This document shows, piece by piece, positions 1 through 51,469 of a stretch of DNA of 51,469 nt (its first letter is position 1; every line of letters begins with the position of its first letter). A program made the translations under genes and the position numbers. Under the pieces are notes generated by a model, which searched no databases, was not told the origin of the DNA, and saw only the letters and a list, made by a program, of their open reading frames with translations. Source of the DNA: Candidatus Hydrogenedentota bacterium (GTDB taxonomy: Bacteria; Hydrogenedentota; Hydrogenedentia; Hydrogenedentales; SLHB01); the NCBI GenBank assembly GCA_045863335.1, contig BTVY01000041.1, positions 16,446 to 67,914 of the forward strand. Direction: 5' to 3'.

Positions 1-33
1 AATTTTGATTTGGGGTTTTCCACCACCGGTTAA

Positions 34-960
34 AACCACGACTCGTTTTCTTCCTTTGAGCGGGTGCTCATCGATGTCCCTGCCCAATCGCGGGCGCGGC
101 GTGTAATTGCGGAACAGGTCGTGCTACCGGGCGCCGCCGCGAGGGCCGGAATCGACATACTTTATTCGCCGGGATACACGCTTCCGCTTCGCGCGCCGTG
201 CCCCCAAGTCGTCACCATTCATGATACGCAGTTCCTGGATCATCCGCCGGATTTTCCGTGGTTGTCGCGGCAGGTCCAGCGCGTGCTGGTCGGCCGCGGC
301 GCCCGTGTGGCGCGAGCCATTGCCACGGTGTCCTCCTTTTCTCGGGGCCGGATCGCCCGGTATTTCGGCGTGCCGGAGGAGAAGATCTTCGTCGCCCATT
401 CGGCGTTGTCGGGACTTTTCGAAATCCCGCGATCGTGCCCGGTGGACAAGCCGTATCTGCTCTACATCGCGAATACCTACCCCCACAAGAACGCGCCACG
501 CCTTGTGCGAGCCTTCGCCGAGATCGCGGATCAACTACCCCATCGCCTCGTAATCTGCGGGCAGCCGCGCGAGGGAGAGCCGCCGCCCCATCCCCGAGTG
601 GACCGCATCCACCACATCCCGTATGAACAACTGATTGGTCTCGTGCAAGGCGCCGATCTCATGGTCTTTCCTTCGCTATATGAAGGATTTGGGCGGCCCG
701 TAGTGGAAGCGCAAGAGGCGGGAACGCGTGTCATCGCGGCGAACAATGCATCGATACCAGAGATCGGAGGGGATGGCGCGAGTTACTTCGACGCCACGAC
801 GGAAGAGAGCATTGGAGAGGCAATCCTGGCGGCGCTTTCCGAATCCGTAGATGAGCGCCACCGGTACCTTGACGCCGGGCGGAGGAACGCGAAGCGATTC
901 ACGTGGGAGGCGTGCGCCCGTCAGACGCTCGCGGCGTTCCGTCACGCGCTGGGATCGTGA
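34..960 (+). CDS. GT4 (GT-B fold) glycosyltransferase, 5'-truncated at window start
   Basis: VVTIHD, YPHKN and FPSLYEGFGRPVVEA motifs plus C-terminal FTWE..A. The frame is open from 34 (NHDSFSSFERV...) but a TAA at 31-33 precedes it and the usual N-terminus is missing. Confidence 0.88.
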   Translation, partial: NHDSFSSFERVLIDVPAQSRARRVIAEQVVLPGAAARAGIDILYSPGYTLPLRAPCPQVVTIHDTQFLDHPPDFPWLSRQVQRVLVGRGARVARAIATVSSFSRGRIARYFGVPEEKIFVAHSALSGLFEIPRSCPVDKPYLLYIANTYPHKNAPRLVRAFAEIADQLPHRLVICGQPREGEPPPHPRVDRIHHIPYEQLIGLVQGADLMVFPSLYEGFGRPVVEAQEAGTRVIAANNASIPEIGGDGASYFDATTEESIGEAILAALSESVDERHRYLDAGRRNAKRFTWEACARQTLAAFRHALGS

Positions 961-990
961 TGGGCCAACCGCGCGTTGTGGCGTTGCGAT

Positions 991-1929
991 TTACTCGCCG
1001 CTGATCTCATGCCAGGCCCGGTCGGCTTTTTCTGTGAGTTCCTTTTCGTTGCGGATCCAGGGCGTGCGCGCATTTTGGATGAGACCCGAATAGAACAGAA
1101 ACAGGCGGCCGTCCGTAATCGTATAGTTTCGCGGGTCGACCTCAACCATATCACCGCCGGCCATGGCGGTCGCACACCAACCGCCATATTCGGGCAAGTA
1201 TTTCTCCGGGTCTTCTGCGAAGGCGTTCCGGTTCTCCTCCGACTCGAAAAGATATGTTGCGCCGGCGTACTGTTCGGAGAGCGCCGGGTCACCCATCTCC
1301 GGTCCGTCGCGGAAATAGCTGACGGGATCGAATCCGTTTAACGCCGGTTCTCCGTCGACCAAGTTGTAATGGTGCCGCGTGCGCCACCGGCGAAGTTCCG
1401 CGATTTTGGATTTGAAATCATCGAAGGAGTAGCGGTCCCGGGTGTCCTTCCCCACGTGACGAAAGACCTCCTTGCCATCGGAGTCCAACACGATCAACGC
1501 CGGGTAGTGGACGACCTCGCCGTGGAATTCGTACCCGTCCGGAATTCCGAAGGCTTCCGCAAGTTGCGCGTCCGGGTCCTGGTAGATTGTCGGCGCAGGA
1601 GGCGCATCGGGACTCGCGGGTTTCAGACCATCAGCCCAGGCTACAGTGGCTTCCTCGGGGTCCGGTTTGAGGAACACATGCGTGACTCCCGGGACCTCAC
1701 CCGCCCTGGCTGCGTAGTCGCGGGTGGTGCGAAGACAGATTGGACAGTCCGTCTTCAGCAGGAAATGGAGCGCAACATAGTCGGACTTCGCGTCCGACAA
1801 CCGAAATACGTTGTCGCCACCGGCTTCGTAGACCGTGAAGTCCGCAGGCGGGTCGGCCTCGACGATGCCACTGGCCATAAGCCCTGCGGCCAGCGTTCCA
1901 AGGAAGGTAAGCGGCAACGCTCGATGCAT
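991..1929 (-). CDS. Secreted thioredoxin/peroxiredoxin-like (CPIC) domain fused to a YHS-type domain
   Basis: ATG at 1929 preceded by GGGAGG. Signal peptide MHRALPLTFLGTLAAG..., TDCPIC motif, YPALIVLDSDGKEVF, then GFDPVSYF...YLFESEENR...PEKYLPEYGGWCA. Confidence 0.8.
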   Translation of the reverse strand: MHRALPLTFLGTLAAGLMASGIVEADPPADFTVYEAGGDNVFRLSDAKSDYVALHFLLKTDCPICLRTTRDYAARAGEVPGVTHVFLKPDPEEATVAWADGLKPASPDAPPAPTIYQDPDAQLAEAFGIPDGYEFHGEVVHYPALIVLDSDGKEVFRHVGKDTRDRYSFDDFKSKIAELRRWRTRHHYNLVDGEPALNGFDPVSYFRDGPEMGDPALSEQYAGATYLFESEENRNAFAEDPEKYLPEYGGWCATAMAGGDMVEVDPRNYTITDGRLFLFYSGLIQNARTPWIRNEKELTEKADRAWHEISGE

Positions 1930-1955
1930 CGTAGTTCCTCCCGTGCGGGGCGGCC

Positions 1956-3893
1956 TCAATCCATGAAATGGTCGACGGCCACCCGCAGTGCTTCTGCGAC
2001 GGATATCGCCTGAAACGGACACCCTCTTGGACGGTGCGGTGCTTCCCCGTCGGCCATTTCTGACAGGTGCCCGATTCCCGCGCGTTCCAGGTGTGCCTCG
2101 ATCGGTGGAAGAAACCGGGTACGAGCATCCTCCCGGGCCTTGTCATCTCCACCGCGGACGCGTATCCACGCATCGATAAAGGGACCCAAAAGCCACGGCC
2201 ATACCGTGCCTTGATGGCATGCGCCATCCCGATCGACGACTCCGCCTTCGTAGTGCCCGCGATAGCCGGGATCGGCCGCCGCCAAGGTGCGGATGCCCAT
2301 GGGCGTGTATAGATGGGACTCCACTGCATCCACGACCGCCCGAGCTGGATCACCCTCGAGGAGCGGAAACGGAAGCCCGCCAACGGCGAGGATCTGATTT
2401 GGCCGGAACGCGGCATCCGTCGTACCCGGGCGATGGTCCACGTCCACCACGTCGTAAAGGCGCCCCAGCGCACTGTTCCAGAACCGTTCCCGGAACGCAT
2501 CGAGACCTCGTTTGTACACGGCGCCCCACTCGTCTTCGAATTCGCTCAACATTCGCAAGGCGTTGAGCCAAAGCGCCTGCACTTCGACGGCTTTGCCGAC
2601 GCGTGGCGTCACGACCCAATCGTCCACCTTTGCATCCATCCACGTCAGTTGCAGACCCGGCCCGCCGGCGGCGAGCAGCGCGTCGGCGTCCATGTGAATA
2701 CCGTAGCGCGTCCCGTCGGCATATGCGGCAACCACCTCGTGCATGGCTTTCTGGATCGTCGTTCGTATTTCCTCCGGAAGTGCCGGCTTGGAGGACTTCG
2801 CCTGCTCCAGGAACTCGTGGGCGGCGACGACGTACCATAGCGAAGCGTCCACCGAATTGAACTCCGGAGGCACGCCCGGTTCCGGGTAAACGTTCGGAAG
2901 CATGCCTCCATCGATAGCCGGAGCCCAATCCAACAGAATGCGTTTTGCTTCCTCCATGCGGCCGGTACGGATGCACAGCCCGCGCAGTGAAACAAAGGTA
3001 TCTCGGCTCCATTCCTGGTACCAGGGATAGCCCGCCACAATTGCGTTGCCCGACCCGCGCCGAACCACGTAGGCGTCTCCCGCCTGGTGCAATACGCTGG
3101 GGAACGCGTTGCGCCGGTCCCGTTCCGCCGAGCGCAACCGGTCGACGACCTTTGCAGTGGACGCACCCTGTGCGCCGAATACTGCCTCGTGGCCCTCCGC
3201 GGCAACCATCCAAATTGCTTCACCCTGGCTCAAATCCCAGCGAAAGGCGCCAGGGGATGCGAGATCCTCCAGATAGTCCAAGCCGCGGTCCCGCTCCTCT
3301 TCATACAAGAAGCTCCGGTACCACTCCTCTTCATGGACATACTCGCCATTGGTGAGGGACACGATCGCCGGCTTATCGGGGTACGGTCTCCAAATCACGC
3401 GCCCCTCTAATAAGGAGAGGTCGAATCGAAAGGCGGCATTTTCCCGGTGCAACTGATGAAAGTCCCGGCCGGAAATGTAAGGCCGGACAGACAACACGCA
3501 ACCCTCGGCATCGCCCAGTACGCGCCAAGTCAGGATGCAGGCTGAATGACCGTGCGGTACGAAAAGTTGATGCTCCACGCAAGTGCCATCCGCAAGGCGA
3601 AATTGCCATCGGGGCCATGGATCTGCTTCGAAGGCGTCAATCCGGTCCCAGGCGTGGGGATGGACGACTCCGGGATCGTAGACTTGGGAGGTGATCGGGA
3701 AGTTGCCCTGAGGTGTGTCCAACCAGGCATCGAAGCCGTTTACCAGCGCCAGTCGGCGATAACCCGGAGAGGCCACGGTTAAGAGGGCGGCGTGATACCG
3801 CCTCGTGCGGATAGCACTGACGGTCCCGGAGGCGAATCCGCCGAGACCATCGGTTTCGAGCCACTCGTCGTGGGTATTCAATTGCGCGGGCAT
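1956..3893 (-). CDS. Glycogen debranching enzyme / amylo-alpha-1,6-glucosidase
   Basis: EWLETDGLGGFASGT, RRYH, AGYPW..WSRDT, NSVDASLW, LTWMDAK, RPNQ and HQGTVWPWL motifs. Confidence 0.93.
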   Translation of the reverse strand: MPAQLNTHDEWLETDGLGGFASGTVSAIRTRRYHAALLTVASPGYRRLALVNGFDAWLDTPQGNFPITSQVYDPGVVHPHAWDRIDAFEADPWPRWQFRLADGTCVEHQLFVPHGHSACILTWRVLGDAEGCVLSVRPYISGRDFHQLHRENAAFRFDLSLLEGRVIWRPYPDKPAIVSLTNGEYVHEEEWYRSFLYEEERDRGLDYLEDLASPGAFRWDLSQGEAIWMVAAEGHEAVFGAQGASTAKVVDRLRSAERDRRNAFPSVLHQAGDAYVVRRGSGNAIVAGYPWYQEWSRDTFVSLRGLCIRTGRMEEAKRILLDWAPAIDGGMLPNVYPEPGVPPEFNSVDASLWYVVAAHEFLEQAKSSKPALPEEIRTTIQKAMHEVVAAYADGTRYGIHMDADALLAAGGPGLQLTWMDAKVDDWVVTPRVGKAVEVQALWLNALRMLSEFEDEWGAVYKRGLDAFRERFWNSALGRLYDVVDVDHRPGTTDAAFRPNQILAVGGLPFPLLEGDPARAVVDAVESHLYTPMGIRTLAAADPGYRGHYEGGVVDRDGACHQGTVWPWLLGPFIDAWIRVRGGDDKAREDARTRFLPPIEAHLERAGIGHLSEMADGEAPHRPRGCPFQAISVAEALRVAVDHFMD

Positions 3894-4065
3894 ACTGTCT
3901 CCACCGCCGGCCAGACAAGCTGATCGGCTCTCATGTATTCTGCTGGAAGAGATTTAGAAGTCAGCGGCGGCCGGGAAGGGCCACGGCCGATTATTCCAGA
4001 TACGTAGAATCTGATGGGGCGATTCCAAAGGATGCCCGGCAACTCCGGCCGCGGGCGACACCCTG

Positions 4066-4521
4066 TCAGCGGCTCATCGTGGAATGCGTATCGCTCCCGC
4101 GCGCAATTTGCTTGAAATAGACGATTTCGGGATCTTCCTCGTCCAGGTTTTCGATGTTGCCGCTCCGGATGAACCCGAGGGATTCACAAAGCCGCTGCAT
4201 TTCCATGTTGGATTCATTGGCCGACGTGAACAGCTTGTCAGTCGGCGCGATACTCTCGGCATATTCCACCAGCGCCGACGCGATGCCCTCTCTGCGGCGG
4301 CCCGGATGAACGATGAGAAACGAGATAAACGCGTGACCGTAGAACGTTTCTTCAAGCACCATGAAGCCCACGTGCTCGTCGTCAATGGATGCTTTGTAAC
4401 AATGCCCGGATGCAATTGCGCCGGACAGAAAGCTGCGACGCTCGCTACTGCCAATGACCAGCCGGTCGATCGCGCACAGCGCGTTGAGATCGGACTCGGT
4501 TGCTTCTGCCACGTGGACCAT
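4066..4521 (-). CDS. GNAT family N-acetyltransferase
   Basis: Acetyl-CoA motif A LIVHPGRRREGIASAL and N..MQRLCESLGF; 151 aa. Confidence 0.88.
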   Translation of the reverse strand: MVHVAEATESDLNALCAIDRLVIGSSERRSFLSGAIASGHCYKASIDDEHVGFMVLEETFYGHAFISFLIVHPGRRREGIASALVEYAESIAPTDKLFTSANESNMEMQRLCESLGFIRSGNIENLDEEDPEIVYFKQIARGSDTHSTMSR

Positions 4522-4527
4522 GCTTAT

Positions 4528-4533
4528 AGTCTA
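4528..4533 (-). promoter_or_regulatory. Putative -10 element (TAGACT) 6 nt upstream of GNAT ATG
   Basis: Minus strand reads TAGACT-ATAAGC-ATG; no SD sequence. Confidence 0.4.
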
Positions 4534-4594
4534 AACCCTACAATGGGCTGATTCCAAGCAGGAAGTTCACCGCCCGGCCGGGGAAGCAACCGCA

Positions 4595-4603
4595 TGGTAT
4601 ACT
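4595..4603 (+). promoter_or_regulatory. Putative extended -10 promoter (TGGTATACT) 6 nt upstream of ATG 4610
   Basis: TGnTATACT-CGTGCC-ATG, with no SD; leaderless geometry. Confidence 0.5.
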
Positions 4604-4609
4604 CGTGCC

Positions 4610-5890
4610 ATGAAAACTTGGATCCAGTATGTCCCCAGGTTGGCCAGCGCCGCGGCGGGGGCGATCTTGCGGGTCGCGAAGCCCTCGCCCCGGCACGAGC
4701 AGGATCGTCAGGTTCGTGTGATGTCGCGACTGGTGATTGCGGGCCTGGGCGTCCTTGCAGCCGTATCCGCGTCGCTGGTTTCGTATGTGCCGAGCAGCGC
4801 GGAGTTTTTCTATGTGGCGAGCTTGGGGCGCTATGTGAATTTGGCCCTTTCCACCATTTCGGGTTTGGTGCGATTTAGTCTGGTGGAATTCACTTTGGTG
4901 GGATTTGTTCTCTGGTTTCTCCGTCCGGGAATTCCGGCGTTGCGACATGTCGCCCAAGGCCGCCGCCGGGCTTCGAACGCCCTTCTTGGAGGTCTTCTTC
5001 GCACCGGAGCCACTGCGGGGACGGTCTTGATTGCCTTCTATGTGCTGTGGGGGTTTAACTACGCCAGACCCGACCTGATAGCCCGGATGGGGTGGGATTC
5101 GCTGGAGCAGGATGGTCCGGACTCCGGTTGGAACACGCTGGAAGATTCGGAGCTGATTCGTCTATGCAGCGAACTGGTCGATATGACGAACTTCTGCTAT
5201 ATCGAAGCCACCGGCACGACCGATCTGGGTATGCCCAGCATGCCTCAAGCGCCGCTATCCACGATCGACAAGGAATTGGACGACGCCTTTGCGGCCGTTG
5301 CGAGGGAGTTGAGTTTACCACCCGTTTTTGCGGAGCGCCGTGGTCCCGCCAAGCCCATACTTGGCTCGCCGATCATGAGTGCGCTGGGCATCGCGGGCTT
5401 CTACTTTCCCTACACGGGCGAGGCCAATTTCAATCAGCAGGCGCCCCACTGCCAGCGCCCACACACCATCGCGCACGAGAAGGCGCACCAACGCGGCATT
5501 ACCGGCGAGGACGAGGCGAATTTTCTGGGGTTCCTGGCATGTGCGAATAGCGCGGATCCGTACACACGATACTCGGGCTACTTGTTCGCGCAACGCCAAC
5601 TCTTCACGGAACTTGTCTTGCGCGACCGGGACGTTGCGATGGTCTTGTTGCACCGCCGCCTGCCTGGCGTGCAGCGGGATGTGGACTGGCTTCGTTCGTT
5701 CTGGGATGGATACAGGGGCGCGCCGCGCTCTGTCAGCCTGGCGATGAACAACGTCTACCTCAAGGCGAACCATGTGGAAGGCGGGCTGAGTTCGTATCAC
5801 CGGAGCGCGCAGCTGCTGGTGTTGTATGCCCGGCACAAAGGCGGCTCTTGCCTCGTTCGTGTCCAGCCGGCCTCCGCGTCAACCACCTGA
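4610..5890 (+). CDS. DUF3810-family membrane protein with zincin-like HExxH motif
   Basis: N-terminal TM helices, LWGFNYAR, GFYFPYTGEANFN and TIAHEKAHQRGITGEDEANF. Confidence 0.85.
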   Translation: MKTWIQYVPRLASAAAGAILRVAKPSPRHEQDRQVRVMSRLVIAGLGVLAAVSASLVSYVPSSAEFFYVASLGRYVNLALSTISGLVRFSLVEFTLVGFVLWFLRPGIPALRHVAQGRRRASNALLGGLLRTGATAGTVLIAFYVLWGFNYARPDLIARMGWDSLEQDGPDSGWNTLEDSELIRLCSELVDMTNFCYIEATGTTDLGMPSMPQAPLSTIDKELDDAFAAVARELSLPPVFAERRGPAKPILGSPIMSALGIAGFYFPYTGEANFNQQAPHCQRPHTIAHEKAHQRGITGEDEANFLGFLACANSADPYTRYSGYLFAQRQLFTELVLRDRDVAMVLLHRRLPGVQRDVDWLRSFWDGYRGAPRSVSLAMNNVYLKANHVEGGLSSYHRSAQLLVLYARHKGGSCLVRVQPASASTT

Positions 5891-6040
5891 TGAATCCGCC
5901 AAGGTAATGCGAACACGTTCGCCGGAATTCTTCGTCGGCTTTTCTCACCGCCTCCTGGGGTACTTGGTATAGGCGGAACGCGTTGTAACAGTGACAAAAG
6001 CGGGTTGGTTCTCCCGTTCCGAAAGCGGTGAAAAGCGTAC

Positions 6041-6070
6041 GGCCGTGTCCGCAGCGGAACGGACACGGCC
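6041..6070. terminator. Perfect 11-bp inverted repeat (terminator-like hairpin)
   Basis: GGCCGTGTCCG-N8-CGGACACGGCC; no immediate U-tract on either strand. Confidence 0.45.
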
Positions 6071-6403
6071 ACTCATCAGAGGAGGGGGATCCTCGGGATG
6101 GGCAATCCGTGATACGTCTGACGCTTACGGCGATTTCGCCGCCGGCGTCTATCTACTCTACCGGCCAGCGTGCGCGTTGTTACTCGGCCAAATGCCCGAT
6201 CCTCATCGTTTTCCGCACTAATGGACTTATCGTCGGCGCCTAATGCGCTGCTAACAACCCGGATTCATACTTCGCGTCAACAGAGACGCCATCCCACACG
6301 GGCTTTCGTGACCGCAAATCCGCCACATCCAAGTGCTCCGACCAGGTCACGGAAGCCCGCGTCCTCTGGCGCACCGGAAGTATGGGAACAGGAAAGGCAA
6401 TCG

Positions 6404-6673
6404 ATGTGTCTGGCTAAGTCACAGAAGACTTCGGAGTCCAGCGTCCACATCGAAGGAACGTTTGCGGTCGCTCCGATTTCTCAAGGTATCCAGCCAAAAC
6501 GCGTGTATGAGCATTTCGGCTTGTGGTGGGTGTTTCGGGCGTCGACACCACCGGGAGAATCGCCGAGGCTGGGCCCATTTCAGGATCGTGACGCTGCGGA
6601 ACGCGCGCTGGATGGATTCTGTCGTACGATGCTTATCACGAGAACCCAGGATTCGCGCGCTCCGGGCCACTAG
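6404..6673 (+). CDS. Small hypothetical protein (89 aa), C-terminal GPF..R.AAE.AL motif
   Basis: ATG 6404 preceded by AGGAAAGG. RVYEHFGLWWVFR...LGPFQDRDAAERAL resembles DUF6316-type small domains (from recall). Confidence 0.5.
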   Translation: MCLAKSQKTSESSVHIEGTFAVAPISQGIQPKRVYEHFGLWWVFRASTPPGESPRLGPFQDRDAAERALDGFCRTMLITRTQDSRAPGH

Positions 6674-6685
6674 CCAATACCGGAG

Positions 6686-8059
6686 CTACTCGAGTCCGTA
6701 CTTCCGAATCTTATATTGCAGCGTCGTGCGTTTGAGGCCCAGATGCTCCGCAGCTTTGGTCTTGTTCCAGTGAAACCGTTCCAACGCCGCGGCGATCATC
6801 TGACTTTCGAGTTGATCGGTCCGTTGGGCCAGAGACGCGGCTTCTGGAATGCCCGCAGCGACGCCAGCCGGTGTGGCAGGCTCCGGTTCTTCCTGCCGGA
6901 AGAACATCTCAGGTGGTATTTCCGCTCGGGTGATGGAGTCGCCTTCCGCCAATACCACGGCACGTTCCAGCACGTTCTCCAATTCACGCACATTCCCGGG
7001 CCAGGGGTACCGCATGAAGAAACTCAAGACGTCATCTTCGACGGAAAGGACATCCTTTCCCTGTTCCCGGCTGAAGCGGTTGAGGAAATGGTCGATCAGC
7101 GCGGGAATGTCGTCCGCACGGTTGCGGAGCGGCTCCACGTTCAGCGAGAACACGTTCAGGCGGTAATAGAAATCCTCCCGGAACGTGCCCGCAAGGATGG
7201 CTTCCCGAAGGTCCCGGTTTGTCGCCGCGACGATGCGTACATCGACCTTAATCGGCATCACACCGCCGACCCGTTCAAATTCGCCCTCCTGCAATACGCG
7301 CAGGAGCTTGGTTTGAATGTTGGGATCGATTTCGCCTACCTCGTCCAGAAATAGAGTGCCCGTGTGGGCGCGTTCGAAGCGGCCGATCCGCTGGCGATCC
7401 GCCCCCGTGAAGGCCCCGCGTTCATGACCAAACAGCTCGCTTTCGAGCACACCGGGGGCTAAGGCTGCGCAGTTGAGCGCGACAAACGGAAGATCCTTTC
7501 GCGGACTTGAATCATGGATGGCGCGGGCGACCAGTTCTTTGCCGGTTCCGCTTGGACCCGTGATGAGAACGGAACTTCGGCTGGGACCAATCTTCTGAAT
7601 CATCTTCAGCAGGCTGCGAGTCTGCGCGCTGTCGCCCACCATTCGGCGCGAATCCGAGGTGCCCGCGGCTGGCTTCTGCGGTCGCGCGCCCCCGACGATT
7701 TTCTCGACCTTGAGTTCGATTTCTTTGAGCTTGAAGGGTTTGGCGATAAAATCCCGAGCGCCGAGCCGCATGGCTTCCACGGCCGTTTCGATGGTCCCGT
7801 AGGCCGTCAGCATGATGACGGGGCTATCGAAGGCGGATGCCCTCGCTGCGCGTAGTACGGCAATGCCGTCTTTCTCTGGCATTTTCAGGTCGGTAATGAC
7901 CACGTCAAACCGGCGCGCATCCAGAAGCTCGATGGCTTTCGCCCCATTGGATACCGCAGATACGGTGAACTTGTCTTTGAATGCCTCTGCGAGAACGTCG
8001 CGGATACCCGCTTCGTCGTCGACGACGAGCATGCTGGGTTTTCGTGATTGCGTTTCCAC
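6686..8059 (-). CDS. Sigma-54-dependent response regulator (NtrC/AtoC family: REC-AAA+-Fis HTH)
   Basis: VVDDE and ITDLKMP receiver motifs; GPSGTGKE, ESELFGHERGAFTGA, LFLDEV, WPGNVRELEN; C-terminal NKTKAAEHLGLKRTTLQYK. Confidence 0.96.
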   Translation of the reverse strand: METQSRKPSMLVVDDEAGIRDVLAEAFKDKFTVSAVSNGAKAIELLDARRFDVVITDLKMPEKDGIAVLRAARASAFDSPVIMLTAYGTIETAVEAMRLGARDFIAKPFKLKEIELKVEKIVGGARPQKPAAGTSDSRRMVGDSAQTRSLLKMIQKIGPSRSSVLITGPSGTGKELVARAIHDSSPRKDLPFVALNCAALAPGVLESELFGHERGAFTGADRQRIGRFERAHTGTLFLDEVGEIDPNIQTKLLRVLQEGEFERVGGVMPIKVDVRIVAATNRDLREAILAGTFREDFYYRLNVFSLNVEPLRNRADDIPALIDHFLNRFSREQGKDVLSVEDDVLSFFMRYPWPGNVRELENVLERAVVLAEGDSITRAEIPPEMFFRQEEPEPATPAGVAAGIPEAASLAQRTDQLESQMIAAALERFHWNKTKAAEHLGLKRTTLQYKIRKYGLE

Positions 8060-8153
8060 CCTGGTAATTCCTCAGGTCCCCGTTGCCAGCATGACTCTAC
8101 CACCGGCGCATCGAACCGTCAAACCTCGCAGGGCGGCGGTAAGCGCCGCTGGC

Positions 8154-8501
8154 TCAATCGTTGAAGAGGTTCTTAAAGGTGTCCAGTTGATCCGGCGGTG
8201 CTGCGTCGGAAGCATCCCCGAAAAGGCTGTCCAGCTTCCGGCGCGCTGCAGTCGATTGATCGCTGGACGCTTTCTCGGCCCGAGTATCCCGGAATTCGAA
8301 CTCGTCGCAGAAGTTCGCGCCGGCCCGATCCCCGACCCAATCGGTGGTCGGTATGGCGCATTGATTGTGAACAGAGGGATCGTGAAACCGGCAGTTCAGG
8401 CAACAGTGCAAATAGGCCGAGCACTGTTCACAGAACTCCTTAACGCCCGGTACCTTCTTTTCGCTTTCCCAGGGGTGTCCGCATCGGTGGCACGTCCGCA
8501 T
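8154..8501 (-). CDS. Cys-rich putative Zn/Fe-S binding hypothetical protein
   Basis: ATG 8501 with GGGAG upstream; CHRC...CEQC..LHCCLNCRF...NQC...ANFCDEF. Confidence 0.78.
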   Translation of the reverse strand: MRTCHRCGHPWESEKKVPGVKEFCEQCSAYLHCCLNCRFHDPSVHNQCAIPTTDWVGDRAGANFCDEFEFRDTRAEKASSDQSTAARRKLDSLFGDASDAAPPDQLDTFKNLFND

Positions 8502-8663
8502 AGCACCAATCTCCCTGCGTCCTCCAACTGACTCCAATTATCTCAGCGTATGCGGATGTCGCCTCCAGTGTCAACGCCAGCGGGCGAACGCTTGCTTGGA
8601 TTCACGGCTGTAGTATCCGTTACAATTCGGCCCGTGGCCCAACCCGAATGATTGGAGGATTTC

Positions 8664-8918
8664 ATGGTCGACCCCGAACTCCTGAATATACTCGTCTGCC
8701 CGGAGAACAAGACGCCGGTCAGCGAAGCCGATTCGGAACTCGTGGCCAAGATTAACGCCGCGATTGAGTCCGGCACGCTGAAGAACCGCGCCGGCGAGCA
8801 GGTGCAGGAACACATCGACGGGGGACTGGTTCGTGAAGACCGGCAGTATCTATATCCTGTTCGCGACGATATCCCGATCATGCTCATCGACGAAGCCATT
8901 CCACTCGAGAATCTGTAG
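8664..8918 (+). CDS. Trm112-like protein (long form)
   Basis: GGAGG RBS then ATG 8664; LLNILVCP..K...YPVRDDIPIMLIDEA. Confidence 0.88.
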   Translation: MVDPELLNILVCPENKTPVSEADSELVAKINAAIESGTLKNRAGEQVQEHIDGGLVREDRQYLYPVRDDIPIMLIDEAIPLENL

Positions 8919-8929
8919 TGGCGTCCGGT

Positions 8930-9562
8930 CTATCGCGATAAGCGTCTGCGCTGGAGTCCCTCCAATTTCGCGATAAACGCGGTCGCGCGATCCTGCATTT
9001 CCGAGGCGAGGTCGTCGGCGCGGCGCGTGAACCAACTGTGCCCCGCCACCGCAGGAATCGCGACGCACAACCCCGTAACGGTCGTCACAAGCGCTTTGGA
9101 AATTCCGTCAGAAAGCACTTGGGGATTGCCCAATCCCTGTGTGGTGATGGCGTTGAACACGGCGATCATGCCCAGTACCGTGCCGAGAAGTCCCAGCAGA
9201 GGGCTCACTCCCGCGATAATCTCGAGCAGCGTCAATCCCCGCTCCAGAACGGTCATTTGATTACGGCCCGTGGCGTGCATCCCTTCGATAATTTGCGTGT
9301 GATCCAGGTGGCGCGACTTGAGGATTTCTTCCACGATTCGCGCGAAAGGTCCGCGTGCTTTCCGGCAGGCGAGAATGGCCTCGTCGTCGGCCGTGGTCCC
9401 CGAATACTGATCGACGACGCGCAGCACCGCGGGGTCAATGATTGCAGAACGCCGCAACGCGATCGCCCGTTCAATAATGATGGCCAAACCTAACAGCGAA
9501 CAGATGCCTAGGGGAACCATGGTCCAGCCCCCCTGCCGGATCATTTCAAACGTGTCAAACAC
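8930..9562 (-). CDS. MotA/TolQ/ExbB proton channel family protein
   Basis: GGWTMVPL TM1; SPLLGLLGTVLGMIAVF; GISKALVTTVTGLCVAIP. Confidence 0.92.
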   Translation of the reverse strand: MFDTFEMIRQGGWTMVPLGICSLLGLAIIIERAIALRRSAIIDPAVLRVVDQYSGTTADDEAILACRKARGPFARIVEEILKSRHLDHTQIIEGMHATGRNQMTVLERGLTLLEIIAGVSPLLGLLGTVLGMIAVFNAITTQGLGNPQVLSDGISKALVTTVTGLCVAIPAVAGHSWFTRRADDLASEMQDRATAFIAKLEGLQRRRLSR

Positions 9563-9628
9563 GGTAACTATCTCCTTATCATTCGCGCGGACTGACGGAT
9601 GGCCCGCTACCTTACACTCCGGTGCAGC

Positions 9629-10549
9629 CTAAAGGAAACTGAACGTCCACCGGATTTCCAGGTTCTTGCTGCGATACATCTGCGGCACTTCAAAGGGAAA
9701 GGGCGGGAAGGGCCCGGCCCGTTCGATGGCCTCTTTGCACAAGCCAGCATACGAGGCGCTTTCGCCGGCTTCGATTACCGTCACATGGACGAGCCGCCCG
9801 TTAGGATCGATGGCGCAATCCAGGACGGCGCGTGTCGTGGAGGAACCGGAGTACCGCAATTGAATGAGCGCTTTCCAGCGGCGCTCGACCCGATCCCGCA
9901 CCTCGCGCAGGTAAGGCGCGAACTCGCTTTCCATCGCCTCAAAACTGAGAAATCCCTTCCCCTTCACGCCGCCGTCTACGCGTCCGCGCGTTAGCCCTTC
10001 CGCAGCGGGCGGATCGGTAGCGTCAGCCTTTGCCAGTTGAACGCGTTCTGGAGCCGATTCTCCGGCCTCCACCTCCGGCTCTGGAGCCGGCGGATCCTCC
10101 ACCGCCTGCAGGGCGGGCTCGGAAGCTGTGGATGGTTCCGGTTCGACTTCTGGAGCGGGTTGTTCGGGCGGGGCCGTGGGTTGTGCCGGTTGCGGGGGCT
10201 CGGGAGAAGGGTCGGGCATACGCAGCTCATCCGATTCCGCTGGATTCGGGACATAGGGCGCCGGACGCGTACCCTCCACGTCGGAGAGGTCTTGGGCCTT
10301 CGAGTTGCGTTCCGAAATGAGATCGGTCGCGGGATCCACGGGTTCTTCCGCCGGAGCCCCGCTGTCGATCAGGCGGAGCGGCCGCTCCGGTTCCTTAAAG
10401 GTCAACACCAGAGGCTCTTTCGCCGCGGTCGCCGCCCCAATCCCATTGTCCCTACTGGGACATCCGGATGGTATCGCGAAGCACACGGCGTGGACGACGG
10501 CGGCTGCCAGGATGCACCGTGTCATTCGCTTTCTGTAACTGGTGGTCAT
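9629..10549 (-). CDS. TonB/TolA-like energy transducer
   Basis: TM with conserved His (AAAVVHAV), Pro/Glu-rich linker, C-terminal Y...VRDRVERRW...IDPNGRL...AIERAGPFPPFP. Confidence 0.85.
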   Translation of the reverse strand: MTTSYRKRMTRCILAAAVVHAVCFAIPSGCPSRDNGIGAATAAKEPLVLTFKEPERPLRLIDSGAPAEEPVDPATDLISERNSKAQDLSDVEGTRPAPYVPNPAESDELRMPDPSPEPPQPAQPTAPPEQPAPEVEPEPSTASEPALQAVEDPPAPEPEVEAGESAPERVQLAKADATDPPAAEGLTRGRVDGGVKGKGFLSFEAMESEFAPYLREVRDRVERRWKALIQLRYSGSSTTRAVLDCAIDPNGRLVHVTVIEAGESASYAGLCKEAIERAGPFPPFPFEVPQMYRSKNLEIRWTFSFL

Positions 10550-10556
10550 GGGATGG

Positions 10557-10565
10557 ATTGTACCA
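10557..10565 (-). promoter_or_regulatory. Putative extended -10 (TGGTACAAT) 7 nt upstream of the TonB-like ATG
   Basis: Minus strand reads TGGTACAAT-CCATCCC-ATG; no SD. Confidence 0.5.
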
Positions 10566-10576
10566 AAAGGGGACGT

Positions 10577-10769
10577 AGACCCCCACGTGTCGGGTGACGC
10601 GGAGCGTACTTTCACTCCGGTGCCTAAACATGGTAGCCTCCTTTTGGGTCGAACTCGGCGAACCGTAAGGCGGCCGAGCGTTTGCGCGTTCCGGGGAAGA
10701 CGTCATTTACCGGATGCTCGACCTCAAAATGCGCGTGGGGGAACCTGTCAGACCAACGCGAAGGGGTCT
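10577..10769. ncRNA. Putative ~193-nt structured non-coding RNA, unassigned
   Basis: The ends pair (AGACCCCCACGTGTCGGGTGAC with GTCAGACCAACGCGAAGGGGTCT). Nested helices: 10642-52/10718-29, 10654-59/10673-78, 10690-94/10710-14, 10600-04/10615-19. Confidence 0.5.
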
Positions 10770-10797
10770 CACGCCGGCTTATCCTGAAACCGGCGTG
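10770..10797 (+). terminator. Hairpin immediately after the structured element
   Basis: CACGCCGG-N12-CCGGCGTG followed by TCTATGT (weak U-tract). Confidence 0.45.
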
Positions 10798-10826
10798 TCT
10801 ATGTCCCTGCCTGAGGAATGCTGGTG

Positions 10827-11468
10827 ATGTTTGCAATTGATGTGCAATCAGTAGTCAAACGTTACGGCGCCCGGACGGTGCTGGATGGGTTTTCCTGTGG
10901 CATCAACGGCGGCGAATGCATTGCCCTGTACGGGCCCTCCGGTTCGGGGAAGACGACGTTGCTGCGGATCATCGCTGGTCTGGAACCCCTTGACGGAGGC
11001 GCGATCCTGTTTCAGGATGGCGAATCCTCCAATGGTTCGGCTGCGGACCTGCTGGAAGAAGGCATAATCGGGTACATGCCGCAGGAGTACGCCCTCTGGC
11101 CCCACTTGCGCGCCGCGCGCCACGTCGAGTTCGTGCTCAAAAATCGCGGGCTCACGCAACAAGAGCGGCGCCAACGCGCATGCGAACTTCTTCAGGCCAC
11201 GGGGCTTGTGTCCGTTGCCCAGGCGTACCCGGCGGAACTGTCCGGCGGGGAACAACAACGGCTTGCCTTTGCGCGCGCGGTGGCCACCAACCCGAGAGTA
11301 CTGCTTCTCGACGAGCCGTTCTCGAATCTCGACAACGGTTCTCGCGAATTGATAACCAACGAACTCCTGCGCCGGAAGGAATCTGAAAAGGTGACCATCG
11401 TAATCGCGACGCATGACCCGGGGGAGACCTTTGCGGTCGCGGATCGTCGAATTGATATGGTGACTTGA
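10827..11468 (+). CDS. ABC transporter ATP-binding protein (stand-alone)
   Basis: GPSGSGKT, LSGGEQQR, LLLDEP and ATHD motifs; GAGGA is better spaced for ATG 10827 than for ATG 10818. Confidence 0.92.
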   Translation: MFAIDVQSVVKRYGARTVLDGFSCGINGGECIALYGPSGSGKTTLLRIIAGLEPLDGGAILFQDGESSNGSAADLLEEGIIGYMPQEYALWPHLRAARHVEFVLKNRGLTQQERRQRACELLQATGLVSVAQAYPAELSGGEQQRLAFARAVATNPRVLLLDEPFSNLDNGSRELITNELLRRKESEKVTIVIATHDPGETFAVADRRIDMVT

Positions 11469-11472
11469 GCGT

Positions 11473-12531
11473 TCAGATTCCTGCCAGTTCCACGCGGTTC
11501 CGCCCCAACCGTTTCGCCTCGTATAGCGCCTGGTCGGCCGCTTCCACCAATTGCGAGGGACCGGCCCATCCTGTGCCGTACGCCGCAACGCCGATGCTGG
11601 CGGTAACCGATAACTCTTGATGCTCGGTACCGCTGAAGGGGTGCGAGCGGATACGCGAACACAGCTTGTTGGCAAGCAGGGAGGCCTCATTCAAGCCGGT
11701 TTCCGGCAGAATCACGGCCATTTCTTCCCCGCCGTACCGGCAGCAGATGTCCGATCGGCGCGTGTTTTCGGTAAGCAGTTTCGCGAATTGCCTGAGGACC
11801 ATGTCGCCCGTCTGATGGCCGTAGCTGTCGTTGAGTTTCTTGAAGTGATCGATGTCAAAAAGCAGGATGGCGAAGGTGCGGCCATATCGCTTGGCCTGTT
11901 CGAACTCTTCGTCGAGGCGAAGGTCGAAATAACGCCGAACATAGAGCCCGGTCAAACCATCGGTTACAGCCATGGCGTAAAGTTGAGCGTTGCGAATAGC
12001 CATCGCAATCTGCAGTCCGAGGGATTGCAGGAGCGTGGCGTCATCCTCCGAAAAGCTGCCCCGGTCTTGCGGGTCCTCGATGCGCAATACCCCAACTGCC
12101 GCGTTCTGGGCAATCAGTGGCACGTAGGCTGCCGTCTGCCATTGGGAGTTCACGAAGACTACCCGTCGCGTATGCAGTGCTTCACCCAAGGGGTTGCCCG
12201 CCAGTGGCGTGGCCTCTTCTTTCAGTCGCTCCCGATCGATGAGATCGTCGCCGTACTTGGCGATCACCGGTTGTGCGGTCTTACCGTCTCTTTCGACCTG
12301 AAAGATGGTCAGGCGGCCCACGTCGAGCGCGCCGTGAACCACCTTGGCAATAATGGTGAAGGTCTCATTGAGATCGAGCGAGGAATTGATGGCGAGGGCG
12401 ATCTCCCGCAATGTGGAGAGATGATCGACTTCCCGGTTCAAGGCGACGTAACTCAGGTACAGCGACTCGTAATCTCGGGTGAGTTGTTCCAGACTGCCTT
12501 CGGGCATGGGCCGGTTCCTGCTGTCATCCAT
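11473..12531 (-). CDS. GAF-GGDEF diguanylate cyclase
   Basis: GAF region, then TDGLTGL, DIDHFKKLNDSYGHQTGD, RRSD I-site and RYGGEEM. Confidence 0.94.
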   Translation of the reverse strand: MDDSRNRPMPEGSLEQLTRDYESLYLSYVALNREVDHLSTLREIALAINSSLDLNETFTIIAKVVHGALDVGRLTIFQVERDGKTAQPVIAKYGDDLIDRERLKEEATPLAGNPLGEALHTRRVVFVNSQWQTAAYVPLIAQNAAVGVLRIEDPQDRGSFSEDDATLLQSLGLQIAMAIRNAQLYAMAVTDGLTGLYVRRYFDLRLDEEFEQAKRYGRTFAILLFDIDHFKKLNDSYGHQTGDMVLRQFAKLLTENTRRSDICCRYGGEEMAVILPETGLNEASLLANKLCSRIRSHPFSGTEHQELSVTASIGVAAYGTGWAGPSQLVEAADQALYEAKRLGRNRVELAGI

Positions 12532-12583
12532 CCGTTGCAGGCATCATAGCAGTTGAGACGCAGCGGCAAAACCCGGCGAATGC

Positions 12584-12613
12584 AAAAGCGGGCCACCCCA
12601 TGGGTGGCCCGCT
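12584..12613 (-). terminator. Rho-independent terminator of ferritin gene
   Basis: AGCGGGCCACCC-N3-GGGTGGCCCGCT running into TTTT on the minus strand, 26 nt after the ftnA stop. Confidence 0.8.
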
Positions 12614-12639
12614 AAAGATCTTCCATGCCGCAGGCGATC

Positions 12640-13152
12640 TTAAGTCGCGGGTGCGGAAGCCTCGGGACCGCGCGTTCCCAACTCGCGATCCATGAGAAAC
12701 AACCCTTCCGGCGAATCGCCGACCATGGAGAGACGCTGGACAATGTTATCGGCCACGGCCTCTTCTTCAACTTGCTCGGTCACGAACCACTGCAAGAAGG
12801 TGCTCGTCGCGTGGTGGGACTCCTTGTTGGCCAGGTCGACAAGTTTGTAGATCGCCTTGGTCACTTTGCGCTCATGCTCCAATGCATCCTTGAACACCGA
12901 AAGCGGCGATTTGAAATCCGCGGGCGGCTTGTCGATGGCATCCAGTACCACACGCCCGCCCACGTTGAGGATGTACTGGTAAAACTTTTGCGCGTGATCC
13001 ATTTCTTCCGCGGCCTGCATGCGCATCCAGTTGGCGAACCCATTGTAGTTCTTGAACTCGAAATAGGCCGCCATGGACGCATATGCGTATGCGGAATACA
13101 ATTCCATATTCAATTGCTTGTTAAGCGCCTTTTCCAGATTGCTGTTAATCAT
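12640..13152 (-). CDS. ftnA: Non-heme ferritin
   Basis: ALNKQLNMELYSAYAY, EEMDHA, ALEHE and FLQWFVTEQVEEE ferroxidase residues; GAAAGGA RBS. Confidence 0.95.
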   Translation of the reverse strand: MINSNLEKALNKQLNMELYSAYAYASMAAYFEFKNYNGFANWMRMQAAEEMDHAQKFYQYILNVGGRVVLDAIDKPPADFKSPLSVFKDALEHERKVTKAIYKLVDLANKESHHATSTFLQWFVTEQVEEEAVADNIVQRLSMVGDSPEGLFLMDRELGTRGPEASAPAT

Positions 13153-13323
13153 ATTCGTTCGTCCTTTCTCCATCGCCGGAAGCTGCCGTAAGATGAAGTC
13201 TCCTGCGACAGGATTGCGAGCCGGAGACATGCCTGAGATTTCCTGGCCGATCGGGAGAGGCAGGTGCCAGCGAACAAGCGGGCTGGCCTACAACAAATTG
13301 CAGACCAGCCGTATTGTTTCGCA

Positions 13324-13349
13324 TTCACTCCTGCCTAGGCAGGAATGAA
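13324..13349. repeat. Near-perfect 26-bp palindrome (core TCCTGCCTAGGCAGGA)
   Basis: Perfect 16-bp core at 13329-13344 flanked by TTCA/TGAA. Confidence 0.7.
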
Positions 13350-13454
13350 CTTGCCTTTCGTCAGAAACGCGAAGAACTGTTGGATCGGCGATAAGCCGGG
13401 TCCGATGACAGCGTATTTCGGCTTCCGGGTAAGGCATGACAAATGTTTCGACAT
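13335..13454 (-). CDS. Uncalled small protein, 39 aa (MSKHLSCLTRKPKYAVIGPGLSPIQQFFAFLTKGKFIPA)
   Basis: AGGAG RBS 7 nt before ATG 13454; TAG stop lies inside a palindrome; below the size cutoff of the ORF track. Confidence 0.55.
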   Translation of the reverse strand: MSKHLSCLTRKPKYAVIGPGLSPIQQFFAFLTKGKFIPA

Positions 13455-13602
13455 GGGGGATCTCCTGTTTGTAACTGCCCAGAAGCTATCACAATGCCCG
13501 GAAATCGATCAAGGTGACGTGTAATTGAAGGCCACGCGGTGCTTCGATACACTGCTCGTATTGGGGGGATTTGTTGCGAAACCCATTCGGGAGGGATCTA
13601 TC

Positions 13603-16251
13603 ATGCGTCGTTCGCTGGTTGTTTGCGCGTTGGTGGCTGCGGGTTGCGCCACCGTAAGCCATCCCCCGCGTGGCATACGGGAGGCTTTGAATCAGGGTCC
13701 AGAGGCCTTTCTGGACAAAGCCGTCGTGGGACCGCAAGAGGACGGCACCTACGTCGTAGCCACCACCCAGCGCATTGCCCCGGCCGGCGACACGGTCCTG
13801 TTCCCCGGCCGGCCCGTCGATCTTGCGTTGAGTCCGGATGGCGCGGTGCTGGCTGTGAAGAACAAGAACGACGTCACGTTTATCGACGCATCCGCCCGGG
13901 AAATCCGCCAAACCCTTAAGCTCCCCAGCGACGGCAACAGCTTTTGCGGCATTGCCTGGAGCCGGGACGGCAGTGTTCTCTGGAATACGGCCACCGAACA
14001 ATACCTGCGTGGCGCGACGCTGCAAGCGGACGGCACCTATGCCTGGACCATCGAAATCGTCATGCCGGGGCCGAACGGCGACAAAAACTCGAGCCCGGGT
14101 GGTTTGGCCCTTGACGAAGACGCGGGCATTGCCTATGTGGCCCTAAGCCGAAACAACAGCCTGGGTGTCGTGAACCTCGCCGAAGGCCTCATCGAAACGG
14201 AGATTCCCGTAGGTATCGCTCCGTACACCGTTGTGCTGGCCGGGGCCAAGGCGTACGTGAGCAACTGGGCGGGCCGTCGCCCAACCGATGCCGACGTTAC
14301 CGGCCCCACGTCGGGCAGCCGCACTGTGGTCGACCCGGAAACCGGTATCGTTTCTACTGGGACCGTATCCGTCGTCGATCTGTCGTTGCGCAAGGTCGTG
14401 AAAGAGATTGACGTGGATCTGCATCCCAGCGAAATGGTGCTGTCGCCCGACGGATCGCGGCTCTACGTTGCCAACGCCAATAGCGACACGGTATCCGTGA
14501 TTGACACCGCGAGCGACACGCGAGTGGACACCCTTGGGGTCAAGCCCATGGACGAACTGCCCTTCGGCAGCGCCCCGAACGCCCTTGCAGTATCGAAAGA
14601 CGGGCAAACGTTGTACGTTGCGAACGGCGCTAACAATGCCCTCGCGGTCATCGACCTGCTTTCGGGCAAACCAACGGGGTTCATTCCCACGGGATGGTAT
14701 CCAGGGTCTGTACTCTTGTCGGGTAGCACCTTGTACGTGGCGAATACCAAGGGAGTCGGTGGCCGCTTTCAGAAGACCAACGAAAACATGAAGGCCGACA
14801 TGTTCGGCAGCGGCTGGACCGGCTACAACTCCCACGATCACCTGGGGTCCGTCTCGTTTATCGCCGTGCCGGATGCGGACACGCTCGAGGCATACACCAT
14901 CGAGGTCGCTACGAACATGCGGCTGCCACGAATGAACGAGGTGATGAATCTTGAGCAGGTGGAGTCGCGGGTGACTCCCGTGCCCACGCGGCCCGGCGAG
15001 GTATCCCCGTTCAAACATGTGCTCTACATCATCAAGGAAAACCGGACCTACGACCAAGTCTTTGGAGACCTGCCGCAGGGCAACGGTGATCCCGCGCTGT
15101 GTCATTTCGGCCGAGACGTGACCCCGAACCACCACGCCCTCGCGGAGACCTTCGTGCTCCTCGACAACTTCTACTGTAACGGGGTATTGAGCGCCGACGG
15201 GCACCAGTGGACCAATGAAGGCTACGTGACGGACTACTTGGAGAAGAGCTTCGGCGATTTCTCGCGTAGCTATCCCTATGACGGGGATGACGCCATGGCC
15301 TACGCGTCCTCCGGATTCATCTGGGACTACGTGCTGCGCGCCGGTCTGTCGTTCCGCGTCTATGGGGAGTTCGTGAAGGCGGTCATCGAACCCAACGACG
15401 CCACTTGGGCGGACATCTACAGCGACTATTTGAACGGCACAAGAAACGTCAGCATTCGGGCGACTACGGAACTGCACACCCTCGAGCCGTATCTGTGCCC
15501 GACCTTCATTGGATTCCCGGGAAAGATGCAGGATGTGTATCGTGCCCAAGAGTTCATCAAGGAACTCAAGGAATTCGAGGCGCAAGGCGAACTGCCGAAC
15601 TTCATGATCATGCTATTGCCGAACGACCACACCGTAGGCACACGACCCGGCTATCCCACGCCGCGGGCCACCGTGGCTGACAACGACCTCGCGTTGGGAC
15701 GAATCGTCGAGGCGATCTCGCATAGCAAGTTCTGGCCGGAGACGGCCATCTTCGTGGTGCAGGACGATCCCCAGGCGGGGCTCGATCATGTCGACGGCCG
15801 GCGGACCGTGGCGTTCTGTATTAGCCCGTACACCAAGCGCGGCGAAGTCATCAGCACCCATTACAACCAGAGCAGCATGTTGCGCACGATGGAATTGATC
15901 CTCGGTCTACCGCCCATGAATCAGCTCGACATGGCCGCGACGCCGATGGTGGATTGTTTCACGGACGAACCCGACCTCACGCCGTATACGCATTTACCTA
16001 ACATAATCCCGCTGGACGAAATGAATCCGGAGAAGACGGCGCTTTCCGGCCTGCAGCGGTACCACGCGGAGTTGTCGCTGCAAATGCCCCTGGATGACAT
16101 TGACATGGCCGACGAAGGCACGTTCAACCGGATCGTCTGGCACTCTGTGAAGGGGTACGACACCCCTTATCCGGAATTGGCACGACGGGAGGAAGTGGGG
16201 CACAATGCCTGGCCCGGCGTGGCCGAAGATTCGGGCGAAGACGAGGATTGA
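13603..16251 (+). CDS. Lipoprotein: YVTN/YncE beta-propeller plus phosphoesterase (phospholipase C/alkaline phosphatase superfamily) domain
   Basis: GGAGGG RBS; lipobox-like VAAGC; repeated LYVAN..S.TVSVID blades; IIKENRTYDQVFGD, SADGHQW, LPNDHT, DNDLALG and DHVDGRR. Confidence 0.9.
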   Translation: MRRSLVVCALVAAGCATVSHPPRGIREALNQGPEAFLDKAVVGPQEDGTYVVATTQRIAPAGDTVLFPGRPVDLALSPDGAVLAVKNKNDVTFIDASAREIRQTLKLPSDGNSFCGIAWSRDGSVLWNTATEQYLRGATLQADGTYAWTIEIVMPGPNGDKNSSPGGLALDEDAGIAYVALSRNNSLGVVNLAEGLIETEIPVGIAPYTVVLAGAKAYVSNWAGRRPTDADVTGPTSGSRTVVDPETGIVSTGTVSVVDLSLRKVVKEIDVDLHPSEMVLSPDGSRLYVANANSDTVSVIDTASDTRVDTLGVKPMDELPFGSAPNALAVSKDGQTLYVANGANNALAVIDLLSGKPTGFIPTGWYPGSVLLSGSTLYVANTKGVGGRFQKTNENMKADMFGSGWTGYNSHDHLGSVSFIAVPDADTLEAYTIEVATNMRLPRMNEVMNLEQVESRVTPVPTRPGEVSPFKHVLYIIKENRTYDQVFGDLPQGNGDPALCHFGRDVTPNHHALAETFVLLDNFYCNGVLSADGHQWTNEGYVTDYLEKSFGDFSRSYPYDGDDAMAYASSGFIWDYVLRAGLSFRVYGEFVKAVIEPNDATWADIYSDYLNGTRNVSIRATTELHTLEPYLCPTFIGFPGKMQDVYRAQEFIKELKEFEAQGELPNFMIMLLPNDHTVGTRPGYPTPRATVADNDLALGRIVEAISHSKFWPETAIFVVQDDPQAGLDHVDGRRTVAFCISPYTKRGEVISTHYNQSSMLRTMELILGLPPMNQLDMAATPMVDCFTDEPDLTPYTHLPNIIPLDEMNPEKTALSGLQRYHAELSLQMPLDDIDMADEGTFNRIVWHSVKGYDTPYPELARREEVGHNAWPGVAEDSGEDED

Positions 16252-16254
16252 GGG

Positions 16255-16671
16255 CTAGGCATCCTCGGAAAGGTCGCGGGTTTCCCACGCGCGGAACGCG
16301 TCGAGATCCGATTGTACTTGCTTGACGATCGACGCGATCAAGGCAACATCATCGATGAATCCGCCGAGAACAAAATCGGGAATCAGATCGATCGGCGACA
16401 CGAAGTAGATCAAGGCGATGGTGATGAGGATGATTGACCCCCAAGGCACCACCGTGTACTCCCGCCGGGCGTACGCTCGCAGCAGCCGGGAAAACGACAC
16501 AACGTAGTTGTACACTTGGCGAATCGCGTTCTCGTTACGGGCAGCCTTGCGCTCCGCAGACCGGATGAGTTTCTCTGTCTGCCCCGGGTCTTGGGCGACT
16601 CTCGTCGCCAGAGCCGTCGACCGATCCACGACTTTCAGCAGCGCTTTCTCGTCCTGTTCGCCCGTACCCAT
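16255..16671 (-). CDS. DUF1232 (YkvA) family protein
   Basis: ALIYFVSPIDLIPDFVLGGFIDD; GGAGGA RBS. Confidence 0.9.
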   Translation of the reverse strand: MGTGEQDEKALLKVVDRSTALATRVAQDPGQTEKLIRSAERKAARNENAIRQVYNYVVSFSRLLRAYARREYTVVPWGSIILITIALIYFVSPIDLIPDFVLGGFIDDVALIASIVKQVQSDLDAFRAWETRDLSEDA

Positions 16672-16737
16672 ATCTCCTCCCAGGTCCGATTGCCGATCAT
16701 CCTCGGACCAACAGTGTACGCACAATCGGCGGTGATG

Positions 16738-16779
16738 AAAACACCGCGCGGGGACCGGCTTATGCCGATCCCCGCGCGG
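16738..16779 (-). terminator. Rho-independent terminator
   Basis: CCGCGCGGGGA...TCCCCGCGCGG stem followed by TGTTTT on the minus strand. Confidence 0.75.
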
Positions 16780-16811
16780 ATGCTAACTCAACCGAAATTG
16801 GCCGCCCGAAG

Positions 16812-17441
16812 CTATTCGCCGGACACCATGGACAAATACTTCGCCGGGTTGGACTTGACCTTCTTCGTGCAGCCCTTGCAGCAAAGCTCCACCAACTGGT
16901 TTGCGACCACCAGCTTCACCGGTTCACCCATGCTGCCCAGCTCTTCACCGGACACCGGGCAGGTCTTCGAGGCATACGATCCCTCCTGCGCCTTGATGAC
17001 TGCCGCGTCTACTTCGCCAATGTACTTCGCCGGGTCGCCTTCCACCTTGGACTCGCAGCCGGCACAGCAGAGCTTGACGTAACGGTTGTTGTAGACGTAG
17101 TCATTGCCTTCGCCCTCGGCAATTTCCTTGCCGCTGACGACGCACGTGTTCAGGGGATACTTATCTTTCTGCTGCTCGACGATTTCGCCGTCGAGCTTAG
17201 AAAGCACTGCCGCGGGATCCGCCTCGAACTTCCCTTTGCATCCATTGCAGCAGAACTTGATCTCGCGGCCTTCGTGAATCACCACGACCGGCTCGGCGTC
17301 TTCGGCGAACTGCTTGCCCGACATGACGCAGTGATCGAGGGGATAGGGGTCTCCCTTCACTTCATCTGCGGCGAACGCGGCGCCGGAACCCGCGACCAAT
17401 ACCAATACCAGTGCCAAGAGGCCGAAACGTTTTGTATTCAT
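16812..17441 (-). CDS. Secreted protein with three tandem YHS/TRASH-like Cys-rich repeats
   Basis: Signal peptide ending AFA; repeats YPLDHCVMSG..CCNGC, YPLNTCVVSG..CCAGC and YASKTCPVSG..CCKGC. Confidence 0.82.
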   Translation of the reverse strand: MNTKRFGLLALVLVLVAGSGAAFAADEVKGDPYPLDHCVMSGKQFAEDAEPVVVIHEGREIKFCCNGCKGKFEADPAAVLSKLDGEIVEQQKDKYPLNTCVVSGKEIAEGEGNDYVYNNRYVKLCCAGCESKVEGDPAKYIGEVDAAVIKAQEGSYASKTCPVSGEELGSMGEPVKLVVANQLVELCCKGCTKKVKSNPAKYLSMVSGE

Positions 17442-17636
17442 TTTGCACCTTCCTCCAACGGTTTCGCACGGATACCGCGTGCAGGGTCCGCTACTTACCA
17501 GTTTTTACTGCCTTGCAAGCAGTTACTATAACGCGCGTACTGCCGTCCCGTCCAGCCTGACATTTGTTTAGCCGGACATGCTGGAACGAAAACACCGCAC
17601 GCACAGGTGTTTATTCACTCTCTGCCGGATTTCATC

Positions 17637-18158
17637 TCAAAACGATTTCCACTGGCGTAGCACCTCGTACAAGACGATGCCGAAAGCCGTGGCCACGTTC
17701 AGGGTATTCTTGTAGCCACCCATCGGAATGCAGACCGTCTTTGCGCACCGGCTCAGGATGTCCGGGGATACGCCGGTAACTTCGTTCCCGAATACGATCC
17801 CAACGGGTTGTGGCCACTCGACGGTCAAATGGGAAACCGCCTCTTTCGACGCTTCCGCGGCGTAACACGGGATCCCCTCCGAATCGAGCCAATCGAGCGC
17901 CTCTTCGGTCCGCCGACGGTAAGTCCAGGGAACGTAATCCGTGGCGCCTAAGGCGGTTTTCGCCAGCTTCAGGTTTGGCGGGTAGGCGGTCATCCCGCAC
18001 AGGTGGATATGCGCGACCGCACCCGCGTCGGCGGTGCGGAAAATCGACCCCACATTGAATGCGCTGCGGATATTATCCAGCACGATGTGAACCGGATTCC
18101 GGGGGATCGGCGGCAGGTCCGTGGGAAGGACCATCCGGTAGTGGGGTTCCAATGGCAA
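17637..18158 (-). CDS. TrmH/SpoU family RNA 2'-O-methyltransferase
   Basis: VLDNIRSAFNVGSIFRTADA, VFGNEVTGV and IPMGGYKNTLNVATA; probable TTG start after GAAGAGG. Confidence 0.9.
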   Translation of the reverse strand: MPLEPHYRMVLPTDLPPIPRNPVHIVLDNIRSAFNVGSIFRTADAGAVAHIHLCGMTAYPPNLKLAKTALGATDYVPWTYRRRTEEALDWLDSEGIPCYAAEASKEAVSHLTVEWPQPVGIVFGNEVTGVSPDILSRCAKTVCIPMGGYKNTLNVATAFGIVLYEVLRQWKSF

Positions 18159-18308
18159 CGCTAACCTCTTCTTCGGGTTGTGTTTCGACAGTCCGGACCG
18201 CCGATGGGCGTGAATCGATCGATCTGCTACACTCTGGTCATTCCGGTCCGGCGGCGCACATGGTAGCACACGCCGATGGTTTCGGCTCCACATCATGTCA
18301 GGGGGCGC

Positions 18309-19328
18309 ATGGGGCTTTTCTCTCCAAAGCTGTCGACGAAGCGCATGGCGCACCTTTGTTACCGGTTGTCATCGCTCACGAAGGGAGGCGTCCCGATCGT
18401 GCGCACGCTGCAGTTGCTGGTGGACGGACCCCATGCGAAGCCTTACCGCGCGATCTTTCTGCCTGTCATCGACTCGCTGCGGACAGGCGATACGCTCGGG
18501 GAAGCCCTGCGTACCCAGTCGAAGTATCTCCCCGTCCTCTTCATTGAAACCGTCGTCGCCGGCGAACTGTCGGGCAAGTTGGATGTGGTTCTCGATGATT
18601 TGACCCGGCACTACGACGAAATGCTGAGCCTGCAGCGGCTTTACATCCGGGGCGCAATGTATCCTCTGATGCTAATTCTCACCGGGGTCGTCATCATACC
18701 GTTTGTTCGGGGATTCGTATTTTCGCCCGACACCCTCGAGGTTTACACCGTCAAATTCCTGTGGCAGTTGCTTCGTCACTATGGGCCCCTGTTCCTGGTC
18801 GTCTGGATCCTGGCCCGGGCCGGAGTGCTCCGTCGAATTACCAACCCGCTCTTTTCCCGGGTGTGGCCAATCGCCGGGTTCTGGAAGCGTTTCGCTTTGG
18901 CCCGGTTTTGCCGTTGCATGGGGATCATGCTCGGTGCCGGCATGGGGGTCCGCCAGAGCATAGAGCGGTCGGCAGCGGTTACCACGCACCCGAAACTGAA
19001 GGAGGAGCTTCGCACGGCGGTACCGCTGGTCCAACAGGGGCACACCCTTGAAGAGGCGCTGAGGGCGACCTTGGCCCTGCCCGAGATGGTGCAGGAGATG
19101 GTGCGTACCGGTGAAGTCTCGGGCAACGATGAGGCGTTGTTTTACAAAGCTGCGGAGTATCTGTACAACGAGGCGAAGTATCCGGCGCATACCATTGGTA
19201 TCGGGCTGACGAGCTACTTGATTCTCGCGTTTTTCCTGCTTTTCGTCGCAGGGATTGTCCTAGGGTCCCTTTGGAGCCAGATTCTGCTCGCGATTCAGAG
19301 TGTGTGGGAGAGCCTCTTTGCAGGTTGA
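18309..19328 (+). CDS. Type II secretion system F / PilC family platform protein (copy 1)
   Basis: Two T2SSF repeats: GVPIVRTL...AGELSGKLD and GMGVRQSI...TGEVSG; TM helices. Confidence 0.88.
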   Translation: MGLFSPKLSTKRMAHLCYRLSSLTKGGVPIVRTLQLLVDGPHAKPYRAIFLPVIDSLRTGDTLGEALRTQSKYLPVLFIETVVAGELSGKLDVVLDDLTRHYDEMLSLQRLYIRGAMYPLMLILTGVVIIPFVRGFVFSPDTLEVYTVKFLWQLLRHYGPLFLVVWILARAGVLRRITNPLFSRVWPIAGFWKRFALARFCRCMGIMLGAGMGVRQSIERSAAVTTHPKLKEELRTAVPLVQQGHTLEEALRATLALPEMVQEMVRTGEVSGNDEALFYKAAEYLYNEAKYPAHTIGIGLTSYLILAFFLLFVAGIVLGSLWSQILLAIQSVWESLFAG

Positions 19329-19434
19329 GATTGGCGATCTCTCGTAAACGTTTGATAGACTGCGTGGAAACCGGGTCTGCCGGGCGAAATCGCCCGTGCT
19401 GCCTGGTTCGGCTGCCACGAGGAACCGGGTAAGC

Positions 19435-20478
19435 ATGGGCTTATTTTCATCCCAAATCTCCTTGAAGAAGGTGGTTCCGCTGTGCCGCCAACTCGCGACC
19501 TCCTACGACGCGGGGATCCCAATCCTGCGCGGGCTCGAGATTGTAGGCCGGCAAAACGGTGACAAGAGAATCCGTCAAGTCATGGCGGAGATGGGCGACT
19601 CCATCAAGAACGGCAGCACCCTGGGTGACGCCGTTCGTGCCCAGCGCCGATACCTGCCGCCGTTCTTTGTGGAGTTGCTCGCCACGGGCGAGACGGGCGG
19701 CAAACTGGACGTCATGCTGCGGGATTTGGCCCAGTACTACGAAGACCGGCTGGAGATGCAGCGCCAGATCGTGCGCTCCATGATTCTTCCGGGAATTCAA
19801 CTGGCAGCGGCCTGGTATATCGGCATGTTTGCCCTCATGCTGATCGGTCGCCTGAGCACGCTCTTCAAGAACGACGGCCGGGGAGGATTCGACCTCATGC
19901 GGTTCTTTTACGAGTACGCCATATTTCAGGCCAAGGCCACGCTCGTGTTTGCGGTAATCTTCGCCGGTTGCGTGGTGCTCTCGCGCATGGGCCTGTTCGG
20001 CTATGTTTGGGGACTCTTTACCACCCATGTGTGGCCCTTGTCGCCGGTGACGCGGCGTTTTGGACTGGCGCGATTTTTCCGCAGCATGTCGCTGCTGCTG
20101 GGTGCGGGCATGCGGGTGGACCATTGCATCATCAACTCCGCGGCTATCACGGCGAACCCGTATATGGAGAAGGATTTGCTGAAAGCCGTCCCGCTTGTGC
20201 GTGAAGGCTATTCCCTGGAGGAAGCGTTCGCGGCGACCCGTTTTCTCACGCCTACGGCGCGCGAAATGGTGGCCATTGGCGAACAGTCCGGGCAACTGGA
20301 ACAGGCATTCCGCAAAGTTTCCGAGTACCACCTCGAAGAAGCGCAGCATGCCGTCGCGATCGCGACGCGCGTGCTCGGCGTTTTGATCATGCTCCTGGTG
20401 GCCGGCGTGGTGGGCTATGTTATTATTTCGTTCTATATGATGTATTTCGGCATGGTAGGAGATTTGTTGGATGGATGA
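19435..20478 (+). CDS. Type II secretion system F / PilC family platform protein (copy 2)
   Basis: AGIPILRGL...TGETGGKLD and ...IGEQSGQLE; shares the MGLFS N-terminus with copy 1. Confidence 0.9.
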   Translation: MGLFSSQISLKKVVPLCRQLATSYDAGIPILRGLEIVGRQNGDKRIRQVMAEMGDSIKNGSTLGDAVRAQRRYLPPFFVELLATGETGGKLDVMLRDLAQYYEDRLEMQRQIVRSMILPGIQLAAAWYIGMFALMLIGRLSTLFKNDGRGGFDLMRFFYEYAIFQAKATLVFAVIFAGCVVLSRMGLFGYVWGLFTTHVWPLSPVTRRFGLARFFRSMSLLLGAGMRVDHCIINSAAITANPYMEKDLLKAVPLVREGYSLEEAFAATRFLTPTAREMVAIGEQSGQLEQAFRKVSEYHLEEAQHAVAIATRVLGVLIMLLVAGVVGYVIISFYMMYFGMVGDLLDG

Positions 20479-21010
20479 GTTGGACGATCTGCCAGAACCC
20501 AAGGATCGAACGAAGGTAATCTGGGCAATTGTCGTGGGCCTTTTCGTCATTATGCTTGTTGCGATTTGGTGGGCCGGGCGAATCAGCCCGAATCAGTCCG
20601 TAGTTCGGCTCAAGCATATCTTGATCGCGGCCAACCACAGCGACCCGGCGGATCGGGCGCGGGCGCGCGAGCTGATTCAGGAATTGCGCGAACGCATCGT
20701 GAAAGGGGAGGATTTCGGCGCGATTGCGGAGGAATACTCCAACGACCCCGGGAGCGCTTCACGAGGCGGCGATTTGGGATACCTGCACAAGGGCGAGCTG
20801 GTGAAAGAAATGGAAGAGTTCGCGTGGCAGGCCCCTATCGGCGAATTGAGCGATGTCATACAAACCAGCTACGGCTTTCACATCGCCATTGTGAATGACC
20901 GCCACATTTCCGATATCGATCGTCTCAAGATGAAAGAGAATCAGGAGTCGCAGGAACAGCCTGCTCGCGCCACGGAGGCCGCAACAGCCACCGGGGAGCC
21001 GACCGGGTAA
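20471..21010 (+). CDS. Membrane-anchored parvulin-type peptidyl-prolyl isomerase
   Basis: TM helix, then HILI, FGAIAEEYSNDPGSASRGGDLG and IQTSYGFHI. Confidence 0.92.
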   Translation: MDELDDLPEPKDRTKVIWAIVVGLFVIMLVAIWWAGRISPNQSVVRLKHILIAANHSDPADRARARELIQELRERIVKGEDFGAIAEEYSNDPGSASRGGDLGYLHKGELVKEMEEFAWQAPIGELSDVIQTSYGFHIAIVNDRHISDIDRLKMKENQESQEQPARATEAATATGEPTG

Positions 21011-21110
21011 TCGTCCACTCCCTATCGTCATCTCGTTTTTAACGTCGCATGAACGTCGCGTTGGCAATGTGCTCGCAAGCTGGTCACCGCACAAGGAGCA
21101 ACTGAATTCC

Positions 21111-22808
21111 GTGGATCCCTTTCAATCACTGGCGGAGCCGATTCTAAAGGCGTTCCCGGCGCTCGCGCCTGAAGATCTTACTTTTGCGCCGCCCCCGAAT
21201 CTTGAAATGGGGGACTTGGCGCTTCGCACCTTCGAGGCCGCGCGCAAACTGAAACTGCCGCCGCCCCAACTTGCGGCGCGTCTGGCAAGTGAAATTCCTT
21301 TCGGACCCGAAGTGGCGGAAGCTTTCACCGCCGGACCCTATGTTAATTTCCGACTGAATCGAGACAGCTTCGCGCGTCGGATTGTCGGCGAAGTGCTTTC
21401 GTCCGGCCCCCAATACGGCAGCAACGGAACCGGCGCGGGCCGCAGGGCCTTGGTCGAGCACACGAGCATCAATCCGAATGCGAGCCCTCACGTGGGACGC
21501 GCCCGGAACGCCATGATTGGCGACAGCCTCGTCCGTCTGCTCCGCTTCGAGCAATACGACGTGGAGACGCATTATTACGTGAACGACATCGGCCGTCAGA
21601 TCGCGTTGCTCGTGCTGTCGTGCGAACATCCCGAGACGTTGACATTTGACGACATGTTGCGCGTTTACACCGAAGCCAACGCGCGCGCCGAGGCGGAGCC
21701 GGATTTCGCGGCGCAAGGGTTCGAGCTGCTGGCACGCATCGAGCAGGGCGATCCCGCGGTGCGCGAACGGTTTCATGCCGTCACCGAACTTTGCTTGCAG
21801 GGGCAGTTGTCCGTGTTGGCGCGGCTCGGCATCACATACGATCGGTTCGATCGCGAGTCCGATTTCGTTAAGGATCCGCGCCTGCAAGAAATCCTGGACG
21901 CCTTAGGGAGGAAGGACGCGGTATTCACCGATGAAGAAGGCCGTCTGACCGCCGATTTGTCGAGGATCGGGCATCCCTACGAGGAAGGCCGGTACGTGGC
22001 GCTCCTCCGTTCCAACGGCAGTTCCATGTACGGCTACCGCGACATCGCCTACACCATCGCCAAGATGGACCGGGGCGCGGATTTGAACCTCATTGTGCTG
22101 GGGGAAGATCACCGCCTGTACATGCAACAGATCGCGCTGATCCTGGCCGCCGCGGGAAAGGGCGCGCCCGAACCGATTTACTATTCGTACATCCTGCTCA
22201 AGGAGGGCAAGATGTCGACCCGGCAGGGGAAGGTGGTGTTGTTGTCCGAGTTCCTGGATGAGGCCACCGCGCGCGCGGCGGAGAAGGTCGAGGAACAATG
22301 CAAAGACCTGCCAGCCGACGAGCGCAAGGCGATTGCCGCTCAGGTCGCGGTCGCGGCAATCCGCTTCGCGATTCTTCGCGTGGGTTCAAACAAGAACGTA
22401 ATATTCGATTGGGATACGAGCCTGTCGTTCACGGGTGATACCGGCCCCTACGTGCAGTACTCGTGTGCGCGGATTTCATCAATCCTGCGGAAGCTGGGCA
22501 GCCCGATTTCTGAGTCGCCTGGCGAACAGTTCCCCGTTGAAACCGCTTCGGAATGGGCGCTGCTTACGAAGCTCGCGTCGTTTCCCGACACGGTCGCGCT
22601 TGGCGTGAACCAACGGAGCGTGGCGCCCATCGCGCAATTCGCGCTGGAAACGGCGCGCCTGTTTACCACGTTCTATCACGAGTGTCCCGTCATCGACGCC
22701 CCCAGTGACGCGCACCGCATCGCGCGCGCGCAAATCTGTGCCGCAACGCGCCGCGTCCTGCAAAACGCACTTGCGCTGCTCGGTATCGAAGCCCTGGAGC
22801 GTATGTAA
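21111..22808 (+). CDS. argS: Arginine--tRNA ligase
   Basis: GPYVNF, EHTSINPNASPHVGRARN (HIGH equivalent), YVNDIGRQ, KMSTRQG, GPYVQY and C-terminal LGIEALERM; GTG start after AAGGAG. Confidence 0.96.
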   Translation: MDPFQSLAEPILKAFPALAPEDLTFAPPPNLEMGDLALRTFEAARKLKLPPPQLAARLASEIPFGPEVAEAFTAGPYVNFRLNRDSFARRIVGEVLSSGPQYGSNGTGAGRRALVEHTSINPNASPHVGRARNAMIGDSLVRLLRFEQYDVETHYYVNDIGRQIALLVLSCEHPETLTFDDMLRVYTEANARAEAEPDFAAQGFELLARIEQGDPAVRERFHAVTELCLQGQLSVLARLGITYDRFDRESDFVKDPRLQEILDALGRKDAVFTDEEGRLTADLSRIGHPYEEGRYVALLRSNGSSMYGYRDIAYTIAKMDRGADLNLIVLGEDHRLYMQQIALILAAAGKGAPEPIYYSYILLKEGKMSTRQGKVVLLSEFLDEATARAAEKVEEQCKDLPADERKAIAAQVAVAAIRFAILRVGSNKNVIFDWDTSLSFTGDTGPYVQYSCARISSILRKLGSPISESPGEQFPVETASEWALLTKLASFPDTVALGVNQRSVAPIAQFALETARLFTTFYHECPVIDAPSDAHRIARAQICAATRRVLQNALALLGIEALERM

Positions 22809-22823
22809 GCCTCATCGGTGCGG

Positions 22824-23741
22824 CTAGGGCAACAATCGGGACAGGGGGGTCAGGGTGTAGTCGGAGACGATGGCGGACCCTTCCGTTGTTTTCGTCCCTT
22901 CGAACGTCACGTTGTACGCTTCTTCGAGACTCAACGAAAGCTGACTCAGCAGCCCGCCGATGAGAAAACTTGTCGCGGTGATTTCTCCCGGTTCCGCATC
23001 GGGCACGCAATTCACGATCATCGTGATGGCCATGGTTTCCGGGTCCGTGAGATCGGCAACGACCCGTACGTCCGCAACGGTCATCAGGCTTTTCGCGACA
23101 TCCATGAGCGACACCGGCAATACGATCTGACCCTTCGCATGAAGGGTCGCGATCAGGGCAAAGAGCGCGCCATCCCGGTTGTCGATGACGGCTTCCAAGA
23201 GATGACCGCCTTCGACGCGAGGCCGGCTCAATTGGGAATCGACCGTCCAATGCGTGCGTACGCTGTCGATTACGTTTTGCTCGAGTTCCGTCGTGCCGTG
23301 CCAGACCAGGCTGCCGCGTTCGGTGGTCGTGAACCGGTCCGACTCCCACGTGATGAAGGGGTAGGCGCCCGAGATTGCGAGTTGGGAAGACGCCTCCACG
23401 ATGGCTGGCCCAAGCCGGCGATCGTTGCAAAACAAATCGATGTCAATCGCCGCGGTATCGAGATGGGGGGTGATGAGGAGCGCGACTTCGTAGGGCAGGG
23501 CGCGCTCCATGACCCAATCGGACGGGGCGTTGTCCTGCAATACGGATTTGATAATACCCTTGGCCAGCGGCGGTTCCGCAACGATGCGGATGCTCGTGTC
23601 AGGTTGTGCAAGCATTTCGTGGGAGACGCGGGGTGCGTCCCGCAAGAACTGATATTTGCTATCCGCAATCAACACGGCGGCCAGAACCGCCACAACTGCA
23701 AAGACGACGACCGCAAGAAGAATCTTCACCCAAGTCTTCAC
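22824..23741 (-). CDS. Hypothetical protein with N-terminal membrane anchor
   Basis: GTG start, KTWVKILLAVVVFAVVAVLAAVLIA TM segment; long ORF filling the gap; no motif recognised. Confidence 0.7.
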   Translation of the reverse strand: MKTWVKILLAVVVFAVVAVLAAVLIADSKYQFLRDAPRVSHEMLAQPDTSIRIVAEPPLAKGIIKSVLQDNAPSDWVMERALPYEVALLITPHLDTAAIDIDLFCNDRRLGPAIVEASSQLAISGAYPFITWESDRFTTTERGSLVWHGTTELEQNVIDSVRTHWTVDSQLSRPRVEGGHLLEAVIDNRDGALFALIATLHAKGQIVLPVSLMDVAKSLMTVADVRVVADLTDPETMAITMIVNCVPDAEPGEITATSFLIGGLLSQLSLSLEEAYNVTFEGTKTTEGSAIVSDYTLTPLSRLLP

Positions 23742-23840
23742 CGCACACGCTCCATTCGTGAATTGTGCCAATCCCGTATGCTAGGAAGCTTGGCGCGGCA
23801 AAGTCAATGAACGAGCACCCCAGGGACTTTCGACGGTCCC

Positions 23841-24896
23841 CTAGCGAAATGCCGAGCGCTGAAACGATATGTAGCTTGATCCCATGGGGACGCCGAAACG
23901 GCGCCGTTCGCCGTGCTCGGCAAGAACCGTCGCGCGGATTCGATAGCCCAGGTCTGCCGGCGAGTGGCCGATAGTCTGCTCTTGGAGCGCTGCCGCCGCG
24001 GCGTCCGCGAGACGCGCATCATCGACACGGGATGCCGCAGCCGCCCACCAGTAGAGCTGCGCAGGCGTACAGGCTTCGAGTTCGGGGTACTTTGCTTCAA
24101 TCTCGCGTAGGGTCTGCTTTGCTTCCCGCTCGCTCGCGGGTCCGCACGCCACGGCGGCCAGATTGGCCAAGCCGGCCGTGTTGAAAGCGTTCGCACCTTC
24201 GGGCCATTCGACGGTACTCGACCGGGACTTGCCCCAGGCGTACAGGCCGTTTTCTTCCCGCATGCGATCGAAGGCTTGCTCGATGCCGCGCCGGGCGTAA
24301 TGAATTTCCGTGTTCCAACTGTAATCCCGCAGGCTCCGTGCGATCTGGCGGGCCTGCCAAAGCCCCTCGTACGCTTCGGCGTTATGGAAGGTCAGCTTGT
24401 AGGGGGCGTCGGCGTTCGCGTAGAGCAGACCGTCCGGTTGCACCGCGCCGGCGATGTGTTCGTAGACCTTCCAGAGTTTGCTTTGCTCCCGAAGCAGGAA
24501 GTAGCGATCGTCCGTGAGGATTCGCCGCATGTTCGCGCATTGAAGAAACGAGGCCGCCGTGGGCACGTCCCATTCCGGCGGTTCGACTGGGCGATAATCC
24601 GACGCCGTTCCACGGTACTCCGGAATTCGCCCTTGCACGTCCACGCGTTCCAGGCACCAGTCCACCCACGCGTTCGCAGCGCTCAAGTACCTTTCATCGC
24701 CTGTGACGCGATATGCCTCATACAGACCGGCTGCGGCCTGATTTCCCGCATAAGGCACAATGGCCACTTCGTCGCCGGAGCGGGCATGGACGATAGCGCC
24801 GTCTGGAAGTTGAAACGCCACGATAGCGTCGGCGTCTGCACGAATGGTTGCGTCGGCGGAAGCAGCCATTGCCAAAAGTCCTACCACAAACAACAT
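23841..24896 (-). CDS. Secreted (alpha/alpha)-barrel glycosidase-like hypothetical protein
   Basis: AGGAG RBS; signal peptide; LYEAYRVTGDERYLSAA helix-hairpin signature of six-hairpin glycosidase-like folds. Confidence 0.65.
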   Translation of the reverse strand: MLFVVGLLAMAASADATIRADADAIVAFQLPDGAIVHARSGDEVAIVPYAGNQAAAGLYEAYRVTGDERYLSAANAWVDWCLERVDVQGRIPEYRGTASDYRPVEPPEWDVPTAASFLQCANMRRILTDDRYFLLREQSKLWKVYEHIAGAVQPDGLLYANADAPYKLTFHNAEAYEGLWQARQIARSLRDYSWNTEIHYARRGIEQAFDRMREENGLYAWGKSRSSTVEWPEGANAFNTAGLANLAAVACGPASEREAKQTLREIEAKYPELEACTPAQLYWWAAAASRVDDARLADAAAAALQEQTIGHSPADLGYRIRATVLAEHGERRRFGVPMGSSYISFQRSAFR

Positions 24897-24944
24897 GGCA
24901 CATCTCCTGTGAAAGGTCGGCCCGGAAGGCGCCACTCTGCGAAC

Positions 24945-26216
24945 TCAGCCCACCGGAGCGGGCTCCGGCGGTACGATGTCGAAGCGCTGTTCCGCAGGTT
25001 CCATTGAATCAACGACCACGATCCCGTTGGCGGTGACGTGAAATCGCTTGGCGTCCTCACGCGCATCATACCCGATTACGGTGTTCTCGGGGATATTCAC
25101 GTTCTTCTCGATAATGGCGCGGCGAATTCGCGAGTTTCTGCCAATGTTGCAGCCGGGAAGCAGGATGCTCTCTTCGACGTGCGAGTAGCTGTTGACGCGC
25201 ACGTCCGGCGAAAGCACGCTTCGCTTCACAAGGCCACCGCTAACGACGCATCCCGGACTCACGATGGAGTCCAGGGCGGCGCCGTATCGCACGCCTTCGT
25301 TGGCGAAAACGAATTTGGCTGGCGGCAGATCGAGCGTGCGCGTGCGAATCGGCCACTTTCGGTCGTAGAGGTTAAAGAATGGATCCACATCCACCAGATC
25401 CATGTTCGCTTCCCAATACGAGTCCAGGGTTCCCACGTCGCGCCAATACTGGGCTTCCTTCTTGTTTTCGTCGCGGAACATGTAGGCGAATACGCGGTGT
25501 GTTCCGATCATTTTGGGGATGACGTCCTTCCCGAAATCATGGGAAGACACCTGTTTGGCATCGTCCAGACAGGCGCGTTTCAGCGCATCGGTATTGAAAA
25601 CATAAACGCCCATGGAGGCCAGGGCCGTGCTGGGCCGATCCGGCATCGCGCTGGGGTTGGCGGGTTTTTCCTCAAATCCGATGACCCGGGCGTCGTAGTC
25701 TACGGCCAGCACGCCAAAGCGGCTGGCCTGTGCGATCGGCATCTCGATGGCCGCGACCGTCATGTCCGCTTTGTTCTGCTGGTGAAATGAGATCATCGGC
25801 CCGTAATCCATCTTGTAGATGTGGTCCCCCGATAAGACCAGCACGTACTTGGGGTCCACGCGTTCGATGGAGTACAGGTTCTGATAGATGGCATCCGCGG
25901 TGCCCTGATACCAGTCTTCACCCACCCGTTTCTGCGCCGGGATCACCTCGACGTACTCGTCCAACTCAGGACTCAAGATATTCCAACCGGTGCGAATGTG
26001 GCGGGACAGCGATAACGACTTGTACTGAACGAGAACCATGATCTTGCGGCACTGCGAATTAATGCAATTCGACAAGGTGAAATCGACGAGCCGGTAAATG
26101 CCGCCGAAATGAACCGCCGGTTTGGCGCGGTCTTTGGTGAGCGGATACAAGCGTTCGCCGACCCCGCCGGCGAGCACGACCGCCAACACTTCGCGCATGT
26201 CTCGTAGTCCGTGCAT
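24945..26216 (-). CDS. glgC: Glucose-1-phosphate adenylyltransferase
   Basis: VLAGGVGERLYPLTKDRAKPAVHFGG, WYQGTADA, GDHIYKMDY, ASMGVYVF, DFGKD and YWRDVGT. Confidence 0.97.
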   Translation of the reverse strand: MHGLRDMREVLAVVLAGGVGERLYPLTKDRAKPAVHFGGIYRLVDFTLSNCINSQCRKIMVLVQYKSLSLSRHIRTGWNILSPELDEYVEVIPAQKRVGEDWYQGTADAIYQNLYSIERVDPKYVLVLSGDHIYKMDYGPMISFHQQNKADMTVAAIEMPIAQASRFGVLAVDYDARVIGFEEKPANPSAMPDRPSTALASMGVYVFNTDALKRACLDDAKQVSSHDFGKDVIPKMIGTHRVFAYMFRDENKKEAQYWRDVGTLDSYWEANMDLVDVDPFFNLYDRKWPIRTRTLDLPPAKFVFANEGVRYGAALDSIVSPGCVVSGGLVKRSVLSPDVRVNSYSHVEESILLPGCNIGRNSRIRRAIIEKNVNIPENTVIGYDAREDAKRFHVTANGIVVVDSMEPAEQRFDIVPPEPAPVG

Positions 26217-26217
26217 G

Positions 26218-26847
26218 CTACTCCTTTACGCCCACGAAGGCGCGACAGGGTGAACCGTCAGCATCGATCAATGGAAGCGGTAACACGACGAACGCGTGCG
26301 TTCCCGCGGGAATGTGCTGAAGGCGAAGGCCTTCCACGATAAACACGTTTGCCTGAAGCAAGATATGGTGAGTGTCCTGTCCAGGTTGTTTGTACGGAGC
26401 CACAGACAGGTAGTCGACGCCGACCAGCCGCACCCCGTCATCGACCATTCGTTGTGCCGCGTCGGGTTCCACGGCGACATACGAGGTAAGAAAAGCATCT
26501 TCTGCTGGATAGTCCGAGTTGTTCGTTTTCAACAGAATGCGGGGGGGAAGCGGGTCGCTGCCCAGGTCTTCCGCGCGGATCGTCTCCCGATTGGGCAAAT
26601 CGATTACGAGGGCATCACCGAAGAACACGCCCGTGTCCACTTGGTGGAGCCGGTCGCCGCCGTCTTCAAAGTGCCAGGGCGCATCCACGTGGGTGCCGGT
26701 ATGGGTGCTCAAAGTCAGGGTGGAAACGTTACACCCGGCGCCTTCGGCAATTCGTGAAGCCGGCCGAAGCGAAAACTCGGTATCCCCCGGCCACACGGTC
26801 ATGCCTTGACGCATGGGAATGCTCACGTCTATCCACTTTACATCCAT
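26218..26847 (-). CDS. Cyclase family metal-dependent hydrolase (kynurenine formamidase-like)
   Basis: HTGTHVDAPWH, GVDYLSV and DGSPCRA. Confidence 0.9.
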   Translation of the reverse strand: MDVKWIDVSIPMRQGMTVWPGDTEFSLRPASRIAEGAGCNVSTLTLSTHTGTHVDAPWHFEDGGDRLHQVDTGVFFGDALVIDLPNRETIRAEDLGSDPLPPRILLKTNNSDYPAEDAFLTSYVAVEPDAAQRMVDDGVRLVGVDYLSVAPYKQPGQDTHHILLQANVFIVEGLRLQHIPAGTHAFVVLPLPLIDADGSPCRAFVGVKE

Positions 26848-27137
26848 CCGGAATCCCCGATTACGACTGTCAAAGTTCACCGGTGTCAGGAGTAGAATCG
26901 ACCGCATCGCAGCAAAATGGTGGACCCATTATACACCCCAATACCGCCGGTGCGATATGGGGTTCTGCCTCATTGCCGTCGGTTGTCGAGACCCCGTCGT
27001 GGAACCGAAACCTCCCCCCGTTCCATCTTCTCTTCAACTATCTCATATTTCATGGTTTATCGCAACCCGCAAATTCCGGTTTTCGCTGTCCGGCCCGGCA
27101 GGGTGGCACGGTTGGAAGTCTCGAGCGTGGTTGACGT

Positions 27138-27518
27138 TCAAGGCGGAGGACCCTTCTCCATCTGCTCAACTTTGTGGGCGAGGAGCGCGACTTCCTGGGT
27201 CAGTTCGCGATTGCGTTCCGCCAATCGGGAAATGACGATGGTGAAACACAGTACCAGCGCCAAGGTGAACGCGAAGTACATGGCAAAGAGCACGGTCAGG
27301 TACTGGAAATTGAAGAGGTGGGCGAGCCAGGTGATGATTCCGGGAAACGCGCCTACCAAGAGGCTGAGCCCAGCGGTGGCAAGCCAAAGGAGCGCATAGC
27401 GCTCTTTCAGATACCCGCGGCGCACCAGTTCGAGGACCACGGCCAAGAGCAGAACGCTGAGCCCCAGGATACCGAGCCGGTGGGCCGTTTGAATTCCGGT
27501 TTGGGTATAGCCATCCAT
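27138..27518 (-). CDS. DUF2304 family membrane protein
   Basis: LVRRGYLKERYALLW...ISRL...LTQEVALL; directly downstream of a DPM1-like GT2. Confidence 0.85.
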   Translation of the reverse strand: MDGYTQTGIQTAHRLGILGLSVLLLAVVLELVRRGYLKERYALLWLATAGLSLLVGAFPGIITWLAHLFNFQYLTVLFAMYFAFTLALVLCFTIVISRLAERNRELTQEVALLAHKVEQMEKGPPP

Positions 27519-27520
27519 GC

Positions 27521-28243
27521 TCAGGGTTCTCCCGAGGTCGTGCGTTTTGTGGTCCGGAACAGATCGACAAAGATGGCGAGTCCGACTTTGACCATATAGT
27601 ACGCGGCATGGGGAGGTTTGATGGAGGTGACGCCGCCTTTCCGGGGATGCATGGTGACCGGGATCTCCACGGCGCGCAGCCCGCACATGTGCAGGATAAC
27701 CAGCGCCTCGGCCTCCGGGTAGTCGTCCGGATACCGGTCCGCGAAGACCTCCAATGCCCGGCGATTCATCGCGCGGAACCCGCTCGTCGTATCCGTAATG
27801 CCGCCTCCGATCAGCGCGTCGACGAGCCGCGACAGAATGGATTTACCGATCCTGCGGCTGAGCGATGGCGTGTAGCCGCTGTCGGCCACGTAGCGGGAGC
27901 CGATGACGACATCCGCATCGTTCTGAGAAAGCCGCTCCACGAGCGAGGGGATCTGTTCGACGGGGTGCTGCCCGTCGGCGTCGCATTGGATCGCGATGTC
28001 GTAGCCATGGCGAATGGCGAATTTGAATCCAGTCTGCATGGCCCCGCCGATACCGAGATTGTAGGGGAGCCGAACGAGCGCAGCATGGCCGGTGGCGCGC
28101 ACCCGCTCCGCCGTCCGGTCGTGCGACCCGTCGTCAATCACCAGCACATCGTAGTCCGGTGAGTGGGTTCGCAACGCCGCGACAACGTCGCCGATGGTCT
28201 CCTCCTCGTTGTACGCGGGGATGATGACGAGCACGCGCGGCAT
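27521..28243 (-). CDS. GT2 polyprenol-phosphate glycosyltransferase (DPM1-like)
   Basis: IIPAYNEE, DDGSHD, DADGQH, IGSRY and DTTSGFRA. Confidence 0.92.
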   Translation of the reverse strand: MPRVLVIIPAYNEEETIGDVVAALRTHSPDYDVLVIDDGSHDRTAERVRATGHAALVRLPYNLGIGGAMQTGFKFAIRHGYDIAIQCDADGQHPVEQIPSLVERLSQNDADVVIGSRYVADSGYTPSLSRRIGKSILSRLVDALIGGGITDTTSGFRAMNRRALEVFADRYPDDYPEAEALVILHMCGLRAVEIPVTMHPRKGGVTSIKPPHAAYYMVKVGLAIFVDLFRTTKRTTSGEP

Positions 28244-29241
28244 CACGCGGTCCTCTTTCGCAGCACCAGGAAGACCCATATGCCGCACAGCATTCCGACA
28301 GCCCGGGCCACGTCACGCGCCAGCATGACGGGCAGGAATATTAGCATCATGGGATTTCCGGCGCGGCGCATCATTCGCCATGGCACTTGAAGTCGCGCGG
28401 CTATGAGCAGCGCGGAAAGCGCGGCAAAAGTCAAAATCGCCGCCGGGTGCAACGCAGTGGCGAGCGTGGCGAAGAAGGCTGCAATGACAAGGCAAATAAG
28501 CACGGGCGCCGCAAGGTCGGCGATTCCGGCGTACCGGTCGCCTGACGCGCGCTGGGGATGTTTGGCGTACAATTTCATTCGCCAGAATCCATGGCGCATC
28601 TGGCTCCGAAGGTACGCGCCGAGTCGAGACGGGTGATGGTGGCGCACGACCGCATCGTGGACGAATCGAAGCCGGCCGCCCGCGTCGATGAGGCGATAGG
28701 CGAGATCGTTGTCCTCGCCGGACGCGGCGGTGAAGGCTTCGTCAAAACCGGCGACACGGTCGAACGCGTTCTTCTCGTAGGCCACGTTGAAGGAACCCAG
28801 AAAATCGACCTCCTCACCGAGCGCGGCGTGACGCACCAGTATCTCCTCATGTATCCAGCGTGCCAGGAGCGAATCGGGATTGGCGATTCCGTAGGTGCCG
28901 CCCGTTGCCGCTACGCCCTCGCCAAACCCGGAAATGAGCCGCTCCACCCAGTCCATCTGCGGAACGCAGTCGGAGTCCGTGTAAACGAGAAACGCTCCTT
29001 GCGCGATGCGGGCACCCGCGTTGCGCGCGGCGGCCGGGCCTCGCTGCTCCTGATGGACGAATCTTACTGGAAACGATTCCGCGATACGAGCCGTATCGTC
29101 CTTCGAACCGTCGTCGATCGCGATGACTTCGATGGGCGCGTAGGTTTGTTGCAGGCAGCCTTTCAGACAGGCCTCGAGTGTTCGAGCCGCGTTGTGGGCT
29201 GGAACGATCACGGACACGAGTGGATTCGCGTTCGAACTCAT
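28243..29241 (-). CDS. GT2 glycosyltransferase with C-terminal TM helices
   Basis: VSVIVPAHN, DDGSKD, GPAAARN, TDSDC and GFDE...GEDNDL. Confidence 0.92.
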   Translation of the reverse strand: MSSNANPLVSVIVPAHNAARTLEACLKGCLQQTYAPIEVIAIDDGSKDDTARIAESFPVRFVHQEQRGPAAARNAGARIAQGAFLVYTDSDCVPQMDWVERLISGFGEGVAATGGTYGIANPDSLLARWIHEEILVRHAALGEEVDFLGSFNVAYEKNAFDRVAGFDEAFTAASGEDNDLAYRLIDAGGRLRFVHDAVVRHHHPSRLGAYLRSQMRHGFWRMKLYAKHPQRASGDRYAGIADLAAPVLICLVIAAFFATLATALHPAAILTFAALSALLIAARLQVPWRMMRRAGNPMMLIFLPVMLARDVARAVGMLCGIWVFLVLRKRTA

Positions 29242-29738
29242 CGCGCGCGCTGCAATGGTTCGCGTCGCGCGACGGAGCCCACAACGTCGCGTACGGCCGC
29301 AATCAATGGCTGTCGCGCGGGGGAGTAGCCGGTATGGGCGGGAGGCGGATCGGCGCAAGCGGACTCCAGGTTTGAGGTGTCCAGCACCATGCGCCCCCAG
29401 CCGCGGCGCTCCACGGCGCGCGCGAGATCGAGTTGATGATCGTTCATATGCTCGTTGAAACGTTTCAGCCGCGGCACCACGATCAGGGGGCGCGCCATAT
29501 CGAGCGCGTCGGTGACGCACCCAATCCCTGCGTGGCACACGACAAGTCGCGCCTCCCGCTGGATGGCGAGAACTTCATCCCGCGGCCGGAAATCGAAATG
29601 TTCACAATGCACAGGGATCGTCTGTCCCATGCCGGTTTGAATGATGATCTTCTCGCCCGTCTTGGCCGCAACGGCGTCCATCGCGAGGATGAGCCGGGGG
29701 AAGTCGAGGAACATGGTGCCGACCGTTACGTAGATCAT
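29238..29738 (-). CDS. ALG13/PssE(CpsG)-like glycosyltransferase catalytic subunit
   Basis: MIYVTVGT..F.RL, IQTG, VCHAGIG and VPRLKRFNEHMNDHQ. Confidence 0.9.
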   Translation of the reverse strand: MIYVTVGTMFLDFPRLILAMDAVAAKTGEKIIIQTGMGQTIPVHCEHFDFRPRDEVLAIQREARLVVCHAGIGCVTDALDMARPLIVVPRLKRFNEHMNDHQLDLARAVERRGWGRMVLDTSNLESACADPPPAHTGYSPARQPLIAAVRDVVGSVARREPLQRAR

Positions 29739-30229
29739 GGGCGCGCCTCTGCCGGGGCGGTCTCGTCGATCAGGCTCCCCGCGTACCGGGCACGCGGTCC
29801 GTACACGTCACGCATTTCCGGCCATTGGACATAAAACCGTTCCGCCAGCCAATACATCACCCGGCCCGTCACTGATGGTTCGGTCACTTGCGCGCCACAT
29901 TCGATATAGACCGACGGAATGCGGAACGCTTTCGCGACCAGCACAACCGGAATGGCAATCTCGGCGCCGGTCGAAATCACGAGGTCAGGCCGCTCCTTTC
30001 GGAAGATGCGCGTAACGCGCACGAGATTCTTCAAAAACTCCACCGGATTCCTGGCCATGTTCGGGACCCGATACGCGTGCGGCAAGCGGCGTGTCGTGTC
30101 CGCGTCGTAGCAGAAGTAAAAGGTGTTGTGCCCCGCATAGCTCTCCGCCAACTGGAGCATCTCCGTAAGATGACCTCCATGGGAGCACGTGAGGCAAATC
30201 GTGATGGTATTGTGGTCGCTGCTTTCCAT
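29735..30229 (-). CDS. ALG14/PssD(CpsF)-like subunit
   Basis: CSHGGHLTEM, ERPDLVISTGAEIAIP, YIE...PSVTG and FYVQW. Confidence 0.9.
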   Translation of the reverse strand: MESSDHNTITICLTCSHGGHLTEMLQLAESYAGHNTFYFCYDADTTRRLPHAYRVPNMARNPVEFLKNLVRVTRIFRKERPDLVISTGAEIAIPVVLVAKAFRIPSVYIECGAQVTEPSVTGRVMYWLAERFYVQWPEMRDVYGPRARYAGSLIDETAPAEARP

Positions 30230-30234
30230 AACAT

Positions 30235-31224
30235 CTACCGCGGGGCTGACGATGCTTCGCCGTGCTCTTGACGATGTCGAACTCGGGCCGCCGGAGGAAT
30301 CGGGGTGACCAGGCCCTGCACGATGCCCCATGAATACGGCCAGATGACCACCCATCGCGCAATCCACCTGGGCAGCGCCATCGACAGGCTGCGAAAGCGT
30401 ATTGCCAAGAATACAAACGTGAGCAGCAAGGGCGTCAGCGCCACGCATATTCCAGGAACGGGCGCGACGATGGCAAGGAGAATTCCCACCGGCACCAATC
30501 CTGCCAAGACGGGGATCGCGAGCGTGTAGTACCAGAGACTGTCCCGCCATCCCGCCGCGCGCATCATGACGACGATATCCTTGCCCATCATCACGGCTTT
30601 GCGCATGAGCCCCGGAAACCGGGTCTCGTAGCGATGGCGTACGGCAGCCCGCTCCTCGAACCAGACGCGGTGGCCGGCTTTCCGAAGGGCCGTCGCGATG
30701 TAAACATCCTCGGCGGCGCTATGCCGCGGGAGTTTGAGCCATCCTCCGACGTCGCGAAGCGCCTGGGCGCGGAAGTAGCTATTGCCGCCGATGATGCCTT
30801 CGCATTCCCCGGTCGACTCGGTTTCCACAATGAACCACATGTGGTGCAGCCACGCCGTGAAGTTGCGGGCTTCGGCGGGCGGGTGCCGCCCGGTTCCCGC
30901 GGCGATCTCAGGGCGGGAGTCGAGGACCTCCTTCACGCTCTCGACCCATCCCGGGACCAGTTCGCAGTCCGCATCGGTAAATGCCAGGTAATCGGTCGTA
31001 CAGGCCTCGAGCACGGCGTTTCTCGCTTCATAGAGGCCCGTGGCATTGCTCGCGATGACGCGGGCTCCGTATTCCTTCGCGACCTCCGCAGTGGGGTCGG
31101 CGAGATCGTCCACGGCCACCAGCACGTCGTCCGGCGCCACGGTCTGCCGCGAAATACTGGCGAGGCAATCTCCAATAATGTGTTGCGCATTTCGCGCGCA
31201 GATTGCCAGCGTCAGTGATGCCAT
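30235..31224 (-). CDS. GT2 glycosyltransferase with C-terminal TM helices
   Basis: AICARN, GLYEARN, FTDADC and AAED; hydrophobic C-terminus. Confidence 0.88.
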   Translation of the reverse strand: MASLTLAICARNAQHIIGDCLASISRQTVAPDDVLVAVDDLADPTAEVAKEYGARVIASNATGLYEARNAVLEACTTDYLAFTDADCELVPGWVESVKEVLDSRPEIAAGTGRHPPAEARNFTAWLHHMWFIVETESTGECEGIIGGNSYFRAQALRDVGGWLKLPRHSAAEDVYIATALRKAGHRVWFEERAAVRHRYETRFPGLMRKAVMMGKDIVVMMRAAGWRDSLWYYTLAIPVLAGLVPVGILLAIVAPVPGICVALTPLLLTFVFLAIRFRSLSMALPRWIARWVVIWPYSWGIVQGLVTPIPPAARVRHRQEHGEASSAPR

Positions 31225-31416
31225 GCCGTTTCCGACCCCCTTTTTCGCCCACACGTTCCGATCCCACCGAGATGGTATTGGACCTCCTCGCAAATGGCAA
31301 GGTCTTTGTCGCCCTTACGCGGATTGGCGAAGCTATGACATTGACCTATCCGAAGATACGCCGGTTTTTGACAACATTTGGCCGCATCCATAGAATGCCT
31401 CCGATTGGAGAATGCA

Positions 31417-32784
31417 TTGAGCAAGGTCACGTTTACGGCAATCGGTGGGGGCGCGGAAATCGGCGCCAACTCCTATCTCATCACCGCGGAAGACCACGAC
31501 GTCCTCCTGGATTGCGGGATTCACCCCAAAAAAGAAGGCGTGGAAGCGCTGCCGCAACTGGGTTTATTGAAACGATCGCCTGAAGCCGTGATCGTGTCGC
31601 ACGCTCATATCGATCATTGCGGCGCGGTGCCGTACCTCATGCGCGATCACCGGACCACCGAGTGTTACGCCACGCAGCCGACGGTGCGGATCATGGATCG
31701 CATGCTCCACAACAGCGTTTCGGTAATGGGCACATTAGCGGTGGAACGGGGTATCCGCGAGTATCCTCTGTACAGTCACAGCGACGTGGAGTATGTCATT
31801 CGCCGAAGTTATGGCCTGGCCTTCGAGCAGGAGTTCGCCCTCACTTGGGACAGCCCGTTCCGGGCGAGTTTTCACCCCTCGGGCCATGTTTTGGGAAGCG
31901 CGAGCGTCCTCCTTCGCGCGCCGGGTCACACGATCTTCTACTCAGGCGACGTGTGTCTGACCCACCAGGAGTTGATGGCAGGTCTGCGGTTGATCGACCC
32001 ATCCGAAGACGTGACCACGCTGATCATCGAGAGTACCCGCGGCACCCATGAGGAAGGCCATGCCATTACTTTCGAGGGCGAGACGGAACGATTCGCGCAG
32101 GAGGTATCCAAAGTCCTCGAGCGGGGCGGCGTGGTGCTGGTACCGTCCTTTGCCCTCGGCCGCACCCAGGAGTTGCTGAACGTCATCGCCCGCCTTCAGG
32201 AATCCGGCTACATCCCGTCCGTACCGGTATACGCGTCCGGTCTGGGCCGCGCGGTCTATGAGATCTACGACAAATACGCGGACTATCTGCGCCCCGATTC
32301 GACGTTGCGGCCCCTGTTCGAGTTCAACCGGATCGGCGACGTGTGGGACCCGGAAGTCCGTCACGATCTCTTGAAGAAACCCGGCGTGATCGTGGCTACG
32401 TCGGGTATGATGGTGGAGAATACGCCTTCTTCGATGATCGCCTCGGAACTGGTGAAGTACAAGAAACACGGGATATTTTTTGTAGGCTACCTGGACCCGG
32501 ACACGCTGGGGTACAAGTTGCTCCACGCCAAGACCGGGGACCAGATGCCGTTCGAACTCAACGGAGCTCCCGTGACGATCAAGCTGGAAAACCGCCAGAG
32601 TTTCAATTTCAGCGCGCATGCACCGCGCGAAGATTTGTGCAAGCTGATCGACCACATCGCGCCGAAGAATGTCGTGTTCGTTCACGGCGACCCCGAGGCC
32701 ACCGCCTGGATGGCAGAGAACACAAACGCCCGCTACCGCAAGTTTATCCCGAGTACCGGCGATCCCATCGACCTGGAACCGTAA
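31417..32784 (+). CDS. Metallo-beta-lactamase / beta-CASP ribonuclease (CPSF-like)
   Basis: GGGAEIGANSY, LLDCG, SHAHIDH, GHVLGS, SFALGRTQE, FSAHA and VHGD; TTG start after GGAG. Confidence 0.92.
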   Translation: MSKVTFTAIGGGAEIGANSYLITAEDHDVLLDCGIHPKKEGVEALPQLGLLKRSPEAVIVSHAHIDHCGAVPYLMRDHRTTECYATQPTVRIMDRMLHNSVSVMGTLAVERGIREYPLYSHSDVEYVIRRSYGLAFEQEFALTWDSPFRASFHPSGHVLGSASVLLRAPGHTIFYSGDVCLTHQELMAGLRLIDPSEDVTTLIIESTRGTHEEGHAITFEGETERFAQEVSKVLERGGVVLVPSFALGRTQELLNVIARLQESGYIPSVPVYASGLGRAVYEIYDKYADYLRPDSTLRPLFEFNRIGDVWDPEVRHDLLKKPGVIVATSGMMVENTPSSMIASELVKYKKHGIFFVGYLDPDTLGYKLLHAKTGDQMPFELNGAPVTIKLENRQSFNFSAHAPREDLCKLIDHIAPKNVVFVHGDPEATAWMAENTNARYRKFIPSTGDPIDLEP

Positions 32785-32786
32785 GC

Positions 32787-33719
32787 ATGGCCCGCCGCCG
32801 TAACCCTGCCGCTGTATGGATCTCGACTGCTGCCTCCATCGGATTCGGACGGATCGCATCGTATCTTCCGTTGCCCGTAGCCCGGGTTGCCGGCCGGGCC
32901 GCCGGACGCGTCTCCTATTGGCTGGTGCCCCGCGTTCGCAAGGTCGCGCTCGCCAATCTCGACCACGCTTACGGCGACCAGTTGACGGATACCGAGAAGC
33001 GCCGCATTGCCCGCGGCGCCGCGGAGAACGTGGGCATCGTGGCGGCGGAATTTTCCCGAATCCCTTTGCTCGACAGCGAAACCATACGCGATTACGTTCA
33101 ATTCACGGGTCTGGAGCACTTTGAGAAGAGCCGGGGAGCTTTTCTTATCAGCGCGCACCTCGCCAACTGGGAATGGATGGCCCCGGCACTAACGGCAATG
33201 GGGCTTCGATTGGCCGAGGTGGTCCGGCCCCTGGACGATCCGAGGTTGAATCGTTATGTTGATGCTACTCGAACCGCACAAGGTGTGCGTACCATCGGTA
33301 AAGAGCGTTCCGGCGCCGAAATTATGCGCCTGTTGAAGGATGGGTGGATTGTGGGGGTCTTGGTCGACCAGAGCCCGCGCGAGGCAGCCGTCCCCGTCAG
33401 GTTCTTCGGCCAGGCCTGCTGGGCAACCGTTGCTCCGGCCATGGTGGCCACGCGGGCGAAGGTGCCGATCCACGTCGTCACGATGGCGCGCGAGACTTCG
33501 GGCCGCTACACCATGACCATTTCGCCGCCCGTTGCGCTAAGCCGGACCGGAAACCTGCGGGAGGATTTGGTGGGAATGACCCAGCGGTGTCAGGATCTCA
33601 TCGAGGCCGAAATACGCAAGTATCCGGAGCAGTGGCTCTGGCTTCATCGGCGGTGGAAGGAACGGCCCCGGCTGGAGGCCGACTGGCAGGCCCGCGAAGC
33701 CAAAGACGCGGCGCGCTAA
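32787..33719 (+). CDS. Lipid A late acyltransferase family (LpxL/HtrB-like)
   Basis: SAHLANWE, LVDQ, VRFFG and PEQWLWLHRRWK; ATG 2 nt after the upstream stop. Confidence 0.9.
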   Translation: MARRRNPAAVWISTAASIGFGRIASYLPLPVARVAGRAAGRVSYWLVPRVRKVALANLDHAYGDQLTDTEKRRIARGAAENVGIVAAEFSRIPLLDSETIRDYVQFTGLEHFEKSRGAFLISAHLANWEWMAPALTAMGLRLAEVVRPLDDPRLNRYVDATRTAQGVRTIGKERSGAEIMRLLKDGWIVGVLVDQSPREAAVPVRFFGQACWATVAPAMVATRAKVPIHVVTMARETSGRYTMTISPPVALSRTGNLREDLVGMTQRCQDLIEAEIRKYPEQWLWLHRRWKERPRLEADWQAREAKDAAR

Positions 33720-34684
33720 ACCGGGTCACCCGGTTTCCATTCGAAGATCTTCTCGGGATGCTGGATGTAGTCATTCATGATATCCACGAACCCGAAGATG
33801 TCGCCGCCGTCCATGGCTCGGTGATCGAAGGTTACGGCGACCGTGACGATCTTCCTCGGAACGATTGCGCCGTTTACGACGCGCGGCAAGTCGCGTGTGA
33901 GACCGATGCCCCACATGAACGTGCTGGGCGGCGGGATGACCGTAACGGTCTGCCAACCGTCGACCGACATGCCGATATTGGCCACCGTGCAGGTGGAACC
34001 CACGACGTCCTTGGCCTGGAGCTTTTCCTCCTCCGGCACGTTCTTCACGTTGTCGGCCATGGGTTCCGGCCATAAGCATGACTTGGCCCAGAGCCAGCCG
34101 GCGGTGAATCCGGAGAAATCGAGTTCTCGAATCGCATAGCTCAAGTATTCCCACGCGCAACGCCGGTACAGCTCGTTCATGTCCGTGCGGCGGGACTTGC
34201 GGGTAAGGACCCGCATTTCGTTGGCGACCTCGACCAGCGTTTTCTGGTGAGGGTTGCGAATGATGGGCGCCATGACCCCCTGATTGGTGTGGACCGTGAA
34301 AGAGGGGCAGATGTCTTCGCATTCGTAGAGGTACCCGCCGTTGCGCAGCGGGGTCCATTCCATGAACGAATTCATGACCGGCATGTGGTAGAGCACGTGT
34401 CCGATCGTCTTTAGATAGAAGGCCGAGAAATTCTTGTGGACGGCCATGGTCGTAAGTTCGTCTGCCGAATGCTTCTTGCCGGAGGCCTTCATCTCGTCAA
34501 CGACGCGCTTGCCGTACTCGTGGAGGGGGGTCACATCGAATTCTACATTGCCCGCCGCATGCGGGATCTTGCGCGCGGAGATGGACAGAATGAACGCCAC
34601 GCTTTGCCGCTGGAACGAAAGCTTGCGGACGTTGCGCATGCGAATGTTCTTGCGGGCATATGAGATTGTGAAATTGCGGAACAT
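33716..34684 (-). CDS. Stand-alone 2-oxoacid dehydrogenase E2-type acyltransferase catalytic domain (no lipoyl domain)
   Basis: IPH....EFDVT.L, GVMAPIIRN, STCTVANIG and TFDHRAMDGG. Confidence 0.85.
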   Translation of the reverse strand: MFRNFTISYARKNIRMRNVRKLSFQRQSVAFILSISARKIPHAAGNVEFDVTPLHEYGKRVVDEMKASGKKHSADELTTMAVHKNFSAFYLKTIGHVLYHMPVMNSFMEWTPLRNGGYLYECEDICPSFTVHTNQGVMAPIIRNPHQKTLVEVANEMRVLTRKSRRTDMNELYRRCAWEYLSYAIRELDFSGFTAGWLWAKSCLWPEPMADNVKNVPEEEKLQAKDVVGSTCTVANIGMSVDGWQTVTVIPPPSTFMWGIGLTRDLPRVVNGAIVPRKIVTVAVTFDHRAMDGGDIFGFVDIMNDYIQHPEKIFEWKPGDPV

Positions 34685-34893
34685 GGCTGCTTACAAATCC
34701 GACCGTTGCCTATCGACCCGGCGATACCCCCAAGTCTGCCCGTTGATCGCGGCACGAATCACCCAAGAGAATCTCCGCAATCTGCGGGTTGGACTGAGGG
34801 TAACGCGTTTGGGTTTCAGATAGCCGGGATGGTTGAAGGGTGCTAAGTCATTCTCTTTCAGTGTCTTGTGCTCTAGTGGCGCGTTGCGGTGAT

Positions 34894-35952
34894 TCATGCT
34901 TTTACCCGGTCGATCTGCACGACTCGACCCGACCGCGCGGACTGATAAATGGCCTTGACGATCCGGACGCTCTCCGCCGCACTCTGGATCGTGATTAGAG
35001 GATCCACGTCTTTGCGGATTGCCTTGACAAGATCTTCGATGAGTACAGTATGGCCATCTGAGGACAAGGCCAACGCGTCCATTCCGGCCGTGTTCTTCGC
35101 TTCCCGGCCGCCGAACTGCTTCATCATTCGCTCGCGTTCTTTTGGAGTTCCCATCTCGTAGAACTCGAGTTTCTCCGCTTTTCTGGAGAAGGATCCCTTG
35201 GTCCCGTAGATGTGCGTGTGCATGGCTTGGTCGGGGATCGCGCAAGTAGTCGTCAACAATGTCCCCAAGGCGCCGCACTTGAACTTGAGAATCGCGACTG
35301 TCTGGTCCTCGGCCTCAATTCGGTGATTGAACACGCCGTAGTAGCCGCACACGCTTTCGACCGGCCCGACAAGCCAGTAAAGCAGGTCCACAGAATGGAT
35401 GCCCTGGTTCGATAGGCTTCCGCCGCCGTCCGTTTTCCAGGTACCGCGCCAGCGTCCGTGTGGGCCTTGGTAGTATTCGTTGAGGCGAAGCCACGGCAAC
35501 CGTATGTGGGCCCCGATGACGCGCCCCATCTTGCCCGCCTGGATCGCCTTTCGAAGGGCGATGTTGCAGGGGTCGACCCGGTACTGATACACGCAGCCAC
35601 ATCTGACGCCCGCCTTCGCGACCTCCGTCTGCAGCTTGCCGATACGCGAGAGCGACACATCGACCGGTTTCTCCATGAGAAGGTGCTTGCCCTTCCGGGC
35701 CGCCTGAACCCCGAAAGTCGTGTGGGTCGCGCTTTCCGTGGCAATGCAGATCGCGTCGATGTGGTCGGCCTTGAGCATATCGGGCCACTTCGCGAAACCT
35801 TCGACTCCGAATTCTTTCACCCCAGCGGACAGGCGTTTCGGATCGCGGTCACAGACGGCAACCAATTCGGCACCCTGTGCGGCGAGAATGGCCCGGCAGT
35901 GGTGCATGCCCATGCCAAGGCCCAGCACAGCAAAGTTCACAGGTTTAGGCAT
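34894..35952 (-). CDS. Gfo/Idh/MocA family oxidoreductase
   Basis: GLGMG, GKHLLMEKP, WRGTWKTDGGG.L.NQGIH.VD and EAED; resembles nucleotide-sugar 3-dehydrogenases. Confidence 0.92.
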   Translation of the reverse strand: MPKPVNFAVLGLGMGMHHCRAILAAQGAELVAVCDRDPKRLSAGVKEFGVEGFAKWPDMLKADHIDAICIATESATHTTFGVQAARKGKHLLMEKPVDVSLSRIGKLQTEVAKAGVRCGCVYQYRVDPCNIALRKAIQAGKMGRVIGAHIRLPWLRLNEYYQGPHGRWRGTWKTDGGGSLSNQGIHSVDLLYWLVGPVESVCGYYGVFNHRIEAEDQTVAILKFKCGALGTLLTTTCAIPDQAMHTHIYGTKGSFSRKAEKLEFYEMGTPKERERMMKQFGGREAKNTAGMDALALSSDGHTVLIEDLVKAIRKDVDPLITIQSAAESVRIVKAIYQSARSGRVVQIDRVKA

Positions 35953-36122
35953 CAGGAATTCCTCTACCCCCATCCGTGCCCGGTCCGGGTCCGCTCCGCG
36001 TAAGCACAGTAGTTTTCGTAGGATAGGGGAAAGTCGACGGTTGTTCAAGTCATGTCGTGCGCGTCGATTTCCGCGCGCCCGATTTAATTCGGACTACTGA
36101 GTCCGGTACCATCTCGGGATCT

Positions 36123-37346
36123 ATGAGTACTGCCCGATTACACCCCAAAGCCACGGTAGCCTTCCTATTGACAGGCCTTTACAGCGCGGCGGAAGCATTG
36201 TGTTCCATATTCGTGACCGTTTACCTGTGGATTAACAGCCATGATCTGAACCTCATTTGCCGGTACTACATAGCGTTATTCGTGATTACTCCCATCTTCT
36301 TCGTATTGGCGGGGTGGTACTCCCAGGTACGGGATCGGCTTCACGTCTACCGGCTGGGCCTCATCCTGCACGCGGTCTACTATGGCGCGCTGCTTCTCCT
36401 TCGGGAGCGTGCCCCGGACTACGCCGTGGCCCTCGGCGCGTTGCTGGGCGTCACCTGGGGCGCCTACTGGGGCGGCGCAAACACGATCAACTATGACGTG
36501 ACAACCCATGGGAAGCGAGAACTCTTCTACGGACTACTGGGCGCGGTCACCAACCTGGCGCGGCTCGCCGCGCCACCCCTCGGCGGGCTCATCATTCAGT
36601 TGTCGGACGATCGGCTGCAAGGGTATCACCGGCTGTTCGCGGCGGTGCTCGCGCTCTACATACTGGCCTTTGCGCTCAGCTATCGCTTACCGGAAGACAA
36701 AGAGCGGCGCCCGTTTCGAATCCGGCGCGCGCTGTTTCCCGGGCGCGATCAGGTGGACTGGCGCTACGTCATGCTGGCGTCTGCTTCATTGGCTGGATCG
36801 TTTCACATATTCAGCATCCTGCTGGGACTATTGATGTACCTGGAGACCAATGACGAGATCAGCGTGGGCGGGTTTGCATCGTACCAAGCGCTGGTTGCTA
36901 TCGCGGTATCCACGCTGCTTGGACGATACATGCGTCCAGCCACGCGCGGGCGGTATATGCTGATCGCGTCTCTGCTATTGTTCGCGGGAGGGTTTCTGTT
37001 TTTCACCGAGATAACCGCGATGACACTAATTGCCTTCGGATTGATCCGCTCCGCATCCATGTCCATGTTTGGCATCGGCCATTTCAGCCTGCGCATGGAG
37101 ATCATCGCCAACAGCGCCGAGGACCCCAGCCAGCGCATCGAGTATCTCTGCGCCTGGGAAATTCCCCTTGCCATCGGGCGCGTCGTCATGATGCTCTGTC
37201 TTATGGTGCTTTCCACGTACTTCGCGGAGAACGGCCTCGGAATACGTGCCGCGCTCTTCTTGCTGTGCTCGCTGAGACTCGTCACCTACGGGCTGCTCTC
37301 CCAGACCTCGCCGATCAAGAACCCGGAAGCGCTACGCGCGCTTTGA
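36123..37346 (+). CDS. MFS-type membrane transporter
   Basis: About 12 hydrophobic segments in two halves; G...GAYW and APPLGG; 407 aa. Confidence 0.8.
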   Translation: MSTARLHPKATVAFLLTGLYSAAEALCSIFVTVYLWINSHDLNLICRYYIALFVITPIFFVLAGWYSQVRDRLHVYRLGLILHAVYYGALLLLRERAPDYAVALGALLGVTWGAYWGGANTINYDVTTHGKRELFYGLLGAVTNLARLAAPPLGGLIIQLSDDRLQGYHRLFAAVLALYILAFALSYRLPEDKERRPFRIRRALFPGRDQVDWRYVMLASASLAGSFHIFSILLGLLMYLETNDEISVGGFASYQALVAIAVSTLLGRYMRPATRGRYMLIASLLLFAGGFLFFTEITAMTLIAFGLIRSASMSMFGIGHFSLRMEIIANSAEDPSQRIEYLCAWEIPLAIGRVVMMLCLMVLSTYFAENGLGIRAALFLLCSLRLVTYGLLSQTSPIKNPEALRAL

Positions 37347-37458
37347 CTGCCCGCGTGGGAGGCGCTATTCTTTGCGGATGAATCGTGTAACTGGCGTATC
37401 CTCGTATCCCTGCGCATCCGAAGTGGAGTGCGGTATCCCCTCGCGGGACCGCGCATAG

Positions 37459-39822
37459 TTGCCCGTGTCAACCCGCATTCCAGAACAGCGCATCCCCCCG
37501 GTACGCGGTATCGTCACCACGCACAATCAGTGGGGAAGACCCTTTAACCTCATCGATCTCAAGCGTTGGCTGAGACTCAATCGAATCGTCTTTAACGCCG
37601 AAAAGGTTGATATTCTGGCGGATGCGCGCACCTTTCAGCATATGCCCGCGCTGCTGGAGTACGCTTCGGAACTGGGCCTTCGGGTAAGCCTGCGCGTTGC
37701 CTGCACTGAGCCGGTGCCGGATATTTCGGCGTGGAAAGACCTTGGGCTGCTCGATGTCTTTGTCACCGCGCCGCTTCGTGGTTCCACCCAACTCGAACCA
37801 TGGTTGAATGCCTGCCGCGATACGGGCCTGCCGTGTCGCGTGGAAGTGGCTGGGCCTGCCGGAGGCGATTCCGATCCCGTAACGCTCGCGAAAACGCTGA
37901 TGGCGGAGTCCGTGACGGCGGTAAACGTCATGGCCTTCGATCCCTTCGTCAATACGGATCGAGCCAGCAACGGTGAACAGACGGCCGCAACCGTGGGGTC
38001 CATGAATGCGCTCGCACGCGCGGTTTCGGCCGAGGGTACGGAGGTCAATCTCGTCCATCTGCCGTTCTGCGCGGTGGAGGTAGATCTGAGGCCTCACGTC
38101 GTCAATAGCCGCCAGTTTTGGTTGGACCATCAGCAGTACAATAAGGGGTCCTACGATCTCGCGGTGTCGTTGTACCGAAACATTCCGGCCGCGGTGGGCA
38201 AGATACTGCTGATTTTACTTGCCCGTTCCACCTTTCAACGGACCTTCGTCGACGCGGTGCTGCTGCGTCTGCTGTTGCACTCCCGGCTGATTTACGGGTG
38301 GTCCGTGGCATTGCACAAACTCACCGGACACCTACGAAACCGGCTGGGCAAACCGCGCGAAACTGCACCGACATTGGAAGCGCACGCGCAGAACGTCGAG
38401 AAACTCCGCGAACGCGAGCGGCGAATGCTGGGCCCGATTTGCGCAGAATGCTCCTTGCGCCGCATCTGCGATCGCATTCTTCCGGATGTGCGCCGCGTGT
38501 TGCCTGATATGGCGATTGAGGCGGTGCCGGGCGAACTGGTCGTGTCACCGATGCACTTCGCCCTCGCGCAACCCAAGCATTTCGATATCATTGACGCCGA
38601 ACGAATGACCGTGAGCGAGGGCGCAGCCGAACTCGTCAAAGAAGCGAACGCGTTGGTTGAGAACCGTGCGCCCGACCGCCAGATCATGCCCTACGAATAC
38701 ACGGTTGAGGGCGCGCCCTGGGAGCATCTGGAAGGCGGCGTTCGCTGGCATTCCATTACCAACACCGAGAAGCTCAGTTCGCCGCTCGGGTTTGTCGAGC
38801 CGCCTTTCACGATCTCCGTCACCTTCGGCGGAGGCATTGCCGAATACATCGGACTGAGCTTCGGGCGCCACTGCAAATTACTCTGCCCCATGGAAGGGTA
38901 TCGTCACATTCTCGTTTTGCACGTGGATCGCGATGGGCACTACGTGCTCCTGCGCGACGGCAAACAGGTCCGGCCCGTGGAGTTCGAGGGGATGTTCTAC
39001 GTCCCGTTGCGACTGGGCGGACGGTTGGAGCCGCGCATTTCCATCTGGAATATCGACGCGCAGATCGTCACGCAATTCGTGAAGATTTGGGACGTAGAAA
39101 GCGTCGATGCGACCGCGCCTCCGGAGGTCAAGTACTCAATCATCGTCGTCAATTCCCGGTACGCGCGCCGGCTCCAGGCCATGCTGCGCAGCATCGCGCA
39201 CCAGGAAGGAATCGACATTCGGAAGATCGAGGTTATCATCGCCTACATTCCGGGACTGGACGCGACGGATGATCTGATCGACAGCATGAATCAGACCTAT
39301 CCGGATCTGCGTATCCTCCGGTCGCCGTTCCCCGCGCAGAATGCCAATTCCAAAGGGTTCATGATCAACGAGTCCGCCCAGATGGCGTCGGGCGAGTGGA
39401 TCGTATTGATGGACGCCGATATCGTGATTGCGCCGGACATGTTCGCGCGCATTGAGGCGGTCGCCGGCGAGAACGATTTTATCGCGGCGGACGGGCGATT
39501 GATGCTGAGCAAGGAAACCACGGCAAAGGTTCTCATGGGCGAAGCGGAACCCTGGCGTCAATGGCAGGAACTCGTCAACAGCGCCTCGGAATACCGTTAC
39601 CGCGAAGCCAAAGGCGTGCCCGTTGGATTCTTCCAATGCTTTAAGCGCGCGTTCATGGACAAAGTGAAGTACGCTGAGTTGGACCATTTTGAAGGCGCGG
39701 ATATGTGGTTTGGCATGGCGTTGCAGGACACGTACGGTAAGGAGACCCGGTTGAGCGGGTCGCCGGTGCTTCATCTGGATCATGGCGGCAGCCAGTGGTA
39801 CGGTACGACGAAGCATTTCTAG
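37459..39822 (+). CDS. Multidomain protein A: radical-SAM-like barrel without CxxxCxxC + CxxCx5C + middle domain + GT-A glycosyltransferase
   Basis: LPFC and GPICAECSLRRICD; C-terminal YSIIVV, KGFMINE, MDADI (DxD), FEGAD and LHLDH. Confidence 0.75.
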   Translation: MPVSTRIPEQRIPPVRGIVTTHNQWGRPFNLIDLKRWLRLNRIVFNAEKVDILADARTFQHMPALLEYASELGLRVSLRVACTEPVPDISAWKDLGLLDVFVTAPLRGSTQLEPWLNACRDTGLPCRVEVAGPAGGDSDPVTLAKTLMAESVTAVNVMAFDPFVNTDRASNGEQTAATVGSMNALARAVSAEGTEVNLVHLPFCAVEVDLRPHVVNSRQFWLDHQQYNKGSYDLAVSLYRNIPAAVGKILLILLARSTFQRTFVDAVLLRLLLHSRLIYGWSVALHKLTGHLRNRLGKPRETAPTLEAHAQNVEKLRERERRMLGPICAECSLRRICDRILPDVRRVLPDMAIEAVPGELVVSPMHFALAQPKHFDIIDAERMTVSEGAAELVKEANALVENRAPDRQIMPYEYTVEGAPWEHLEGGVRWHSITNTEKLSSPLGFVEPPFTISVTFGGGIAEYIGLSFGRHCKLLCPMEGYRHILVLHVDRDGHYVLLRDGKQVRPVEFEGMFYVPLRLGGRLEPRISIWNIDAQIVTQFVKIWDVESVDATAPPEVKYSIIVVNSRYARRLQAMLRSIAHQEGIDIRKIEVIIAYIPGLDATDDLIDSMNQTYPDLRILRSPFPAQNANSKGFMINESAQMASGEWIVLMDADIVIAPDMFARIEAVAGENDFIAADGRLMLSKETTAKVLMGEAEPWRQWQELVNSASEYRYREAKGVPVGFFQCFKRAFMDKVKYAELDHFEGADMWFGMALQDTYGKETRLSGSPVLHLDHGGSQWYGTTKHF

Positions 39823-39835
39823 CGGGGACAACATC

Positions 39836-42184
39836 GTGACAGCAGCAACACGAGCGCGGCCATTGACGCCCGTGCGCGGGCTGGTCCTGGCGCAGAATGC
39901 CAAGGGCAAGCCCGTTTCGACGGTCGATCTGCAGCGATGGATCCGGCTGAACCGCGTCGTCTATAAAACCGAGAAGATCGACGTGCTCTTCCAGGGCTGC
40001 GATTGGGCTCGATTTGAATCGTTGGCATCCGCCGCTCGCGAACTCGATGTGGCGTTGAGTCTTCGCACGGACTGCTCCGAACCTCCGCCGTCCGCGAATG
40101 AACTGCAACAGGCAGCGCCCTGGGACGTATTTCTGTTTCCCGCAAAACCGGAAGCGCCGCAGTTTGTTGTATGGCTTCGCGCGGCGCAGGAGGCGAGCAT
40201 CCCCGCTCGGGTACAGATCTGCGGCCCCTTTGAACACGACCTCGACGTGGACGCGTTCGCGGATACGCTCGTTGCCCATGATGTAGTGTCGGTCAATGTT
40301 GCGGCGTACGATCCGATCGCGTCTAATGCGCCCTCGCGTAACGCGCGACACACGGAATCGACCATCGATCGCATCAACGCGCTGGCTGCGGCATGCCATG
40401 CGCGGGGCCTGGAAACCAACCTTCTGTGGCTGCCGTTTTGCGAAGTAGCCGAACCCAACCGGAAGCTTGCCCTCAACAGTAAGCAGTTTTTCGTGGACCA
40501 TCAACAGTACCAGCGCGATTCGTACACGTTGGCGGAGAAGTTGTGCGCGCGGCATCCGCATCGAATTCGTCTCGCGATCCTGATGCATCTCGAGCGATCG
40601 ACGTCGACCGGAAATCCTATCGACCGCATTCTGCTCCCCTGGATCATGGAACACCCCTGGGCGCGCGCGCGGGTTTGGGCGTTTCATAAACTGACCCGGC
40701 ACCGCCGCCAGGGCATGCCTCCGGCGCAGACCGAACCGTCACCCGCGGAGTACATGCTTGCCGCAGAACGTGCGAGCGACGAGCGCCGGCATGCGAAAGG
40801 CCCCATCTGCGCGGAATGCAGCCTGCACCGCATCTGCGACGGGCTGAGGCCGGAACTCGCGAAAGCGTTGCCCGGCATTGGAATCACCGCGCAACCGGGC
40901 GAGGCCGTGCTGGACCCCTTCCATTTTGCTGAAGAAAGGCCCCGGCATTTTGACAGCATCGATGAAGCGCGCCGGACCGCCGGACCGGATGAGGCTTTGG
41001 TCGAGGAGGCCAATGCGCTCGTGCTGAATCGCGCGCCGGATCGGGAGATCGGAGCGTTCGACTACCGCGCGGAAGGAACCTGGAGTTGGCCCTTGCCGGG
41101 TTGTCTGCGCTGGTTCTCCTTCACAAACAGCGAGAAGATCAGCACGCCGCTCACGCGCATCGATCCGCCGTTTACGTTGTCCGTCACCTTTGGCGGAGGT
41201 ATCGCGGAGTATATCGGGTTCGCGATTGGGCGGGGTTGCCGCCTGGTGTGCCCCATGACCGCGTATAGCCATCGCGTCTTGTTACACGTCGCTGCGGATG
41301 GACGCTACGTTTTGCTCCGCGATGGGGAGCCGGTTTCGCCGGTCCAGTTTGTAGGCTCCTACTACGCCCCGGCGCGCCTGGGCAAGGCGCTGGAGCCGCG
41401 CATTTCGATCTGGAACATCGACGGGACGATCGGCACGCAGGCCGTCTACCTGTGGCAGGGAGAAGTAGCGGAGACCGGGCCGCCTCCGATGCGGTTCTCC
41501 GTGGTCGTGGTCAGCACGCGTTACGCCCGGCGGCTTCAGGCGTGCCTCGAAAACCTGGTCCATCAGGAGGGCGTCGAGTTGAACGACATTGAGGTCATCG
41601 TGGCGTACGTGCCTGGCCTCGACGCCACGGAAGACGTCATCGACAGTATGCAACTCGCCCATCCGGAACTGCGGATCGTTCCAACTGCGTTTGCGCCGGA
41701 GCACGCGAAGACCAAAGGCCTGTTGCTCAATGAATGCCTCGGCAGAGCGCAGGGCGATTGGGTCCTCGTATTGGACGCGGACATCCTGCTCGCACCGAAC
41801 ATGCTGGCGAAGATGGCCAAACTTCCGGACGACTGTATGTTTACCATCCCCGACGGCAGGAAGATGTTGAGCCGCGAAGACACCGCGCGGGTACTGCTCG
41901 GCGAAGTCCGTCCGTGGGAGCAGTGGGAGACCCTGTTGCAGTCCGCGGGCGAATACCGCATGCGCGAAGCGGACGGCGTCCCCGTCGGGTATTGCCAATG
42001 CGTAAGGCGAGCGTGCCTCGATAAGGTTCAGTACGAGGAGATGCACCACTTCGAAGGGGCGGACTGGAAGTTCGGGAAAGACATGCGCGATACCTTCGGC
42101 ATGGAAAAGCGGCTCAGCGGAGTTCCTGTGCTCCACCTCGACCACGGCAGCAGCAACTGGTATGGCGCCGTTCGGCATTTTTGA
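39836..42184 (+). CDS. Multidomain protein B, tandem paralogue of protein A
   Basis: Same blocks: PVRG, DL.RW.RLNR, DHQQY, HKLT, GPICAECSL.RICD, SVTFGGGIAEYIG, LEPRISIWNID, LDADI, FEGAD and LHLDHG; GTG start after GGGGA. Confidence 0.75.
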   Translation: MTAATRARPLTPVRGLVLAQNAKGKPVSTVDLQRWIRLNRVVYKTEKIDVLFQGCDWARFESLASAARELDVALSLRTDCSEPPPSANELQQAAPWDVFLFPAKPEAPQFVVWLRAAQEASIPARVQICGPFEHDLDVDAFADTLVAHDVVSVNVAAYDPIASNAPSRNARHTESTIDRINALAAACHARGLETNLLWLPFCEVAEPNRKLALNSKQFFVDHQQYQRDSYTLAEKLCARHPHRIRLAILMHLERSTSTGNPIDRILLPWIMEHPWARARVWAFHKLTRHRRQGMPPAQTEPSPAEYMLAAERASDERRHAKGPICAECSLHRICDGLRPELAKALPGIGITAQPGEAVLDPFHFAEERPRHFDSIDEARRTAGPDEALVEEANALVLNRAPDREIGAFDYRAEGTWSWPLPGCLRWFSFTNSEKISTPLTRIDPPFTLSVTFGGGIAEYIGFAIGRGCRLVCPMTAYSHRVLLHVAADGRYVLLRDGEPVSPVQFVGSYYAPARLGKALEPRISIWNIDGTIGTQAVYLWQGEVAETGPPPMRFSVVVVSTRYARRLQACLENLVHQEGVELNDIEVIVAYVPGLDATEDVIDSMQLAHPELRIVPTAFAPEHAKTKGLLLNECLGRAQGDWVLVLDADILLAPNMLAKMAKLPDDCMFTIPDGRKMLSREDTARVLLGEVRPWEQWETLLQSAGEYRMREADGVPVGYCQCVRRACLDKVQYEEMHHFEGADWKFGKDMRDTFGMEKRLSGVPVLHLDHGSSNWYGAVRHF

Positions 42185-42379
42185 ACCTCGCTCTATTCTA
42201 ACTCATTTCTCCTCAGTCCTTTATGTTCGAAGGTTGTGCATTTCTCGGACTTAGGCTATTGTAGGTGCTCCGGGTGTGCGGGGCTGCTCCTCTCGTGATT
42301 GTCGTTCTTCGCGAACGTGCGCAACGTAATCCGGCTGCAAGGTAGACCAGGGCAAAACCGGTAATCGCAGGGGATTCGT

Positions 42380-45300
42380 ATGCGCATTCAAACCATGTCT
42401 CGAAGTGCGGTCGTTCTGGCTGCCGTAGCGCTCGTGGGGGCGACGGCGTCGGCACAAGGGGGCTTCCTGAATTTCGAGTCGCCTCAGGTACATCCGGTCG
42501 ATCTCAGTCCGGACGGGACGACACTGGCGGTCTGCAATACGGCGGACGACATGCTCGAGTTGTTCGATGTAAGCGGCGGGGTGCCGGTTCATGCGGGAAG
42601 CGTTGCGGTCGGAATCGATCCGGTTTCCGTACGCTTCCGTACCAACGCCGAAGTCTGGGTCGTGAACCACATCTCCGATTCGGTGAGTGTCGTCGACGTG
42701 GTTGCGCAACACGTATTCGGCACGCTGACTACCTTGGATGAACCTGCCGACGTGGTCTTCGCCGGGGCTCCGACCATGGCATTCGTTTCGTGCTCACAGG
42801 CGAACACGATCCAGCGGTTCGACCCGGGCAATTTCGCTGCTCCCCCCACGAGTATTGCGATTGAAGCGGAAGACCCCCGGGCGCTGGCGGTGAGTCCGGA
42901 TGGCATGACGGTTTACGCGGCGATCTTCGAATCCGGAAACGGCTCAACGTTGATTGCCGGCGGTAACGACGGCACGCTCGGCGGCTTCCCGACCAACGCG
43001 GCGATGGAAGACGCCGGCAATCCGTACGGTGGTGTCAACCCGCCGCCAAACGATCCTACCGACTCCAACATGGACAGCAACTTCTGGATTCCTGCCAAAG
43101 CGGCTAATGGAACACCCCCGCCGGTCGGCCTCATTGTAAAGAAGGACAGCGGCGGCGCATGGCGCGACGACAATGGTGAAGACTGGACGCCCTGGATCAC
43201 GGGTGCCAGCGCCGGTCTTTCGGGCCGTTACACGGGCTGGGACTTGATCGACCGCGATGTGGCGATTGTCACGGCATTGAACGCGCCCACGCCCGCCGTC
43301 GCGTACGCGGAAGAACTCATGAATGTTTGCATGGCCCTCGCGGTGAACCCGGCCAGCGGCGACATCACCGTTGTTGGTACGGACGGCATCAACGAGGTCC
43401 GCTTCGAACCCAACGTCAATGGCCGTTTCCTGCGCGTCAACATCGGCATCGTCGACGACGCCTCGCCCACGACCACGAGTGTCGTCGACTTGAACGCCGA
43501 GCATCTGGCGCTCGCGCAACCAGGCGGCGTCGACCCTTATGAGACACCGGCCGTTTCGCAAGTGGATCGCGACAAGTCCATCGGTGATCCGCGCGGCATC
43601 GTCTGGAACAGCGCCGGCACCCGCGGCTACATCACCGGCATGGGCTCAAACAATCTGGTTGTTGTCGATGCCAACGGCGACCGCGTGGTCACGGGAGCCA
43701 CCACGGAACTGCGGCCGGGGCCGACGGGCCTTGTGTTGAGCCAGGACGAAACCCGGCTCTATGTGTTGAATCGTTTTGATGCGTCGGTTTCGGTCTTAGA
43801 TACGACCACGCTTCTAGAAACGGCCAACGTGCCCTTCCACGATTCGACCCCCATGTCCATTCGTACCGGCCGCAAACATCTCTACGATACCCACAAGAAT
43901 TCTGGCCTCGGCCATGTCGCGTGTGCGTCCTGCCACGTAGACGGACGAATGGATCGCCTTGCGTGGGACTTGGGCGATCCCTCCGGTGCGATCAAGCCCT
44001 TGTCCGGCACGGGGAACCCGCCGCAACACAATCTTGGCGCGAACATTCCGGGACTGTTAGAAGGTGGAACCTCGCCCGCATTCGAAGACTTCCATCCCAT
44101 GAAGGGGCCTATGACGACTCAGACCCTGATTGACATCATCGGCAAAGAGCCATTCCACTGGCGCGGCGATCGCGATGGTCTTGAAGAGTTCAACGATGCC
44201 TTCATGACCTTGCAGGGAGACGACCAGATCCTGACGCCGCAGGAGATGCAGGAGTTCGAAGACTTCCTGGCGACGACCCACTTCCCGCCAAACCCGTTCC
44301 GCAACTTCGACAATACGTTGCCGACCAACTTGCCGCTGCCGGGTCAGTTCTCCAACGGGCGTTTCTTTGGATCGGGTGGGCTCGCGGAAGGCGCTGCGCT
44401 TCCAAACGGCGACGCGGTGCGCGGTCTGGAGATCTACCGGGATCAGGGCAACAAACTCGATAGCGGAAACTTCACCTGCGTAATCTGCCACACCCTTCCG
44501 ACCGGCGCAGGGACGGACAGCCGGTTCGACGGAGTGTCCGCATTCGATCCGATTCCGCCAGGTCCTATGGGCGAACGTCATCTGGCGCTGGTCTCGGTGG
44601 ATGGCTCTACAAATCGCGCCATCAAAACGCCTCAACTGCGCAACCAATACGACAAAGCGGGTTTCGAGTTGACGCCAGGAAATCCGAGCCTCGCCGGATT
44701 CGGGCTGCTCCATGACGGCAGCATTGACTCCATATCCCGTTTCGTATCGGAACCTGTATTCGAAGTGACGTCGGACCAGGATGTGGCCGATCTGACGGCG
44801 TTGATTATGGCGTTTTCCGGGGGCTTCGACTTCGCACCGCCCAATCCGGGACCAGACCCCGAGGCCCCAGGGCCGCCGAGCCAGGACGTCCCGGCTGCGG
44901 TCGGCAAGCAAGACACCATCGACAGCGCCGCGAAGGATGTGAGTTTAATCAATGCCATGATCGCCTTGGCGGACGCGGGAGACGTGGACGTCATTGCGAA
45001 GAGCCTGATCGCCGGCGACCCACGCGGATGGGTCTACACCGGGTCTGGACAGTTCACGGGCGATCGAGCCGACGAGCCGGCATACCCCACCGCCTCTCTC
45101 GTTGCACTGGCCGCGCCGGGCAACGAAGTCACGTTCACCGTCGAACCGGCAGGCTCCGGCCAGCGCACGGGCATCGACCGGGATCGCGACAACCTCCTGA
45201 ACTACGACGAGACGCGCGATCTCGACCCCGTTACCCCAGGGGTGCAAAACCCCTTCGATCCGGCCAGCGCAGACTCCACCGGAGACAACGGACAGAACAC

Positions 45301-45511
45301 GCCCGACGGCATCCCGGACAATTTCAATGACTACGACGGCGACGGGTTCAGCAATGCGGCGGAGTTCTTCGCGGGGACCAACCCCGCGGACGAGAATGAT
45401 CTGCCGGGAGTACCGACCCAATCCAGGTGGGGATTGATACTGCTCGTCGCGATGATGATTGCGGGATCAACGCGGGTTGCGGTTCGTTCCCGTACGAAGC
45501 AGACGGATTGA
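42380..45511 (+). CDS. Secreted beta-propeller + di-heme c-type cytochrome protein with acidic Ca-binding-like repeats and IPTL-CTERM-like tail
   Basis: Signal peptide; NFESPQVHP and YVTN-like blades; CASCH and CVICH; DRDRDN and DYDGDG repeats; VPTQSRWGLILLVAMM...RSR tail. Confidence 0.82.
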   Translation: MRIQTMSRSAVVLAAVALVGATASAQGGFLNFESPQVHPVDLSPDGTTLAVCNTADDMLELFDVSGGVPVHAGSVAVGIDPVSVRFRTNAEVWVVNHISDSVSVVDVVAQHVFGTLTTLDEPADVVFAGAPTMAFVSCSQANTIQRFDPGNFAAPPTSIAIEAEDPRALAVSPDGMTVYAAIFESGNGSTLIAGGNDGTLGGFPTNAAMEDAGNPYGGVNPPPNDPTDSNMDSNFWIPAKAANGTPPPVGLIVKKDSGGAWRDDNGEDWTPWITGASAGLSGRYTGWDLIDRDVAIVTALNAPTPAVAYAEELMNVCMALAVNPASGDITVVGTDGINEVRFEPNVNGRFLRVNIGIVDDASPTTTSVVDLNAEHLALAQPGGVDPYETPAVSQVDRDKSIGDPRGIVWNSAGTRGYITGMGSNNLVVVDANGDRVVTGATTELRPGPTGLVLSQDETRLYVLNRFDASVSVLDTTTLLETANVPFHDSTPMSIRTGRKHLYDTHKNSGLGHVACASCHVDGRMDRLAWDLGDPSGAIKPLSGTGNPPQHNLGANIPGLLEGGTSPAFEDFHPMKGPMTTQTLIDIIGKEPFHWRGDRDGLEEFNDAFMTLQGDDQILTPQEMQEFEDFLATTHFPPNPFRNFDNTLPTNLPLPGQFSNGRFFGSGGLAEGAALPNGDAVRGLEIYRDQGNKLDSGNFTCVICHTLPTGAGTDSRFDGVSAFDPIPPGPMGERHLALVSVDGSTNRAIKTPQLRNQYDKAGFELTPGNPSLAGFGLLHDGSIDSISRFVSEPVFEVTSDQDVADLTALIMAFSGGFDFAPPNPGPDPEAPGPPSQDVPAAVGKQDTIDSAAKDVSLINAMIALADAGDVDVIAKSLIAGDPRGWVYTGSGQFTGDRADEPAYPTASLVALAAPGNEVTFTVEPAGSGQRTGIDRDRDNLLNYDETRDLDPVTPGVQNPFDPASADSTGDNGQNTPDGIPDNFNDYDGDGFSNAAEFFAGTNPADENDLPGVPTQSRWGLILLVAMMIAGSTRVAVRSRTKQTD

Positions 45512-45534
45512 GCGGCGTACTTACTTCGCCGTTA

Positions 45535-46047
45535 CTATTCGTCGCGGTAAGTTGAAAGCAGATCTAGATAGGATCCGGTTTCAAGATCGCTTTCGGCGAT
45601 CTCGAACTCCGTTCGCAGAAACGAGAGCTTTGCGAAGCCGTCTTGGTCGCCAAATTCATCGGACAAGACCGCCTCGAACTCCAGGTAATCGCCGAGCCCC
45701 ACGACCCGGTCGATATGGATTCGAACGTTCCGCCACAACCACAAGGTGCGGACCTTGTCGACGACGCCCATCGTGCCAAGGGCCGCGGCGAGGGTCTCCT
45801 TCAAGGTGGAAGACGCGGGTTCGATGAAATAGTCGCTGGCCTTTGAATCGGCCACGTCGGGACGCCGGTAGTAGACGAGATAGTCCTCGCCCGAATCGCA
45901 CTCCCGCAGTTTCATGCGCCCGTTCGCCACGGGGAAATAGGTGTCGACTTGGTGGATGTCGCCCTTCGGCTCGGCACCAATGCGCGCACAGACGGCGAGC
46001 GCGTGGGAACGATCGCGGAGGCGCGCCTTGAGTTCGATATTGCGCAT
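45535..46047 (-). CDS. CYTH domain protein (class IV adenylate cyclase/triphosphatase family)
   Basis: NIELKAR, QVDTYF, KLRE, K.RTLW and HIDRVVGLGDYLEFE. Confidence 0.9.
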   Translation of the reverse strand: MRNIELKARLRDRSHALAVCARIGAEPKGDIHQVDTYFPVANGRMKLRECDSGEDYLVYYRRPDVADSKASDYFIEPASSTLKETLAAALGTMGVVDKVRTLWLWRNVRIHIDRVVGLGDYLEFEAVLSDEFGDQDGFAKLSFLRTEFEIAESDLETGSYLDLLSTYRDE

Positions 46048-46062
46048 GGGGGCGGTGGTCCG

Positions 46063-46749
46063 TCAGACCGTCTTGCGCGCAGCGGCTACGTCCGCCTTGA
46101 ACTGCGTGAACGTCTCGCCCAAGCTGCCGTTGTTCTTGAAGATACTCGAGGTGCCCATCACAAAAATGCGCGCGCCCATATTGGCCAACACGGCGGCATT
46201 GTGGACGTCGATATTGCCGTCCACCTCGATATCGATGCGCCGCTCCCGGTAATCCACGTTCTCCTTCAGGATCTTTACCCGTTCGAAAGCGCCCGGAATA
46301 ATGCGCTGCCCCGCGTAACCGGGATCGACGGTCATGACCATGATGCGGTCGACATAATCCAGCAGGAAGTCCAGCTTCGTAAGCGGCGTCGCGGGATTGA
46401 TGGCAATGGCGGGTGAAGCGCCGGCCGCGCGAATTTGATCTAGCGTGCGGTGCGCGTGCGGGCAGGTCTCCACATGCACAGACACCACGTCGCAGCCCGC
46501 GTCGACGAAGCGCTCAATGTAGTCTTCCGGTTTCGTAATCATCAGGTGGGCGTGACAGGGCAACCCGCACACGCCCTTGGCGGCCTTGATGAAGTCCACG
46601 CCCAGCGTGAAGTTCGGGACGAACAGGCCGTCCATGATGTCGAAGTGCAGTTCGTCGCATCCGGCCGCTTCGAGGGCCTTCAGATCCTCTTCCAACCGCG
46701 CGAGGTTCGCGCACATGACCGAGGCGGCGTATTTCAGTTCATCCGGCAC
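46063..46749 (-). CDS. rpe: Ribulose-phosphate 3-epimerase
   Basis: HFDIMDGLFVPN, HLM, AINPATP, VMTVDPGYAGQ and EVDG. Confidence 0.93.
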   Translation of the reverse strand: MPDELKYAASVMCANLARLEEDLKALEAAGCDELHFDIMDGLFVPNFTLGVDFIKAAKGVCGLPCHAHLMITKPEDYIERFVDAGCDVVSVHVETCPHAHRTLDQIRAAGASPAIAINPATPLTKLDFLLDYVDRIMVMTVDPGYAGQRIIPGAFERVKILKENVDYRERRIDIEVDGNIDVHNAAVLANMGARIFVMGTSSIFKNNGSLGETFTQFKADVAAARKTV

Positions 46750-46753
46750 GGGT

Positions 46754-47680
46754 TTAGTGTCCTTTCTGTTTCAGGAAATCGTCCACGGTGGCGCGATGCG
46801 GCATGGACCGCTGCGCGCCGTGCATGGTGGTCGCCAGCGCGCCGGTTGCGTTCGCAAAACGAATGGCCTCAAGCGGCGGCTTACGGCGCCACGCGATGGT
46901 CAGGGCCGCGGTGAAGGCATCGCCCGCGGCCACCGTGTCCACGGCTTCCACCTGGTAGGCGGGCACGTGAATCCATTCCTTACCGCTCATGTACAGTGCC
47001 CCGCCGGCGCCCATCTTGATGACCGCACTCTTGGCGCCCATGGCGAGCAGTTGCGCCGCCGCCTGGCGCGCGTCATCTACGGTGCTGACGGCGACGCCGG
47101 TCATCGCTTCCGCCTCGGTTTCGTTCGGGGACACAATGTCCGCCAACTCGACGATCGATTCGGGGACCTTCTGCGCCGGGCCCGCATCGAGCACCGACAG
47201 CACATTGGCCGCACGCGCTTTACGAAGCAGGGCCTCGACCGTTTCCAACGGGATCTCGAGTTGCGTCATCACGGCGTCGAGCGTCTCGAACAGGGGGCTG
47301 AGCTTTTCGATGTGCGCGGGCGTGATCCCGTAGTTCGCGGCAGGCGTCACGATGATGGAGTTTTGCCCCTCGTCGGCGACCATGATTACCGCGGTCCCGG
47401 TAGGTTCCTCGGGGTGTTTGTTCAGGTACGTGAGATCGATGCCTTCCTCGCTCAAGGTCTGCCGCTGCAAGGTGCCGAACGTGTCGTTCCCCACGCACCC
47501 GGCAAAATGGACCTGCGCCCCAAGCCGCGCCGCCGCCACTGCCTGATTCGCGCCCTTACCGCCGCAGACCGTCGAGAAGGACGAACCGATCATGGATTCG
47601 CCGGGTTTGGGGCAACGGGGGACGCGCGTAACCAGATCGATATTGGCACTTCCCACCACCAGGATTCGCGGCGTCGTCAC
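46754..47680 (-). CDS. rbsK: Ribokinase
   Basis: VVGSANIDLV, GGKGANQAVAAARLG, QLEIP, PNETEA and DTVAAGDAF; GTG start after GGAGGAG. Confidence 0.94.
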   Translation of the reverse strand: MTTPRILVVGSANIDLVTRVPRCPKPGESMIGSSFSTVCGGKGANQAVAAARLGAQVHFAGCVGNDTFGTLQRQTLSEEGIDLTYLNKHPEEPTGTAVIMVADEGQNSIIVTPAANYGITPAHIEKLSPLFETLDAVMTQLEIPLETVEALLRKARAANVLSVLDAGPAQKVPESIVELADIVSPNETEAEAMTGVAVSTVDDARQAAAQLLAMGAKSAVIKMGAGGALYMSGKEWIHVPAYQVEAVDTVAAGDAFTAALTIAWRRKPPLEAIRFANATGALATTMHGAQRSMPHRATVDDFLKQKGH

Positions 47681-47770
47681 GGGTTCTCCTCCAGTTGGCA
47701 AATTTGGAGGAATCATCCCACGATTGGCGTGGAACAGGCAAGGCGGATGTGATTCGGCTCAGGCGAGCGG

Positions 47771-48967
47771 CTACTTCGCCGCGAGACTCTCTTCATTTTC
47801 CGGTTCGGGCGTGGGGGAGATGACGGCGGGTTTGTCGTCGGCTGCCTTGCCGCGGTACTCAATCTCGCAACAGCCGCGGCAAACCGCAAACCCGCTCTCG
47901 CGGCGCTTCTGCCGGAAGGCGCGCATGATCTCGTTGTTCCGCAGTTCCTTCAGGCTGTGCTCGCGCACGTTGCCGACCTTTTGAATCCAGCATGGATAGA
48001 CGCCGCCCTTCGCGCCCACGATGAGCGTCGACCAAATCGACCGGCACTCGAATTCGCGAAGGTTGTATCCCTGATCGTAGTGGTTGATGACTTCCTCGAA
48101 GGGCATGCGCGGCATGCGGACCTCGATGCCGAGTTTCTTCGCTTCCGCCATGGTCGCCCGCAACGAATCCTCGAGGCGTTTCCGGTCAATCCGCGGCTGA
48201 CGAAAATCGTCGCGGCTGAAGCTCGAGGGATCGACATGCCCGAGTTCCGGGATATCGTGGACCCGCGTTTCCGTCAGCAGGTTCAACACGTTCGCGCCGC
48301 ATTCCTGGGCGATCTTCGGCATCTCGGGCAGACAATCCAGGCTCTCGTCCTGAATCACCGTGTTGATGTGAATAAGGGGACTCTTCTTACCCATTTCTTT
48401 CCGGTACTTGGAAAGCATCTTGATGCCGTGGATGCTCTTGTCGAAAGACCCCTTCTGCGCGCGGATCACGTCGTGCACGTCGCGCGTGCCGTCGATGGAA
48501 ATCCCCGCGAAGTTGAAGCCGCGCCCGCCGAACCATTTCGGCGCCAGCTCCACACAGCGCTTGGCGCGTTCCTCCGTCAGCATCGTCGCGTTGGAGATGA
48601 AGTGAACGCGCCGCTTCGCGCACGCGTGTTCGAATATCTCCATAAAGTCCTTGCGAACGAAGACCTCGCCGCCGGTAAATGTGATGAGGCTCCAGCGTCC
48701 GGTCTGGTTGATGACGTTCAACCATTCTTCCGTGGTCAATTCGCCGTCAGCCTGAACACGCGTGGGGACCGTCTGAAGCCAGTCGATGTATTGGCACATC
48801 TTGCAGCGGAGATTGCAGCGGCGGGTGACCTCGAAGTAGTAGTGCCAGGTGGGAGGACCGTACGCGTCACGCGAAAAGCGGTAGGGGAGTTCCGTGTACG
48901 AACGCGTGACGGCCCGGTAAAGCGAGGTAATGAATCCCCGTTCGTTTGGATCTGGCGACGCGCCCAC
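47771..48967 (-). CDS. Radical SAM enzyme with SPASM/twitch-type C-terminal domain
   Basis: EVTRRCNLRCKMC, FTGGE, ISIDG...HD.IR; C...GGVYPC...GNV...CRGCC. Confidence 0.92.
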   Translation of the reverse strand: MGASPDPNERGFITSLYRAVTRSYTELPYRFSRDAYGPPTWHYYFEVTRRCNLRCKMCQYIDWLQTVPTRVQADGELTTEEWLNVINQTGRWSLITFTGGEVFVRKDFMEIFEHACAKRRVHFISNATMLTEERAKRCVELAPKWFGGRGFNFAGISIDGTRDVHDVIRAQKGSFDKSIHGIKMLSKYRKEMGKKSPLIHINTVIQDESLDCLPEMPKIAQECGANVLNLLTETRVHDIPELGHVDPSSFSRDDFRQPRIDRKRLEDSLRATMAEAKKLGIEVRMPRMPFEEVINHYDQGYNLREFECRSIWSTLIVGAKGGVYPCWIQKVGNVREHSLKELRNNEIMRAFRQKRRESGFAVCRGCCEIEYRGKAADDKPAVISPTPEPENEESLAAK

Positions 48968-49145
48968 AACCTACTCCCTGTCGTAACCTCTTTTGCCTAA
49001 GGGTTTTCCGTCGTTCGCGACGAGCGCGAAAGACGCAAAATATTCCCGTAAGGCAACACCCGCCCTGGCAAGGTGAATTCCCTCCCCAGAGCATCGTCAT
49101 CAAGCACACCATCCTAGGCGGATAACCGGTCGATTGCAATTCGCA

Positions 49146-49817
49146 TCAATCCAGTCGGGGTTGACCGCGCTTCAGCAACGGCGCGAGAGGGCAACCCTCA
49201 CAGTTCGGCTTGCGCCGGCAAAAGTCCTTGCCGGTCCAGACGATGAGCCCGTGATATTCCTTGAACAGATGGACCTCGTTCGGCAGTTGCCGTTCGAAGA
49301 ATGCGCGAAGGTCTTCGTAGCCGATCTTCGGCTCGACCAGTCCGTGACGCGAGAGGATGCGCCGAGTGTAGGCGTCAACGACGAAGACCGGTATCTCGCA
49401 GGCGTAGAGCAGAATGTCGTCCGCCGTTTCCGGCCCGATCCCGGGGATGTCCAGCAACTCCGGGCGAAGTTCGTCCAACGGCCGTTTGGCCATGCGCGCC
49501 ATGCTGCCGCCGTACCGGTCGACGAGGTGACTGCAGAAGCTCCGCACGCGCATAGTTTTGATTCGGAAATAGCCGGACGGCCGCAGGACTTCGTGGAGCA
49601 GCGCGTCGTCGGCATCGAGAATCGCGCGTGGGTTCAACAGCTTCCCGCGCTTCAGATTCGCGATGGCCTTCTCCACATTCGTCCAAGCGGTATTCTGCGT
49701 CAGGATGGCGCCAATGGCGATTTCAAAGGACGTGTCACCGGGCCACCAGTGCGTCGGGCCGTAGTGGGACGCCATTCGTTCGTAGATATCGAGGAGCCGT
49801 TTCGACACCCGTGCCAC
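49146..49817 (-). CDS. Endonuclease III-related HhH-GPD DNA glycosylase
   Basis: GAILTQNTAWTNVEKA, LLDIPGIGPETADDILLYA, VVDAY and C-terminal CRRKPNCEGCP. Confidence 0.9.
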   Translation of the reverse strand: MARVSKRLLDIYERMASHYGPTHWWPGDTSFEIAIGAILTQNTAWTNVEKAIANLKRGKLLNPRAILDADDALLHEVLRPSGYFRIKTMRVRSFCSHLVDRYGGSMARMAKRPLDELRPELLDIPGIGPETADDILLYACEIPVFVVDAYTRRILSRHGLVEPKIGYEDLRAFFERQLPNEVHLFKEYHGLIVWTGKDFCRRKPNCEGCPLAPLLKRGQPRLD

Positions 49818-49823
49818 GGTCGA

Positions 49824-50732
49824 TCAGTCCGCCTTCTTCAGGGTCACCGGCGTGTGGGCTTCCGCCTGGACCGCATCGGCGAGGCTGGCTTGATTGATGG
49901 CGCACTCCACAAAACCGGAACTCTGCAGCACCACGAGGCGGTCGCCCTTGGGGACGTTGGCATAGGTGGTGACGAACGGCGCCGTCCAGGTGATGGAGCC
50001 GATGGTCACGGTCAGCGTCTGTCCCCGCGAGATGCCGAGTTTCTCCAGGTCGGAACGCGTGATGGTCGTAACCAGGTTTCCATAGGGGTCCGCGCGCATG
50101 ACCGTGCCCTGAATGGCGTCTCCTTCGACGACCGCGCTGGGAAGTTCGACGCGAACCATCGTGTCCAGCACTTCGCCCACCACTTCAAACTTCACGCCAC
50201 TCGCGAGCGAAGCGGAAACCGGACCGTAGATGTCGCGGCCGTGAAACACCGTCGAGGTGACCTTGTCGCGCCAGAGGTCCTGATTGGTGCACTCACGGAT
50301 CGCGGCGAGCCCGAGCCGGTCTGCGACCACCGTGAGCAGCCCGTTGTCCGGGGCGACGAAGTAGTGCCCCGAGTCGGTTTTGATGGCGATGGATTTGCGC
50401 TCGGTGCCCACGCCCGGGTCCACGACGCAACAAAACACGGTGCCTTTCGGGTACTCGGGAGCGGCCTCAGCGAGCAGGTATGCGCCGGAAGCGATGTCGT
50501 ACGGGGGAACCGCATTCGTGATCGCGTCCACCCGCGCGTTGGGGAACTTCTTGTAGATAGCCCCTTTTAGGATACCTACGTAGATCGAGTCCGACCCGTA
50601 GTCGGTCAGCAGCACGACCATGCCGGTTCCGGGCGAACTGCCGTCTTCCTGGGCGAGGACCGGTGCTGCGATTAAGACAGCAAGAACAATCGACGTGGCC
50701 AGCAGCCGGAATGGAGGGGGAACTCGGTACAT
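49824..50732 (-). CDS. SAM hydroxide adenosyltransferase (DUF62, fluorinase/chlorinase superfamily) with signal peptide
   Basis: LLTDYG, VVDPGVGTER, APDNGLL, STVFHGRD, D.YGN and ECAINQ; N-terminus RLLATSIVLAVLIAAPVLA|Q. Confidence 0.9.
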   Translation of the reverse strand: MYRVPPPFRLLATSIVLAVLIAAPVLAQEDGSSPGTGMVVLLTDYGSDSIYVGILKGAIYKKFPNARVDAITNAVPPYDIASGAYLLAEAAPEYPKGTVFCCVVDPGVGTERKSIAIKTDSGHYFVAPDNGLLTVVADRLGLAAIRECTNQDLWRDKVTSTVFHGRDIYGPVSASLASGVKFEVVGEVLDTMVRVELPSAVVEGDAIQGTVMRADPYGNLVTTITRSDLEKLGISRGQTLTVTIGSITWTAPFVTTYANVPKGDRLVVLQSSGFVECAINQASLADAVQAEAHTPVTLKKAD

Positions 50733-51224
50733 GACTTTCAGCCTTTCGTGAATAGATGGTGCGTGACGACATGAATTGGGCGATCATAGCAGATGCTGGC
50801 GTGAAGGATGTGTGGGAGGCGCGAGTTCGCATAACGCGGCCGTTCGACGAGGTGAATTTCCCAACCTGGTATGCAGAACGATTCGAAAGGTCCACCCGCC
50901 GAACGGCCGCTAAGATTAGATTGATGGCTTCAGGTTTTCCTGGACTCCGTATGGTCGGCAACCCGGTTTGACTCGATATGCGTGCGCAAAGAATTCAGTG
51001 GCCGAGAGACGAAAACCCCTGCGTAGCGGAACTACACCCATGTACTGCGTTTGAACCCCATTACCCGGAGCAAGTTCCCTCAGGCTTCAACAACGCGCAC
51101 GTGCCGATGAAGACGCACCCTTCACCGTGCATCAACATTATGCCATTTCGCTGCAAAAAGTTGCATGATAATTTTCGTCTATACCCCTTTGTTTCGCAGC
51201 CGAGTCTTTGAAATAATTCGCAGT

Positions 51225-51417
51225 ATGTTCGATTTCGGAGATTATGTCACGCGTTGTGCGGCTATATGTCTGATTGCCATTATGGCGGGCTGCGGCGCGC
51301 CTTCGGCAGAGGTGCGTTCCGATGCGGAGAAAAGGGCGCAGGTTGAGGCCATGTGCGTCGAGTACCACCGCTCGTTTTCGGACGTTCCGGAGGTCTCTGC
51401 GGAAGGGCTTTTCCATT
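51225..51417 (+). CDS. 5' part of a putative lipoprotein (rhodanese-associated-like N-terminus), interrupted at 51418
   Basis: MFDFGDYVTRCAAICLIAIMAG|CGAPSAEVRSDAEKRAQVEAMCVEYHRSFSDVPEVSAEGLFH; no stop before the window end, so absent from the ORF track. Confidence 0.55.
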
Positions 51418-51469
51418 GTGCGCCCGGCAGGGCGCGTTCACTTGAGGGTGCAAGTCCCTTACAGGCCTG
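51418..51469 (+). mobile_element. 5' end of a group II intron (class C-like), truncated by window end
   Basis: Begins with the GUGYG consensus (GTGCGCCCGGCAGGGCGCG); hairpin GCGCCC/GGGCGC; then AGGG-TGCAAGT-CCCT, matching the GGGTGRAAGTCCC element of bacterial IIC introns. Confidence 0.8.

Follow-up and report, generated by a model that had tools for sequence, protein, structure and literature searches.

Radical-SAM (rSAM) enzymes are among the largest enzyme superfamilies and, to our knowledge, catalytically dead members with a retained function have hardly been documented. An annotated precedent for an rSAM-like family called 'pseudo' exists in NCBIfam, where TIGR04347 bears the name 'pseudo-SAM/SPASM protein', presumably after the loss of its cluster-binding Cys motif. 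Among glycosyltransferases, GT2 enzymes with accessory domains include TarS (5tze), TarP (6h4m), RmlT (8bz5), K4CP (2z87), WrtF (9omh) and SpsA (1h7l); K4CP is a chondroitin polymerase, and the TarS group consists of wall-teichoic-acid and polysaccharide GT2 enzymes. Here we analysed a window of 51,469 nucleotides from a Candidatus Hydrogenedentota bacterium (contig BTVY01000041.1) in which two tandem genes, A and B, are predicted to encode glycosyltransferases preceded by a disabled rSAM domain. The original prediction, made from the letters of the window alone, had called this architecture a candidate undescribed family, and our searches agree: no paper on a dead-rSAM/glycosyltransferase architecture was found in full-text literature searches, the passages of PMC7159879 that we read do not mention a fusion of this kind, and the GT2 part is all that Pfam and NCBIfam recognise in the proteins. 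TIGR04347 itself matches neither A nor B at E ≤ 1.

Both genes lie on the forward strand. Gene A (P0001; 37459-39822) has an open reading frame of 787 aa from a TTG, whose product matches a 787-aa database protein at 100%; the starts of homologues point to GTG 37465, two codons past the TTG, as the probable true start, giving 785 aa. Its TAG stop occupies 39820-39822, and the GTG of gene B (39836-42184; 782 aa) follows 13 nt beyond. GTG 39836 is the most plausible start of gene B, the longest open reading frame opening at ATG 39782. The two had been described as paralogues of ~785 aa, 13 nt apart and collinear, and indeed BLASTP aligns them over their full length with 370 of 776 identities (48%), 3 gaps and E = 0. 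Identity varies by domain: 38% in the rSAM-derived domain, 57% in a beta-rich middle domain and 54% in the GT-A domain. The motifs quoted at the outset (LPFC, GPICAECSL(R/H)RICD, SVTFGGGIAEYIG, LEPRISIWNID, DAD, FEGAD and HLDH) likewise occur in both proteins. Contigs of an RNA-labelled run (X1) cover positions 36000-46100 evenly, in 30 of 30 bins, and a run of unknown kind (X4) does so similarly, which reports the presence of the sequence, not its transcription; run X5 has no matches to this region and run X6 has matches of 18-22 letters only.

In the family tree, a single branch (SH-aLRT 98) splits 12 of 12 first copies, the A-type clade to which gene A belongs, from 12 of 12 second copies, the B-type clade. 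Judged from this phylogeny, the pair is the product of a single old duplication. Single-copy genes make up most of the tree, and A-type and B-type genes also occur together in one assembly though unlinked (L008 with L023, L009 with L042, and L033 with L021). Only three sites are conserved within the two clades and different between them, so the specificity of the two types has not clearly diverged.

The N-terminal part of each protein, residues 12-372 of A (37492-38574, forward strand) and its counterpart in B (39863-40942, forward strand), is by profile comparison a true homologue of a live rSAM family. A profile of 78 N-terminal sequences aligned by hhalign with the neighbouring live rSAM family at a probability of 99.2% and E 1.9e-19; the alignment spans 332 columns (positions 19-360 of the query and 57-413 of the template's 426). 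When the same profile was run by hmmsearch over 1.84 billion proteins, it returned 185 matches, and 33 of the 38 distant matches scanned pass Pfam Radical_SAM (PF04055). Residues conserved on both sides are R16, G17, D51, L65, D99, R127, P162, F163, P202 and C204, followed by N216, Q219, D223, C328, C331, C337, D338, P364 and D379. The live family, represented by P0268 on contig C65 of this genome and by WP_456471070.1 of Caminibacter sp., is the nearest relative and is itself uncharacterised; WP_456471070.1 is named only 'radical SAM protein', and no NCBIfam model reaches its cut-off for this family. The two families are alike in ~340 collinear residues, in LPxC and Cx2Cx5CD, in their conserved strand residues and in having genes that are often adjacent.

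What separates them is the catalytic apparatus. In radical SAM enzymes the three Cys of CxxxCxxC, behind strand 1, bind the [4Fe-4S] cluster that cleaves SAM, and GGE, behind strand 2, touches the amino group of SAM. Live rSAM proteins carry CNxxCxFC and IQGGEPT, whereas the fusion family has neither, and CxxxCxxC and GGE are absent from both A and B. The loop 'GQTCNxxCxFCYF', present in all 24 aligned live relatives, is a gap in 82 of 82 family sequences, a deletion of ~20 residues having taken it out, and where the live relatives have an invariant G142-G143-E144-P145, the family varies ('ILADA-RT' in A). This homology and these losses uphold the dead rSAM scaffold that had been proposed for the N terminus. 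The proposal also got the beta/alpha barrel pattern right but not its extent: in place of ~220 aa, the barrel together with its helical and Cys-bearing region spans ~360 aa. In the AlphaFold2 models (pLDDT 85.8 at full length and 91.2 for the N-terminal part alone), seven beta/alpha units (residues 16-199) are followed by the helical region, beta-rich strands at 407-545 and a GT-A domain at 559-772, and the N-terminal units display the partial (beta/alpha)6 TIM-barrel fold of the radical SAM superfamily. The Foldseek matches of the N-terminal model, generic TIM barrels and HydE at E ~1e-5, are not decisive. Searches with the proteins themselves were silent over this part: PF04055 matches neither A nor B at E ≤ 1, Pfam and NCBIfam match nothing in residues 1-555 of the whole proteins, and PDB sequence searches with a single protein or with the N-terminal profile gave chance matches only.

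Of two candidate sources of the dead domain, one was rejected: the rSAM/SPASM family of the gene at 47771-48967 reaches an hhalign probability of only 54% (E 1e-4). Descent as a copy of the neighbouring live rSAM is not supported by a tree of rSAM and rSAM-like domains, in which the A/B dead domain, with a stem as long as 3.28 changes per site, falls beyond every live row and away from the Hydrogenedentota live clade. The tree therefore supports membership in the same family, but not a copy of the neighbour.

Four Cys survived these losses. Cys204 of 'LPFC' in A (38068-38070, forward strand; 78 of 82 family sequences) corresponds to invariant C311 of the live relatives, and Cys328-x2-Cys331-x5-Cys337 (GPICAECSLRRICD; 38440-38469, forward strand; 77, 78 and 77 of 82, respectively) aligns with their invariant C429, C432 and C438. 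Protein B retains LPFC and, in place of GPICAECSLRRICD, GPICAECSLHRICD. The motifs are thus conserved in homologues, as the original prediction required, and C204 with C328, C331 and C337 would form a putative auxiliary metal or Fe-S site. Their description as 'SPASM/twitch-like' stands as a motif resemblance only, because Pfam SPASM (PF13186) gives no match to A or B at E ≤ 1; scans of two proteins from the live sister family were likewise without a match at E ≤ 0.001. SPASM domains have the pattern CX2CX5CX3C plus further Cys; A and B possess Cx2Cx5C and a fourth Cys, that of LPFC, ~124 residues upstream, and have no x3C. Conserved in or near the barrel strands of the fusion family alone are N23, W37, R39, K49, S77, R79, W115, H224, Y227 and D265.

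Behind the barrel comes a conserved beta-rich domain (A residues 373-555, 38575-39123; B 40943-41488; both forward strand) that no family matched. In A it holds SVTFGGGIAEYIG, LEPRISIWNID and the near-invariant C476 (78 of 82 sequences), and mean column identity reaches 56% (alignment A3, 78 sequences). Pfam at E ≤ 10 found no middle-domain match among five members, and a PDB profile search with this domain yielded one chance match (E 1.6). ESM Atlas features for PelX_N, 3-keto-disaccharide hydrolase and a sialidase CBM scored 0.86-0.87, below the 0.9 mark, and serve as leads only. Structure searches run with the full-length model are filled by GT-A matches. The longest full-model Foldseek matches were GlfT2 (4fix), POMGNT1 (5ggf) and B4GALNT1 (9h6k), covering 410-497 columns at an rmsd of 15-23 Å, with the galactofuranosyltransferase GlfT2 at the top (410 columns, E 1.8e-10, rmsd 23). 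The length of these matches to the model hints, as a lead, that the middle domain plus GT-A may resemble the beta-domain plus GT-A arrangement of the three enzymes; all three are missing from the top 50 of the VIA second look.

The C-terminal domain is a GT2 enzyme by its Pfam score, its DxD motif and its GT-A fold. In A (residues 556-787, 39124-39819, forward strand) the DxD is D652-A-D654 at 39412-39420, accompanied by HFEGAD and HLDH; B (41489-42181, forward strand) has DAD, HFEGAD and HLDH. PF13641 scores 38 bits on A and 45.1 on B (cut-off 27), and PF00535 scores 36 and 37.1 bits (cut-off 23.3). On this motif and profile evidence the domain is intact in both proteins and is predicted to transfer a glycosyl group from an NDP-sugar. 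Its best structural matches are polymer-modifying GT2 enzymes. A search for transmembrane helices found none, the highest 19-residue Kyte-Doolittle mean being 1.5.

The family is close to universal in its lineage. Among 126 genomes of the phylum Hydrogenedentota that are at least 80% complete, 118 have a member at E ≤ 1e-8 and 117 have one with a best E ≤ 1e-46, all 117 belonging to the window's own order. The family is found in 83 of the 86 high-quality genomes and in 59 of 63 genera. A recurrent gene order comprises a Wzm/Wzt ABC exporter, the live rSAM, the fusion gene and GT4 genes; within 9 kb of 70 loci we counted GT4 (25), ABC_tran ATPase (19), ABC2_membrane (6), live rSAM (13) and rSAM/SPASM (10) genes. 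Read from coordinates, 30 genomes have the live rSAM as the gene just before the fusion, in the same orientation and at a gap of 46-409 nt. In the window's genome, ABC2_membrane, an 800-aa ABC ATPase and the live rSAM form one operon on another contig, and in the window's lineage the A/B pair lies not beside it but amid MFS, GFO oxidoreductase, acyltransferase and GT2 genes. At E ≤ 1e-60 the live rSAM is absent from two families (f8, 0 of 10; f10, 0 of 14) and a genus (g28, 0 of 8) that have kept the fusion, so no role that depends on what the live enzyme makes can apply to the family as a whole. The analysis picked out no lipid-carrier priming enzyme and no glycan product. The window also contains a bona fide radical SAM/SPASM gene with CNLRCKMC (47771-48967, reverse strand; Pfam Radical_SAM 67 bits, SPASM 42 bits), relatives of which stand directly upstream of a family gene in some other genomes. 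For two conserved small neighbours, of 158 and 340 aa, relaxed Pfam searches gave nothing solid.

The explanation we favour, at a probability of roughly 0.55, is that A and B are soluble cytoplasmic GT2 enzymes of an ABC-dependent envelope-glycan pathway whose dead barrel binds an acceptor or other ligand. The two paralogues would be DxD-dependent glycosyltransferases in which the GT-A catalytic domain stands after two accessory domains, first the rSAM-derived and then the beta-rich one. The rSAM-derived domain would be incapable of radical-SAM chemistry, its cluster loop being deleted and its GGE SAM-binding motif lost; the barrel is kept together with strand residues R16, D51, D99 and R127 and the four-Cys site, all of them common to the live enzymes. 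The pathway would make a glycan exported by a Wzm/Wzt-type transporter, and its other participants would be GT4 enzymes, joined in many genomes by the live rSAM. In this scheme the dead barrel may hold an acceptor or other ligand of the class bound by the live enzymes and present it to the GT-A site, and the four-Cys site would accommodate Zn or an Fe-S cluster in a structural role. We infer both the glycan substrate and a division of labour between A and B. Counting against this explanation, no part of the proteins is less conserved than the dead domain, with an A/B identity of 38% as against 54-57% elsewhere; the lineages f8, f10 and g28, which keep the fusion without the live rSAM, and the position of the A/B pair away from the ABC/rSAM operon in the window's lineage count against it as well.

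Alternatively, the same domain may not be inert but have acquired a new, non-radical function, either as an enzyme in the remodelled barrel or as a sensor of iron or of Fe-S redox state by which the glycosyltransferase is turned on and off. The polar residues conserved only in the fusion family (the set from N23 to D265), their position in or near the barrel strands, the retention of the four Cys in 77-78 of 82 sequences and the persistence of the domain in 59 of 63 genera would all fit. However, Pfam, NCBIfam and PDB profile searches recognised no known catalytic motif, its rate of evolution exceeds that of the other two domains, and the four Cys were inherited and not newly acquired, because the live enzymes carry the same four; we consider an active domain of this kind unlikely. 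Less likely still is a pure scaffold, a role common among pseudoenzymes, that would support an A/B heteromer or dock the live rSAM or other pathway proteins. The joint retention of A-type and B-type copies even where they are unlinked, the lack of a clear divergence in specificity between the clades and the 30 genomes in which the live rSAM gene immediately precedes the fusion speak for it, but the family tree is mostly one of single-copy genes and at least 28 genomes carry the fusion without the live rSAM. Prediction of a complex between A's dead domain and residues 72-486 of the live rSAM gave a score of 0.00, which is uninformative on binding.

Two further readings concern the substrate and the chemistry. 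Glycosylation of a peptide or small metabolite, as in the SunS/sublancin and MftF/mycofactocin systems and with the rSAM/SPASM neighbours as maturases, is improbable in our judgement. The GT domain weakly matches SunS (PDB 7msp, E 0.08; TIGR04195, E 0.012) and an MftF-like model (TIGR04283, E 0.0025), and an rSAM/SPASM gene is directly upstream in six loci (L056, L058, L065, L067, L068 and L072). These SunS- and MftF-type matches are nevertheless far below family cut-offs, the transporter is of the ABC-2 (Wzm/Wzt-like) glycopolymer type and is accompanied by GT4 genes, polymer-modifying GT2 enzymes are the best structural matches, and the near-universal single-locus distribution is more in keeping with an envelope component than with a natural product. 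We give hardly any credence to a domain that still works as an rSAM enzyme with its cluster held by non-canonical cysteines. Non-canonical cluster ligation does occur in a few SAM-radical enzymes, and four conserved Cys remain here; but in the live relatives the same four coexist with CxxxCxxC and so are not its replacement, with all four as ligands SAM would find no open iron, GGE is lost along with other invariant residues of the live enzymes, and the Pfam Radical_SAM model finds nothing at E ≤ 1. All three refuting conditions that the original prediction had named were put to the test, and none overturned its reading of a dead rSAM domain joined to a glycosyltransferase.

The favoured reading of a ligand-binding dead barrel has a bolder extension, which we hold tentatively and regard as doubtful: the disabled barrel might be a 'reader' in which the ancestral substrate pocket and an auxiliary Fe-S cluster recognise the glycan or sugar acted on by such enzymes, so that transfer would be gated by, or directed to, a radical-SAM-type substrate, and pseudo-rSAM domains might be a general and so far unrecognised class of carbohydrate-recognition domain. 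Two other proteins bear on this. In P0210 (1174 aa) and P0250 (899 aa), too, a glycosyltransferase is joined to a domain of this rSAM family, here a Cys-less copy, but their glycosyltransferase is of the GT-B class and their domain order is different. In the tree of rSAM and rSAM-like domains, the dead domains of these two group as a clade of their own inside the live enzymes (87/88), with the A/B family apart (100/100), so that the inactivation was independent. The same rSAM family has thus been inactivated and fused to a glycosyltransferase at least twice, once with GT2 and once with GT-B, on which account a pseudo-rSAM class would be general.

The A/B family offers a clean case of a dead rSAM domain, with live relatives identified and often adjacent, with the loss mapped precisely to the cluster loop and GGE, and with conservation that has lasted, the family being present in 59 of the 63 genera of an order that is mostly uncultured. 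It gives entry to three questions: what use an rSAM scaffold has once its chemistry is gone, in what way GT2 enzymes are steered by their accessory domains, and what envelope glycan may be a hallmark of Hydrogenedentota. It also exposes an annotation gap, in that ~550 of 785 residues lack a domain name in proteins filed as 'glycosyltransferase'.

TarS, TarP, RmlT, K4CP, WrtF and SpsA share with A and B the plan of a GT2 enzyme with accessory domains, at a sequence identity of only 14-17%, and none has an rSAM-derived domain or a beta-rich domain of the A/B type. The accessory domains of TarS, TarP and RmlT are C-terminal, in contrast to the N-terminal ones of A and B. GlfT2, POMGNT1 and B4GALNT1 are likewise devoid of a radical-SAM-like domain. 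Within the same rSAM family, a live rSAM-GT2 fusion exists as well (P0248; MCK7467667.1 from a Desulfosudis oleivorans MAG); unlike A and B, this live fusion is built without the beta-rich middle domain.

Genes A and B lie in tandem on the plus strand of the window. The long ORF of A (37459-39822) encodes 787 residues from a TTG start, with homologues beginning at the position of the GTG at 37465, while homologues of B (long ORF 39782-42184) begin at the position of the GTG at 39836. With the start of B set in this way, 13 nt separate it from the TAG of A, and their products share 48% identity across a 776-residue alignment containing three gaps, in agreement with the adjoining paralogues of the original prediction. 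The motifs quoted there were all found in both proteins, and both indeed lack the CxxxCxxC and GGE kept by live radical-SAM (rSAM) relatives. The predicted glycosyltransferase domain also held up: only GT2 Pfam models match A and B (about 558-750, above cut-offs), residues 1-555 have no Pfam match at E<=1, and NCBIfam returned only GT2 equivalogs, far below threshold. About 550 of the 785 residues are without any Pfam or NCBIfam model.

A word-indexed search across 5.8 billion proteins yielded 139 relatives, of which 120 were listed. Most of those listed are about 780 aa long and the remainder are shorter fragments; the named ones come from Hydrogenedentota or FCB MAGs and are called 'glycosyltransferase' or 'hypothetical protein'. 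The AlphaFold2 model (56-sequence alignment; pLDDT 85.8, pTM 0.82) contains seven beta/alpha units (residues 16-199 of A), a helical region (208-330, weak at 259-301), a beta-rich domain (407-545), and a GT-A domain (559-772); residues 12-372 folded alone reached a pLDDT of 91.2. Conservation measured as the average frequency of the commonest residue falls from 0.65 in the GT-A domain to 0.58 in the middle domain and 0.48 in the N-terminal domain. The middle domain (residues 373-555) is strongly conserved, with a mean column identity of 56% versus 43% for the N-terminal part, and is as unassigned as had been claimed, having no Pfam match at E<=10 and no PDB sequence match; the Atlas gave only sub-threshold leads, to beta-sandwich carbohydrate-binding families.

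Sequence gives the decisive evidence that the N-terminal domain is homologous to radical-SAM enzymes but dead. A profile of residues 12-372, cut out of 78 family members via their loci, aligned in hhalign with the live rSAM family, bona fide radical-SAM proteins adjoining the fusion gene in other genomes, at a probability of 99.2% (E 1.9e-19, 332 columns). When 1.84 billion proteins were searched with this profile by hmmsearch, 185 matched at E<=0.001; 75 of these, at E<=1e-30, are the fusion family itself, and 33 of the 38 weaker matches scanned pass Pfam Radical_SAM. We are highly confident of the architecture and of the radical-SAM homology. In a joint alignment with the live relatives, the 'WLGQTCNxxCxFCYF...HPEH' loop is gone from all 82 family sequences through a deletion of about 20 residues, 'IQGGEPT' has given way to variable residues, and a second deletion removes 12 residues after the 'SLHG' strand. 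Kept in the fusion family are R16, G17, D51, D99, R127, P162-F163, the LPxC Cys, N216, Q219, D223, and Cx2Cx5CD. That the domain performs residual radical chemistry strikes us as highly improbable.

The four Cys were expected to be conserved among homologues, and each occurs in 77-78 of the 82 family sequences. Since they are invariant in the live relatives on top of those enzymes' own CxxxCxxC, they are inherited, as a putative auxiliary site, and do not stand in for the catalytic cluster. Their description as 'SPASM/twitch-like' survives as a resemblance of Cys motifs only, because Pfam SPASM matches neither the fusion family nor the live relatives.

Inactivation occurred at least twice, independently: when 43 rSAM(-like) domains were placed in a tree, the A/B family grouped as a single clade (100/100) with a very long stem, and dead domains fused to GT-B glycosyltransferases grouped as a second clade nested within the live enzymes (87/88). 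The latter include P0210 (1174 aa) and P0250 (899 aa), in which a Cys-less domain of the same rSAM family carries 'RRGVLWLGDQADARW' where the cluster loop would stand. Live fusions also exist: P0257 (1077 aa) has two Radical_SAM stretches and one GT2 stretch, and P0248 (MCK7467667.1, 714 aa, from a Desulfosudis oleivorans MAG) joins a live rSAM of the same family, with CNQKCAFC and IQGGEPT, directly to GT2 and, unlike A and B, has no middle domain.

When one genome from each of 185,579 species was scanned, 153 stretches proved to encode relatives; Hydrogenedentota MAGs supply nearly all of the 74 loci retained. Among 126 genomes of this phylum at least 80% complete, the N-terminal profile matches 118 at E<=1e-8 (best E<=1e-46 in 117); the fusion family occurs in 83 of the 86 genomes rated high-quality, spans 59 of 63 genera, and is found in neither of the two sampled genomes from other orders. 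Several loci (L001, L012, L019, L020, L035, L068, L071, and others) bear Nitrospiraceae/Nitrospirales, Bathyarchaeia, Omnitrophota, or Rhodothermaeota titles, with genes that nest within clades otherwise labelled Hydrogenedentota; the L001 copy is 94% identical to gene A. The probable explanation is mislabelling or mis-binning of the MAG contigs, not gene transfer.

A tree built from 82 family proteins splits 12 of 12 first-position from 12 of 12 second-position copies on one branch (SH-aLRT 98), which indicates a single old duplication with conserved gene order; three assemblies hold A-type and B-type copies on separate contigs. Only three conserved sites differ between the clades (E425P, M749W, and K785R), and A and B have diverged most in the dead domain, at 38% identity versus 54-57% in the other two. 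These figures are compatible with a heteromer or with distinct specificities but demonstrate neither, and that the dead domain is purely a scaffold or heteromerisation module seems to us unlikely.

Neighbours clustered within 9 kb of 70 loci include GT4 glycosyltransferases (25), a 700-800-aa ABC ATPase (19), a 158-aa protein without family (14), the live rSAM family (13), rSAM/SPASM proteins (10), and an ABC-2 permease (6). At E<=1e-60, 81 of 126 phylum genomes have the live rSAM; read from coordinates, it stands directly upstream of the fusion gene on the same strand in 30 of these 81. At that threshold families f8 (0/10) and f10 (0/14) and genus g28 (0/8) lack it but keep the fusion gene (10/10, 13/14, and 5/8), so the fusion gene is independent of it. 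The basal single-copy loci L056, L058, and L065 form a larger conserved cluster: a 340-aa protein without assignment, a beta-helix (NosD-like) protein, ABC-2 permease, ABC ATPase, and GT2, then two divergent rSAM/SPASM genes, the fusion gene, and two GT4 genes, and finally the 158-aa protein, a 3-keto-disaccharide hydrolase, and GT2.

Besides A and B, the genome that carries the window (6.75 Mb, completeness 99.4%) has a single live copy, P0268 (CNLRCYFC and IQGGEPT), which lies in an operon with an ABC-2 permease and an 800-aa ABC ATPase (contig C65, 5045-12247). This ATPase has a long extension past its ATPase domain, and an 844-aa BNR/3-keto-disaccharide-hydrolase protein follows the operon. 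A and B themselves are surrounded by MFS transporter, GFO-type oxidoreductase, acyltransferase, and GT2 genes, an arrangement common only to close relatives. RNA-labelled contigs contain sequence of this region, which indicates its presence, not transcription. Between B and a CYTH gene lies a gene (42380-45511, plus strand) whose 1043-aa product combines a lactonase-type beta-propeller with a bacterial TSP3 repeat; it looks like a lineage-specific insertion, since in L001 and L003, both close relatives (the former with copies of A and B 92-94% identical), CYTH directly follows B. The minus-strand run at 45535-50732 comprises CYTH, ribulose-phosphate 3-epimerase, PfkB kinase, a bona fide radical SAM/SPASM protein (47771-48967, CNLRCKMC), and SAM hydroxide adenosyltransferase (49824-50732); this SAM-cleaving hydrolase may be functionally paired with the nearby rSAM/SPASM protein. 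A 322-aa protein (33716-34684, minus strand) has only a 2-oxoacid dehydrogenase acyltransferase (E2) catalytic domain, with no lipoyl domain detected, and its gene adjoins an LpxL-like lipid A acyltransferase gene and a metallo-beta-lactamase/beta-CASP gene.

We propose that A/B would be a cytoplasmic GT2 enzyme in an ABC-transporter-dependent envelope-glycan pathway, a hallmark of the order. Two accessory domains would steer the GT-A catalytic domain of this enzyme, and the disabled barrel most likely holds the acceptor or a related ligand (probability of the whole proposal about 0.55). Ligand binding is favoured because the barrel keeps strand residues and the Cys site common to the uncharacterised live enzymes. 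An N-terminal domain turned to a new function or to sensing is a rather doubtful alternative, though a slightly better one than the scaffold or heteromerisation module, and peptide glycosylation seems improbable.

With respect to known systems, GlfT2, POMGNT1, and B4GALNT1 are the longest Foldseek matches to the full model and hint at a beta-domain plus GT-A arrangement, a likeness unconfirmed in a second structural comparison. In line with the novelty originally claimed, neither full-text literature searches nor PMC7159879 passages yielded a description of a dead-rSAM-GT fusion. The NCBIfam model TIGR04347, 'pseudo-SAM/SPASM', which A and B do not match, is a precedent by name only. We see in A/B a GT2 enzyme whose pseudoenzyme accessory domain comes from an unexpected superfamily.
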